Source: Epithemia pelagica (Eukaryota; Protista; Bacillariophyta). From it: DNA of 64,000 nt. The stretch covers positions 3,162,650-3,226,649 of the forward strand of contig OX337240.1 in assembly GCA_946965045.2 (NCBI GenBank). Reading direction: 5' to 3'. The notes under the pieces are model-generated. The model did not search any database. It worked only from the letters and a program-made list of their open reading frames with translations, and was not told the DNA's origin. This document shows positions 1 to 64,000 of the stretch, piece after piece. Both the position numbers and the translations under genes were made by a program. Every line of letters begins with the position of its first letter. Positions within the stretch are counted from its first letter, which is position 1.

Positions 1-310
1 CTATCTTTTTTAGCTCCGCACTTGCTCGCGTATGAGAGCGCGGCCGTCGCGGGCAATATAAGGCTATATAAGACGAAAATCCTACTTCCATTCCGAGGAG
101 CTATAGTAGTATTAAGAACTCCCTATGTCTAGTCCCTTTTGAGGAGGGTCGCCCGGCGCGGAGGGTAGAATGACGAGGAGGGCAATGGTCGAGGAGGGCG
201 CACGCCCGACAAGACAATTGCCCGTCGAGTCATTCTCCCGACAAGCCGGGCGCGCCCGACGCGAGAGGACGGCCAGACACAGGGAAGTAGTAAACTTACT
301 CCCTATCAAG

Positions 311-490
311 CTGTGTAGGTAGTGAGAAATTCCTGGAAGCCATGTCACAAAGTGTCACACAAATGTCACACAATTGTCACACAAGTGTCACACATGAGAG
401 GGAAACCGCGCGACTCGCACGAAACTACTTCCCGGTCGTACAAAAAATTCCTACTGTAGTATAAAAATGTGAGACGAACTACCTACACAG
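311..490. mobile_element. Possible MITE-like element (~180 bp)
   Basis: 13-bp inverted repeat CTGTGTAGGTAGT (311-323) / ACTACCTACACAG (478-490) encloses about six TGTCACA(C) repeats (343-392). No clear TSD. Confidence 0.35.
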
Positions 491-1871
491 TCTGGTATGG
501 AGTTAGTGTCTCACTTTCCGACCCTCCCAACAAGTGCCAACCCGAACAAGTCGTAGAAAAGTGATCTGCTTCACTTTGCTCAACAGGATGATGAGAGGCT
601 GCCTTGGTTGCAGTGGACCAAGGCTTGGCGGATGGGAATGATTGGACATGTTGCCACCAGACAACTATTACATCGAGAAGGCAGTCGTTACACTGGTTTC
701 CCGTCATTTGGTGATTTGGGCATGATAGTCGGTGTCATGGCCCACTTGTTTGTATACACATCACAAGAGACCTTGCTGCAGTGTAGCCCATGTATGCTGG
801 CCAATCCACCATTGGATGGCCACACCTACAAGGATCGATTCGAGGGTGGGACCATGATGAGTGGCTGTTGTTCCCTCGGGCAGCACCGAGCTGCAAGATG
901 AGGGCCTTCTGGACTGACCGGAGGAACCAGCAACCACTCTACACATGTGTGTGCTGGCTCCAAAACAGGACGACAAGCATGGCAGAAATTAGGAAACAAC
1001 AGCAGCCATGAAACGCAAGAAGACGACGGAACATCTGCGTGTCGAGGTCACATGGAGCTCGAATAAAGTCTGACGACGAGGTTTCCTGATCAGCGAATGC
1101 AGAAGTTGAAACAGATACTGTAGATCCGAGATCCAGGTCCTGAAACTTGAGATTGACAATCAAGGTAGTATATCCGTACGGTATGTCCGATTGTGCATCG
1201 AGTCTAACGTGGTAAGGGCAAACACTTCTGGAACAAGTGTCGTCCGTGTTAGGATCTTTGTACAAGGTGATTGCATCGCCTTGGCTACTGCTTTGTTCCC
1301 TGGCTTACACCTCCGCACCTCGGGAGGTCAGAAGTGTCAAGAAACGCACAAGTGTCCACGTCGTTAAAGCAGCTACGGTCAAGTTGCTTGGCCTGGTAGG
1401 TGTCTGCTTGTAGCCAGTGCTAATTGCGCTTGTGAAGTTCTGCATCTGTGATCCAAGCTGTTCCATCAGTCACTTGTTTGAGCTCCACGCTTTTAATCGA
1501 CAATTGACAGGGCACAGATTCATGAATGGAATCGTACGTTTGTTCCGTTTCCGTTTTCATCACGGTGTTACTGCTGAAGCTTTGACCGAGCTCAGTCGTC
1601 ACAGTGACGAGAAAATTCACAGGACCGTCATCTTCAGACGTCGTTTCAAACGAAATCTATAGGGGCACAGCAGACACACGAGTGATGCGTTACAGCACCA
1701 TTGTGTATATGAAATAATTACTCTTCACATTACATTGTATTTCTGTTGGTTGGTTGGAGTCTTCCATTCTCGTGGTCTACTTCATGCTTCGTTCGTAATT
1801 TCCGTTGTGTATTCATAGCTTTGACAATGCAAGACACATGTGTAATCCTGACATAGTAGACGAGACTACTA

Positions 1872-4250
1872 CTACCTCCTCCTTCTCATCATTCCACCCG
1901 TGGCTCTCCAAGCTGCAAGACTGGTCGCACTGCTGCCCTTTCCACCACTCTCGCTCTTGGTTCGACCCGAGGATCCACCCGGAGATGGCGCACCGCGACT
2001 AGGACTGGCAAACATCATCATCATGCCAGCACCACCACCTCCACCACCACGGCCCATCATCATCATCATCATTCCACCACCATTGTCCTCCTCTTCCTCA
2101 TTGTTGTCACCCCTCCCGCCATCCCTCTTTCCCATCATGCCACCCGTAGGCATGGTGGGCTTGGGGGTTGGTCGGGGTGTGCTCTTGACCGTGGGTCGAG
2201 GAGTGGGGGTGGGTGGGTCGGTCAATCGCGCGGCATTGACTGCGGTGCGAGCATTGACAAAGCCAAAGCCCGTGTCAAAGTCAAAGCCAAAATCATACCA
2301 TGCCGTGGAGGGACTGTCCATATCTTCGGCCGTGACTTGCAAAATACTCTTGACTTGGTCCGGCGTTAAAAAGGGTGCCGCCTCCAACATGAGCGCAGCG
2401 ACGGCCGCCACATTGGGAGTCGCTGCTGACGTTCCCGAAAATTGAAAGCATCCCGGAATCAAAACATCTTGTCCGAATGGTGGGAAAAAGTTGGTACAAG
2501 TTCCATCGGGACCAACAACCGAGGGTGTCATTCGAGTTTGTTCCTTGGGCAAACGAAGTCCGTCCAGACCAAAGAATATCGGTGTTCCGCCTGCTGCCGA
2601 AAACGAATTGATAGTGGCCGGTGATACGCCAAAGCCAGGAGTTTGACGGTAATCTGCGGCGCCCACTGCAATAGCACCTTCCGCGTTGGCATGACCATAG
2701 CTCGTACTGGCGGATATAATTTCTTGAGGAAGATCGCCTAGTACTAGATTGATACTTTGTGAAAAGATGATCTTGACAAATCCTGGTGGAGGACCTTCCG
2801 TGAGAGTCACCTCCATCTGGTAGAATCCGGGGTTTGGGAGGCTCACAAGTTCAACAGGCTCTCCGGTTAGGGCATTGTCACTCGAACTACTCTCCACTAA
2901 GAGAGACGTGGTTCCGTCAAACACAAACAGGTCGAGGTTGGTTCGAGGACCTGGCAAGCCCGTTGCAAAGGACGTGGGGTCATCCCATTGAAGAATGATA
3001 ATCAAATCCGGGTCAGACGTCAAAAAACTCAATACCGTAGTCTCCTCCAAAGAGAAAATGGATTGCCCAAACGATAGACTGGGTTGATCAAAAAAAGTCC
3101 CGGCAGCTTGTACCCATGGACCAGTCCAAGATTGACGATTGAAGTTCCCTGCGGCAGAAAAGTAGGGAACACCCTTGCTTACGGCATAATCCACGGCCTG
3201 AGCGACCAGGTCATCCTGGAACATGGCTTCGTTAACGTAAAGGATATCATCATTGATAATCTCACAGCCCAGATCTACCAGGGTTCGAATGGCATCGGCA
3301 TAGGCGGCCTTACCAAATTTGGCAGTGTGAAACGCCTGATTCACTCCCGGCGCAACGTCGTGAATCAATTGCATCATGGCACGTCCCTCGTCCGTACATT
3401 CCAAAAACTCAATGCCGTCGGTTTCCTCCACATCGCGCACAATGGTCAAACGATCCCAGGGAGGCAAATCTCCATCGCGAATGTCATCGGAGGCCGTCGA
3501 GTTGATTTGTTGGACACAATCAAACGAGTCGGAAAGAGTACACACCAAGAGACCTTGTCCCGTCACACCAAAGAGATCACGAGCTTGATCGGCAAACATG
3601 GAAGAAGAGGCGAAACTGGACACCAAACCCGAAGCTTGCAGATTCACAACGTTGGAGGTTACCGACTTTATGTTGGGATGTGCGGCGATTTGATCCAACA
3701 GACGAATGTCGATATTGACCGAACAAGTACATTGAGAAGAGCCAGTAATCTGAATGACCCCAGGATGAGCTAGCAAAGTGGTTTTCCAGTCTTCTTCATT
3801 GGGGCATTCTTTTGGAACAATTTCGACCGTTACATGAATGCCATCTTGACTCAGCAATGTCCCCGTCGGAATGTGGAGCGATTCGACAAGATTTTGACGC
3901 GTGTAGAGCTTTCGTCCTCCACCACCCTGTTGTGCCTTGAAAATTTGAATCAGGTTATCGTCTACCGAGCCAAGGTCGTGCTGGGCGACAAAGGATTTCT
4001 TTTCGTTGATGGAAGCCTTCATGGATTCGTAGGCGGCCGCACGATCAAACGTGTCCACAACAGGACGACCATCGTCGGCGCCCTGGACAATGGAATCCGT
4101 GTCGTTGGAAGCTGGTATCGAATCAATGGCTGCATACACTGGATTCCACATGAGCAGCAGAAGCAACAGACAAACTAAAATCATGTGGCTTGTTGTCCGG
4201 ACAGCCATTGTCCAGGACCACGGTTGTTTGAATCCTCGATTCCGAACCAT
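1872..4250 (-). CDS. Secreted subtilisin-like (S8/S53 clan) serine protease
   Basis: 792-aa ORF with a hydrophobic signal (MILVCLLLLLLMWNPVYAA), LSDSF, DEGRAMMQLIHDVAPG, oxyanion SAAGN and catalytic Ser motif FSGTSAATPNVAAVAALM. Pro/Thr- and Gly/Met-rich tail. The true start may be a downstream Met. Confidence 0.85.
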   Translation of the reverse strand: MVRNRGFKQPWSWTMAVRTTSHMILVCLLLLLLMWNPVYAAIDSIPASNDTDSIVQGADDGRPVVDTFDRAAAYESMKASINEKKSFVAQHDLGSVDDNLIQIFKAQQGGGGRKLYTRQNLVESLHIPTGTLLSQDGIHVTVEIVPKECPNEEDWKTTLLAHPGVIQITGSSQCTCSVNIDIRLLDQIAAHPNIKSVTSNVVNLQASGLVSSFASSSMFADQARDLFGVTGQGLLVCTLSDSFDCVQQINSTASDDIRDGDLPPWDRLTIVRDVEETDGIEFLECTDEGRAMMQLIHDVAPGVNQAFHTAKFGKAAYADAIRTLVDLGCEIINDDILYVNEAMFQDDLVAQAVDYAVSKGVPYFSAAGNFNRQSWTGPWVQAAGTFFDQPSLSFGQSIFSLEETTVLSFLTSDPDLIIILQWDDPTSFATGLPGPRTNLDLFVFDGTTSLLVESSSSDNALTGEPVELVSLPNPGFYQMEVTLTEGPPPGFVKIIFSQSINLVLGDLPQEIISASTSYGHANAEGAIAVGAADYRQTPGFGVSPATINSFSAAGGTPIFFGLDGLRLPKEQTRMTPSVVGPDGTCTNFFPPFGQDVLIPGCFQFSGTSAATPNVAAVAALMLEAAPFLTPDQVKSILQVTAEDMDSPSTAWYDFGFDFDTGFGFVNARTAVNAARLTDPPTPTPRPTVKSTPRPTPKPTMPTGGMMGKRDGGRGDNNEEEEDNGGGMMMMMMGRGGGGGGAGMMMMFASPSRGAPSPGGSSGRTKSESGGKGSSATSLAAWRATGGMMRRRR

Positions 4251-5543
4251 TGAGATTGCTTTTCGTCGTGAATGTTTCGTGCAGCAAGCCGAGGAGGATG
4301 AATCCGTTGCCTTTTTTGGGGGGTGTCGAAATTATAATCGGTGAAACTGTCACCGGCAAAATGTCGTTGTTGTGGCAATCAATGCTCCGCAAACCAGCAC
4401 AAATAACAACAACGTGGTTCTGAATCCCATAGTGGCAGTGGATGGAAACCCTTTCTTCATTGAATTTTCCAAATACACTCGTCCCACCAGCCATCGCCCT
4501 CTCTGCCAAATGGTTCGGTTGGAAGCTTGGCTGGTAAATTGTGTGGTGCTTGAGTCGTTTCACACGAGATGAGCACGCCGCGCGTGCTTTCCAAGATGAC
4601 ACATGTTGCGGAGTTAGGTGCACGTGGAATTTTCCTATTGAACTGTTGCCAAAACGGAACCGTGGCTTAATTATTCCTGCAGTGCTACCAACAACGAAAG
4701 TTTGTTAGATTCGACGTCTCAACGGTCGCCATCACATTTTAGTTATGCCTCATCGGAAACGAGAGTCAAGCCCAATGGCTTGCTGGAGAAGGCCCTACCA
4801 GAGTATCACCGACCAAAGAGACTTCTCGTAGCTAGTAGGTTGTAGGACATAGCAATAGCAAGGCTACCTATCTATTTACTCCTACACAGTCGTCATTTTG
4901 GAGTAGTTACTCCTACAAGCTGAGTTCAGACAGAATGTTCCTGACGTAGCGCTCCAGTAGGAAATCTACGTAATCCGCGCGAGCCATCCCCTTAATATAG
5001 CCCTTCTATTTATGCCTCTACCGTTCTACCAAAAATTGACCATGGTGAACGGTCCTTTTGACCGATCTCTTGCCAAATAGGAGACGGCTCCATGATCCCA
5101 TGCTCTGAACCTCTTCTCCATTCATGGGTTGAGCATGGAGAACGATGTCGGCGCTGCATTCGTTTTGTAGGTGTCGTTTTATCTAGTTGAAGGTGGTCGC
5201 CGCGCGATTTACTACGGCGACTCACGGCAAAACTTGGTGCAACCAATGCACCTCTATTGTAGAATCGAATGATAGAAGATAGAACAAAGACTATGAACAC
5301 TTGTAGCGTTGTTCACGTCAAAAATTGATATTCTTCTCGTTAGATATATGGAACTTAGACTAGAAGTTGCGTCGTTCACAACAAAGATTGATGTTCTTTT
5401 CTTTGTTGTGACTCACACAGCCGTACCTGAACGCAATGTATTGTACGGTAAACGTAACACAACTATAGAATTAGATCGTATTCATAGAGAATGAAGATCC
5501 TACTCAAATGATAATCATAAAACGCTGCTACATTGTTCACTAT

Positions 5544-6116
5544 CTAGGCTTGTTGATGATTAAAGAAGAGATTTTGAAGCGGGTGCTTGAGCATCATCGC
5601 ACCAAGCGAAATGTTGAAGCGATCCATATCCTTGCTGCCCATGTAGATTGTAACGACCTGGGGTTCCATGCAGGCTTTAGGGTTGATGGAGCAGCGTGTG
5701 TAGAGGCGGATGCGTCCCATGGGAGGTCCGTTCTTGCTCGTCTTTCCAGAGACCTGGTCCAGGTGCGACAGAGCAATGAACCCAACTGGAACAACCAACG
5801 CTGGTTCCTCATGCTCGCTTGTTGCATCCCGGTCAAAGACTGCAATCCGTAGGTAGTCGGTCGCAAGCTCCCGCTGCACAAGCAGATGGCCACGGTCGAC
5901 GATGTTGTGGCCAGTGTCCTTGTTTCTCGACATGGGCCCGATGAGCGCGCAAACATCGCTGGCATAAAAGCACGACTTGAACGGGAGACCAGCACCACCC
6001 TCACGGCCATCCTCTTCGTTGAACTCGAACTTCGTCCTCATGTTGGTCATCTTGTTTCTTCTTCCTTGCCTCTTCCTGTCGTCTCTGTTTGATTGTTCCA
6101 TTGCACGGCGGGTCAT
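5544..6116 (-). CDS. Hypothetical protein (transposon cargo)
   Basis: 190-aa ORF with a charged N-terminus and a globular-looking C-half; no recognisable motif. Confidence 0.4.
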   Translation of the reverse strand: MTRRAMEQSNRDDRKRQGRRNKMTNMRTKFEFNEEDGREGGAGLPFKSCFYASDVCALIGPMSRNKDTGHNIVDRGHLLVQRELATDYLRIAVFDRDATSEHEEPALVVPVGFIALSHLDQVSGKTSKNGPPMGRIRLYTRCSINPKACMEPQVVTIYMGSKDMDRFNISLGAMMLKHPLQNLFFNHQQA

Positions 6117-6287
6117 TCGGAAGTTGCTTCATGCTGCAAGTTGATTTTGTGGCGCGCGCCGATATTGTTCACGAATGAGCGCGGGGGGATTCCCTAGATG
6201 ACACAAGAATGGAGAGCGGGCAACAATCAAACAAACAAACACAACAATCAAACGAACGAATCCCTATTGTGTTCTCACTTTCCAACG

Positions 6288-7185
6288 ATGCGCCAGACGC
6301 GTAGTGCTACCAAACGAGCTGAGTCTGCGAAGAAGGAGCAGGAGGACTCCGCCGCAGCTCCCTCCACAACCGCATTTCCCTCCGACAAGGGAAACAAGGC
6401 AAACAAGAAAATGAAGACAAAGACGGCCGTGGACAACAAAACGTCGAAGAAGAAGAAGACGACGACGACGAAGTCTCCCGCTTCGACAAAGAAGCATGTG
6501 ACCTTCAACCTTGAGGGTCCTTCGTCGTGGCACGAGCGCGCAAAACAGTGGCAACTCACCATTGGGGATGAAGATGGTATCCCAGTGTTCTTCGTCAGCA
6601 ACAAGGACGTTGAATGCGCTAACCTGTCGGATATCGCGGCAGAGCTCCTTGCGATCGAGGCTGTCGGCAAAGAAGGTAAGTTTGATTGTTCATTGTTGGT
6701 TTTGAGTCTCCCTTTCTCACGACGCGCCCTCTGCTGCCACAGACACCAAACCCAACAGCAAGCCCGACAACAAGCCCGACAGCAAGCCCGAGAAGGAGAT
6801 CAAGAAGGAGGACGACGTCGAGAACAAGACTCCAGAGTCTTATGTGACCCCGAAGAAAGTAACTTCTTCCCCGAAGGTGGCGTCTCGAGCTTTCGCACTG
6901 ACCCCCTCCCAGAAGCATGCTTTCCAGCGTCGGATTGCTGAGGAACAGGTGAAGGAAAGTGGAGCGACAGACCCTCGCCAGACTTTGAATGAGTCGCTGG
7001 CATTGGGAGAAAACATCCCGTCGTCTCCTCCTTTGTTCTTTAGCAATCCTTCCCGTGCATACCGGACATCCATTGATTCGTATGCCGATGATGGATTTCT
7101 CGAGACCCAAGAAGACTTCATCGGTACGCAGCAAAACGGGCTTTTTGGTCCCGATTACTTGGATCATGAGGACGAGGCGTACTAG
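6288..7185 (+). CDS. Hypothetical K/E/S/P-rich protein, two exons (6288-6675, 6743-7185)
   Basis: A GTAAG...CACAG intron at 6676-6742 joins the 6198-frame ORF in frame to the ORF ending at 7185 (...GKE-D-TKPNSKPDNKPDSKPEK...). Confidence 0.55.
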
Positions 7186-7711
7186 ATATCTACTGATGGA
7201 CGTTTTAGGTATCCTTAATCACTAAATATGAATCGATTTGTCATCATGGTACTTGTAGTGCTTCTACAGTCGTTCTTGTTGTGATTATCATTATTGTCGT
7301 CGTCCAAGTCCTCGTCATTGTCGTGGCTATCATTGTCGTCGTTGTATTGTAGTCGTCCTTGTTGTAGCTATCATCGCTTATCCCGTTTGTCCTCTTCATC
7401 ATCGTTATGGTCGTGATTGTCATGGTCATCATCATCGTCGTCGTCGTCATCCAGCTTCCCAGTGTCGGTAGTTGGGTCCCGGTTTGCGGGCGCGTCTCGT
7501 ATGGATGTACGAGGGAGTTCGTGATTGGTCCCAGACGAGCTATGATTCTTATCTCATATTTTGCGTTTTCGACACTTCATGGAAACAAACACGACAATGT
7601 ACTAAAGTATAATATGAAGGAATAAACTAATAAATCTTAATGTCATACTGCAACTCAACGTACCATGGTATTCTTTTTCAACAATAACACACTTTCACCA
7701 CGAGGAAAGAT

Positions 7712-10600
7712 CTAAGTTTGATCGGCTTCTTTGCTCGCGATCTTCTTACCAGGTTTATAATTCGCGGCCACAAGCACCTTACGAGGATTGTCACTTAGGA
7801 CGCAAACACGCTTGTCCCCGACCCAAAGCTTAACCCCAACGAGCCCACTTCGGCGAACACCAGGGATGTCTTTGTCATGGAAGTAGTAGTCGGAAAGCCT
7901 GCTTTCTCCAGAAGGAAGGTTGTAGGTGTTCTTTGGCATGGGATCGTGAACGGTCCCATCTTTTCCTTGGTACACGTAGAAATGTGCACGTGGATTCCCC
8001 ATCTCCCCAGTCTTAAAGCCACCAGCATGGACAGTATCTCCTCGAACGAGGAGAAACGTGCCATATGGGATATGTACCACTTTACCCAGCTCGTTCATAT
8101 AATCCTTGTGCTTCTCACCGCGGAAACTCCACAATTCAACGGACATACCCTCCTCCGCCAGGGGCATGAAAACAATAAAAGGCATGCGTTCCCGGAGTGG
8201 CAGATCTGCATTCGCTCTCCGAGTCTTTTTGATTGGTTGCTTCCCGGAGGGCGTTTTGGGACCTTCGGACATGTTCCCTGTTACGCTCTGGAACAAGAAG
8301 TCGATGTGAGGTTCTTGAACTTTTGCCTCTGTGGTCTTCATGAACGAAAGGTGAATGTTGATTTGGTCCGCAAATGAATCATCTTTTGCGTAGTTCATCC
8401 CATAGAGAGCTGAGGCAAGCAGCTGCTTGAAATTGGCCGTGACCTTTGCAGCATGTTCGGGGTTAACGTGGCCGAAGTACCGAATGTTGGACACCATTCC
8501 CTCATGTTCCATCATTGCCATCAACAAATTTGGTGTGTAGTCTTGAACAGATTTGAAAAATTTGCCCTTTCCTTTCTGGTCCAAGCCTGTGCTGTGCCAC
8601 GCATTCTCCAACATTTCGAGGAGATCTGGCGGAGTTGTCAAAAAATATCCTCGATACATTTTGTTTTCAATATCGTACAGCCATTTGAAATACTTCGAGC
8701 GCAATTCTCTATGTAACAACTTCATTTCCTCGAAACGCTCATTCTCCTTCGCTTTCGCATCGATCGCTTCCATCTCCTCAAAAATACTATCCGTGTCATC
8801 TTCTGCCATTACCACTGGTACGAACATTCCAGTACTAGGGCTGGGATTGGCTTGAGTGGCGGGTTGAGCTTGTGCTGCAGGTAGGACGGGACTGCTGGGA
8901 AGGAGCACGGGTTGAGCTTGTGCTGCAGGTGGGATGGGATTGCTCGGAAGGAGGTGGGGTGAGCCTTCGACCGGCTGGGTCGTGCGTTGTTGTTGCTGCT
9001 GATGATGGAGCGATGAAGGTAGAGTCCCCCCGTAACCTCCATAGTTGGGTTGATTGTAGGACGGAGGATGTCCATGGTACTGCGGCGGAGGATGACTCGT
9101 CGGAGGATGAGGATAATGCGGCGGAGGATAAGGATAATGCGGCGGAGGATGATGATTGTACTGCGGCGGAGGGTAATTGTACTGCGGCGGAGGATAATTG
9201 TACTGCGGCGGAGGATGGTGATAATATTGCGGAGGATAATGCGGCGGCAGCTGAGGGGGCGAATTGTAGTGCTCAGAAACGTCTTGCGGAGGAGGCGGAG
9301 AAGGAAGAGCAGGAGGACGAGCAACAGCAGCAACTGGGCGGAAAACAGTAGTAGAAGAGGTAGCGAAAGCCTTCTTTGTTTTTTTCCCGTCGTCTTCATT
9401 TTCATCACTGGGTCGACCGCGTTTCTTTCCCTCGTCTTCGTCGTCGTCACCTTTCGTCGACGGTCGGATAACCTGTTCGGAGGACGTCGGCGATTCGTCC
9501 GAAAGGTTATAAAACAAAGACAGCTCGTCGCCCTTTTCGATCCGCTTGATTGCCTTGACTAGAAGATTCGGCATGATTCTCACGTTGTAATGATCATCCG
9601 ATTCATCCGGTGGATTGTCTGTACCGTACCGATGGTGTAGGTGGTCGTTGATTAAGTGCAGCCCCATGCCGAAGTGATCGTCGTTGTCTGCTTGAAGCCT
9701 TCGATTGTCACGTCCGAACTGAATCGCGTACTCGTTGGGTACAACTGTCCGAGACGTGACGTCGTTTCCCGTGTACGCACCAATCACTTCACCATCTTTG
9801 ATTGTCCGAGCTGCAAAAACGCCAAACCCGGCGCCTGGGAGTTTTGACTCCTTCACCTCAAACAGAAGCACTTTTCCAAGGTAGATCTTGACTACCGGAT
9901 TGTTCGCAAATGTGTAACCGACATGCTTGCCGATCGGGAAGGTATGTTTTCTGTTCTTCTTGACAGGGAGACCCATTCCACTCGAAAGTGGCACAATCTT
10001 CCCCTTTTGCATGCCAGAACCGGGCTTCCGAATTGGAGCTTCTTGGACCGAAAAAGTGGCCGAAATCTTCCGTGAGACATACTCTCCCATAGCACAGGCA
10101 AGTACAGCACTGTCTTTGATCTTGGAGAGCGTCTTGAGGCCTTCGGTGAATTTCCTGATTGGATCCCGTCCAGAACGAGAAGGGAGTTTCTCCACTTCCT
10201 CGATGCCTTTCTTGTAGTCCTCTGTGCGCGTATCGATGAGGAGCTGCCGCATTTGAGTTTCCGAATACTGTTTGCTGTGGTCCTTCTCTGGATGGCCACG
10301 CCGAACATCTGCAAGCTTTTTATCCTTCACTTCGGCAAAGTCTTGATCCGAAAGAAACCGATGGTGCTTTGTTGTTGTCGCTTCGTCTGTTGCTGCTGCT
10401 TCGGGCGCCGCTGCTGCTTTGGCTGACTGCTCTTCCGCTGCATCTATTGCAAGTATAAGAGCGTCAAGATTTCCTTTGTCACTCATGCTGTCTCGTTTTT
10501 GAGCGCCTGCTTTTGAATACTGTTTCTTAGGGCTTGGTTTCCCCATGGTCGAAACGCAAAAACTCGAAACACGAAACACAAGAAACACGAAACGCAGCAT
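7712..10600 (-). CDS. SET-domain + 2OG-Fe(II) dioxygenase fusion protein
   Basis: SET motifs EVKESKLPGAGFGVFAARTIKDGEVIGAYTG, GLHLINDH and AIKRIEKGDELSLFYN (~9500-9890). Pro/Tyr/His-rich linker. C-terminal QEPHID...RGDTVHAGG...NPRAHFY (HxD...H...R facial triad). Likely start is Met at 10546. Confidence 0.75.
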   Translation of the reverse strand: MLRFVFLVFRVSSFCVSTMGKPSPKKQYSKAGAQKRDSMSDKGNLDALILAIDAAEEQSAKAAAAPEAAATDEATTTKHHRFLSDQDFAEVKDKKLADVRRGHPEKDHSKQYSETQMRQLLIDTRTEDYKKGIEEVEKLPSRSGRDPIRKFTEGLKTLSKIKDSAVLACAMGEYVSRKISATFSVQEAPIRKPGSGMQKGKIVPLSSGMGLPVKKNRKHTFPIGKHVGYTFANNPVVKIYLGKVLLFEVKESKLPGAGFGVFAARTIKDGEVIGAYTGNDVTSRTVVPNEYAIQFGRDNRRLQADNDDHFGMGLHLINDHLHHRYGTDNPPDESDDHYNVRIMPNLLVKAIKRIEKGDELSLFYNLSDESPTSSEQVIRPSTKGDDDEDEGKKRGRPSDENEDDGKKTKKAFATSSTTVFRPVAAVARPPALPSPPPPQDVSEHYNSPPQLPPHYPPQYYHHPPPQYNYPPPQYNYPPPQYNHHPPPHYPYPPPHYPHPPTSHPPPQYHGHPPSYNQPNYGGYGGTLPSSLHHQQQQQRTTQPVEGSPHLLPSNPIPPAAQAQPVLLPSSPVLPAAQAQPATQANPSPSTGMFVPVVMAEDDTDSIFEEMEAIDAKAKENERFEEMKLLHRELRSKYFKWLYDIENKMYRGYFLTTPPDLLEMLENAWHSTGLDQKGKGKFFKSVQDYTPNLLMAMMEHEGMVSNIRYFGHVNPEHAAKVTANFKQLLASALYGMNYAKDDSFADQINIHLSFMKTTEAKVQEPHIDFLFQSVTGNMSEGPKTPSGKQPIKKTRRANADLPLRERMPFIVFMPLAEEGMSVELWSFRGEKHKDYMNELGKVVHIPYGTFLLVRGDTVHAGGFKTGEMGNPRAHFYVYQGKDGTVHDPMPKNTYNLPSGESRLSDYYFHDKDIPGVRRSGLVGVKLWVGDKRVCVLSDNPRKVLVAANYKPGKKIASKEADQT

Positions 10601-10956
10601 TCTCCTCAGCCCTCAGCTCACATTCCAAAAAAAATCTTGAGCTCACATACTAAAAAACGGTGAAGTTTTGGTATGTGGGCTGAGTTACTTAAGGATTTGC
10701 GTGCCAGTTTTGCGATGCGTGCGCGTTTTCGGAGAGGGAGGCGTGTTTCGCGCGAGGTCTGCTCCGAAAATCGTCCATTTTCTCGCTCTCTCACATTTTC
10801 GAGGTACTTACAAACTGATAATCCAACACGCAACACGAGCACGCAACACGGAAGTGGTCATTGATACCAATAACTGACAAGAAATACATTCAATAAAATG
10901 GATTGCTGTTATAAATAGTCAAGTTACATGCATTTTGATGATAAATGGAGATTAGA

Positions 10957-13548
10957 TCAGGTTTCTACTGCACCAGATCCTTGCGTTTCTCTCCAGAGAC
11001 GTGAGATGAAGCCATGATCTTGGTCGAAGGCGGATCGGTGACACTTGATTGCTTTTGACATCTTTTCAATTTCGGCATACGAGAGGCCCGCAGCTGCATA
11101 GTCTCTGTTGTTGGAATTTTGATCGTATAACAAGTACGCGAGCATATAGCGACGTGCCTTTGCTGACATTTTCCGCATGATTTCGGGTGTTGTTTTCTTC
11201 AGGCTCGCTGTCAAACATCGTAAAAAGGCAGCTTTGTCTTTCTTCTCATTCAGTGAGAAAGCACGAAAGACTTTTTTTGAGTAACCCCAGCCATACTCGA
11301 TCCCCTCACCGGCCATTTCACAGTGATACTTGGTCGATACGAGAATCTCGATCCTGCAACGATGTCGTTCAGACAAGTCTTCCGCCAGCTTCTCCATTGC
11401 AGATTTTTTGTTCTTGAAATCGGAGCATTCGCTCATCAGATGAACCATAGAGTACTTTTTGTAGTCCGCCTGATAGGCTTCTTTCACAGTCTTCTTATCC
11501 GCTTCCAACCATGCATCTCTGGTTGTCTTGACGTACTTGATCATGTTGTTAGGGTCTATCCACCCCCGCTCCCATAACACTTGAAAGAGCCCTTTTGCAG
11601 CATTCATCCAGCCTTCCTCGATCACGTCATCTTCAATCACCGTTGCAATGTTGGAGCGTTTACAAAGGTCCTGTAGTTCACCAGCATTTTTCGATTGAAA
11701 TGAACGTTGCATTCCAGGTCCCATGACCCGGACAAGTTTTGCCATGAGCTCCTTCTTTGTGAGGTTGCGCTTTTTCTTTCTACCAGTTCGGTGTGTATTC
11801 TTCGATGCGACACGCTGCGCGTCATTGAGACGATGGCCTTTTTTAGCAACTGGACCACGATCGTTCTCCTGATAGACGAGGTGTTGTACGTCACCAACTC
11901 GTAGTTTGTCGTCATGGTTGTACGGGCCAAGGCAAGCTTGATCAATAATTTGTGTGTCCCGCATGCTGGGAACAGCTCCTCCCCAGTCGTTATTCATGTT
12001 CAGAGCATTTAACCCATCGGATTGTTGTTTTCCATGACCACTGCTTTGGTCGAACAAAAAGACAAAGTCATGGGCGGGGAACATGACCACGAGGCAATCG
12101 ACAATATCCTCCAACTGCAAGGCCATGTATTCATAATTCCAATATCCCTCTTTATCTGCTCCGTATTCAAAAAAGCGAGTGAACGGTTGGGCATTGGTAA
12201 TTGGAGTCTTGGCAGTGTGACCATTGAGGTTCACTGCAGCCTCGGTAGAGACGTATTTGTTGTGTGTCGCATGTAGACGGAGTTCATTAATCCGAAATAG
12301 ACTCGCAGCAAGCAACGGGTTTCCGTTCATAAGGAAGCCCCATGATCGGCTTACAAAAGCGCTGATCATCATCCCATGTCCATCATCCTTTGGCAGCATT
12401 TTAGTTGCGCCATCTTTAGTGTAGCATGCCTTAGACGAGAAGGAAAACTGCTTGTAGATCGATTCGTCCTGGCCGATGAGGATGACAGGTTTGCGGTCGG
12501 AGGGAAACCTGTGTGACAAGTTTCCATTGTGAATTGTGTTTTCTGGTTTGATGTACCGTTCAAATTCGCTTGGGAAGGCATCAACATGGTACTCCCGCAT
12601 CTGCTTGCCTGTTGTTACATCAGTGTACTCAAATACAAAGCTGTTTGGCAAGAGCTTCTCCTTGCCCGCATTCCCTTCGTTTTCAAGTTTGATTGCATCC
12701 TCGGTAGGGAGCTGCACCCACCGATACGACAGCTCTTCCCACTTAAAGTACTTCTTGACAAAAGCAGCTCTGTGGGCAACATTCTCAGCATTTTCGTGTC
12801 GATCAGTGAAGTATGTTTTCGTGTGTTCCTTGAACACGAGCCCTGCAGCAGCAATACATCGCCACGCTGTGCTTTGCGAAATGGTGGAAAGCTTCATCGA
12901 TGCCAAGAAGGCCTCGTACGATACTGGCGTTGCATTCGTATCCATGCACTCTTGTACGATCATGGTATGCATATCCGGAAGCAATGTTGTCCTCAGGTAC
13001 ATTAGAGCAGACTCTGTTGTAAGAGTGCTCAGGTTTTCCTTTGCCCAGCATTCAAACTTTACCTTTGCTTCAGGTATGTGAACGAATAAGACGGGCGATG
13101 GCTCTTTCCCAATATGAACGTGGTAGTTGGGATGAGGGAAACTGTCGTTTTCCCGAAAGTACCTGTGAAAACAAGCAATGGTCTTGGGATGTTTTTTTAC
13201 TTTTTCACCATAAATCTGTTCCATTTTGCTAATGGCTTTGCTTATGCAGTTCAGCCATGTACGACCGTGTGGCATATCAAGCAACGCTATCTTATAAGAA
13301 AGTTGTAAATACGTTGCCTTGAGCAGTACCCTCTGTTGCTGTTCCTGGTTGAGGGGGAAGATGTCTCCCTTGTTAACCACATTCGGAAGTGCCTCCACGT
13401 TGGAAATGGCCCTTTCAAGGGTTTCTATCCATCGCTCAAGATTTCGTTTTGACGATCCTGGAGAATCGCATTTGCCGGCAAAGAGCCTACGGTTCCTTGG
13501 CTCATCAAAATAGGCGCTTTCCATTTGTTGCGATAGACCTTGGATCAT
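10957..13548 (-). CDS. DDE transposase, IS630/Tc1/mariner-related
   Basis: 863 aa with LIGQDES, FVFLFDQSSGH and KYHCEMAGEGIEYGWGYSK, matching the D..D..E arrangement of IS630/Tc1-type enzymes. Confidence 0.85.
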   Translation of the reverse strand: MIQGLSQQMESAYFDEPRNRRLFAGKCDSPGSSKRNLERWIETLERAISNVEALPNVVNKGDIFPLNQEQQQRVLLKATYLQLSYKIALLDMPHGRTWLNCISKAISKMEQIYGEKVKKHPKTIACFHRYFRENDSFPHPNYHVHIGKEPSPVLFVHIPEAKVKFECWAKENLSTLTTESALMYLRTTLLPDMHTMIVQECMDTNATPVSYEAFLASMKLSTISQSTAWRCIAAAGLVFKEHTKTYFTDRHENAENVAHRAAFVKKYFKWEELSYRWVQLPTEDAIKLENEGNAGKEKLLPNSFVFEYTDVTTGKQMREYHVDAFPSEFERYIKPENTIHNGNLSHRFPSDRKPVILIGQDESIYKQFSFSSKACYTKDGATKMLPKDDGHGMMISAFVSRSWGFLMNGNPLLAASLFRINELRLHATHNKYVSTEAAVNLNGHTAKTPITNAQPFTRFFEYGADKEGYWNYEYMALQLEDIVDCLVVMFPAHDFVFLFDQSSGHGKQQSDGLNALNMNNDWGGAVPSMRDTQIIDQACLGPYNHDDKLRVGDVQHLVYQENDRGPVAKKGHRLNDAQRVASKNTHRTGRKKKRNLTKKELMAKLVRVMGPGMQRSFQSKNAGELQDLCKRSNIATVIEDDVIEEGWMNAAKGLFQVLWERGWIDPNNMIKYVKTTRDAWLEADKKTVKEAYQADYKKYSMVHLMSECSDFKNKKSAMEKLAEDLSERHRCRIEILVSTKYHCEMAGEGIEYGWGYSKKVFRAFSLNEKKDKAAFLRCLTASLKKTTPEIMRKMSAKARRYMLAYLLYDQNSNNRDYAAAGLSYAEIEKMSKAIKCHRSAFDQDHGFISRLWRETQGSGAVET

Positions 13549-14300
13549 CTCACTCTCGAAAACTGAAAACCAATCGGCAAACTCTGTGGATGGTCATGGC
13601 CGATTTCGTCTGTGGCCAATTCAGGATGTTGGATTGCTCCAACAAGCACCTGATTTGTGTTGTCGTGAGGTGGTGACGTTTGCATTTCGGTAGGGCTGTC
13701 TCCAATTTGTGGCGGTTGACCATGTTGCTGCGTTGCAGTGCTCTTGATTGCTGGTGGAGTTGAAGTGTTTCTTGCTTGCTTGGATGTATTTAGCGTGCCT
13801 TCACGCAACCCTGGTGACTCTTCGTTCCTTCGCTTCGTTGGCTTCGCTCGTCCCGACCGCCGAATCACATTCTCGGCTGCAGCCTCCAGCCATTCTTGAT
13901 GATCGTCCAACATCACTGGCCCTGTTGTTGTGTCGGAGCTTACATAAAAGAATGTGTATCTTTTCTTTTGGATTGTGACTTTGTGGCGGTACCAGCCAAA
14001 CTTGTTTGATTCCGACACCTTAGTTTCGAAACAGAGTTTAAGAACAACATCTTTAGTCAAAACAAGATTCAGTCTGAATGGCGACAGTCCTGGCAGCCAA
14101 GTGTGCATGAAGTTCACAATCTGGGTGTCTTGGATCCACTTGTTGCAGAACCCAAACGAGGATGGGGAGCATTGCGTCTTAAAGACGTCAAGAATCTCTT
14201 GTGCCGATAAACTTCGTTCCATCCGAGACTGTGTTGCGTGGGATGAGTCGGATGATCGCGTCATTGAGTATGATGCCAACCCCGTACCTTGTTGCCCCAT
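13545..14300 (-). CDS. Hypothetical protein directly upstream of the transposase (possibly its N-terminal exon)
   Basis: 251-aa ORF overlapping the transposase start by 4 nt, inside the TIR-bounded element. Confidence 0.45.
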   Translation of the reverse strand: MGQQGTGLASYSMTRSSDSSHATQSRMERSLSAQEILDVFKTQCSPSSFGFCNKWIQDTQIVNFMHTWLPGLSPFRLNLVLTKDVVLKLCFETKVSESNKFGWYRHKVTIQKKRYTFFYVSSDTTTGPVMLDDHQEWLEAAAENVIRRSGRAKPTKRRNEESPGLREGTLNTSKQARNTSTPPAIKSTATQQHGQPPQIGDSPTEMQTSPPHDNTNQVLVGAIQHPELATDEIGHDHPQSLPIGFQFSRVR

Positions 14301-14992
14301 TGAGGGTGGTTCAAGTAAACCCTAAAGCGTCCGGATGCAGCTCAGCAACAAGGTACGCGGTTGGGATGGCCCTCCACCATGGTCGTTAGACAACAACCGT
14401 TTTTTCATCATTTTCGACGGAATTCTAGCGTTCGGAAGCTGTCACACATCACGGTACGAATAAAAAATTTATTATTCAGACACTGGGTTGTCACGAGTCG
14501 GGCACTTTCATTCACTAGTCAGGCCAAACGCTATTGAGGATTATATTTTATGGTACTAAATCTACGAGGGGTCTACGTCAGGAACATACTCCCTGAACTC
14601 AGCTTGTAGGAGATTCATGGCACCATCCATGACGAGACCACAAGTCATGGGTCCATCTCTTTTGTGCTCCGAATCTGGATGGTAGCACAGGCATCAGTGG
14701 TGGCAGCTCCCATGAAATGAGGACCTTTGATGGTCTCTCCGTCAACATGTCCAATGACCAGCAGGTCTCGTAGTAGTACTTGCAGCCACTGCAAACTCAT
14801 TGAGAGTTTGACAACAAACAAACGTACAACCATCACCCGCACAACTCCCTTGTCTCTTTGCGGTACTTCTGCGCATCAAGCGTAATTTCGGATGGATCCT
14901 CACCATTCGAGAATGAAGTCACTATATCCATCCTTCTTGTTACAGTCGTATGCATCTTACCGTAGATTGCCATCAGCTGGCACAGAGCGGCG

Positions 14993-16297
14993 TCAGGATG
15001 ATTTGAATTCTTGTGTATGCAACTCCGATTCACCTTCTGAATCCGTGGTTGATTCGTCATCAAACATACTGCCAGAAGCATGAAGATTAAGAACCAGCTG
15101 GAGTATATGTGGCATGTCTTTGCAACTCGTGGCCCATACCGAGAGGACCACGCCATCTTCGTCTCGTTCTACTTTACCCTCTTCGTTACGTTCAAGTCGC
15201 GTCGTTGACAGGAGAGAAACTCCAAGGAAGTGTCGGAGGGATTCCCATGCTTGAAAAGCTTCTGGGAGTTCCTTTTCTACATGTCCAGGGTTTGAGGTGT
15301 GCCAAACGCAGAGGCAGTCAACAACAAAATCGCCAACCATTGTCGACAAAGCAGAATCAGGATATCGATCCACCTGAGGCATTCGCTCAAGAGTGAAATA
15401 CCAGCGATCGGCATTGTCAAACAATTTGCACCGAAAGGCATCTGCATTTATGGACACCATACCTTCTTCAAGATGACTCTGTAGGGATGCCAGGCGTGAT
15501 ACTGGAGCCCTGGGGCTGGTCAAGAAATTGGTATGGATAGCGCTGAATTGCTGTTTGAAATAATGATCCAAGGAATAACTTTTGTCCTTATTCCACTTCC
15601 AGACAGCAACAAGGACGCTTAGGGCCACAGCATCGCCAAATGGTTTGGACATTCCGCCAAAAGTCAAGGGTGTGGGCATCTTCGCGACAACAGTCTCTGC
15701 AACGCGGAAAGCATACGTGAAATCGTCATTGTCACAGCAAAATAAAGCCGAGCAATTGTTAACTTTCGCAGTTCGTCCCCTTAGTTTTCGATTCCACCTT
15801 TTCTGCGGTTCACTTTCTGTCGTCGTTTCGTCATTGTTTACATAGAAACCGTCGAGAGCAGCCACAGCAAACTGGGCGTGGCAGATATCAAACACCGTAA
15901 GGGCGGACGCCTGAGAATACCCCAATTCCTGGAACAAAATCTCTCGTCCGTCACAATGTAGCTTTCCGCAATTTCCATGTGGATAACTTGCTCCTGTGAT
16001 GATGCGTAATGCACATGGTGGAACATTCCAAATTTCTTGTACGCCCGTAGCTCGAGAACAGACTGCTTTAAAGTATTCATGATATCCCATCGGAAAGTAC
16101 GGTCTATCATCACTCCTCTCATTGGCAAGTTCATTGGGGCTAACCTTGACGGCGTCGGGATCACGAATGATTGCAAGGTTCACCGTAAAGTCGACCTTCT
16201 CGGCGGGGATATTCAACGCAAACGGCGTCATCGCAATGCCATAGACGAAATATGTCAAGTGCACTCTCCAATCACGATCATCGCTGCAAGCACTCAT
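14993..16297 (-). CDS. Hypothetical protein
   Basis: 434-aa ORF of ordinary composition; no motif recognised. Confidence 0.5.
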   Translation of the reverse strand: MSACSDDRDWRVHLTYFVYGIAMTPFALNIPAEKVDFTVNLAIIRDPDAVKVSPNELANERSDDRPYFPMGYHEYFKAVCSRATGVQEIWNVPPCALRIITGASYPHGNCGKLHCDGREILFQELGYSQASALTVFDICHAQFAVAALDGFYVNNDETTTESEPQKRWNRKLRGRTAKVNNCSALFCCDNDDFTYAFRVAETVVAKMPTPLTFGGMSKPFGDAVALSVLVAVWKWNKDKSYSLDHYFKQQFSAIHTNFLTSPRAPVSRLASLQSHLEEGMVSINADAFRCKLFDNADRWYFTLERMPQVDRYPDSALSTMVGDFVVDCLCVWHTSNPGHVEKELPEAFQAWESLRHFLGVSLLSTTRLERNEEGKVERDEDGVVLSVWATSCKDMPHILQLVLNLHASGSMFDDESTTDSEGESELHTQEFKSS

Positions 16298-16640
16298 GTA
16301 GGAGGAAGAATGTGAAGGAGCTCCACCTGTTCGCTTGAGATATCACCTCTGTATGATGGCTGTGGCTTCACTTCGCTTGACGGTCCACTCTTGAGAAAAA
16401 AGGGAATAGTCTATTCTTCCAGCTCCGTTATAGGGTATACTCAATGTATACTAAATTCACGATAACTTCGGATAAGGAGGCAACTTGAGGCAACCGAGGT
16501 GATCAAGCTCTTTGCAACAAGTTGGCTGTGTGTTGTACTAGTACGCAGAAGACAATACGAGTTGCTTTGGACAACTTTCTTCTAATGTGAGCTTTTACCT
16601 AGAATGGCTGTGGTTGATTCCCTAAGTATTTTCCCCTTTT

Positions 16641-18161
16641 TTGGCATGTTTTAGTACAAGAACTCCCAACGAAGGTTGTACTTACACCTTCACTAAGCAC
16701 CCGAGACGACTTCTCCCAGAGTTCAAGAAATTTCTCTCCTTCTTGCTCCACAACAACAACAAGCTTCTACATTTCAAAACAGATCTTCCCTCTGTATTGG
16801 CTAAGTTGTGTTTGGAGACTGTGGAGTCGGTTCAACACCACACAACAGTGATGACCTACTGCACTGGTCGGGTCCTTCGGCAACAAGAGAGTTCACAGCA
16901 ATTCTCTCTATGCAGTCCATCATATATTGCAAGTATGATGGCATCAGTGCTTACCATACTGCGGGCCAGTATTTGTTCTCTAATATACTCCATGGGGACT
17001 GGTTACCACGAGAGGGCTATGACCTTGGTCGAGAAGGCCCAACAGTCCATCACAACCAATTTTTTGGGTAGCATGATCCGCCGGATGCGGGAAAAAGAGA
17101 TTTTGACTCCATCTAGCCGAAAAGTCTCTATTCAGGGAAATAAAGACATTTTGGTTGACAACTTCAGGTTTCCTTTCCCGAAGTGGTGCAAGGTTATCCC
17201 GACAATCTACGATGCATGCATGCAAGCCTTGTGCAAAGTCATTGTTGGGAATCAATGGGTCTTTCTCCTGGACAGGAGATATGGTATGGAAGTGTCGTGG
17301 GACTCTGTTGGGAAGGTACAGATGACACTACATTCCGCATCCAGGAGTTACACCCATGGAGATATTGCACTCTGTCAAGACTACGATTCATACCATTTGG
17401 ACATTGTTGCATCATACCTAGAACTGGCCTTCCACGGAACAGGCCTTGGCTCCATGAGGTACACTGAAGTTGAGAGGTGTTTATTTTCAGATACACGGTG
17501 GCATGGTTTGAGTTTCTATTACTACTCGCACTCGGACAAAAGCTTCACTGCGATGGACAATAAACACCGCAAATTGGTCGAGCATAAACTTTGTGAGTCA
17601 TTGAGCCGGATTTATCTTGTCTTTCGGGTGGTTGGTCAATTGCGTGGTACTTCCCTTCGTCCTCTTGTCCCTGTTCGGAGTGGACGTGTCTTCATGATGT
17701 CGGATGCAGTGGCTGCTATCTATGGGTTGGAAGGTCGACCGGATTGTATCCAGATACGACATGTTTGGACATCGGTTTCCAATATCCTGTTCCCCGATGT
17801 TGATGAAACCAACATTCACAATCAACATACAATTCAGGCAGTGGCGGAGCAGTCAGGGCATAGCTACAAAACACATCGGGACCACTACAGCTCATCCAAT
17901 ATCAGTTCAAAAGAGGAGTTATTCAGCATATACCACCGAGCACTTGGGGAAAATTATGTTGGAAAGGAAAGTGGCATGCCTCGATGCCTGACTGAAGATC
18001 ATATACTACAGACACTACAAAAGTTGTTTGGGCCAAGTGCCAGCTACCTCAGCAGAGAGCAAGAATCGATGATACTCTTTTCGTCAACTGAACGCAACAA
18101 ACATGGTCATTTTGGTTTGCCGTGTGGGGGAGGAAAATCACTCTCCTGGATTCTGCCCTAA
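16641..18161 (+). pseudogene. Tyrosine recombinase domain plus start of RecQ helicase, 5'-deleted and 3'-truncated
   Basis: GSMRYTE (Arg), QIRHVW (xxRH), SGHSYKTHRDHY (His...Tyr), followed by Walker A GLPCGGGKSLSWILP. The stop codon is the TAA of the next CCCTAAGG end. Confidence 0.75.
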
Positions 18162-19030
18162 GGATATTTGCCTTTTTTGGGTGTCTTTAGTACTAGACAC
18201 CGTAGGATTTGAACGTGTGCATATGAGCACAAGGGGCTATAGTATCTGTGCATATGAGCACTGATATATATGCCTTTTGTTGCAAAAGAGCACTGCCCCT
18301 TGTGCAGATGAGCACAGAATGTCTATGCCCCGCTCAAGTCTAATTTCTAAGCACTCATATTCAATATGAGTCCTTAATTTCATTCATTACTAACCATTAC
18401 CGCACTCTTAGTTGTTCCCCCATTCTTTGGCGCAAAAAGCTCGCCTGCGTGCCCCTTCGCGCCAAACATCTTCACCTGAAAACCTCAATAGGCCCAACAT
18501 CTTCACTTGAAAACCTCAATTGGCCCAACAAAAGGTCATTGTTGTTTCATGAATTATGACTCTTGCAAAGAGTCCCATCCTTGCTTTTGCTTGAGAGTCG
18601 GCTGGTTATGTCTCTTCCTCTGTTCCATGCACACGAGGAAACCAGCAATGGCTACCAACAATGGGCCTGGAACGCCATCTCCATCCCGGAGACGGCCTGT
18701 GAAGAAGATCCGTTCCGATCTGGGCATTGGCTTGTCATGTTTAGATGCTACAATTGTGACACCCTTTGGTATGGGATGCGGCATATGCAAGAAATCATTC
18801 GGAGAAAGTCTTTGGTCCATGCAGCGGCATCTAAATCAACATGGAGTCTATGTCTCAGCAACTGACAACCGACTCCTTGTCGCAAGAAAACAGTCCCTTG
18901 AGCAAATTTTGCAAGAAGACCCTCATACCGCAAAAAACTTCTTCACGGGGAGGTCTGTTCTTGGATATTCCTGCAGGTGTCTTGTTGGTTGGACAAGACT
19001 CAGCAATGTTATGCGTCATCTCTCCTCAAA
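18156..19030 (+). mobile_element. Element left end (type 1) + promoter + N-terminal zinc-finger fragment
   Basis: CCCTAAGGATATTTGCC... ~490-bp leader, then MATNNGPGTP...CGICKKSF...MQRHLNQH. Near-identical copies start at 20326, 22025 and 25449. Confidence 0.75.
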
Positions 19031-19083
19031 ATTTCCTGTGAATGACCTGCATTGGGCCTTTTTGTCTTGAAGATTTCCTGTGA

Positions 19084-20330
19084 ATGACCCTGCATTGGGC
19101 CTTTTTGTCGTGCCCATTTCGACCATCCAGCTGCAAACCGACAATGGCAGCAAATCCTACTGCTGATCCTAAGTTGGAGCTGTTTGATCCCTTAAGTGGG
19201 AAGGCCTTTCGGGGTCATCATGGTCTCCATGTTTCCCACTATGGTGTTTTCTGTGTGGAGTGTCGAATGTCTGTGGCGAGCTCACCTTCATCCCTCCAAC
19301 GCCACCTCAAGAAACATCCAAGCTGGGAGCTCATCATCTCCCTTCAAGATTTGAAGAATCTGTGTTCTAAGCACATTGAAGAATTAAAACACAATCAAGA
19401 TATTACAATCAGCCACCTACGAATTCAAGATGGCTACAAGTGTTCTTGCGGCAATTTGTTCAAGGAACAAAGGTACCTGAAGAACCACTGTCGATACAAC
19501 GGGGCATGCCAGTCATCAAGTGCTACAAAAATTAAGGCTGTTGTAACTGTTTGTTTCAGATTTGTTCATGTGGATTCGAGTCATCCTTCAGACGATTGGA
19601 ATATCCATAATACAGAGACCATCCTTGAAGGGTTTGCTTCCCCACGTGGTGGTCTCAAGACATACTGCCAATTATTCCACGGACTGTGTTTGTCCCATCG
19701 AGAAGACTTTTTGAAAAAAATGACTGAGATGATAGGTTGGGCGAATCAAAAGAGCCAAACCAAGACCATGAACCTATGTTGTGTGCACTAGTGTCTGACT
19801 CTAGTGTTTGGTTGGAGTCTCATGTCAGACTCCATTTCAGTCGAACACCTGGGAATTTCCGAGCAGGGTTGATGGTCTTTGATGGTTCGGATGTTGACGA
19901 GGTTAGCCAAAACACAACATTTGTGTTCAGAGAGAACAATGATGTGGTTGGGAGGGAACTCAAGAAATTGTTGTGTTTTCTCTTTCGGCAAGACATCAAC
20001 AACAAGTGGCATGACCGGATTCATGGCGAAAAGGAAAAGAAGAAAGAGTCTGTTCATGAAATTTTGTAGGGCCTGTTGTTGGATACTATGTCGAATGTCA
20101 TGGATGATGCGATGGTTGTTGTTTACTGTCTGAGTCGGATGCTCAGAATACATCAAGATAAGGGACTGAAGTTTGTTTCACCTGGGTATTCAGCCAGTAT
20201 TTGCTCAGATGTTCTTTGCTTGTTGCGAGGGGCAGTGTGTTCGGCTATTGCGGACTTTGTCGACAATGTCATTCCGCAGGCCACAGCATTGGTGAAACAA
20301 GTCCGACAAAGTTCTGTACTACATACCCTA
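19084..20330 (+). pseudogene. Divergent zinc finger-YR element gene, N-terminal half with frameshift and stop
   Basis: CVECRMSV...LQRHLKKH, CSCGNLF...HC, then RELKKLLCFL and ICSDVLCLLRGAVC, homologous to the terminal gene. Split across ORFs 19084, 19737 and 20076; cut at CCCTAAGG 20326. Confidence 0.7.
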
Positions 20331-20855
20331 AGGATATTTGCCTTTTTTGGGTGTCTTTAGTACTAGGCACCATAAGATTTGAACGTGTGCATATGAGCAC
20401 AAGGGGCTATAGTATCTGTGCATATGAGCACTGATATATATGCCTTTTGTTGCAAAAGAGCACTGCCCCTTGTGCAGATGAGCACAGAATGTCTATGCCC
20501 CGCTCAAGTCTAATTTCTAAGCACTCATATTCAATATGAGTCCTTAATTTCATTCATTACTAACCATTACCGCACTCTTAGTTGTTCCCCCATTCTTTTG
20601 GCGCGAAAAGCTCGCCTGCGTGCCCCTTCGCGCCAAACATCTTCACCTGAAAACCTCAATAGGCCCAATATCTTCACCTGAAAACCTCAATTGGCCCAAC
20701 AAAAGGTCATTGTTGTTTCATGAATTATGACTCTTGCAAAGAGTCCCATCCTTGCTTTTGCTTGAGAGTCGGCTGGTTATGTCTCTTCCTCTGTTCCATG
20801 CACACGAGGAAACCAGCAATGGCTACCAATAATGGGCCTGGAACGCCATCTCCAT
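20326..20855 (+). mobile_element. Type 1 left-end copy, truncated about 12 codons into the ORF
   Basis: Near-identical to 18156-18690. Sequence switches from CCATCCC|GGAG (intact) to CCATCCC|TAAGG. Confidence 0.75.
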
Positions 20856-22024
20856 CCCTAAGGATAATGCACTTTTTTTTGCTGACTTGTACAAGGACCC
20901 GTAGAAATCTACTGTTGCATATGAGCAACAATTTCCACAGTAGATTGTTGCATATGAGCATTTTGTTGCGGATGAGCAGCCATTTTGTTAAGTATTGTTG
21001 CGGATGAGCAGATAGCTTGCCTGTGCCCCCCCCCTAGATTTAGTTCCTAGCACTCATATTGAATATGGCTACTTGTTTTCTTTGACTACTAGCCATTACC
21101 GCACTCTTAGTTGTTTCCCATTCGTCTGGCAGGAAAAGCTCACCGGTGTGACCCTTCGCGCCAAAAATCATTCGGAAGTAAAGGTCATTCACCTGAAAAT
21201 CTCAATAGGCCCAACAAAAAATGACCATTCGTTGGTGTGTAAATCAGACCCAATGCAATTCTGCAAAGAGTCATTAGTAACAACGACCCTAAGGAAATTT
21301 AGGTCTAGATTCTAGTTTTTGTACCAGAGCCCGTAGCTTTCTACAGGTTGCACTTGAGCTGCATATTTTGCACATGAGCTCCCATAGGTACAGCTAGGTA
21401 TCATTACGAGCTGTTGGACTCCCAACCCACGCGCGAGCCTAGCCTTTGGCCAATCTCCACCGTCTCAGAAACCAAATTTTACTAAAGGGCTAAACTGTGG
21501 AAGTGTTTTTTATTAAATATAAGAACCCGAGCATCCAATTTTTCACCAAAACCATCCGATCCAACTTAGGATGCCTTATCAACAGCAATGCTCAACCTGT
21601 CACTCTGATGTAACTATCCAATCTGTTAGAGTAATAACAATTCTACTGCACTGTATAGTTACATCAGCACCAGCGCACCTCCAACGATGCTCATTTTCGC
21701 TCCCAAAACTGGCCTTCACGCTCGCAGCAAAATATGAGGACGAACCTCCACAGTCAGTCGGCCTACTCGATCGCCCACCCCACCCAACATTTATTTCTAT
21801 ACATACTTGAATACAGCATTTCCCACGAGTCGCAGGTCAATCGTTGTTCATTCACTAATTTCAATTGGGAAACCTCGTTTGGGCCTCTCTTCCGAAAGGA
21901 GCATCCGATGACCCCAACTTGTCGAAATTGACGATGTATCATGGATTGCTCCTCCATCTCACCACATAACACGTAATCCCCTTGCTGAAGCAATCTTTGT
22001 ATACAGACCGACCCGTTGGCAAGT

Positions 22025-22789
22025 CCTTAAGGATATTTGCCTTTTTTGGGTGTCTTTAGTACTAGGCACCGTAAGATTTGAACGTGTGCATATGAGCACA
22101 AGGGGCTATAGTATCTGTGCATATGAGCACTGATATGTATGCCTTTTGTTGCAAAAGAGCACTGCCCCTTGTGCAGATGAGCACAGAATGTCTATGCCCC
22201 GCTCAAGTCTAATTCCTAAGCACTCATATTCAATATGAGTCCTTAATTTCATTCATTACTAACCATTACCGCACTCTTAGTTGTTCCCCCATTCTTTTGG
22301 TGCGAAAAGCTCGCCTGCGTGCCCCTTCGCGCCAAACATCTTCACCTGAAAACCTCAATAGGCCTAACATCTTCACCTGAAAACCTCAATTGGCCCAACA
22401 AAAGGTCATTGTTGTTTCATGAATTATGACTCTTGCAAAGAGTCCCATCCTTGCTTTTGCTTGAGAGTCGGCTGGTTATGTCTCTTCCTCTGTTCCATGC
22501 ACACGAGGAAACCAGCAATGGCTACCAACAATGGGCCTGGAACGCCATCTCCATCCTGGAGACGGCCTGTGAAGAAGATCCGTTCCGATCAGGGCATTGG
22601 CTTGTCATGTTTAGATGCTACAATTGTGACACCCTTTGGTATGGGATGCGGCATATGCAAGAAATCATTCGGAGAAAGTCTCTGGTCCATGCAGCGGCAT
22701 CTAAATCAACATGGAGTCTATGTCTCAGCAACTGACAACCGACTCCTTGTTGCAAGAAAACAGTCCCTTGAGCAAATTTTGCAAGAAGA
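22025..22789 (+). mobile_element. Type 1 left-end copy with zinc-finger fragment
   Basis: Near-identical to 18158-18923. Broken at GAAGACCCT|CATA (intact) versus GAAGACCCT|AAGG. Confidence 0.75.
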
Positions 22790-24276
22790 CCCTAAGGAGA
22801 AAGTGCTCGTCTGTAGGCCCTCGTAGACTCTGTACTGCATATTTTCCCACCTGGGAGCAGCCCCTGTCTCATATTTTCCCACCTGGGAACAGCCCAGCCT
22901 CATATTTTCCCACCTGGGAACAGCCCTCGTCCTCATATTTTCCCACCTGGGAACAGCCCCTTTCTCACTGTAGAGCAGCCCACCTTCCCCATATTTTCCT
23001 ATTTGGGGTCGTATTCCCCCTCTGTTGTACAGCCCTCATCCCCAATATACTCCCAAGCCCATACATATTAAAGCTAGGATTTCCTAGATATAAGCTAGAT
23101 CTATACACATGACTATCGATAGTATTAATTTTCTTCACTTGAAGATCTCATTTTTTGGTCATTGGGCCCAACACCAGTCATTCTGTTCAAGATTTCTGGT
23201 GAATGACCCTCCTTTGGGCCTGTTGTCTTTGGGTATGTTTTCGCACAAGAATCATACATGGATGACTCGTCACATTCTGCTGGGTGACTTCATAGTTCCT
23301 CCTGCCGTGGTACATGCATGTTTGATTGTTGCCAACACACACCTCTATCAGCAATCAACCAGTATTGTGAATCTATGGTGAGTGCTTGATACCGAAAGCA
23401 TCTATGATTCATCATTCTCGATTCCTATTTCTAACATCAGCTACTTTCTACTATTCACATTGGCACACAGGAAGGAGTTGAACGAGGGAATGTCACATGT
23501 CAGCTCCAGTCAAGTCTCTTCCAGGCTTGCTGCAGGTCTCGTTCTCTTGTGGACATGAAAAATAAGTCGCTTCAAGCGCCTTTGAAGTGGGCAGTCTCTG
23601 GGCCCATGAGGAACATAGCCTGGTCTGTTGAAGGGCTCGAAACAGGCAAAACAGGCTTTGTTCTTGAGCACCCGAGAAACACTCACCGGACATTTACTTC
23701 TTCGGTGGTTTGTTGATCCACAGTTGAAACAGGATCCATAGTCAAGGCACTTCTCCCCATTGCATGTTGCATCCATGCAAACAACACATTGAACAATCAA
23801 ACGTTGGATGCACTCTTCTGCCATGGACGATTCAATGTCTTGCCGTCTGACTCTTTCAACTACTTGTGTCTGTCCACTCTCTTGGGCCTTTTTCCTGCAG
23901 AAATCGCAAACCCCACAATGTGTTACACGAATGCCAAACTTCTGTGAAATATTTGCAACACGACAACCATGCTCTTGCAACCAATTTTTTATGGAAGCTG
24001 ATCCAAATATGGCTTCGAAGCTTTTCCTTGGCCGCTCTCCAACAATCAACCGTTTTGCCTGAGGCGTCTTCAGGGTCATGTCCTCGTCCATGTCCCCTCT
24101 CTGAAAACCTGTTGGGTACAATAAGGTGAAACTTCCATTATTCTTTCGCTGGCTTGGTCGTAGTCGGCCAATCGCTTGTACATCGTTCATCAGTCTATAA
24201 ATCAATCCACATACGATAACATGCCGACACAGGTCATTTTCAATTCCGCAGAGACCACATGTTGTTGATATCAACA
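22790..24276 (-). mobile_element. Inverted 3' portion and right end of a YR-RecQ element
   Basis: On the minus strand: helicase C-terminus, 3' UTR, subterminal motif and repeats, ending ...CTTTCTCCTTAGGG at 22790. Confidence 0.7.
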
Positions 24277-24277
24277 C
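23510..24277 (-). pseudogene. RecQ-like helicase C-terminal fragment with Zn-binding region and CCHC knuckle
   Basis: VLISTT, QAIGRLRPSQR, CGVCDFC (RecQ Zn-binding), CFNCGSTNHRRSKC, CFACF, CPLQRRLKRL. The frame stays homologous past the TGA at 23510 (LELTCDIPSFNSFLC). Confidence 0.75.
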
Positions 24278-24377
24278 CCTAAGGAGAAAGTGCCTGTCCG
24301 TAGGCCTATGTAGACTCTAGCGTCCCACTGCAGAACAGCCCCCATCCCACTTGTCCCACTGCAGAATCGCCCTCTAT

Positions 24378-25448
24378 CCCTAAGGATATTTCACTTTTTT
24401 GGGAGCTTTTAGTACTAGAGACCGTAGAATTTGAACGTGTGCATATGAGCACAAAATCCTATAGTGCCTGTTGCATATGAGCAAGGATTTGTTGCGGATG
24501 AGCTGCAATTTGTTATGCTTTTGTTGCGATTGAGCAGTGGCCTTGTCTATGCTCCTTTGACCACTCCCCAAAAGCAGTCATATTCAATATGCTCTATACT
24601 GGCCAGATACTTTTCAGAGCTCTGCCAGCTAGGTTTTTGTCTTGCCCTACTCTACATAGAAGAATCAACGTAAGATTGAATTTCCTTTGGTTTGCTGTAC
24701 ACAATTTCCTTGTTACAACAAACCAGCTAATATGTGTGTACAAGTGACATATATTTGTACACAAATGACCAACTAACTTTTTTGTACAATCTTTTTTCCT
24801 GCCAAATGACGCTGGCATTTCATAGAAAAATCTCATTTCACCCATCACTAGTTCTCATCAAAATCCCATTTTGACCATTCCTAGTTTATGCCTCTAGGTC
24901 TTTGTACCTACCCATCATTCGTCCAGTAAATTGGGCCCAATGCAATTCTGCAAAGGGTCATCACTCCCTTTCTTTGATGAACGATGAAAGATGTCTCTTG
25001 AACACTCTCAGCAAAACCTCTATCAACCATGGCTTCCCCCTCTAATAATGGGCCAGGGACTCCTTCTCCATCAAGGAGGAGACCAACGAAGAAAAAAAAG
25101 GAAGAGGACAAACTACAGGCTGTCGATGTCACGCTAGTGACCCCCTTTGGTATGGGATGTCGCCTATGTGGGAAACCGTTTGGAACCAGTCTATGGTCCA
25201 TGCAAAGGCACCTTAATGGCCATGGTGTGTCTGTCTCACATTCTGAAAGCCAGACACTGATAAAACATCAAATGACCCTCCTTCAAGGTGTTATGCAAGA
25301 CATTTCAAGTGTTTCTCAATCTATGACGGGGGAAAAGGTCAAGTGCTATTCATGTCATTGTCTTGTTGGGAGCTTGAAACTTCAAAATGTGTACAGACAT
25401 TTGTCCTCGGGTCGTACCTGCAGTGCTCCCTCCCCTACAGAAGAGGAA
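24378..25448 (+). mobile_element. Variant left end + zinc-finger ORF fragment (25029-25448)
   Basis: CCCTAAGGATATTTCAC...; MASPSNNGPGTPSP...CRLCGKPF...MQRHLNGH, a paralog of the type 1 protein. Confidence 0.7.
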
Positions 25449-26174
25449 CTAAGGATATTTGCCTTTTTTGGGTGTCTTTAGTACTAGACACCGTAGGATT
25501 TGAACGTGTGCATATGAGCACAAGGGGCTATAGTATCTGTGCATATGAGCACTGATATGTATGCCTTTTGTTGCAAAAGAGCACTGCCCCTTGTGCAGAT
25601 GAGCACAGAATGTCTATGCCCCGCTCAAGTCTAATTTCTAAGCACTCATATTCAATATGAGTCCTTAATTTCATTCATTACTAACCATTACCGCACTCTT
25701 AGTTGTTCCCCCATTCTTTGGCGCGAAAAGCTCGCCTGCGTGCCCCTTCACGCCCAACATCTTCACCTGAAAACCTCAATTGGCCCAACAAAAGGTCATT
25801 GATGTTTCATGAATTATGACTCTTGCAAAGAGGCCCATCCTTGCTTTTGCTTGAGAGTCGGCTGGTTATGTCTCTTCCTCTGTTCCATGCACACGAGGAA
25901 ACCAGCAATGGCTACCAACAATGGGCCTGGAACGCCATCTCCATCCCGGAGACGGCCTGTGAAGAAGATCCGTTCTGATCAGGGCATTGGCTTGTCATGT
26001 TTAGATGCTACAATTGTGACACCCTTTGGTATGGGATGCGGCATATGCAAGAAATCATTTCTGTCTTTGGTCCATGCAGCGGTATCTAAATCAACATGGA
26101 GTCTGTGTCTCAGCAACTGACAATCGACTCCTTGTAGCAAGAAAACAGTCCCTTAAGTAAATTTTGCAAGAAGA
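25449..26174 (+). mobile_element. Type 1 left-end copy with degraded zinc-finger fragment
   Basis: Copy of 22025-22789 with the same 3' breakpoint and small deletions. Confidence 0.75.
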
Positions 26175-26860
26175 CCCTAAGGAGAAAGTGCCTGTCCGTA
26201 GGCCTACGTAGAATCTAGCGTCCCACTGCAGAACAGCCCCAATCCCACTTGTCCCACTGCAGAATCGCCCTCTGTCCCACTGCAGAAGTGCCCTGTCCCA
26301 CTGCAGAACAGCCTGCTGTCCCACTGCACAACAGCCCACTAGAACAGCCCTATTCTAGTCATACCTATGCCCATGCTTATTAGTTATTCCTAGCTCGACT
26401 AGTTTCATTTCCCGTCACTACAAGTGTGACTGGGTCAGATTCTTGTGTGAAATGACCCTTCTTTGGGCCTAATATTTTTTTGTGAGACGTGATTAGATTT
26501 TTTGTGAGATGACTCTTCTATGGGTCTTTTGATGATGGTCTTTAACCCGACACACAGTACCTACTAACTTAATACTATCTACTTGAATGCTTTCTTTGCA
26601 TATGGATTCCTTGGTAGAGCTGGTCGTGCCACAGACGGTCTGGCTGCTGTGGTTGCATGAGGTGTCTGTGTCACTGTCATGCCCATCCGTTGTTCAACAC
26701 TCTGACACAGAAAAGCATGAAACGAATGGCTGTCGCATGTTACTTCGGACATGAAATCAGTCATTGCTCTGGATTGTCCATTGGTCTTCCTTGACTCATA
26801 TACATCGATCATCAGCCGCTTCAATCTTCGTTGTAAAGGACATCAGCAGAACTCTCATTG
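26175..26860 (-). mobile_element. Second inverted right end with extreme helicase C-terminus (26579-26860)
   Basis: The minus strand encodes CPLQRRLKRLMIDVY...EVTCDSHSFHAFLC, matching the 23510 fragment, then ends ...CTTTCTCCTTAGGG at 26175. Confidence 0.7.
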
Positions 26861-26886
26861 AGAATTCAGAAGGGTAATAGGTAGTT

Positions 26887-29800
26887 GGGTAAAAGGCTCG
26901 CTGAGCCGACAATCAAATCACCAACCGATACAACAATCCTCCACGGGTCAGAGAAGAGTTGCAAGTCGAAGTCCGCCGTGGGTGGGGGCAGTCGGTCCAC
27001 TGATAAGAGGTTAGTCTTAAGATGAGTTTTAAATGGTGATATTAATGATTGTGAGACGATTACTAACTAAGGTGGTTGATGGTGCCGAAGTCCTGGCTCT
27101 TGTATACGGCCATGGATCTGGTGTGATAGGTCCTCACTGGTTGGAGTAGACCGGCATTGGTGTATATTGAATGTATAGGGTGATGGATAACATGTATGGG
27201 ATGCAACAGCTCTTGCTTTGTCGTGTTTTAAGTCTTGTGCTGGGCGCGTTGCTGTTTGCATTCTTGGATTTGTGGGAACAGAGATATGGTCTCGCGTGAT
27301 CGTGATTCGTGCTTTGATAACATAGACCGTTAGGTCGAATCGTGGATGTGCGTACTCGGATAGTCAAGGCGCGCATTCGATGGTTTTGGGCGCGCACGTG
27401 TTGGGCCATAGTTAATATCCAGGCGGTCGCCGATAACACGTGCAATGCGAGCATGCCATGGCCAAATTTATAGTTTCGCGAGCATGCCGACATTCCTTCC
27501 TCACTTTTAGGAAAATGTCATCGGATGCCATAAAATACTAGCATCATTCGATGAGTTGTAGGTTTCGCCACCTAGTTTTCGGTGAGAATCCTAACACTCC
27601 CCACAATTTGTCGAATGAGGATTGTTATTTTCCTTGTCATGCTTCTGAACGTTTCCTCCCCAGAAGAATATGATCTTGAACATGGTCCATACTTTCGAGA
27701 ATTTCCAATGCTTGTTGAGAATGTCTCCTGGATGTTCTCATAGTCATCATTCTTGAGTTGGTAGGTCTTGTCGATGCCCTTTGAGCTATGCTCCCCAGGT
27801 GCCTTCTTCATCCAAACATTGGGATCTGCTTTAGTTGGTGACAAATCCATATCAATTGGGGTGTCAAAGAAACAGTCACGCCGACATGCTCCTGAAGATT
27901 TTAATCCCTTGGAGGCCTTGTGCGTAATCAAGATGTGACCTGATTCTCTCCAGATAAAGCTTCCAGGTCGTGCGCATTTCCAACTTTTGCTCCCCATATA
28001 TCCACATCATTGAGAATCCCAAGACAGGTGGTTGTATGGAAGTTGTGAATGGAAGTAGTACACAAAAAGATTACCTCACCCAGTTCTTTGGTAAAAGCCT
28101 CGTCTGTGATGAGAAGTGCTGGGCGACTATCATCATGGTTTACAAGATGGATTCGAATCTTGTTCTTCTGATACTCTTCTGGTGATGCATTTATCATTTC
28201 CCTTCTTTTGAACTGAGCTTGAACGCAATCCTTGATTTTTGTGAGGGATTGGATCTGTGAAACCTGAAAGAGCTCAACTTTGGTAGTGTCGTGCCACTTT
28301 CTTTTACCATGTTGCTTGTCTAACAAAACAACTAATTCTTCATTTGTCTTTGAAACTTGATAACCAAACTTGTACTTGATGGAACGACAGACTTGCTTGA
28401 TTCTTGACTGCTGTTTGGCAGCTTGAACAAGGCATTTACTGGTCTTGACAAAATGCTTGAGATGTTTCCATCCAAGTTCATTCAATAGATCATGTTTCTT
28501 GGCATAGGCATCATTTACCACGAGTGACGGAGGCTCATAGATCATCGCCCCAGTCTCCCAATCAACAAGTATATTACAGTGACTTCTTTTGTAGTCAGGA
28601 TTGTTGCTAATACTTGACGGTTCTTGATCTGCAACAACGTCTCTGAACTGGAAAACGTCATCTTCAGTTGCCTGTGCTTGGTTGTCCTGTTTGATGTATT
28701 CCATATGTTGACGGTATGAAATTATCTTGTCAATGTCGGAAATGGATTTGCAGAAAGTGTACTTGATATAGTCTTTTTGCTTGAGAGCATCTTGTTCTAA
28801 ATCAACGATGCATCTGATAAGACATGGTTGTGGTTGCTCCCCATTATATGGTTGTCGTTGCTCCCCATTTTCCTCTGGATCATAAACAAGGAAAGGTTGT
28901 CCAATAGTGTTATCACATTTGATCATAGGCATTTGCGTGGATGAATCTTCACCTTTGCTACAAATGAAAATGGGTTTATTTGAAAGCTACTCCTCTCCTG
29001 AAGAGGTATCCACACAAAGGTTGCTGGGTGGCGTGGGTGCATCATGAAGAATGGCAGAGTAACAAAGGGTTTGAGTGTCCAGAGACAAAGTATCACCAAT
29101 AGAAGGGGCAAAAACAAGCCAGTAGCCAAGTGTCGTGACAAAAGAGGGAGGGTAGGGACGGTAGGGACGGTGGGAGAGGGCATATGATTCGGTAAAGTAG
29201 GGGGCCTTGTCCCAGATAAGGAAGAAAAGTGGGTGGGTAATGCCGGGTGGGCGACCATTGAGGATCTCAAGAGGGATATGGCCCGAAACGGTCACGGCGT
29301 ATGTTGTCCTCTTAACGGTCTGGTAACGGTTCTCAGCCATGTTCTGATCTTGGAGGTATGGTTTGGAACAGTATTCTCCAAGCAGGGGTGTGAAGAAGGA
29401 AGGCGTATCAGGTCCATGATCGTAAGGTAAATCCAAGAGAAGGTTGAGGTTACAGACAACACGATTGGTATACTTCCCAAAAGCATCATGCGGATTGTTG
29501 CCATCATTTTCAACAGTCCTTGAAGAAGGTGCCGTATCTTGCATGGGATCAAGATACCAATGATTATAGCCAGTCAATTGATTGTCACCGGAGAAAGTAG
29601 ACATGCGAGAGAGCAGATGTCGAGATATCTCAACTTTCTGTTTACAGTTGTTGTTCTCGAGACAATCATTAGGGATGGATGTTGCCTTGATATTGGACAC
29701 CAAATTAGCAAGATCAGATGTTGGATGATTGACATCAATATTGGTCACAACTTGTGGAACCAACCGGGTAATCAGATCAAAGAAATTATCTTGATGGTCT

Positions 29801-31123
29801 TGGGAATCATCTTGAATCATGTCGTCAATCCATGCACGACCAGGGTCGGGATCAGGTTCCGGCTCAATGTCAAGAGTATGCGTCTGTTCCATGCATGCAG
29901 TTGTTGATGACAGATTCTGGGTAGACTTGTTGTACGCAATGATTACTTGACGACTATTGTCGTTGAGTTTACTCCACAGATCTCTTGGAAGACTGATCTT
30001 TGGACGAAGCGAAGATGATTTCTTGGTCTTCACGTTAGTTCTCTTAATCATGCGGTGTTTTTCTTTGGGTGATAGATCTTTGATATCAAAATCTTGATCA
30101 TATTGAAAGTCGCATTGCTTGGTATGCTTAAGTCGGTTAGACTTTGGTGCTCGAGTTGCTTGGTCATGATCATATGCGGCATCAAGGAGAAGACGGAAAT
30201 ATGATTGATAACAAAGTGTCTTTGCACCAGACAAGATGTTGACTTGTCGTAAATCAGGTACCTTTTCAACGGCTTTCATCAGGAAGGTCATCCTAGTGGA
30301 GTGGCCAGGAATGTGATCAAACATTGATCCCAGATTGTCGAGAAGATGGAATTGGTGTTGAAAGTGGAGAAGAAACTGATAGGTTGTGCCGTGCCATGAA
30401 TCATCGAGACAAAGATTGGAGATGTAGTTGTTAAGACGTAGCACCTCTCTTTTTGCTAAACAAAATGACGAAATGCAACCTTGGTTCAGACGGAGCTTGG
30501 TGAAGTCTGCATTGATTCTCCAATGATCATAATTGGCCTTGGTGAGGTTCAACCAGGTAGAGCGAGGTAAATCAGACTGCTGCAGGGTTGAGTTTGTTCT
30601 CGTGACCAATGTGCTAGGATCTTCAGTTGATGCCTTGTAAATGTCTTCAGATCCATCGTCTTGTTCCCATACTTGTATTGTCCAAGGTCCTTGATATTCT
30701 TTTCTGGATTGACTGCAAGATAGTCGATGACATTCAGAATGTGTTCGAAACCACTATGTTTTATCCATTGATGAAGGGCTTGAGCTCGTTCTTCATCACA
30801 TTCAAATAGATGCTGGGTGATATGATTGAACACTTGTGTATCTGATATGTCAGGCGGTACTGAGTCGTCAGAAGGAAGAGAAGGTGTCTTGGGGTATGTT
30901 GGATCCATGGTAGTATATGGTTGGTTCGTTGTTTATTTAATGTGTGGTGTGATCTGAACCCAGATGTACCACGTGTGTGCCACGTATATCAGTACCCGGA
31001 TGTGTGTTGTGCTGGGAACCCGGATGTGTGGAACTCGGTTTTGTCTCTGGTTTGTTGTGGAAACTACTTAAAGATACTTATCCTTGGTCACTTTCGGACT
31101 TGTTGCGGTGATCGAGTTGAACC
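26887..31123 (-). mobile_element. Degenerate Ty1/copia (CoDi-like) unit, copy 1
   Basis: gag-like ORFs 30549-30908 and 28987-30609 (LLLDAAYDHD, ISLPRDLWSKL); pol remnants 27572-28932 (ILVDWETG, KYKFGYQV, decayed DIxNAYL). PPT-like AAAAGTGAGGAAGGAA followed by TGTCGGCA at 27492 (minus). Near-identical to 54654-58931. Confidence 0.75.
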
Positions 31124-31479
31124 GCGTCTAAGGGCAGCGTCACGCGCCCCCAAAACGCACACCCCATACGCGCCGTCGGCATGCGCCATTTTTCGTACCC
31201 GGTTTTTTTATACGGATTTACACCATTTTGACTAATCCCCCCCACCATCACGCACATACAACATCATACACATTCACGGCGACCCTATCTTCCACGCACG
31301 CACACTCCCATCTTCCACGCACAGAGAACTTACCTTCTAAGCACACTGACCTTGCCCTCCACGTCCAAAACACTCTGAACACAAAGTACCAACCTCATCA
31401 GAACAAGGCATCTATACACCCTCTCCACAGGTGCAATAACACAAGGGCAAACCCCCAATCTCTCCTATCCCATTCTCCA

Positions 31480-31690
31480 ATGACACCAGCGGAAGCCACT
31501 CACCTTTTGCATCCCATGCTCCGAAAGCACCAGCGGAAGCCACACACCATTAGCATCCCATGCTCCGAAAGCACTGGTAGAAGCCACCCACCTTTTGCAT
31601 CTCAGGCACCGAAAGCACCGGCAGAAGCCACCCACCTTTTGCATCTCAGACTCCAAAAGCACCAGCAGAAGCCACACACTTATGGTAACT
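31480..31690. repeat. Short dispersed repeats GCACC(A/G)GC(G/A)GAAGCCAC... near the left end
   Basis: The motif and the companion CACCTTTTGCATC recur three to four times. Confidence 0.55.
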
Positions 31691-31764
31691 CATTTCACAA
31701 CACAATCGATACCATCCACAGAAGAATGTGAAAACATGCACAGAAGCTAATGAAGAGATACTAT

Positions 31765-34092
31765 TTAAAAAAACCAGAGTCTGTGCTTCCTCCGCTTTTT
31801 CTGCTGCGGTTGATCTTGATCAGCACTGTCCACATATCCCATCCTCTCCCGATGTTTCTTAAGAAGATTCTCCATGAACACATTTTGTCCCTGAAACAGT
31901 CCATCAACTGATACATATTCTCGATCATCCCTCACCTTCTGCTGCAATTCATCAAGACGATCAAGGCCAATATCACTCATACCACGTCCCTTTTTGTTTG
32001 CACAACCTGAATACTTGTATTGTTCTACTCCATCTGTATCAATGTCCTCATTAATTTGGTGCGCTTGACACCAAGCAGGATCTTCTTTGTACAACTTTTG
32101 TTTGAACTCTTGTCTGCTCCTCAGAGCCCATGCATCCCATGAATCTTCAAGAGCCAAGAGAATGAAAGCTTCATCACTCGTAGTAAACTTACTCATCGCT
32201 TCCTTCCATATTGCTTGCTTTTGTGCTTCTGGTGTATTAGCTGTAATATCTTGATTAATGATATCTCTCACCATTCCATCTCCATAAACCGACCCCCCAA
32301 ATACTTCAAACATGAAAACATAAGCATCATTGTCTCCATTCACTCCTCTCATTTGCATCATCTCTTCAAGACTTGGCATAGGACCTAGATTTTCATCGTC
32401 AACCAATAACTTAGGGAATTGTCGCCGAACAATTCCACCACCATGTGTTCTCCATAGATTTAACGAGAAATGTTCTGCCAGGCAGGAAGGCTCATGTTAG
32501 AGCAAAACTTTCCACAAGAATGAGAACAAGATAGCACCAAGACAGTACCAACTTACTCATGAACCTGAACCTTAGCGATTGTAGAACATTTGATCTCTTG
32601 CGTCTGAATTCTTTCCTCAAATGGGGGGAATACCTTTCCCACCACTTTGCCTTAGCCACATCACCAATAATCTTTTCTCGTTCGAAATACGCCTTGAAGT
32701 GATCCTTCCCCAAATGCCATAATCCATTATCATCTGCATCACAATCATCGGCAAGTGAGAAATACTTCACGTACCTCCAAGCAACATCAGGCACAAAAGT
32801 CTGGAACTCATCTGTACGACAAGCTAGGGGTAGATCCTTGTATTTGCTCCTGCTCTTTCTTTGCTGTTCTCTCTTTCTTTCCCTCTTGTATTCTCTCCTT
32901 CTTTCCCTCTCACCAGACGTTGCATTAGCCCCAGAACTCTGACCATCACTAGTACCATAGATAGATGATGCAACCATTGAGCTATCGCCTCCGACTTCCA
33001 TGGCTACAAGAGATGATGACGACCAAGAGAGATCAGAAAGTGAGGAAACATCATCCATCCAGAAGTCCACATCTTTTTCGATTGTACATTTCCAAACCCA
33101 CATCAACCCAGATTAGAGTTCCACTCTAACCAGTCAATACCGATAGGGCACAAACAAAACAAAGGAAGTACACATTACTTACAAACGCGACTGACTCCTC
33201 CGCCACCACCACCACCACCACCCATAACCTCTTCCATAATATTTTCAACATCTTGGTGCGACATTACAGTCACACCACCATTGTCATTAGCTGCGCACTC
33301 AATATTATTTGTATCCATATGGTGATGAGTTTGCTGTGGTTGGTGAACACCAGCGCCTCCTTGCATCAGAACGCCCCCATTGGGTGGGTATGGGACAGAC
33401 ATCATCTGCTGTTGTGGGTATCCTTGATGCACCATAATACCAGTTCCTTGTTGTGGATAAATCGTAGATGATGACGCCGCCGGGAAATGATGATGTTGTT
33501 GCCCCCCAAGAGGAGCTTGGGAATAATTGAACTGTGTATGGACCTGATGTTGTTGTTGCCCTTGAGGAAGAAATGACAACACCGATGGATTTGGTTGCTG
33601 GTGAGGATAAGGATGGGTATGATTCGGATATGGAGCAACTCCATTCGCATTATAAGGAACTCGCTGACCATGGTCGACTCTATTCATAACAGCAGTATTG
33701 TGTTCGGATTCCATAGGTGCTCCTGTATTAGTAACACCACGGGTTCCTGTACAGCTCATGGTACTACCTTGGTCCTGGGATTCGTTGGATGAAGCTCCCC
33801 GTCCTCCTCTTTCCTGATATATTACCTGACTCTTTTCAGATACGGATCCTGAATCCTCTTGGTTACGGTCATCATTGCTATTCTTCTTGTTGACATCTAT
33901 GATCGTTATTTCTTCGTCGTCTGTTTCATCATCGGTACTGCTTTCTCCAACATCTTTGCCACCAGATAAACCATGGAACGCTGAATTCTTACTGTTTTGG
34001 TTGTCCTTTTTATCTTGCTTTGGATCACCACAGCGTTGGCTTCCTTGTTTTCTATTCTTGGTCCCCTGGTTTATTTCAGAAGGGGGCGACAT
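31765..34092 (-). CDS. Probable multi-exon accessory gene of the giant transposon (ORFs 33175-34092, 32492-33106, 31765-32406)
   Basis: Three consecutive minus-strand ORFs with GTAAGT donors near the ends of the first two. The last has TTSDEAFILLALEDSW and GMSDIGLDRLDELQQKVRDDR. Exact splicing not resolved. Confidence 0.5.
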
Positions 34093-34526
34093 GACAAGAA
34101 GAGTATACCTGATATAAGAAGTGTTGACAATGCAATGAGTTTTGGGTGCAACAAGAGGAGAATGTTATGCCAATCCGTTTTCATTGAGGTCTTACCTTTC
34201 GACTATCAACTTTCAAAAGTCGAGCCGTTTGTTCCGAGTACACCCGGTTTTTTTTGAATTGAACCAAATCGACAGGCGACAATTATACATTCAAACGACC
34301 AATGCCACATGGGCATTTGTGTTCGTTCCGATCCCATGTACCGATAGACTCATAGTTTATGTAGAATAGTATGGGTGGATGGGCGGGGGGGTGGGGGTAA
34401 ACCATATCCATCCACAACCAATGAAAAAGCGAGCCGGGCGACCATAAAATCGAAACCATTCGTGTCAATCGTCACATTAGCAATGATTCTCATTCCACAA
34501 AGACTAAGGACCACAAAACCAATACC

Positions 34527-37500
34527 ATGGGCCGTCCTTGTAAACCAAGGTATTTAAGAAATAAACCTTCCGTCATCAAAGATCAATGGGTAGGCGAAGA
34601 TCCAAATGCGAGTACAGGTGGTTCCATTCTTCCATGTCGTAAATGTAGAAATTGTCATGTATTATTCCACGTCTCCGGGATCTTCCAACATGAAAAGGTT
34701 TGTAGCACCAAAAGAGAAAACGGCACTTTGGTCTCACATGCATTGGAGCACGAATCGTCCATGATATGCCACGAAACTGCTGGTGTCGAGAACAACACCT
34801 CTCATGATAAAGATCAGGGAAATCATTTAGAAAATGGAGGAACCGATGATAGTGCTGTAGGGATTTCAGAAAATGGAGTAACCGACGATGGTGCTGTAGG
34901 GATACCCTGGGCGGACAATCGAGAAGATGAGGAAAGAGAGGATCTGCAACCCACTACACAAAAACAACCCATCGTGAGACAGCCATGTCGGAATAGTACA
35001 AATATTGCTCATTCCTTGCTGTCATCTGAGAATGAGGAAGAATCAGATGAGGACCAAGAAGAGGGACCATCAGCAGATCATGATGATGGGCTCCAACAAA
35101 ATGTCGATGACAATGAGGATGTCCAAGGCAAAGGTTCATCCAGTGATGACCATGTTATCGATGAAAACTCAAAAGACAATCCTTTGGAATTTCCAGTGTA
35201 TCTTGAACAAAATGGACTCCGATTTTCCGAAGATGACAAGGCTTTATTGAGGTTGGCCATACTCCTCCAGAATGCTGGGTGTCCGAAGTTCATGTTCGAT
35301 GCCATTTTGGCATGGATTGATTATACTAACGAGTGTTGTGGCTCACGTTTTTTCAATAAAAAACATCCACGGCGAAAGGGATTCATGGCGAAATTCGAAA
35401 AAAGAGGTTTCGATTTCCCCAAACCAAAGATTGTCACCGTCCCAATGGAAGTTACAACCAAAAAGGATATAATCGTTCCAGACAGTGAGAAGTCCGTTGA
35501 TACCGTTATATTTGATTTTGTGCATCAACTTCGACGTGTCTTGCAAGATCCTGAAGCCACTTCCAAGGATAAAACAATATTATGTGATGACGACCCGTAT
35601 CGCCCTTATACACCGAATAAATGTCTCAAAAACATACAAGATGGCCATGTTTTCCAACGTACCGTACGGAAATACAGACATGACAACGATACTTTCGTTG
35701 TTGGTTTATTGTCTTATATGGATAAGACACACGCGACAGGGGATGGTCGCTTTAATGCGGAACCAGTTGTTATGGTACCTTCATTTTTGACGATGTCTGA
35801 AATGCGAAAACCGAATAGACAAATCATCTTAGGGTTGATCACAGATATGGAACGGAAGTCATCTGCGGCCAAATACATCTTGGATAGGGGGTCCCCCTGT
35901 CGGAATTATCATGCACAGCTCTCGCGAATACACCAAGCTCTTTTGAAGATACAGAATCGAGGTGGATTGTGGATGCGATTACGGATCCATGGGATCGAGA
36001 AGGTGGTGAGATTAGTGTTACCCGTGATCATGATAAAGGGAGATGCGAAGTCACAAGATAACATCGCAGGACGATATGCATCTCATCATCAAAGTGTTGG
36101 CCGGCTTGTTTGGCAGTGTGATTGCACACCTCGGGAGTCTAGATACCCATGGTCCACATGCAACTACCTCTTCAAAAACCCTATTCATTTCAGAAGCCTC
36201 CGTGTGCTTGGTTTAGATAAACCATCAGGAAACCCAATAGTTATCGATTCTGGACAACCCGGCATAGATGATCCGAGAGAGGATCCTTGGAGAGAACCTG
36301 TGAACAATTCCAAGAAAATTTTACATCAGATTGGACAATACCCAGTGAACAACATCTACAACCATTTGTATTTGGGTGAGGGTGTTAATAAAACACATGG
36401 GATTTTTACCGCGGCATGTTGTGATGTATTACATACTTTGAAATCGGGGATCATGAAATATATCATGACTGATTTCTTTGCTCTGATGACAATGAGAGAA
36501 AAAGCCATGTTTGATTTCTTGTACAGCTCTTTCTTCCAAGCCAACCGGCAGTCGGTATTCTCTTATTCTTCTAGTTGGGGGTACCCCAGAACATCCTTCT
36601 CTGCAGGTATCAGTAATGTTACAAAGGTAACAGCCAATGAATGGGTTGGTATTATGTTTGTCTCAGCCGCTTTGTGTGTTTCTGTTCGTGGTCATCTTAT
36701 TTTCGCTTCGACTATGGCGGAGAAATGGAAAAAAGTAGTTGCAGAGTGGAAACAATGGTGTAAAGAAGAAGAAGAGAGACGAAAGAAAAAGGAAGAAGAG
36801 AAAGAACGGAAGAGAAAGAAAAATGAATTAGAAAAAAAAAGAAAAAACGACAACGAATGGGCGCTGGACAAAACAACGTATCCACTACCAACAATAAACG
36901 TCAACGACAATCGAAAAAAAACCCGGTTGTACACCACAGTATCGCTGATGCTTCATCCGATTCGGATGAGAATGACTCACCTGTGGATGATAGTAACGAA
37001 GAAATAACCACAAATATCAACGACAATCTGCCCGTTCATGTACAGGAAAATGAAGATTACCAATATTGTGAACCTGACATTGAGGTACAGGTTACGAGCG
37101 AAACAGTATTCGACGATGACCCTGTGGCATATGCATCGATCTGGGATGAAGGTGAACGGGAACCATATCTGGATTTCCTCTTCCTGTTTGAGACAATACT
37201 CTGTTTCAACAGCTGGACAAGGATGGATAGATTTTGGGATAGCGACCCACGTTCTCCTGCCGCGAAGGAAACAGCGCGACGATCAGTTGAATCTGTCAAG
37301 ATAATGATGGATGGTATACGGCGGTATGCACCACGATTGGATAAAAAAGGGAAACTGATGTGCAATGGTTGGATGATCCCAAAATACCACAACTTGGTAC
37401 ATATAGTTCGACAGGTGTCCAATTTCGGCCCAGTTAAAATATCCGACACTGAATCAGAGGAGAGTAACCACAAAGAAATTGTCAAACTGAATGCCAAAAC

Positions 37501-38656
37501 AGTACAAAAGCGGGGTAAGGGTGTCTTCGACAGTCAACTTGGTGATAACATATGGCAGATGCAGGCATGGGATCTGCTCTGTAAAGCATCAGGGATCAAA
37601 CAAGATGACGTGGAGCTACTAAAAAATGGTCAATCTCCAACCATTGTGGCAAGGAAAAAAAGAAGTCAAGTGTATCATAGTCATGAGAATGATGACGAGG
37701 ACGGTGAAGAAGATAGATGTAAATTCAAGGGGCGAGGGACAACAATACAAATCCAATTGGTCAGATCTGGACGGACAGAGAGCCCCGTGGTCAAGTGTAC
37801 TTACAAGTATATTTCGAAAACAAATACCGGTATGATCCTCCCAAAAGTAATCCTTGACTTCCTGGTGAAACATGCAAGTGCACTCTTCACACAAATGAAT
37901 ATTATACAACAGAATGACACAAGTGATTACATCATGATCCATGGGTGTACAGAGGTCAAATTCAGGGACGAAAACATAGGTGGTATCCGATGTCATCCTA
38001 ATTACCAAAGTGAGGGTCCTTGGAGAGACTGGGTGAAAGCATGGATCCCACGACACCAGCGAACACCATTCACTGACACTGCAACAGGTAATCAGGGAAC
38101 AGACAATATCTTGGTACTCTGTCAGGTTTTATGCTTCATACGCAGACCATGGGAACAACGGGAAAGTGCTGGTCACATGCAAGAACAGGGAAATGATGCT
38201 CGTACATCAAGAATCCACCAAGAAAAACCGAGAGATGTCACACATGCTTTACTACGAACCACTTATCGTCGTAGTGACAAGGATAAAGAGAAGTCCTCCG
38301 TCCTTTTCATTCGATGGAGCAAGGCCTTTACCCGGAATTCCCGTGTTCCCGATCTTGTATTGGTTCCTATCACCAATATAGTTGAATTGGTAGGAGTGAT
38401 CGATGAAAACCCGGAAATGATCCAACACCGAGATAAGGTACCGGAATACCTGCATTCTGATGCGGAAAGAGAAATATTGCTTGAATATACTCGGAATCAC
38501 AGGAACTATTCCGATATTGTATGGGAGGTACTTCCTGCCAGTAAATGGGCCAATGAGTTCAATGACTCAGCAAGTGATTCGTTGAGAGCAAGATATACAT
38601 CATCATCAGATCCTTCACAAACAACAACAACAGATCGTAACACTGCTGGATCATGA
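34527..38656 (+). CDS. CMC/Plavaka-like DDE transposase split into two overlapping ORFs (34527-37007, 36857-38656)
   Basis: LSYMDKTH, IKGDAKSQD, CDC, CCDVLHTLKSG, PKYHNLVH...FGP...DTESEESNHK, CHPNYQSEGPWRDWV. Frame change at the A9 run 36832-36840. Confidence 0.8.
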
Positions 38657-39052
38657 AGGTGTCAGTGAAAGTCGTTCTGTATAACCAATAAGGGGGTGGG
38701 TGGGGGTGGGGGTGGGGGTGTGTTTCCAACCACCAACAAAGGTCATGGGGGATGTCCGAGTGGTATCCGTAATATTTATTTCAGAGAAGTGGTCCCAATA
38801 ATATACTCCCCAACATGTCGGAGTGGTACTCCGTTTATTAAAAAGAGTAACACGTGATGAGGGATAGTATGAGATAGATGTCCATGTGGTATCCACAAAC
38901 GGCAGCCGACCCATTATTCTTCATAAAAAAACAAACACATCTTAGTAGAAGTCTCGTCTCTTCTTTTTCTTGAATGTGATAGGTTCATTCTGTTTGATCA
39001 TCAAGTAATCATTTTTACACAAGCGGTGAGATAAAACTCTCTGGCTTACGCA

Positions 39053-40093
39053 ATGTTGAGCAATCCATACAAAAAACCACGCACCATGACGAACCCATAC
39101 AACAAACGCCGAAAACCACAAAGTACCAAACCACAAAACAAGGGGGTACTTAGTGAAAGCCGTGGAAACAATCTTCATCCAGAAGAAACCCAGTTCCAAA
39201 ATGACGGCGACATCACATTTCTCGAGGATTTATTTCAATTGAGAGAAGAGAAATTCCAGAAAGAGAATAAAGGACATCACAAAAATAACAACAGCAACCA
39301 CGTCGGCGAATTGGTACCACGAGTAGTAGATGACAGCTCTCCTGAACCAGGTATATCCGTCGAAGGGCATCACGAGAAAACAGAGCAGCCAAAGAAAACA
39401 GAGACTCCTGGTAACGTTGTTGTACCACCATCCATTCCCGATACAACTATCGTTCCTCATACTAATCCCAAGAAAACGGTCATTCGCAATCCATATGCGG
39501 TCAAAAGCCGTATCATTGACCCCTCTGTGGTCACTGCGAAATTTAAGACAATACCATTGGCTCCAGAATCACCGAGTTATTCTGATCGAGTTGGTGACCG
39601 AGATGCAGACTTTCACCCTGAAGTGGTTAAGTTCACCAGACTTACCAACGAGGTATTGGGTTCTACAGAGAATATAGCAGATGCCATTTGTCCAGTTTGT
39701 TTGTTTCAAGATAACCCAACAACCGATCGGTATTTAACAGGAAAATTCTGGCATCCTTTTGGTACTACTCACCGGTGCCGTGACCATTGTTACGGTTGTG
39801 GGGTACATTGTGATGTATGCAAAACAGGTGGCAATGAATACAAATGCCGGCAATGCATTTTCGACCACGATGGGAAACTCCATGATAAACTTGTGGATCG
39901 CACATGTACTTATATTCCAATCGTATGTAAGGGTTGCCTCCGACCATGCAATTCAATGGCTATGAACTCGTGTATCACGGACCAAAAGTCTTGTTGCAGA
40001 CCATACCAGTGTCGCGTTGTCGATGTCTCAAACTTCCATGGACATGGAGCAAAGACACCCTTCTATAACTTGAATCGCTCCAAATTTCGGTAG
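39053..40093 (+). CDS. Hypothetical Cys-rich protein
   Basis: 346 aa with multiple CxxC pairs (CPVC, CYGC, CDVC, CRQC, CKGC). The last ~130 nt are the first unit of the 170-bp satellite. Confidence 0.55.
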   Translation: MLSNPYKKPRTMTNPYNKRRKPQSTKPQNKGVLSESRGNNLHPEETQFQNDGDITFLEDLFQLREEKFQKENKGHHKNNNSNHVGELVPRVVDDSSPEPGISVEGHHEKTEQPKKTETPGNVVVPPSIPDTTIVPHTNPKKTVIRNPYAVKSRIIDPSVVTAKFKTIPLAPESPSYSDRVGDRDADFHPEVVKFTRLTNEVLGSTENIADAICPVCLFQDNPTTDRYLTGKFWHPFGTTHRCRDHCYGCGVHCDVCKTGGNEYKCRQCIFDHDGKLHDKLVDRTCTYIPIVCKGCLRPCNSMAMNSCITDQKSCCRPYQCRVVDVSNFHGHGAKTPFYNLNRSKFR

Positions 40094-43000
40094 AGACACT
40101 TGGGATATCATAGGCATGAATGTCATAGGCTCTGAACTCGTCTATCGCGGACCAAAAGTCTTGTTGTAGACCATACCAGTGTCGCGTTTTCGATGTACCA
40201 AATTACCATGGACATGGAGCAAAGACACCCTTCTATAACTCGAAGCGCTCCAAATATTGGTAAAGACACTTGGGGTATCATAGGCATGGATGTCATAGGC
40301 TCTGAACTCGTCTATCGCGGACCAAAAGTCTTGTTGTAGACCAAACCAGTGTCGCGTTGTCGATGTCCCAAATTACCATGGACATGGAGCAAAGACACCC
40401 TTCTATAACTCGAAGCGCTCCAAATATTGGTAAAGACACTTGGGGTATCATAGGCATGGATGTCATAGGCTCTGAACTCGTCTATCGCGGACCAAAAGTC
40501 TTGTTGTAGACCATACCAGTGTCGCGTTGTCGATGTCCCAAATTACCATGGACATGGAGCAAAGACACCCTTCTATAACTTGAATCCCTCGAAATAATGG
40601 TAGAGACACTTGGGGTATCATAGGCATGGACGTCAATGGCTCTGAATTCGTGTATCGCGGACCAAAAGTCTTGTTGTAGACCATACCACTGTCGCGTTGA
40701 CGATGTCCCAAATTACCATGGACATGGAGCAAAGACACCCTTCTATAACTTGAATCGCTCCAAATATTGGTAGAGACACTTGGGGTATCATAGGCATGTA
40801 TGTCATAGGCTCTGAACTCGTGTATCGCAGACCAAAAGTCTTGTTGTAGACCATACCAGTGTCGCGTTGTAGATGTACCGAACTTCCATGGACATGGAGC
40901 AAAGACACCCTTCTATAACTTGAATCGCTCCAAATATTGGTAGAGACACTTGGGATATCATAGGCATGGATGTCATAGGCTCTGAACTCGTCTATCGCGG
41001 ACCAAAAGTCTTGTTGTAGACCATACCAGTGTCGCGTTGTCGATGTCCCAAACTTCCATGGACATGGAGCAAAGACACCCTTCTATAACTTGAATCCCTC
41101 GAAATAATGGTAGAGACACTTGGGGTATCATAGGTATGGACGTCAATGGCTCTGAACTCGTGTATCGCGGACCAAAAGTCTTGTTGTAGACCATACCAGT
41201 GTCGTGTTGTCGATGTTCCAAATTACCATGGACATGAAGCAAAGACACCCTTCTATAACTTGAAGCGCTCCAAATATTGGTAGACACACTTGGGGTATCA
41301 TATGCATGTATGTCATAGGCTCTGAACTCGTGTATCGCAGACCAAAAGTCTTGTTGTAGACCATACCAGTGTCGCGTTGTAGATGTACCGAACTTCCATG
41401 GACATGGAGCAAAGACACCCTTCTATCACTTTAATCGCTCCAAATATTGGTAGAGACACTCGGGATATCATAGGCATGAATGTCATAGGCTCTGAACTCG
41501 TCTATCGCGGACCAAAGGTCTTGTTGTAGACCATACCAGTGCCGCGCTGTAGATGTACCGAACTTCCATGGACATGGAGCAAAGACACCCTTCTATAACT
41601 TGAATCGCTCCAAATTTCGGTAGAGACACTTGGGATATCATAGGCATGAATGTCATAGGCTCTGAACTCGTCTATCGCGGACCAAAAGTCTTGTTGTAGA
41701 CCATACCAGTGTCGCGTTTTCGATGTCCCAAACTTCCATGGACATGGAGCAAAGACACCCTTCTATAACTTGAATCCCTCGAAATAATGGTAGAGACACT
41801 TGGGGTATCATAGGTATGGACGTCAATGGCTCTGAACTCGTGTATCGCGGACCAAAAGTCTTGTTGTAGACCATACCAGTGTCGTGTTGTCGATGTTCCA
41901 AATTACCATGGACATGAAGCAAAGACACCCTTCTATAACTTGAAGCGCTCCAAATATTGGTAGACACACTTGGGGTATCATATGCATGTATGTCATAGGC
42001 TCTGAACTCGTGTATCGCAGACCAAAAGTCTTGTTGTAGACCATACCAGTGTCGCGTTGTAGATGTACCGAACTTCCATGGACATGGAGCAAAGACACCC
42101 TTCTATCACTTTAATCGCTCCAAATATTGGTAGAGACACTCGGGATATCATAGGCATGAATGTCATAGGCTCTGAACTCGTCTATCGCGGACCAAAGGTC
42201 TTGTTGTAGACCATACCAGTGCCGCGCTGTAGATGTACCGAACTTCCATGGACATGGAGCAAAGACACCCTTCTATAACTTGAATCGCTCCAAATATTGG
42301 TAGAGACACTTAGGATATCATAGGCATGAATGTCATAGGCTCTGAACTCGTGTATCGCGGACCAAAAGTCTTGTTGTAGACCATACCAGTGTCGCGTTGT
42401 CGATGTCCCAAACTTCCATGGACATGGAGCAAAGACACCCTTCTATAACTTGAATCGCTCCAAATTTCGGTAGAGACACTTGGGATATCATAGGCATGAA
42501 TGTCATAGGCTCTGAACTCGTGTATCGCGGACCAAAAGTCTTGTTGTAGACCAAACCAGTGTCGCGTTTTCGATGTCCCAAATTACCATGGACATGGAGC
42601 AAAGACACCCTTCTATAACTTGAATCGCTCCAAATATTGGTAGAGACACTTGGGGTATCATAGGCATGGACGTCATAGGCTCTAAACTCGTCTATCGCGG
42701 ACCAAAAGTCTTGTTGTAGACCATACCAGTGTCGTGTTGTCGTTGTTCCAAACTTCCATGGACATGGAGCAAAGACACCCTTCTATAACTTGAAGCGCTC
42801 CAAATATTGGTAGAGACACTTGGGGTATTATAGGAATGGACGTCATAGGCTCTGAACGCGTGTACCATGGACCAAAAGTTTTGTAGTAGACCATACTGGT
42901 GTGGTGTTGCCGTTGTACCAAACTTCCATGTACATGGAGCAAAGTCACCCTTCTATAACTTGAATCGCTCCAAATTTCAATAGAGACACTTGGGGTATCA

Positions 43001-43640
43001 TAGGAATGGATGTCATAGTCTTTGATCTCGTCTATCGCGGACCAAAAGTCTCGTTGTAGGCCATACCAGTATCGCGTTTTCGTTGTCTCAACCTTCCATG
43101 AGGGGTATGGAGCAACAACACCCTTCTATGACTTGAAGCGCTCCAAAATTCGGTACAGACACTTGCGGTATCATAGGCACGGACGTCATAGGCGCTGAAC
43201 TCGTCTATCATTGACGTAAATTATTGTTGTAGACCACACCGGTGCGGTGTTGTCGTCGTCCCAATCTTCCATAGATTTTTTGGAACAAAGACATTTTTCT
43301 TTTCATCTAATCGACCCAGGTCTTGGTACATATCCTCGGGACATCATAGCCATGTGTACCATAGGCTCTGATCTCATGTGCCGTCAAGACAAAGGCTTGC
43401 AATAGATTAGATCGGTTTGGCGTTGTCGTCGTGCCAAAATTGTATGGACATGGAGCAAAGAGATCCTTCTCTTCATGGAATCGGTCCAGATTTTGGAAGA
43501 GACCCATAGTGTCTCATTTTTATGGATACCATAGGATCTGATCTCGTGATCAGATACGAGAAAGGCTTGCAATAGACCATACCGATATAGCGTTGGCCTT
43601 GACATCGTCCAAAAATTTCGTACGCTCATTTCATCCTCCA
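39960..43640. repeat. 170-bp tandem satellite (~20 copies) with a 680-bp higher-order unit
   Basis: Unit TGAACTCGTCTATCGCGGACCAAAAGTCTTGTTGTAGACC... Matching variants at 40973/41653 and 41143/41823. Decays after ~43000. Confidence 0.95.
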
Positions 43641-43830
43641 TTGATTCGTATGACAAAGCAAACAAGACTCAGAAATTCTTAGCGTTATTTGAATTTTTCC
43701 CCATAAAAACGATAAGAATTGAGAGATAGTCAGGATCAGTTGTTTTCTCTGAAGTACATCTTCTTCCAACCGCAAACAGAAATCCTCGTACCATTACTCT
43801 TCAAGAAGACCGTTCGATATCGTATAAAAG

Positions 43831-44706
43831 ATGGAAGACTCGTCTTGGTTGAATACTGTTGCAATATGGAATCTCATCTCGAATACAAGATTTGATGTTG
43901 AAACTTCGTTTTGTCTTCGTAGCAGCGATAGGAATGTTGTTCTCACTGAAGATGTTGCAGCGGCAGCCGAAGGAATCAAAAACGAATTCAAGGATCTTGT
44001 AGACAAGATTATTAATCACGAGGGACGACTTGATGTGATTTCCATTATGAATGGTAATCAAGAGGGATATACAGAAGAGCACCAGTGTCAGATGGGCACA
44101 TGGGCAGACAGACCGGAATTCCTTGACGGACCCTTCATCTGGAAACAAAACTTCCTCGAGACATGTCTTGTTTGCGGTAAATTCACCTGTAATCAACGGG
44201 CAACAATATACACATGCAAACATTGTTTCCGTCCTTTACAAGTACCTGGGTCGTCTTCATCTTGTGATACCACTTGTGCAAAGACTCCCTGTACTTCATC
44301 CATGAACATGTCCTTCGTATGGGAGTTCTGTATGACTTTAAGAGAGGCATTCCAAGCGTGGTTAGACTTCCACAAGTTTGGAAAAAACAGAAAGATTCCC
44401 TTTTTTGAATATATCCCAGCCGAAACTTGTGGCATCTTGACAAAAACGGTCGGTAAAGTATGGAGAGAAAAATTGGAGCCTTATTACGACGAGGATACCA
44501 AGTGGCGTAGTCCATCTCATTTCATTCACACCGAGAAACAATGGGCATTGTGGCTGATTTCTTCACCACCTGGTTGCTCTTTTCGCAACTATATGCCTAT
44601 TTTTACTGCATGTTATCACATAGCACAGGAAAATCCAAAGAAACACGCTGCTGGTGTACCACACCAGAGTGCTCGTAAGAAGCAAAAGACGTGGAATGCT
44701 CCTTGA
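43831..44706 (+). CDS. Hypothetical protein with a Cys cluster
   Basis: 291 aa, CLVCGKFTC...CKHC. Confidence 0.5.
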   Translation: MEDSSWLNTVAIWNLISNTRFDVETSFCLRSSDRNVVLTEDVAAAAEGIKNEFKDLVDKIINHEGRLDVISIMNGNQEGYTEEHQCQMGTWADRPEFLDGPFIWKQNFLETCLVCGKFTCNQRATIYTCKHCFRPLQVPGSSSSCDTTCAKTPCTSSMNMSFVWEFCMTLREAFQAWLDFHKFGKNRKIPFFEYIPAETCGILTKTVGKVWREKLEPYYDEDTKWRSPSHFIHTEKQWALWLISSPPGCSFRNYMPIFTACYHIAQENPKKHAAGVPHQSARKKQKTWNAP

Positions 44707-44745
44707 ATTTGTTTTTCCTTGGTGATGAATGCATCCAGAAAGAAT

Positions 44746-46734
44746 TTATAATATTCCGCTACGAATGCCTTGAACCGTTTTGGTTATACCATGGTCCTCT
44801 CTTGTTTCGTTGACAGTTGCATTCATAGACCTGGAACTTACTGCCCAAAACCAACTAATAGTGTCGTTCTTCATGTTCCCATCTGTATGTTGTCTTTGTG
44901 TGTGTATTGACGTTCCATGCCGGATCACACGTCCATCCCATAGAACCGAAACCCCATGAAATAGTTGTATACAAAGACCATGGTATGTAGTACCATCATA
45001 CTCCACAAGAATATTCGGCAAAACAAAGAACCAATTTTGGGAGTCACCTGGGATTGTCTCTGTCCAGATTGCGAATGAAACAGAACCATCGTGAACATCA
45101 TAGTGTGTCGTGTTCATGAGGTTCAAACTCAGGGTAATGGCTGAGGTCATACCTCCGACTCTTCCTCCGAATTCACTAGGCATTTCTTCGCCAGCTGAAT
45201 CTTCTAGATACCGGAATGTTGGAATCACCCCAGGATATTCGCGTTCACAGAACCTTTTTGCCGCTGTACTTATTTTCGGCAGTATCATCGATAATGTCTT
45301 GTCCTTTGTAAATAATTTCTCGGAAACGAAAGTAGAACCGTTTCCTCTTGCCGCAGTATTACCAACAGTAGTCATAGATCCTAAGTCTCCCTTATTACAT
45401 CTGGCATTGGCCGCCTTTCTCAGAGACCCAGTACGTGTAAATTCCCTTGCTCTGTGGTGTAATAGGTCCAACAACGTCTGGTCTTTCCGTAACAGGGATG
45501 TCACTCGAATGTAACTAAGTGACTCTGGTCTCCCATCATTTCGGCGTGTCCGAACAATGAAAGTAATGTTTCCCCGAATACGATGGTCGTATACCAGTGG
45601 CCTTGGGTGTGTACCGGACGACATTTGCAACCATAGGTTTCGATGCAAAGCACCACTAACATATCTCCGACTCCCTTTCTTATCTGAGTCATTCCTGTTT
45701 ATAATCAGCCTTGTTCGATATTGTTCCCGTGACATGTGATGTGTCATCGACTGTTTATTCCCTGGCTTTTCGATCTTTCCCTTGTCATCGAGGTACACGT
45801 CAGGAGGTAAAAGTGGGCTCCCATCCTCCACATCTGACCATTGGTAACATTCCTTCACAGTTTTGTCATTATTAGTAAGATGTTCACCCCAATCTAGACT
45901 CCAACAACGATGAATTTTTTTCAAGAATGCATTACTTGCAGGTTGGCCATCTTTGTGTCGCAGACGTAACCAAGACAACGGTAGTGGGACTGATGACGAT
46001 GTGATGTTGGACGACCTTGATAGTTCTTGAAATTGACGCACACATGTATAAAAAACCCCAGCCAAAGGGAAGAGGATAATGATATCTCTGAAGAGGTGAT
46101 CATTTTTGTCAAGACATAAATTTTTGTTAGTCCGAATCATCATGACAGGATCTTCGAATATAGAGGACGACACATGTGTTGTCTTTTTCCTGATTTCTCT
46201 ATATCTTGTCCTCGACAAGGTACATTCCAATATGAATGCATTGTGGATCGTTTTAGTTACAAGACCCACCGGGATTTGAGTTACAATCATAGGACAACAT
46301 TCTGGTATAATGTTCGAATGACTGACAACGTCATCTCTTGTCTCCACAACATCATCCATAGCCTTGTTGTATATTTCTGGGATACGTGCAAAGACACTCG
46401 GGATATCTTTCATATCGACCTTCCGTTGTATCATCTCTTTTTCGAACGACAAACCAAAACAATCTTGATCGTCGTAACTTCCAAAGCAACGCTGCAGTAG
46501 ATGCGATAGCATCCTTATTCGATCGATGTCCTTGTCCAAGACAAAGTAGCACATTCTTTCGTGTGCACTTTCGTTCCGATGCGACATGGCGACCACTGTT
46601 TCACTTATACGTTGCGTTTTCTTCTTTTCGTACTTGGCATATGTCTCCTGTGTACATGTGAGTCTCGAAATCGTCTGATCCGATGCCATATCTTCGAAAG
46701 TGGGACGAATATGTTTCTTCTTTATGGATGTCAC
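44746..46734 (-). CDS. TET/JBP-like 2OG-Fe(II) dioxygenase
   Basis: GDLGSMTTVG, TSAITLSLNLMNTTHYDVHD (TxxHxDxxD) and GVSVLWDGRVIRHGTS (distal His), spaced as in TET/JBP catalytic domains. The terminal 2OG-binding Arg is not obvious. Confidence 0.65.
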   Translation of the reverse strand: MTSIKKKHIRPTFEDMASDQTISRLTCTQETYAKYEKKKTQRISETVVAMSHRNESAHERMCYFVLDKDIDRIRMLSHLLQRCFGSYDDQDCFGLSFEKEMIQRKVDMKDIPSVFARIPEIYNKAMDDVVETRDDVVSHSNIIPECCPMIVTQIPVGLVTKTIHNAFILECTLSRTRYREIRKKTTHVSSSIFEDPVMMIRTNKNLCLDKNDHLFRDIIILFPLAGVFYTCVRQFQELSRSSNITSSSVPLPLSWLRLRHKDGQPASNAFLKKIHRCWSLDWGEHLTNNDKTVKECYQWSDVEDGSPLLPPDVYLDDKGKIEKPGNKQSMTHHMSREQYRTRLIINRNDSDKKGSRRYVSGALHRNLWLQMSSGTHPRPLVYDHRIRGNITFIVRTRRNDGRPESLSYIRVTSLLRKDQTLLDLLHHRAREFTRTGSLRKAANARCNKGDLGSMTTVGNTAARGNGSTFVSEKLFTKDKTLSMILPKISTAAKRFCEREYPGVIPTFRYLEDSAGEEMPSEFGGRVGGMTSAITLSLNLMNTTHYDVHDGSVSFAIWTETIPGDSQNWFFVLPNILVEYDGTTYHGLCIQLFHGVSVLWDGRVIRHGTSIHTQRQHTDGNMKNDTISWFWAVSSRSMNATVNETREDHGITKTVQGIRSGIL

Positions 46735-46855
46735 CTCCGCTCTAGGATGTGTGCTTGTCGTTTCCGAACTTCTTGTAGTACAAAGACATAGTTAGTACGC
46801 GGATAGAAATGCCAAATACCTGAAACTAGAATGTCTCTTCTTTTGATCGAGAGTA

Positions 46856-49800
46856 CTAATAATATAGATCAGACTTGCCTTTTCGCTTCTGTGTTACTGA
46901 TCGTGACAGTAGAAGATGCAGTTTGGTCTCTCCTATTCTTCTCCTTTGTTGTTTTTTACTCATGAAACGGAGAGTTTCCAACGGTACACGACCCCATGCT
47001 GTCTCTGGAAATACAGGGACCGGTCTGTAGAGACCACGATGTTCCTCTTTTGACACGCCAACTTCTTCAACTGAACCATCATGTACATTGGTGTACGTAA
47101 TTGAAGCAATATCTCCGTTGCACAAAGGGCAACTCTCGTTCATTTCAGGAGGTGTCGATTTCTGTTTCCCCATAGGAACTTGTTTTTCGGTGGTAAGGAC
47201 TTGACCAAGACACACCCGACAAAACTTGTGCCCGCATCTCTCGATCCGACAGTCGTTAGGACGCTGTCCATGGCATATGGCACAATATTGTTCGGAGTCT
47301 TCATCATATTCATCTAGGACGATTGTCTTGTCTTTCTTCGCGATTAATTCTGTCTCATGTAGATCGTGTGGTATTAGCTCAGCATGCATATGACCGCATA
47401 TGGAACAAAATCGATTCTTCATCGAATTCCGGATGAAAGTACATGTTGGACAATGATAATGAGGACAGTTGGAGGTTTCTTGCCTTGTCCAACTCACGAT
47501 AGAAAAGGTCTGACTTCTATCCAGATCCTTTTTAAGCAATGAAGTCCCACAAGTGGAACAGAGTGCCTCTTTCTGATCTTCATCGTTCAATGTTCGTACC
47601 AGATCCAAAAATCGCCGATCTTCGTGAAGTCGTTCGAGCGCCTTGTCCGCTTCTGTAATCTCTTGTATCACTTTAATGTCCTCGAATCGTTCATCGTCGG
47701 AATCCAGCATATCTTCCATTACCTCCCCTCGATCTTTCCCTTCCATTATAAACCGGCGACTGCGTTTGATCCTTGGACGTGTATCGTCATTAACGTCCTT
47801 GAAACATACACGCAGAGTCGAATCACGTTTCGCTTTATTGATAGCCGTACTCACGATATGATTGCAGGCCTTGTGACATTCTCGCCTACACGATGGCAAT
47901 TCTTGAGCCCATTTCCCCATCATCTGATCACAGGACATATTAGGGGACGCCTTTGACAGGATCTCGTCGATCACACATATGATTGATACTTGGGGAAGCG
48001 TACACGCACTTGGTGCCACCGGATTCGGATACTTCTTATAAATGAATCTCCAGTCACATCCAACGAGCTCTTCCTTTATATCAACGCTCAAGAATGATTG
48101 GATTTTCTTTTCGTCGTCCAATAGCCTTAGTTTCCGTAGACATCGAATCACTGTAGGCCTCCACGAGCGAATATCCCTTGTCGATAATGGATCGAATATC
48201 AACACTTCTCTTTGATGTGCTTGTAAGAGGATTAAGACGGGATCAAAAGCTTCATACTTGGTAGTGACGACGACCAATGTAGTATCGGAAGATGACGAAC
48301 TCAAATCCATTGCAGTCGTTGTGTCCATTCTCAGACTATCTTCGTCAATTTGCTCAAAGCAAACGGACTTGTTGTGCCATTTATGAACCACCAGCACAAG
48401 CATCGACCTGAATATGAGGGGAGGGATCCCCTTAAACTCAGTCGTCTCTTGAGTATTCGTCCGTAGCAAAAGGTTTCGTCTGTACTGGCGATGTGGGACA
48501 AAAAGGACGTCCATTTTCCCATTGTCATGTTGTAGAGAACCATTCTTGTTGGTACAGCAAGCACAGGTAAAGACAAATCGCAAAACAACTTCATGGATGC
48601 TTCCCTTACGTCGAACGGCACTTTCTTTACAGAGATCCCAAGCTTCATTGATCGCTGACATCGACTGTTTGAGGGACCAGTTAGCCATATGAATCAAACG
48701 GTCGTTAGTGAAAGATGCAAGGTCGTCTGATGGACCAGGTTTATTCTTGAGAGGAGGTGGTTTCTTTGGTATTCCTTTAGGTTTGTCGCTACCGTGGTCG
48801 ACATGTGATTTACTTTCCAACAGACCCACCTTTGATTGAGAGGAAGTTTTTTTTGTCGTCGCTTGTTTTCCTTTTTGTGGTTTCTTTTTCAATGCAAGAG
48901 TATCAAAAATGGAACTCCGATCCTCCTCAGTCGCTGACAGAGACTGAGATGGTGATTTGCTCTCGTTATTTGAAACAGTGAAAATGGTAGAACTTGTTGC
49001 ACCATCACATCTACTGTCTGACGCTCGTTTACGGCGTTTCCTGTCTTGAGATCGTTGTTCATGTCGCCCCTTCTGATACTCCTTCGTCTTTGTAGCGTAT
49101 TCCCGTTCCATCGTCTGGTAATATGAAATTAGAACCGCCAAATTGGAATAGTCGTTCGCGGGATACTTAGCAGCTCTTGGTATGTCAAAATAAGGACGAA
49201 ACCAGCAATCAGGAAGTGTAAGGGCTAATGCTTTTTCAACATCGACTCCTTCCATTTCATAGGAGTCAGATTCCAATACCCGATAGACAGCTGCCATATG
49301 TTGAACGCTCCAAACCATTTCTCGGACTGCTATTGTTCTGTCTTTCCGAAACTTCGATCTATCAGACGTCATGTAGTCCAATATTTTTGCAGCCACGACA
49401 TTAAGCCGTCTCTCCATCGAATACGAGTTGAGGACAATATCAGCGAGCATAGGATGGGCTCCAAGAAACACCTTGAGGGATCGAGTAAAGCTTGCGCTCG
49501 ACTTTGATCTTGTCGTTGACGGGAATTCCTTGTCCCACAGACGAAGTGCGTCTCCATATAGAGTTTGTTCGAATAGGTCGATTCCTGGTGAAATAAAACT
49601 ACCAGCTCCGTCACTCTTGTTTCCCTCTTGTTGTTCTTCGATCGTCTCTACAAGTCTCAGTATCTTCGGGAAACAAACAGCAGCATGCGAGGCGATATCA
49701 CTGAAAATACTTGATCCACAGCGCAAGAGGGATACGAATATGGTTTCACCTCCATATGTAGTGGAGAAATCTGTCCAATTATCAGTGTTGGAATAAACAG

Positions 49801-49879
49801 AACGATACCACTCGATTGTATATTCATAACATATCAAGTCTGGGAAATATCGATCGGAATCTTCTACCGAATCAGCCAT
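46856..49879 (-). CDS. RING-finger protein (two Zn-finger clusters)
   Basis: C-terminal CAICHG...CGHKFCRVC...CPLC (C3HC4 RING) and upstream CSTC...CPHYHCPTC...CSIC. Confidence 0.7.
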   Translation of the reverse strand: MADSVEDSDRYFPDLICYEYTIEWYRSVYSNTDNWTDFSTTYGGETIFVSLLRCGSSIFSDIASHAAVCFPKILRLVETIEEQQEGNKSDGAGSFISPGIDLFEQTLYGDALRLWDKEFPSTTRSKSSASFTRSLKVFLGAHPMLADIVLNSYSMERRLNVVAAKILDYMTSDRSKFRKDRTIAVREMVWSVQHMAAVYRVLESDSYEMEGVDVEKALALTLPDCWFRPYFDIPRAAKYPANDYSNLAVLISYYQTMEREYATKTKEYQKGRHEQRSQDRKRRKRASDSRCDGATSSTIFTVSNNESKSPSQSLSATEEDRSSIFDTLALKKKPQKGKQATTKKTSSQSKVGLLESKSHVDHGSDKPKGIPKKPPPLKNKPGPSDDLASFTNDRLIHMANWSLKQSMSAINEAWDLCKESAVRRKGSIHEVVLRFVFTCACCTNKNGSLQHDNGKMDVLFVPHRQYRRNLLLRTNTQETTEFKGIPPLIFRSMLVLVVHKWHNKSVCFEQIDEDSLRMDTTTAMDLSSSSSDTTLVVVTTKYEAFDPVLILLQAHQREVLIFDPLSTRDIRSWRPTVIRCLRKLRLLDDEKKIQSFLSVDIKEELVGCDWRFIYKKYPNPVAPSACTLPQVSIICVIDEILSKASPNMSCDQMMGKWAQELPSCRRECHKACNHIVSTAINKAKRDSTLRVCFKDVNDDTRPRIKRSRRFIMEGKDRGEVMEDMLDSDDERFEDIKVIQEITEADKALERLHEDRRFLDLVRTLNDEDQKEALCSTCGTSLLKKDLDRSQTFSIVSWTRQETSNCPHYHCPTCTFIRNSMKNRFCSICGHMHAELIPHDLHETELIAKKDKTIVLDEYDEDSEQYCAICHGQRPNDCRIERCGHKFCRVCLGQVLTTEKQVPMGKQKSTPPEMNESCPLCNGDIASITYTNVHDGSVEEVGVSKEEHRGLYRPVPVFPETAWGRVPLETLRFMSKKQQRRRIGETKLHLLLSRSVTQKRKGKSDLYY

Positions 49880-50029
49880 ATTAACGTGCGATTCAATCAG
49901 CTTGGGGAAGAAACGAGGAGAAATTTTCTTTCGATGCAGGGTTCCGATGCAACTTGATACTACCGTTTCTCAAGCTTGCGTGATGGAAACCCTGGAGGGT
50001 CTTGGTCGATAGGGATGGAGGAGTGAGGG

Positions 50030-53000
50030 ATATGGGTGTACCAACTTGATGTCTCGGTCCTTCCAGTCAAGAATCAGTAGCAAATACAACAATCCAATAG
50101 GGTCTTGGTCGATAGAGATAGAAGATAGAAGTATGGGGGCGCAACAACTTGGTGTCTCGGCCCTTCAACAGAACCACCAATCAAGATATAGCAATCCAAT
50201 GGAGTCTTCTTGGTCGATGTAGATGAAGGAGGGATGGAGAGGGGTGCACCAACTTGGTGTCTCGGCCCTTGTTCCAATAGGGAAGGAGTAGCAACACAGC
50301 AATCCAACAAGGTCTTGGTCGATGGTGATGGAGGAGTGAAAATCGGGTGCACCAACTTGGTGTCTTGATCCTTGTTCCAATCGAGAAGGAGTGGCAACAC
50401 AGCAATCCAACAGGGTCAAGGTCGATGGAGATGGAGGGGTGAAGGAAATGGGTGCACCAACTTGGTGTCTCGGCCCTTATTCCAATCAGGAAGGAGTAGC
50501 AACACAGCAATCCAACAGGGTCAAGGTCGATGGAGATGGAGGGGTGAAGGAAATGGGTGCACCAACTTGGTGTCTCGGCCCTTGCTCCAATCGGGAAGGA
50601 GTAGCAACACGGCAATCCAACACGGTCTTGGTCGATGGAGATGGAGGGGTGAAGGAAATGGGTGCACCAACTTGGTGTCTCAGCCCTTGTTCCAATTGAG
50701 AAGGAGTAGCAACACAGCAATCCAACGGGGTCTTGGTCGATGGAAATGGAGGGGTGAAGGAAATGGGTGCACCAACTTGGTGTCTCAGCCCTTGTTCTAA
50801 TCAAGAAGGAGTAGCAACACAGCAATCCAACGGGGTCTTGGTCGATGGAAATGGAGGGGTGAAGGAAATGGGTGCACCAACTTGGTGTCTCGGCCCTTAT
50901 TCCAATCAGGAAGGAGTAGCAACACAGCAATCCAACAGGGTCAAGGTCGATGGAGATGGAGGGGTGAAGGAAATGGGTGCACCAACTTGGTGTCTCAGCC
51001 CTTGTTCCAATCGGGAAGGAGTAGCAACACAGCAATCCAACAGGGTCTTGGTTCATGGAAATGGAGGGGTGAGGGAAATGGGTGCACCAACTTGGTGTCT
51101 CGGCCCTTGTTCCAATTGAGAAGGAGTAGCAACACAGCAATCCAACAGGGTCTTGGTCGATGGAGATGGAGGGGTGAAGGAAGAGGGTGCACCAACTTGG
51201 TGTCTCAGCCCTTGTTCCAATCGGGAATGAGTAGCAACACAGCAATCCAACAGGGTCTTGGTTGATGGAAATGGAGGGGTGAAGGAAATGGGTGCACCAA
51301 CTTGGTGTCTCGGCCCTTGTTCCAATCGAAAAGGAGTAGCAACACAGCAATCCAACAGGGTTTTAATCGATGGAAATGGAGGGGTGAAGGAAATGGGTGC
51401 ACCAACTTGGTGTCTCGGCCCTTGCTCCAATTGAGAAGGGGTAGCAACACAGCAATCCAACAGGGTCTTGGTCGATGGAGATGGAGGGGTGAAGGAAGAG
51501 GGTGCACCAACTTGGTGTCTCAGCCCTTGTTCCAATCGGGAAGGAGTAGCAACACAGCAATCCAACAGGGTCTTGGTTCATGGAAATGGAGGGGTGAGGG
51601 AAATGGGTGCACCAACTTGGTGTCTCGGCCCTTGTTCCAATTGAGAAGGAGTAGCAACACAGCAATCCAACAGGGTCAAGGTCGATGGAGATGGAGGGGT
51701 GAAGGAAATGGGTGCACCAACTTGGTGTCTCGGCCCTTATTCCAATCAGGAAGGAGTAGCAACACAGCAATCCAACAGGGTCAAGGTCGATGGAGATGGA
51801 GGGGTGAAGGAAATGGGTGCACCAACTTGGTGTCTCGGCCCTTGCTCCAATCGGGAAGGAGTAGCAACACAGCAATCCAACAGGGTCAAGGTCGATGGAG
51901 ATGGAGGGGTGAAGGAAATGGGTGCACCAACTTGGTGTCTCGGCCCTTGCTCCAATCGGGAAGGAGTAGCAACACGGCAATCCAACACGGTCTTGGTCGA
52001 TGGAGATGGAGGGGTGAAGGAAATGGGTGCACCAACTTGGTGTCTCAGCCCTTGTTCCAATTGAGAAGGAGTAGCAACACAGCAATCCAACGGGGTCTTG
52101 GTCGATGGAAATGGAGGGGTGAAGGAAATGGGTGCACCAACTTGGTGTCTCAGCCCTTGTTCTAATCAAGAAGGAGTAGCAACACAGCAATCCAACGGGG
52201 TCTTGGTCGATGGAAATGGAGGGGTGAAGGAAATGGGTGCACCAACTTGGTGTCTCGGCCCTTATTCCAATCAGGAAGGAGTAGCAACACAGCAATCCAA
52301 CAGGGTCAAGGTCGATGGAGATGGAGGGGTGAAGGAAATGGGTGCACCAACTTGGTGTCTCAGCCCTTGTTCCAATCGGGAAGGAGTAGCAACACAGCAA
52401 TCCAACAGGGTCTTGGTTCATGGAAATGGAGGGGTGAGGGAAATGGGTGCACCAACTTGGTGTCTCGGCCCTTGTTCCAATTGAGAAGGAGTAGCAACAC
52501 AGCAATCCAACAGGGTTTTAATCGATGGAAATGGAGGGGTGAAGGAAATGGGTGCACCAACTTGGTGTCTCGGCCCTTGTTCCAATTGAGAAGGGGTAGC
52601 AACACAGCAATCCAACAGGGTTTTAATCGATGGAAATGGAGGGGTGAAGGAAATGGGTGCACCAACTTGGTGTCTCGGCCCTTATTCCAATCAGGAAGGA
52701 GTAGCAACACAGCAATCCAACAGGGTCAAGGTCGATGGAGATGGAGGGGTGAAGGAAATGGGTGCACCAACTTGGTGTCTCAGCCCTTGTTCCAATCGGG
52801 AAGGAGTAGCAACACAGCAATCCAACAGGGTCTTGGTTCATGGAAATGGAGGGGTGAGGGAAATGGGTGCACCAACTTGGTGTCTCGGCCCTTGTTCCAA
52901 TTGAGAAGGAGTAGCAACACAGCAATCCAACAGGGTCTTGGTCGATGGAGATGGAGGGGTGAAGGAAGAGGGTGCACCAACTTGGTGTCTCAGCCCTTGT

Positions 53001-53470
53001 TCCAATCGGGAATGAGTAGCAACACAGCAATCCAACAGGGTCTTGGTTGATGGAAATGGAGGGGTGAAGGAAATGGGTGCACCAACTTGGTGTCTCGGCC
53101 CTTGTTCCAATCGAGAAGGAGTAGCAACACAGCAATCCAACAGGGTTTTAATCGATGGAAATGGAGGGGTGAAGGAAATGGGTGCACCAACTTGGTGTCT
53201 CGGCTCTTGTTCCAATTGAGAAGGGGTAGCAACACAGCAATCCAACAGGGTCTTGGTCGATGGAGATGGAGGGGTGAAGGAAGAGGGTGCACCAACTTGG
53301 TGTCTTTTGCCCTTTGTTCAATAGAATCCTCACCAATCCGACCGTTCAGATCGTTGAAAATGGTCTTCTGGGATAATAGGAGGGAAGAAGCAGCGGCAAT
53401 CCAGCAATCCAACCAGTTTTGGTCGATGGAAATTGATGGGAGAATGAAATGGGTGCACCAACTTGGTGTC
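50030..53470. repeat. 105-bp tandem satellite (~32 copies) with higher-order duplications
   Basis: Unit GGGTGCACCAACTTGGTGTCTCGGCCCTTGTTCCAAT... at 50450, 50555 and onward. Matching variant blocks 1365 bp apart (50733/52098). Degenerate at both edges. Confidence 0.95.
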
Positions 53471-53730
53471 TTCGCCCTTTTTCAAACAGAACCACCAATC
53501 CAGTCGTTCAAAGCGTTGAAAATTGTCTTGTGGGATGATAGGAGGGAAGAAATAGTTGCCAAACAGCAATCACATGGTTGGGTTTTCATGGAAACAGAAG
53601 AAAATGATTAGTGGGCATATAGGAAAACGACAAAACGAACTCTCACTGTTGTCTTGTCGACTTGGCTTACCTAGCACCTTTCCAATTTGAAAAAGGAAAT
53701 GATTCTCTTTGTGTTCGCCTGTTTGTTGTA

Positions 53731-53786
53731 GCTGTTGTTGTTGTTGTTGCTGTTGTGTTGTTGTTGTTGTTGTTGTTGCTGCTGCT
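53731..53786. repeat. (GTT/GCT)n microsatellite
   Basis: Imperfect trinucleotide run seen directly. Confidence 0.85.
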
Positions 53787-54084
53787 GTGTGTTTTTTGGG
53801 GCGTTGGGGGTTGGTGTGAGTTGGATGAGGCACTCTATGACACTATCGTCAAAAAGTGATCACAAAAGTGGGAGAGTATATCTTTTGTGTGGTTGTTGTG
53901 TGAGAAAAATCTAATTTTCAGCGTTCTTCTGTGATTTTGTGTCCATTGTTCTTCGTATGTCACTGTGACGTGATTTGGTGGTGGAGGAGAAATTTGTGGG
54001 TCGCTTTTGGAGTTTACGTGCGACTGGAATACTAGGTGATATATGTGTAGCTAGTAGTTAGGTATCTAGGCAAAGGTTAGGCTC

Positions 54085-54270
54085 TGTGCACGCGTTTCCA
54101 CATACAATAAACATGCTCACGCGGGTGTCAACACGTTTCACGCGTTGTCTACACGTTTCACGCGCATTCACGCGCAATCTGGAGCGCCACGCGCTTCGTA
54201 CGCGCCAAATGCGCGTGATCCGTGTTCTGGGGGTGCTGCACGCGCCTATTGGGCGTGTGTCACGCGCCTG
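54085..54270. repeat. Subterminal (C)ACGCG repeat cluster of the giant transposon
   Basis: About ten CACGCG/TACGCG/CGCGTG motifs within 230 bp of the right TIR; the same motif occurs at 31141-31175. Confidence 0.7.
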
Positions 54271-54316
54271 TTGGTGGAATTCCAGTCACTTATCTTCAAA
54301 AAACCTCCTTAGACGC

Positions 54317-57300
54317 GGGGAGTCAGGAATAATGGTAGCTTCCTCGTCTTGCTCGTAGTCCTCAGCAAAGTACTGGTCAGGTGAGTATTGGGAGGTAGTT
54401 GCACGAAGTCCTGGTCCAGCTTGAGGTCCTGGAATAGGAGAGGGTTGATGACCCTAGCCTTAGCCAGGCTGGCCCTGTTGTTGGGTTGGGTAGCTTTGTC
54501 CTCTAACTCTTGTTTGTTGGTGTAGCTCAATCTGTACTCAATGTAGATGGGTAAGTATGATCTCCAATGCGACTGCAGGGCAATGAGCGATGAGACTGTT
54601 AATCTGATAAACTTCTCTCGATTCAACAGGGGTTAGACAGATAGGTAGGATAGGTAAAAGGCTCGCTGAGCCGACAATCGAATCACCAACCGATACAACA
54701 ATCCTCCACGGGTCAGAGAAGAGTTGCAAGTCGAAGTCCGCCGTGGGTGGGGGCAGTCGGTCCACTGATAAGAGGTTAGTCTTAAGATGAGTTTTAAATG
54801 GTGATATTAATGATTGTGAGACGATTACTAACTAAGGTGGTTGATGGTGCCGAAGTCCTGGCTCTTGTATACGGCCATGGATCTGGTGTGATAGGTCCTC
54901 ACTGGTTGGAGTAGACCGGCATTGGTGTATATTGAATGTATAGGGTGATGGATAACATGTATGGGATGCAACAGCTCTTGCTTTGTCGTGGTTTAAGTCT
55001 TGTGCTGGGCGCGTTGCTGTTTGCATTCTTGGATTTGTGGGAACAGAGATATGGTCTCGCGTGATCGTGATTCGTGCTTTGATAACATAGACCGTTAGGT
55101 CGAATCGTGGATGTGCGTACTCGGATAGTCAAGGCGCGCATTCGATGGTTTTGGGCGCGCACGTGTTGGGCCATAGTTAATATCCAGGCGGTCGCCGATA
55201 ACACGTGCAATGCGAGCATGCCATGGCCAAATTTATAGTTTCGCGAGCATGCCGACATTCCTTCCTCACTTTTAGGAAAATGTCATCGGATGTCATAAAA
55301 TACTAGCATCATTCGATGAGTTGTAGGTTTCGCCACCTAGTTTTCGGTGAGAATCCTAACACTCCCCACAATTTGTCGAATGAGGATTGTTATTTTCCTT
55401 GTCATGCTTCTGAACGTTTCCTCCCCAGAAGAATATGATCTTGAACATGGTCCATACTTTCGAGAATTTCCAATGCTTGTTGAGAATGTCTCCTGGATGT
55501 TCTCATAGTCATCATTCTTGAGTTGGTAGGTCTTGTCGATGCCCTTTGAGCTATGCTCCCCAGGTGCCTTCTTCATCCAAACATTGGGATCTGCTTTAGT
55601 TGGTGACAAATCCATATCAATTGGGGTGTCAAAGAAACAGTCACGCCGACATGCTCCTGAAGATTTTAATCCCTTGGAGGCCTTGTGCGTAATCAAGATG
55701 TGACCTGATTCCTTGAGTTCTTGTCTTGCAACTATCAAGATCTTCTCTCCAGATAAAGCTTCCAGGTCGTGCGCATTTCCAACTTTTGCTCCCCATATAT
55801 CCACATCATTGAGAATCCCAAGACAGGTGGTTGTATGGAAGTTGTGAATGGAAGTAGTACACAAAAAGATTACCTCAACCAGTTCTTTGGTAAAAGCCTC
55901 GTCTGTGATGAGAAGTGCTGGGCAACTATCATCATGGTTTACAAGATGGATTCGAATCTTGTTCTTCTGATACTCTTCTGGTGATGCATTTATCATTTCC
56001 CTTCTTTTGAACTGAGCTTGAACGCAATCCTTGATTTTTGTGAGGGATTGGATCTGTGAAACCTGAAAGAGCTCAACTTCGGTAGTGTCGTGCCACTTTC
56101 TTTTACCATGTTGCTTGTCTAACAAAACAACTAATTCTTCATTTGTCTTTGAAACTTGATAACCAAACTTGTACTTGATGGAACGACAGACTTGCTTGAT
56201 TCTTGACTGCTGTTTGGCAGCTTGAACAAGGCATTTACTGGTCTTGACAAAATGCTTGAGATGTTTCCATCCAAGTTCATTCAATAGATCATGTTTCTTG
56301 GCATAGGCATCATTTACCACGAGTGACGGAGGCTCATAGATCATCGCCCCAGTCTCCCAATCAACAAGTATATTACAGTGACTTCTTTTGTAGTCAGGAT
56401 TGTTGCTAATACTTGACGGTTCTTGATCTGCAACAACGTCTCTGAACTGGAAAACGTCATCTTCAGTTGCCTGTGCTTGGTTGTCCTGTTTGATGTATTC
56501 CATATGTTGACGGTATGAAATTATCTTGTCAATGTCGGAAATGGATTTGCAGAAAGTGTACTTGATATAGTCTTTTTGCTTGAGAGCATCTTGTTCTAAA
56601 TCAACGATGCATCTGATAAGACATGGTTGTGGTTGCTCCCCATTATATGGTTGTCGTTGCTCCCCATTTTCCTCTGGATCATAAACAAGGAAAGGTTGTC
56701 CAATAGTGTTATCACATTTGATCATAGGCATTTGCGTGGATGAATCTTCACCTTTGCTACAAATGAAAATGGGTTTATTTGGAAGCTACTCCTCTCCTGA
56801 AGAGGTATCCACACAAAGGTTGCTGGGTGGCGTGGGTGCATCATGAAGAATGGCAGAGTAACAAAGGGTTTGAGTGTCCAGAGACAAAGTATCACCAATA
56901 GAAGGGGCAAAAACAAGCCAGTAGCCAAGTGTCGTGACAAAAGAGGGAGGGTAGGGACGGTAGGGACGGTAGGGACGGTGGGAGAGGGCATATGATTCGG
57001 TAAAGTAGGGGGCCTTGTCCCAGATAAGGAAGAAAAGTGGGTGGGTAATGCCGGGTGGGCGACCATTGAGGATCTCAAGAGGGATATGGCCCGAAACGGT
57101 CACGGCATATGTTGTCCTCTTAACGGTCTGGTAACGGTTCTCAGCCATGTTCTGATCTTGGAGGTATGGTTTGGAACAGTATTCTCCAAGCAGGGGTGTG
57201 AAGAAGGAAGGCGTATCAGGTCCATGATCGTAAGGTAAATCCAAGAGAAGGTTGAGGTTACAGACAACACGATTGGTATACTTCCCAAAAGCATCATGCG

Positions 57301-59066
57301 GATTGTTGCCATCATTTTCAACAGTCCTTGAAGAAGGTGCCGTATCTTGCATGGGATCAAGATACCAATGATTATAGCCAGTCAATTGATTGTCACCGGA
57401 GAAAGTAGACATGCGAGAGAGCAGATGTCGAGATATCTCAACTTTCTGTTTACAGTTGTTGTTCTCGAGACAATCATTAGGGATGGATGTTGCCTTGATA
57501 TTGGACACCAAATTAGCAAGATCAGATGTTGGATGATTGACATCAATATTGGTCACAACTTGTGGAACCAACCGGGTAATCAGATCAAAGAAATTATCTT
57601 GATGGTCTTGGGAATCATCTTGAATCATGTCGTCAATCCATGCACGACCAGGGTCGGGATCAGGTTCCGGCTCAATGTCAAGAGTATGCGTCTGTTCCAT
57701 GCATGCAGTTGTTGATGACAGATTCTGGGTAGACTTGTTGTACGCAATGATTACTTGACGACTATTGTCGTTGAGTTTACTCCACAGATCTCTTGGAAGA
57801 CTGATCTTTGGACGAAGCGAAGATGATTTCTTGGTCTTCACGTTAGTTCTCTTAATCATGCGGTGTTTTTCTTTGGGTGATAGATCTTTGATATCAAAAT
57901 CTTGATCATATTGAAAGTCGCATTGCTTGGTATGCTTAAGTCGGTTAGACTTTGGTGCTCGAGTTGCTTGGTCATGATCATATGCGGCATCAAGGAGAAG
58001 ACGGAAATATGATTGATAACAAAGTGTCTTTGCACCAGACAAGATGTTGACTTGTCGTAAATCAGGTACCTTTTCAACGGCTTTCATCAGGAAGGTCATC
58101 CTAGTGGAGTGGCCAGGAATGTGATCAAACATTGATCCCAGATTGTCGAGAAGATGGAATTGGTGTTGAAAGTGGAGAAGAAACTGATAGGTTGTGCCGT
58201 GCCATGAATCATCGAGACAAAGATTGGAGATGTAGTTGTTAAGACGTAGCACCTCTCTTTTTGCTAAACAAAATGACGAAATGCAACCTTGGTTCAGACG
58301 GAGCTTGGTGAAGTCTGCATTGATTCTCCAATGATCATAATTGGCCTTGGTGAGGTTCAACCAGGTAGAGCGAGGTAAATCAGACTGCTGCAGGGTTGAG
58401 TTTGTTCTCGTGACCAATGTGCTAGGATCTTCAGTTGATGCCTTGTAAATGTCTTCAGATCCATCGTCTTGTTCCCATACTTGTATTGTCCAAGGTCCTT
58501 GATATTCTTTTCTGGATTGACTGCAAGATAGTCGATGACATTCAGAATGTGTTCGAAACCACTATGTTTTATCCATTGATGAAGGGCTTGAGCTCGTTCT
58601 TCATCACATTCAAATAGATGCTGGGTGATATGATTGAACACTTGTGTATCTGATATGTCAGGCGGTACTGAGTCGTCAGAAGGAAGAGAAGGTGTCTTGG
58701 GGTATGTTGGATCCATGGTAGTATATGGTTGGTTCGTTGTTTATTTAATGTGTGGTGTGATCTGAACCCAGATGTACCACGTGTGTGCCACGTATATCAG
58801 TACCCGGATGTGTGTTGTGCTGGGAACCCGGATGTGTGGAACTCGGTTTTGTCTCTGGTTTGTTGTGGAAACTACTTAAAGATACTTATCCTTGGTCACT
58901 TTCGGACTTGTTGCGGTGATCGAGTTGAACCGGGGAGTCAGGAATAATGGTAGCTTCCTCGTCTTGCTCGTAGTCCTCAGCAAAGTACTGGTCAGGTGAG
59001 TATTGGGAGGTAGTTGCACGAAGTCCTGGTCCAGCTTGAGGTCCTGGAATAGGAGAGGGTTGATGA
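54317..59066 (-). mobile_element. Degenerate Ty1/copia (CoDi-like) unit, copy 2, plus the first 135 bp of a third tandem copy
   Basis: 54654-58931 matches 26887-31123, and 58932-59071 repeats 54317-54456 (period 4615 bp). ORFs 55337-56731, 56786-58417 and 58357-58716. Confidence 0.8.
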
Positions 59067-59137
59067 CCCTAATAGTTTTGCTAGGAATTGACCTTTTTCC
59101 GGTGCGCACTAAGTTCACTCTGTAGAATCACATGCGC

Positions 59138-59539
59138 GACCGGAAAAAGGTCGATTTCAAATCACTGTATTGCTGCGTGCTATATTTAGTGCGACCGGAA
59201 AAAGGTCGATTTCGACCGGAAAAAGGTCGATTTCAGAACCTACATTAACTCTCCATAGTAAACCATATTCCTTCTTGTCGCTCAAAGATTTTGAGGTGAA
59301 TGATCTCTGGTGTTAGGGCCTTTTCAGTTTTTGAGGTGAATGACCCTCTTTAGGGCCTCTTTTTTGGCTGCAAAGGGTCATACGTTTCAGAACCTACATT
59401 AACTCTCCATAGTAAACCATATTCCTTCTTGTCGCTCAAAGATTTTGAGGTGAATGATCTCTGGTGTTAGGGCCTTTTCAGTTTTTGAGGTGAATGACCC
59501 TCTTTAGGGCCTCTTTTTTGGCTGCAAAGGGTCATACGT
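59138..59539. repeat. Leader repeats: 3x CGACCGGAAAAAGGTCGATTTC and a 154-bp tandem duplication
   Basis: Seen directly; the duplicated units start at 59231 and 59385. Confidence 0.85.
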
Positions 59540-59578
59540 CCCAAACCTATTTTGACCATAGGAACGACAACAGCCACC

Positions 59579-62500
59579 ATGGAGTTTGACGATTACTTGG
59601 GGCTTGTGGACTTTGCCACACCCTGTGGCTTGGTCTGTAAACTCTGTGGTGTTGGTTTCCGAGCAAACATGAAGTGCCTTGCTCGTCACGCCAAGACTTG
59701 CTCTGAGGTTCATGCAGTGTCATTTCGGTTCCCTGGAAGACATCTTGGAAAAAAGATACACGACTTGGTGGAGAATGCCAACAACCAACCGTTTGATTGT
59801 TTCATACACGAGTCCAAGGAAACAGATATCAAGTATTTCTGTGGTCACTGTGACAAGATGTTTCACAAGAAGCTTTTGTGCGAGAAGCACACTGCTGGTT
59901 GTTGCAACAATGCTGAAGTGATTCCGAAGACCTTCCACAAGCTGAAGTGTGGATGCTTCATGCCAAGGCCCCAAAGAGAAACCATGCAGCAAAAAACCAA
60001 CTGGACCCCAATAATTCAAGTTGAGAATTCAACATTTACCATGCCGTTGCCCTGCAGCAGGTTACCCAACGAGTTTGCAAGTTCGATTGAACCATTATTG
60101 CATCCAAGCGACACTTTGGGAAGGTGGCCCGATGTACTGAGTAATATGATTCCTGGCACGTTGGAGAATGCCCTTGGAGACATTGAACAAGGAATTATGT
60201 TTGAAGCCGAGTATCATAAGAGAGGAAATAACACTGCAATCAACCGACTCTATCAGGTTGGTTGTTACCTTCTGGACAGAGTGGCTTCGATCGTAATGGG
60301 GATTCCAGCAGACATTCGGAGTCGGATTGCTAAGTTTGATTTCCATGATGGTGATGTGGATCACTCATGGAATTTCAGCCATCGACATGATTATGACAAA
60401 CGAGTGAAACCTCTACTCCTCTCTCTCTTGTGTTTCCTGCATCAGAGGCAGTGGAAGAGATGGAACTATTTTTGCCGCCAGGTTGAAGGTGATGGATTCT
60501 CTGTGGACACTGCATTCCAAAATTGTGTTCTTGGGTCACTCCTGACAGAGTTGGTACTCGACAGTGAGATTTCTTGTTGGTCCGACTCAGGGGTAGTGTT
60601 ACTGTTCTCTCGGCAGAGGTTGTTCACTAAGACGAAGAATGGCTTGAGGTTGAAATCATGTGGAGTTGCCGCTCAAGAACTCGGTGAGTCCCCCTTTCCC
60701 CCTGTCAATGAATATACTTGGTTGTTCAAATCTCATGTCTTCTTTCATCTCTTTCTAGCTGACCTTTTACATCTGCTTCGCTGTGGGGTTGCGGCTGGCT
60801 TAAAATACTACGATGGGCAGGGCAAGTTGGTCGAGCAGGTCATGGAACGGTACAGACATTGTCCTACAATACACTTTCTCTGTCCTAAGATTTATTCTTT
60901 GAGGAAGCAATATCAAGAGAAGCCTCCTAAAAGGGAGGTTGTGGTCGATGAGTTCTTCAATATCATTGTTGATGGACATGCATTCCAAAAAGCACATTGG
61001 TCTAAGGTCGTTCCTACGGTTGTGGAAAAGGCCCACGGTATTTTTGATGCATGCTTTGTCGGAAAGGCATACGAGAAATTCCTCTGCTTAGATGGTGACT
61101 TGACTATTGTGGAGTGGTCCAAGGGTTTGGGATCGCTGCCAGATGGTACCAACACACAAGATTTGGAATGCAAGGAACTGGTGAAAAGTCAGTTCGAACG
61201 ACTAACTGCCTTGATGGAATTTGCCATCCATGGTTTTGGCTGTGGTGCAGATCGGTTCTCAGAGGTCCATTGTCTCGATGTGACTCAGCTTCGGTGGAAA
61301 AATACAAACTACCAAGATTTATATGTTTCTGCACCGAGTCGTAAACAACCCAAACTGCAAGCTGATGATCGACCCCCTGTTGAACACAAGATGCCTCGGA
61401 TCATAGCAAGGTGTCTATTTCTCTACAGAGTTGTGGTGCTGAAAGTTTGGAATGGGCCCAATGCAAGGAGATTTTTTCCACAATATGGTAATGACCGGAG
61501 GTTTTTCTTTGAGGATGTTGCCCAAGAGATTTTCAGCTTGGATAGTCGTCCTGGTTCAGTGGTTGTTCGACAGTTCTGGACTTCTCTTGTGAACTTGCTC
61601 TTTCCAGACAGCAACAGTCAGGCATTGGTCTCTTCAACAGCATTGAGTGAGTTGAGTAAGCACTCCCAACAGACTGCAATGTCCAACTACCAGACACGCG
61701 TGAGCAACAGTCATGAGATCTACTATGCCCGATTTCATCGTTACATCGGTACCAAATGTATGATCGTGGACTCGGTATGCCATCAGCTGACAATAACAAG
61801 CCGTCAGCATCGGTTAGAAGCATTACGATTGTTGTTGGGTGATGAAGAAGCAACATTCCGAGGCAATCAAGAAACAGCAATTGATATGTGCACCAATTCA
61901 CCGGGAAGACATAAACTTATGCTTCAACCTTGTGGATCGGGCAAAACCATGAACATCTTGGTGCGTTGTGTGGTGGAATCCATTCGAGGACTGAAGACTT
62001 CGACCAACATGTTTCTTGTGCCCTACAACTTCTTGGCTAGCTATCAAATGGTCAAAGTCAAAGCCTTCTTGGAAAAGGCATCACAAACTTTGGGTTTGCA
62101 TGATGGTTTATGTGTCGAGATGTTGGCAAAGAACGATCTATGTCATGAGAATTGGCCCAACTGGTTTGCACGGGATGACTTGCCCGAAGTCATAGTGATG
62201 ACAATCGATGGATTTGCGACCTTCTTCAAAGACCATCTAACAAAACTTTCTGGATGGTGCTCCAATGGAAAGTTGAATGGGATTTTTGTCGATGAGGCAC
62301 AAACCATCGTTACAGAGGTCGACTTCCGTCCATGCTATTCTTGTCTACGGGAAATATCTGCACTTGGAGTCGCCGTAACACTGATGTCTGGAAGTATTTC
62401 GATGAGTTTTGGTCAGAAATTGATGGACTTCCTCGATTTGAGTGGTTCTGCATATCACGGATTGTCGGATTATCTCTCGGGAGAGAACCCAGTTGGTGAT

Positions 62501-63461
62501 GGATTCGACTTACATGTGAGATATGTACAAAAATCTGTTGGGGCAGATGTCGTTGACATTGTGACTGAGAAGACCATGCGACATGTCCACGTGATTTGTG
62601 CAAGCAAGGATATGGTTTTGGAGGTTTATGAAGCACTGTGCTTATCTCATCCTGGCTTGAATGTTGAGAAGTTAACTTCGGAGAGTGAACAACAGGTTAG
62701 AGATGGCGTGGCATCTTCCTGGGCAGACGGTACTACAAATATTCTTGTGGGAACGACCTGTACCTTGGTCGGTAATGAGAATCAAAGATGCAGAACAATC
62801 ATGATCATTGGCATGTTGTATGATTGCTCAAATGTTGTACAGTCCATGGGAAGACTAAGGCCGTCACAACGTGGAAATAATTCTTCTGTCCATATTCTAA
62901 TCCCGTTTCAAGACTTCAACAATGATGGGGCAATCCGGGTAAAGACTAAGAGACGTTTGGACTATCTGAGAGAAATTGGTTTGCTCACGAATGAGGAAAG
63001 CCTTGACTGTGTTACTGACTGCTTCACAATGCATGGATTGAAGATGTGGTTGACTAAAGAGGGATGTATGAAGACAAACCTCTGTCGTTGTTTCGAATAT
63101 CATACAGAACACCAGTGTGGGCGGTGCACCAACTGCTGGAAAGGAATTCTGTGGATATATGATGGAAATTCAACCAGTGACAATGACGGCAAACGAAAAA
63201 GACATGCCAAAGATATTGAGCAAGGTGGCCAAAATGTGATACGAAGAACACTCTTGGAACCAAGTACAATGTCTAAAAAAGCTATTCCATGTGCTACTGG
63301 TGCTATACAGCCACTTGCTAAAAAAGGTCGGGTTCCAAATCCATATGCAACACAACGAAACAAGTTCAATGAAGTGCAAGAACATGGCCTTGTACGACGA
63401 GAGAATCAAGTAAGGGAGAACGTCTGGAAGGAAAAGGCAAACGAAAACCTTCGACAATTGC
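59579..63461 (+). CDS. Zinc finger + tyrosine recombinase + RecQ-like helicase fusion (~1290 codons, no stop codon)
   Basis: Hand translation is open from ATG 59579 to the telomere: CKLC...RH and CGHC...KH zinc fingers; GCGADRFSE, VVRQFWTS and LSKHSQQTAMSNY (YR-like); FRGNQETAI, QPCGSGKT, FVDEAQ, LMSGS, ILVGTT, QSMGRLRP and CGRCTNC. Probable in-frame 75-nt intron at 60684-60758. Confidence 0.85.
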
Positions 63462-64000
63462 TTAGGGTTAGGGTTAGGGTTAGGGTTAGGGTTAGGGTTA
63501 GGGTTAGGGTTAGGGTTAGGGTTAGGGTTAGGGTTAGGGTTAGGGTTAGGGTTAGGGTTAGGGTTAGGGTTAGGGTTAGGGTTAGGGTTAGGGTTAGGGT
63601 TAGGGTTAGGGTTAGGGTTAGGGTTAGGGTTAGGGTTAGGGTTAGGGTTAGGGTTAGGGTTAGGGTTAGGGTTAGGGTTAGGGTTAGGGTTAGGGTTAGG
63701 GTTAGGGTTAGGGTTAGGGTTAGGGTTAGGGTTAGGGTTAGGGTTAGGGTTAGGGTTAGGGTTAGGGTTAGGGTTAGGGTTAGGGTTAGGGTTAGGGTTA
63801 GGGTTAGGGTTAGGGTTAGGGTTAGGGTTAGGGTTAGGGTTAGGGTTAGGGTTAGGGTTAGGGTTAGGGTTAGGGTTAGGGTTAGGGTTAGGGTTAGGGT
63901 TAGGGTTAGGGTTAGGGTTAGGGTTAGGGTTAGGGTTAGGGTTAGGGTTAGGGTTAGGGTTAGGGTTAGGGTTAGGGTTAGGGTTAGGGTTAGGGTTAGG
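63462..64000 (+). repeat. Telomere (TTAGGG)n, ~90 perfect repeats
   Basis: Uninterrupted TTAGGG to the end of the window. Confidence 0.99.

Follow-up and report, generated by a model that had tools for sequence, protein, structure and literature searches.

A telomere-adjacent repeated element with a predicted tyrosine recombinase-fold domain and a RecQ-like helicase in the diatom Epithemia pelagica

Telomere-linked helicase genes and the Y' elements of yeast have long been suspected to be former mobile elements, and we know of no enzyme identified as able to move either of them. Tandem Y' copies in yeast are separated by telomere tracts. The Y' element of S. cerevisiae (Y'-Help1/YRF1) resembles the diatom element described here in being multi-copy and telomere-adjacent with one long helicase ORF, but differs in these tracts, as the diatom element has a single inverted telomere unit per join.

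RecQ-like helicase genes have been reported at many fungal chromosome ends (PMC1635262, PMC4522978). The fungal telomere-linked helicases, including S. pombe Tlh1/2, Magnaporthe TLH1, Ustilago UTASa and the subtelomeric RecQ of Zymoseptoria, share this distribution with the diatom family. The literature that we found on them describes helicase genes without defined termini or a recombinase, whereas the diatom family has termini and a predicted recombinase domain. A helicase ORF in a telomere-adjacent repeated element, as in Y' and the telomere-linked helicases, is present in the window (the whole 64,000-nucleotide stretch of E. pelagica DNA analysed), in contig L001 and in a contig of Fistulifera solaris. 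Our literature search, with subscription journals outside its coverage, found no description of a tyrosine recombinase-RecQ helicase fusion, and no published mention of a recombinase domain in Y' or telomere-linked helicases was found.

Boundaries of the terminal copy

The last 4.9 kb of this E. pelagica chromosome end are a truncated copy of a repeated DNA element, organized as follows:

59067-59072, + strand: inner (5') element terminus, one telomere-type unit CCCTAA (flank comparison)
59086-59234, + strand: short subterminal repeats, with ACCGGAAAAAGGTCGATT present in three direct copies and one inverted copy (repeat search)
59231-59538, + strand: leader 5' of the ORF, two exact 154-bp tandem repeats (repeat search, 100% identity)
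59579-63461, + strand: 3'-truncated ORF of 1294 codons encoding a zinc-finger-like N-terminus, a predicted tyrosine-recombinase-fold domain and a RecQ-like SF2 helicase (translation)
63462-64000, + strand: telomere (TTAGGG)89, directly after ...CAATTGC, within coding sequence

The initial annotation had placed the ORF between a single CCCTAA on the left and the telomere on the right, and both are indeed present. Flank comparison put the join between recipient and element within CCCTA (59067-59071): the left flank (58931-59071) is 100% identical to 54316-54456, and this reference runs on with GCCTTAGCC, whereas the flank of the terminal copy continues with ATAGTTTTGC instead. The join lies in non-element DNA, and its empty site is also present in contigs of run X1. 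A same-family copy at L001:9642 begins with CCCTAAGGGTTTTGC, and the subterminal region is conserved at 91.6% in L001:9642-9971. An 8-bp palindrome, GTGCGCAC, was detected at ~59102-59109 by palindrome scan, and together with the subterminal short repeats it provides candidate protein-binding sites. Such palindromes are weakly enriched, occurring in five of about eight terminus types versus 19% of random 60-mers. Within the leader repeats, a contig of run X2 carries another element joined at 59347 (CCCT followed by AAGGAGAAAGTGCC).

At the outer side, element-derived sequence stops at 63461, past which same-organism contigs of X1 and X2 read on with GAGAAAAGTGTTTCTACTGCC...; the terminal copy has therefore been cut short and newly capped by a telomere. 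The unlisted ORF that the initial annotation proposed at 59579-63461 starts with ATG at 59579 as an intact frame and enters the telomere repeats as (Arg-Val)n without a stop codon; it was missing from the program-made ORF list because its frame runs past the window end. The frame is real but incomplete, as intact copies from the same organism go on to encode a CCHC zinc knuckle past the truncation point. Lacking a stop codon, the window copy may be dead. The dN/dS between the window ORF and the L001 copy is 0.32.

Domain architecture and homologs

The ORF product comprises three regions:

59636-59905, + strand: two C2H2/C2HC-like patterns, aa 20-41 and aa 88-109 (weak regular-expression matches)
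60929-61753, + strand: predicted tyrosine recombinase/topoisomerase IB-fold catalytic domain, aa 451-725 (AF2 model, fold searches, hhalign)
61253, 61343, 61568, 61661 and 61688, + strand: candidate catalytic residues R559, K589, R664, H695 and Y704, respectively (alignment columns)
61865-63136, + strand: SF2 helicase core with a RecQ-type four-cysteine zinc motif (Pfam, profile versus PDB)

The C2H2-like fingers suggested by the initial annotation hold at the level of pattern only: two C-x2-C-x12-H-x3/4-C patterns are present, but Pfam gives no zinc-finger match for the N-terminus of the window copy. The equivalent finger of the L001 paralog matches zf-C2H2_4 weakly (E = 0.022), and the N-terminal pattern occurs in 27 of 56 long homologs.

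The AF2 model of the central domain (pLDDT 91, pTM 0.83) has a tyrosine recombinase fold. An earlier model from five sequences was poor (pLDDT 62), yet it already pointed to recombinases. Foldseek against the PDB returned tyrosine recombinases or topoisomerase IB as all of the best 46 matches, with probability up to 0.99 at E-values of only ~0.02, and the seven VIA-align matches at Z>=8 are all Xer/Cre/integrase catalytic domains, with 150-190 residues aligned. Since two independent structure aligners put only tyrosine recombinases and type IB topoisomerases on top, assignment to this superfamily fold is supported. The R...xxR(H/Q)...H...Y motif read in the initial annotation corresponds to R559, R664 (followed by Q665), H695 and Y704. 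In the 68-homolog alignment R559, K589, R664 and H695 are invariant and Y704 is retained in at least 90% of members, and the recombinase catalytic set is apparently intact. Profile alignment by hhalign against XerD/XerC/Cre/lambda Int/FimB/FimE (E = 7.6e-4) aligned the catalytic R, R, H and Y, pairing R559, R664, H695 and Y704 with R148, R247, H270 and Y279 of XerD; K589 was not put on XerD K172. The catalytic histidine matching XerD H244 is unconserved in the family by both the alignment and hhalign, and its equivalent is also unconserved in topoisomerase IB and telomere resolvases. None of the 68 members matches any Pfam recombinase family at E<=1 (Phage_integrase and its relatives, Crypton-derived families included), and the central domain gave no match to Pfam or PDB sequences as a single sequence or as a 5- or 68-sequence profile.

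The C-terminal half corresponds by its motifs to a RecQ-like SF2 helicase, in agreement with the initial annotation. Pfam recognizes DEAD at aa 763-926 and Helicase_C at aa 992-1092, with the Walker A motif GSGKT at aa 786 and VDEAQ at aa 904. The RecQ-type zinc motif C-x17-C-x2-C-x2-C (aa 1163-1186) is kept in 47 of the 56 long homologs, and the zinc region of E. coli RecQ (370-405) aligns to it in the profile comparison with the PDB. The best PDB profile match of the N-lobe is RECQL5 (E = 1.7e-5), and that of the C-lobe is the RIG-I-like helicases. The NCBIfam recQ score lies far under the cut-off, and no winged-helix or HRDC domain was detected.

Word-indexed searches gave only one near-identical copy or one protein; an exhaustive profile search was required, which revealed 341 homolog clusters in public data, the long members sharing the same layout. 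In F. solaris, an outward-pointing homolog is separated by 1.8 kb from a contig end of (TTAGGG)n. Upstream of this homolog, at a distance of 1.8 kb and next to ordinary genes, there is a CCCTAA. In metagenome relatives, CCCTAAG[GT] precedes the ORF, and two elements without detectable DNA similarity to each other have 25 of their first 30 terminal bases in common; contigs L002, L014, L015 and L017 do not reach a recognizable terminus. The paralog that had been pointed out at 16641-18161 in the window is 25% identical over aa 392-795 (E = 5e-34). The idea of the initial annotation withstood both the fold comparison and the homolog survey, where homologs turned out to be present in multiple copies, linked to telomeres and bounded by CCCTAA-type ends. 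A repeated element that stacks at chromosome ends and combines zinc finger, recombinase and RecQ-like helicase within a single protein is therefore supported.

Joins and stacks at chromosome ends

Further copies are stacked in an interior part of the window:

16620-26876, + strand: internal array of truncated elements, at least 11 in number and from several diverged families, all of which start at (C)CCTAAGG

The array holds elements in both orientations without telomere tracts between them, and element units and termini occur in both orientations at two chromosome ends (window and L001). One terminus is common to several families that are only ~25% identical in protein. At the 10 independent joins with an untruncated reference, the element end (C)CCTAAGG abuts the recipient, whose outer part is lost, and the recipient already reads CCC, CCCT, CCCTA or CTA in all 10, where a chance 3-nt match has a frequency of 1 in 64 per join. 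Every join has at most one telomere unit, in inverted orientation, and no interstitial telomere tracts were found between stacked copies. Imprecision at three of about 21 joins (CCTAAGG, CTAAGG and CCTTAAGG) speaks against cleavage and ligation by the recombinase with strict precision; short G-tail annealing and host repair fit these at least as well as precise recombinase chemistry. The array join at 22790 is identical to that at 26175, representing a segmental duplication within the array. All joins are one-ended; as the recipient sequence never resumes beyond an element, nested insertion was rejected.

Terminal copies have received telomeres at three different points of truncation, namely 63461, 59593 and inside the L001 satellite, and contig word depth along the element declines in the 5' to 3' direction by a factor of about five. 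Altogether, a new copy joins by either terminus to a resident chromosome-end site already reading CCC(T)(A), all sequence distal to this site is lost, and the outward element end or a later break point receives a TTAGGG cap; repeated addition yields polar stacks in which the elements are truncated distally. None of the copies found has both of its termini intact, the two terminus types coming from different families, and no free linear or circular copy was seen. Two element termini head to head would give a perfect 16-bp palindrome. A search for CCTTAGGGCCCTAAGG, the junction expected from head-to-head joining or from a circle, gave 26 metagenome contigs, approximately the chance level, and in none of them does it lie near a family gene; short-read assemblies rarely keep such junctions.

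Proposed mechanism and relation to known systems

We propose that an autonomous DNA element probably lives at diatom chromosome ends and that the terminal copy is its outermost, truncated representative. The complete unit would be ~7 kb long, starting with one telomere-type unit (5'-CCCTAAGG), followed by a repeat-bearing leader of 0.5-0.65 kb, one intronless gene of ~1300-1400 codons and a 3' region, and closing with an inverted unit (CCTTAGGG-3'). Its gene product would combine the zinc-finger-like N-terminus, the tyrosine recombinase domain, the RecQ-like helicase and the CCHC knuckle. The recombinase may cut at the terminal unit and/or release or resolve a free copy, and the short CCC(TA) overlap may guide the joining of strands, whether the recombinase performs this itself or an annealed ...TTAGGG-3' tail and host repair do so. 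The helicase would open the chromosome end or drive copying, and the outward TTAGGG-3' would act as a telomerase primer.

Two accounts of the joining step deserve serious thought. The recombinase itself might cleave a donor end, or a free copy capped by a telomere, at the terminal CCCTAA/GG and exchange strands at a chromosomal CCC(TA) with a 3-5 bp overlap, swapping the resident tip for element and telomere. This agrees with the seemingly intact and invariant catalytic set, with joining at a fixed terminal unit by short homology at every join, and with the finding of only one unit at any join; low-homology tyrosine recombinases are established for IntDOT and Crypton-type elements. The imprecise joins speak against it, as does the CCCTAA unit itself, which has no flanking inverted binding sites, and neither a reciprocal product nor a donor form was seen; we thus regard it as plausible, though short of probable. 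Alternatively, the ...TTAGGG-3' tail of a free linear copy might anneal to CCC(TA) in the resected strand of an uncapped end and be sealed by microhomology-mediated end joining, with the recombinase and helicase confined to the production or replication of the free copy, for instance through the resolution of replication intermediates. The microhomology that varies from 3 to 5 nt, the trimmed or imprecise joins, the constant loss of the distal part of the recipient, the visibly eroded terminal copies healed by telomere addition and the equal use of both element ends are all in line with such repair. However, simple end joining predicts joins with zero homology and joins with two or more units, neither of which was seen, and the free form was not observed, so that this account, too, is credible without being the expected one.

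The family might also have no mobility of its own, as is the case for many telomere-linked helicase genes of fungi; it would then be a subtelomeric gene family of the host that spreads only by ordinary subtelomeric recombination or break-induced replication, with the recombinase-like domain as a relic. The telomere linkage, the resemblance to Y'/Tlh1 and the segmental duplication in the array are compatible with this, but it appears unlikely in view of precise termini common to such diverged families in both orientations, the join at 59067 in non-element DNA, the catalytic residues invariant across the family and the dN/dS value. An origin as a telomere-specific retroelement, of a type such as HeT-A/TART, SART/TRAS or Athena/Coprina, would explain polar stacks of elements that are truncated distally and keep their inner terminus intact. 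The strand running to the end carries the C-strand repeat as its inner unit, the opposite of what G-overhang priming predicts; this origin is highly improbable and was rejected because the ORF and six full-length homologs contain no reverse transcriptase and because the stacks have both orientations.

Among reviewed proteins, the closest by fold are the Y' helicases of S. cerevisiae. A fold search of the central domain against Swiss-Prot returned YRF1 copies as matches 1-8 (E = 2e-5 to 1e-3, probability 1.0), spanning roughly residues 200-790 in the longer copies, and residues 610-1099 of S. pombe Tlh1 match weakly (E = 0.036); these matches rank ahead of or among bacterial recombinases. Many fungal proteins annotated as "DNA 3'-5' helicase", "C2H2" or "Tyr recombinase domain" also match at ~1e-5. 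By predicted fold, the diatom protein thus belongs with yeast Y' and the fungal telomere-linked helicases, an affinity at fold level only. The initial annotation had presented the element as a candidate new one. We found no published account of the fusion, but Y'-Help1, and weakly Tlh1, carries the same fold before the helicase, and the diatom element is therefore a branch of the telomere-linked helicase elements and not an unrelated invention. We read the family as their diatom branch, with the recombinase apparently intact.

The element also differs from other mobile systems. Cryptons, which include stramenopile lineages, are likewise DNA elements of eukaryotes that encode a tyrosine recombinase and show short homology at their joins. 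They code for a recombinase but no helicase, insert at internal sites where both of their ends are retained between short direct repeats, and lack telomere-unit termini, whereas the diatom joins are one-ended and the helicase is fused to the recombinase. The telomere resolvases TelK, TelA and ResT act on DNA ends and share the recombinase/topoisomerase IB-type fold with the diatom domain; TelA is among the Foldseek matches, in which Xer, Cre and Flp score better than the resolvases, and neither a hairpin nor a palindromic junction was found near a family gene. Drosophila HeT-A/TART and other telomere retrotransposons similarly form head-to-tail end stacks with the inner end intact and the outer end variably truncated, but they are RNA-mediated and need a reverse transcriptase, whereas the diatom element has none and stacks in both orientations.

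The conserved catalytic set, the one-unit telomere termini and the CCC microhomology joining rule offer a concrete, testable mechanism, and the element stacks, erosion and telomerase healing illustrate how a diatom chromosome end is built and repaired. The family provides a non-fungal lineage for comparison with telomere-linked helicases, and its Pfam-invisible recombinase clade would extend the catalogue of eukaryotic DNA-joining enzymes. Tentatively, and with slightly less than even confidence, we suggest that Y' elements, fungal telomere-linked helicases and the diatom elements form one ancient class of DNA-based "telomere transposons", mobilized by a tyrosine recombinase fused to a RecQ-like helicase, with a telomere unit at each end, which add themselves to chromosome ends and pass the new end to telomerase. 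If so, the diatom copies would be the first with the recombinase catalytic set and element termini still legible, and the class would represent a DNA counterpart of Drosophila HeT-A/TART.

Anatomy of the terminal copy

The frame that the initial annotation had placed at the telomere, joining a recombinase to a helicase, is confirmed, with 1294 codons running from 59579 to a telomere of 89 TTAGGG units.

59067, forward strand: single CCCTAA, the left boundary of the terminal element
59579 (start ATG), forward strand: ORF of 1294 open codons, then (Arg-Val)n read into the telomere
63462–64000, forward strand: telomere, TTAGGG x89, directly adjoining ...CAATTGC

The ORF was absent from the ORF listing solely because its frame runs off the window end. 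Between the CCCTAA and the ATG, the leader carries three direct copies and one inverted copy of an 18–23 nt repeat, followed by two exact 154-bp tandem repeats. Past 63461, contigs of the same organism from public runs read on GAGAAAAGTGTTTCTACTGCC..., which in frame gives ...EKCFYCH, a zinc knuckle present in full-length relatives, so the copy in the window has been truncated and its end healed by a telomere. Such contigs also contain a second copy healed by a telomere at 59593, in addition to a different element joined within the leader of the terminal element at 59347. Word depth in the contigs is about five-fold lower in the 3' part of the element than in its 5' part. The point at which terminal copies end varies, and each is capped by TTAGGG repeats that overlap its end by 0–2 nt.

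The only near-identical protein in the databases is encoded on an ENA contig whose final 22.7 kb (L001) form a further chromosome end, with TTAGGG repeats at the tip and stacked elements, one of which has an untruncated gene (L001:15723–19646). The gene is under selection, with a dN/dS of 0.32 between the window and L001 copies. In L001, the stretch from the stop codon of the terminal element to the telomere is occupied by about 15 copies of a 178-bp G/T-rich satellite (L001:19694–22386), and the telomere addition point falls inside a satellite unit.

The recombinase-fold domain and the helicase half

Pfam matches in the ORF protein are limited to DEAD (aa 763–926) and Helicase_C (aa 992–1092), and for residues 385–760 neither Pfam nor PDB gives a sequence match. 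An exhaustive profile search gathered 341 homolog clusters, 119 of them with E<=1e-30, and many homologs are 1300–1600 aa long with the same layout as the window protein. When 68 sequences of the central domain are aligned, R559, K589, R664, H695 and one glycine are invariant, whereas Y704, E562 and a few more columns are retained in at least 90%.

The AlphaFold2 model built from this alignment (pLDDT 91, pTM 0.83) was compared with known structures. The best 46 Foldseek matches in PDB, at weak E-values of ~0.02, are tyrosine recombinases and type IB topoisomerases only, including XerH (probability 0.98–0.99), Flp, Cre, XerA, TelA, and the poxvirus and human topoisomerase I. An aligner independent of Foldseek returned exactly seven chains at Z>=8, all of them catalytic domains of Xer, Cre or integrase, with 150–190 residues aligned. 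Profile comparison against XerD, XerC, Cre, lambda Int, FimB and FimE gave an E-value of 7.6e-4 over 136 columns, in which R559, R664, H695 and Y704 are aligned to R148, R247, H270 and Y279 of XerD. The first catalytic histidine of tyrosine recombinases is not conserved in this family, nor is it known to be conserved in topoisomerase IB and telomere resolvases. Fold matches and aligned catalytic residues therefore assign the central domain to the tyrosine recombinase/topoisomerase IB superfamily, as a divergent, apparently intact member; the recombinase fold foreseen by the initial annotation is thus borne out by the model and both structural aligners.

For the helicase half, the best match of a three-helicase family profile is the N-lobe of RECQL5 (E 1.7e-5), and the same profile aligns a C-x17-C-x2-C-x2-C motif (aa 1163–1186) with the part of E. 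coli RecQ that binds zinc. On these two matches the label of RecQ-like SF2 helicase is reasonable, despite the best score of its C-lobe being against RIG-I-like helicases. The N-terminus has two C-x2-C-x12-H-x3/4-C patterns. All three domains originally proposed are supported, the zinc fingers at the pattern level only.

Termini, joins and proposed routes to the chromosome end

At about 21 joins (window 16620–26876 and 59067, and L001), an element terminus of the form (C)CCTAAG(G/T) meets unrelated upstream sequence, which supports the earlier proposal of a telomere-linked, self-stacking element. No telomere tracts were found between stacked copies. Two types of terminus occur: behind CCCTAAGGATATTT... 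come a leader and an ORF that points outward, whereas CCCTAAGGAGAAAGTGCC... leads, after 0.4 kb, to the stop codon of an ORF that points inward and so marks an inverted copy's 3' end. Taken together, the two types suggest that a complete unit would read 5'-CCCTAAGGA...TCCTTAGGG-3', with one telomere unit at either end in inverted orientation; none of the copies found retains both ends intact. The same termini are common to families that are just ~25% identical in protein. Most terminus types also contain a perfect 8–12 bp palindrome 20–40 nt from the end (GTGCGCAC, TAGTACTA, TAGGCCTA, CTCTACGTAGAG; for example window 59102–59109, 18188–18195 and 24301–24308), and most have a GTAG motif further inward; in the first 60 nt of the termini, palindromes are modestly enriched over random 60-mers.

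In all 10 independent joins whose upstream sequence also occurs as a longer copy (22790 and 26175 being counted once), the recipient already had CCC, CCCT, CCCTA or CTA at the breakpoint, and what should follow it is missing. At 59067 the recipient is a non-element 141-bp sequence (58931–59071), the other copy of which (54316–54456) runs on GCCTTAGCC. These 100% identical 141-bp copies bracket the second of two 4.3-kb repeats (window 26877–31124 and 54641–58932; 99.5% identical), which carry long minus-strand ORFs with no Pfam match. Leftmost in the internal array, the element at 16620 adjoins the gene-bearing part of the window, with subtilase and SET-domain ORFs (1872–10600), and this position may be a former chromosome end since lengthened by ~47 kb of elements and transposons.

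The sequence data establish the element's anatomy, its rule of joining, the loss of distal recipient DNA, healing with telomere repeats and selection on the gene. For the part played by the enzymes we infer one of two routes, which we consider about equally likely. The recombinase might cleave at the terminal unit and pass the cleaved strand on to CCC(TA), an overlap of a few bases being enough, a version favoured by the invariance of the catalytic set and by the strict limit of one unit per join. Alternatively, the ...TTAGGG-3' tail of a free copy might anneal, at an uncapped end, to CCC(TA) in its resected strand, and host repair would seal the joint, with the recombinase and helicase only releasing or replicating the free copy; three imprecise joins (CCTAAGG, CTAAGG and CCTTAAGG) favour this route. 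No free form of the element was found, and a search of metagenome contigs for the palindromic junction expected of a circle or head-to-head dimer gave unrelated matches only. A passive host gene family is unlikely, because precise ends are shared across deeply diverged families and both orientations occur. A retroelement was ruled out, as the element has no reverse transcriptase.

Relatives and kinship with telomere-linked helicases

In the diatom Fistulifera solaris, the gene of the homolog GAX28224.1 is oriented towards a (TTAGGG)n contig end that is 1.8 kb away, and a CCCTAA lies 1.8 kb upstream of it, just beyond ordinary genes; this unit of ~7 kb is comparable to L001:15074–22390. Together with the window and L001, it bears out the expectation of multi-copy, telomere-linked homologs with CCCTAA-type ends. 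The closest AlphaFold clusters have accessions that we believe to be from Thalassiosira pseudonana. Relatives from Tara Oceans and biofilm metagenomes carry CCCTAAG[GT] upstream of the ORF, and in two of them without detectable DNA similarity to each other, 25 of the first 30 terminal bases agree. One metagenome member (P0022, L015:994–5817) has a match to a Tet-like 2OG-Fe(II) oxygenase (PF20515, E 2.6e-4, below the cut-off) C-terminal to the helicase. Three others have a second ORF of 296–356 aa directly after the recombinase-helicase gene (L003:6715–7605, L005:8080–9024 and L017:5013–6083), without a Pfam match in the first two; the Epithemia pelagica copies have no such ORF.

Among reviewed UniProt models, the top eight places for the central domain go to S. 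cerevisiae helicases encoded by the Y' element, with probability 1.0 and E-values of 2e-5 to 1e-3, the matched part being the region that precedes their helicase domain, and S. pombe Tlh1 is a weak match (E 0.036) ranked among bacterial Xer proteins and Flp. The AlphaFold clusters contain dozens more, which we take to be fungal from their accessions and which match at ~1e-5 under the names 'DNA 3'-5' helicase', 'C2H2-type domain' and, once, 'Tyr recombinase domain'. Language-model neighbours are also fungal. By its modelled fold, the diatom element is a relative of the telomere-linked helicase elements, a kinship for which these matches argue.

Telomere-linked helicase elements have been described as RecQ-like helicase genes (PMC1635262, PMC4522978). 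In the literature searched on tyrosine recombinases, RecQ and telomeres, no paper ties a telomere-linked helicase to a tyrosine recombinase and the recombinase-RecQ fusion is undescribed. The element is best placed among these telomere-linked helicase elements as a new variant from diatoms, one that exposes a recombinase and defined ends and could thereby explain the movement of the whole group.
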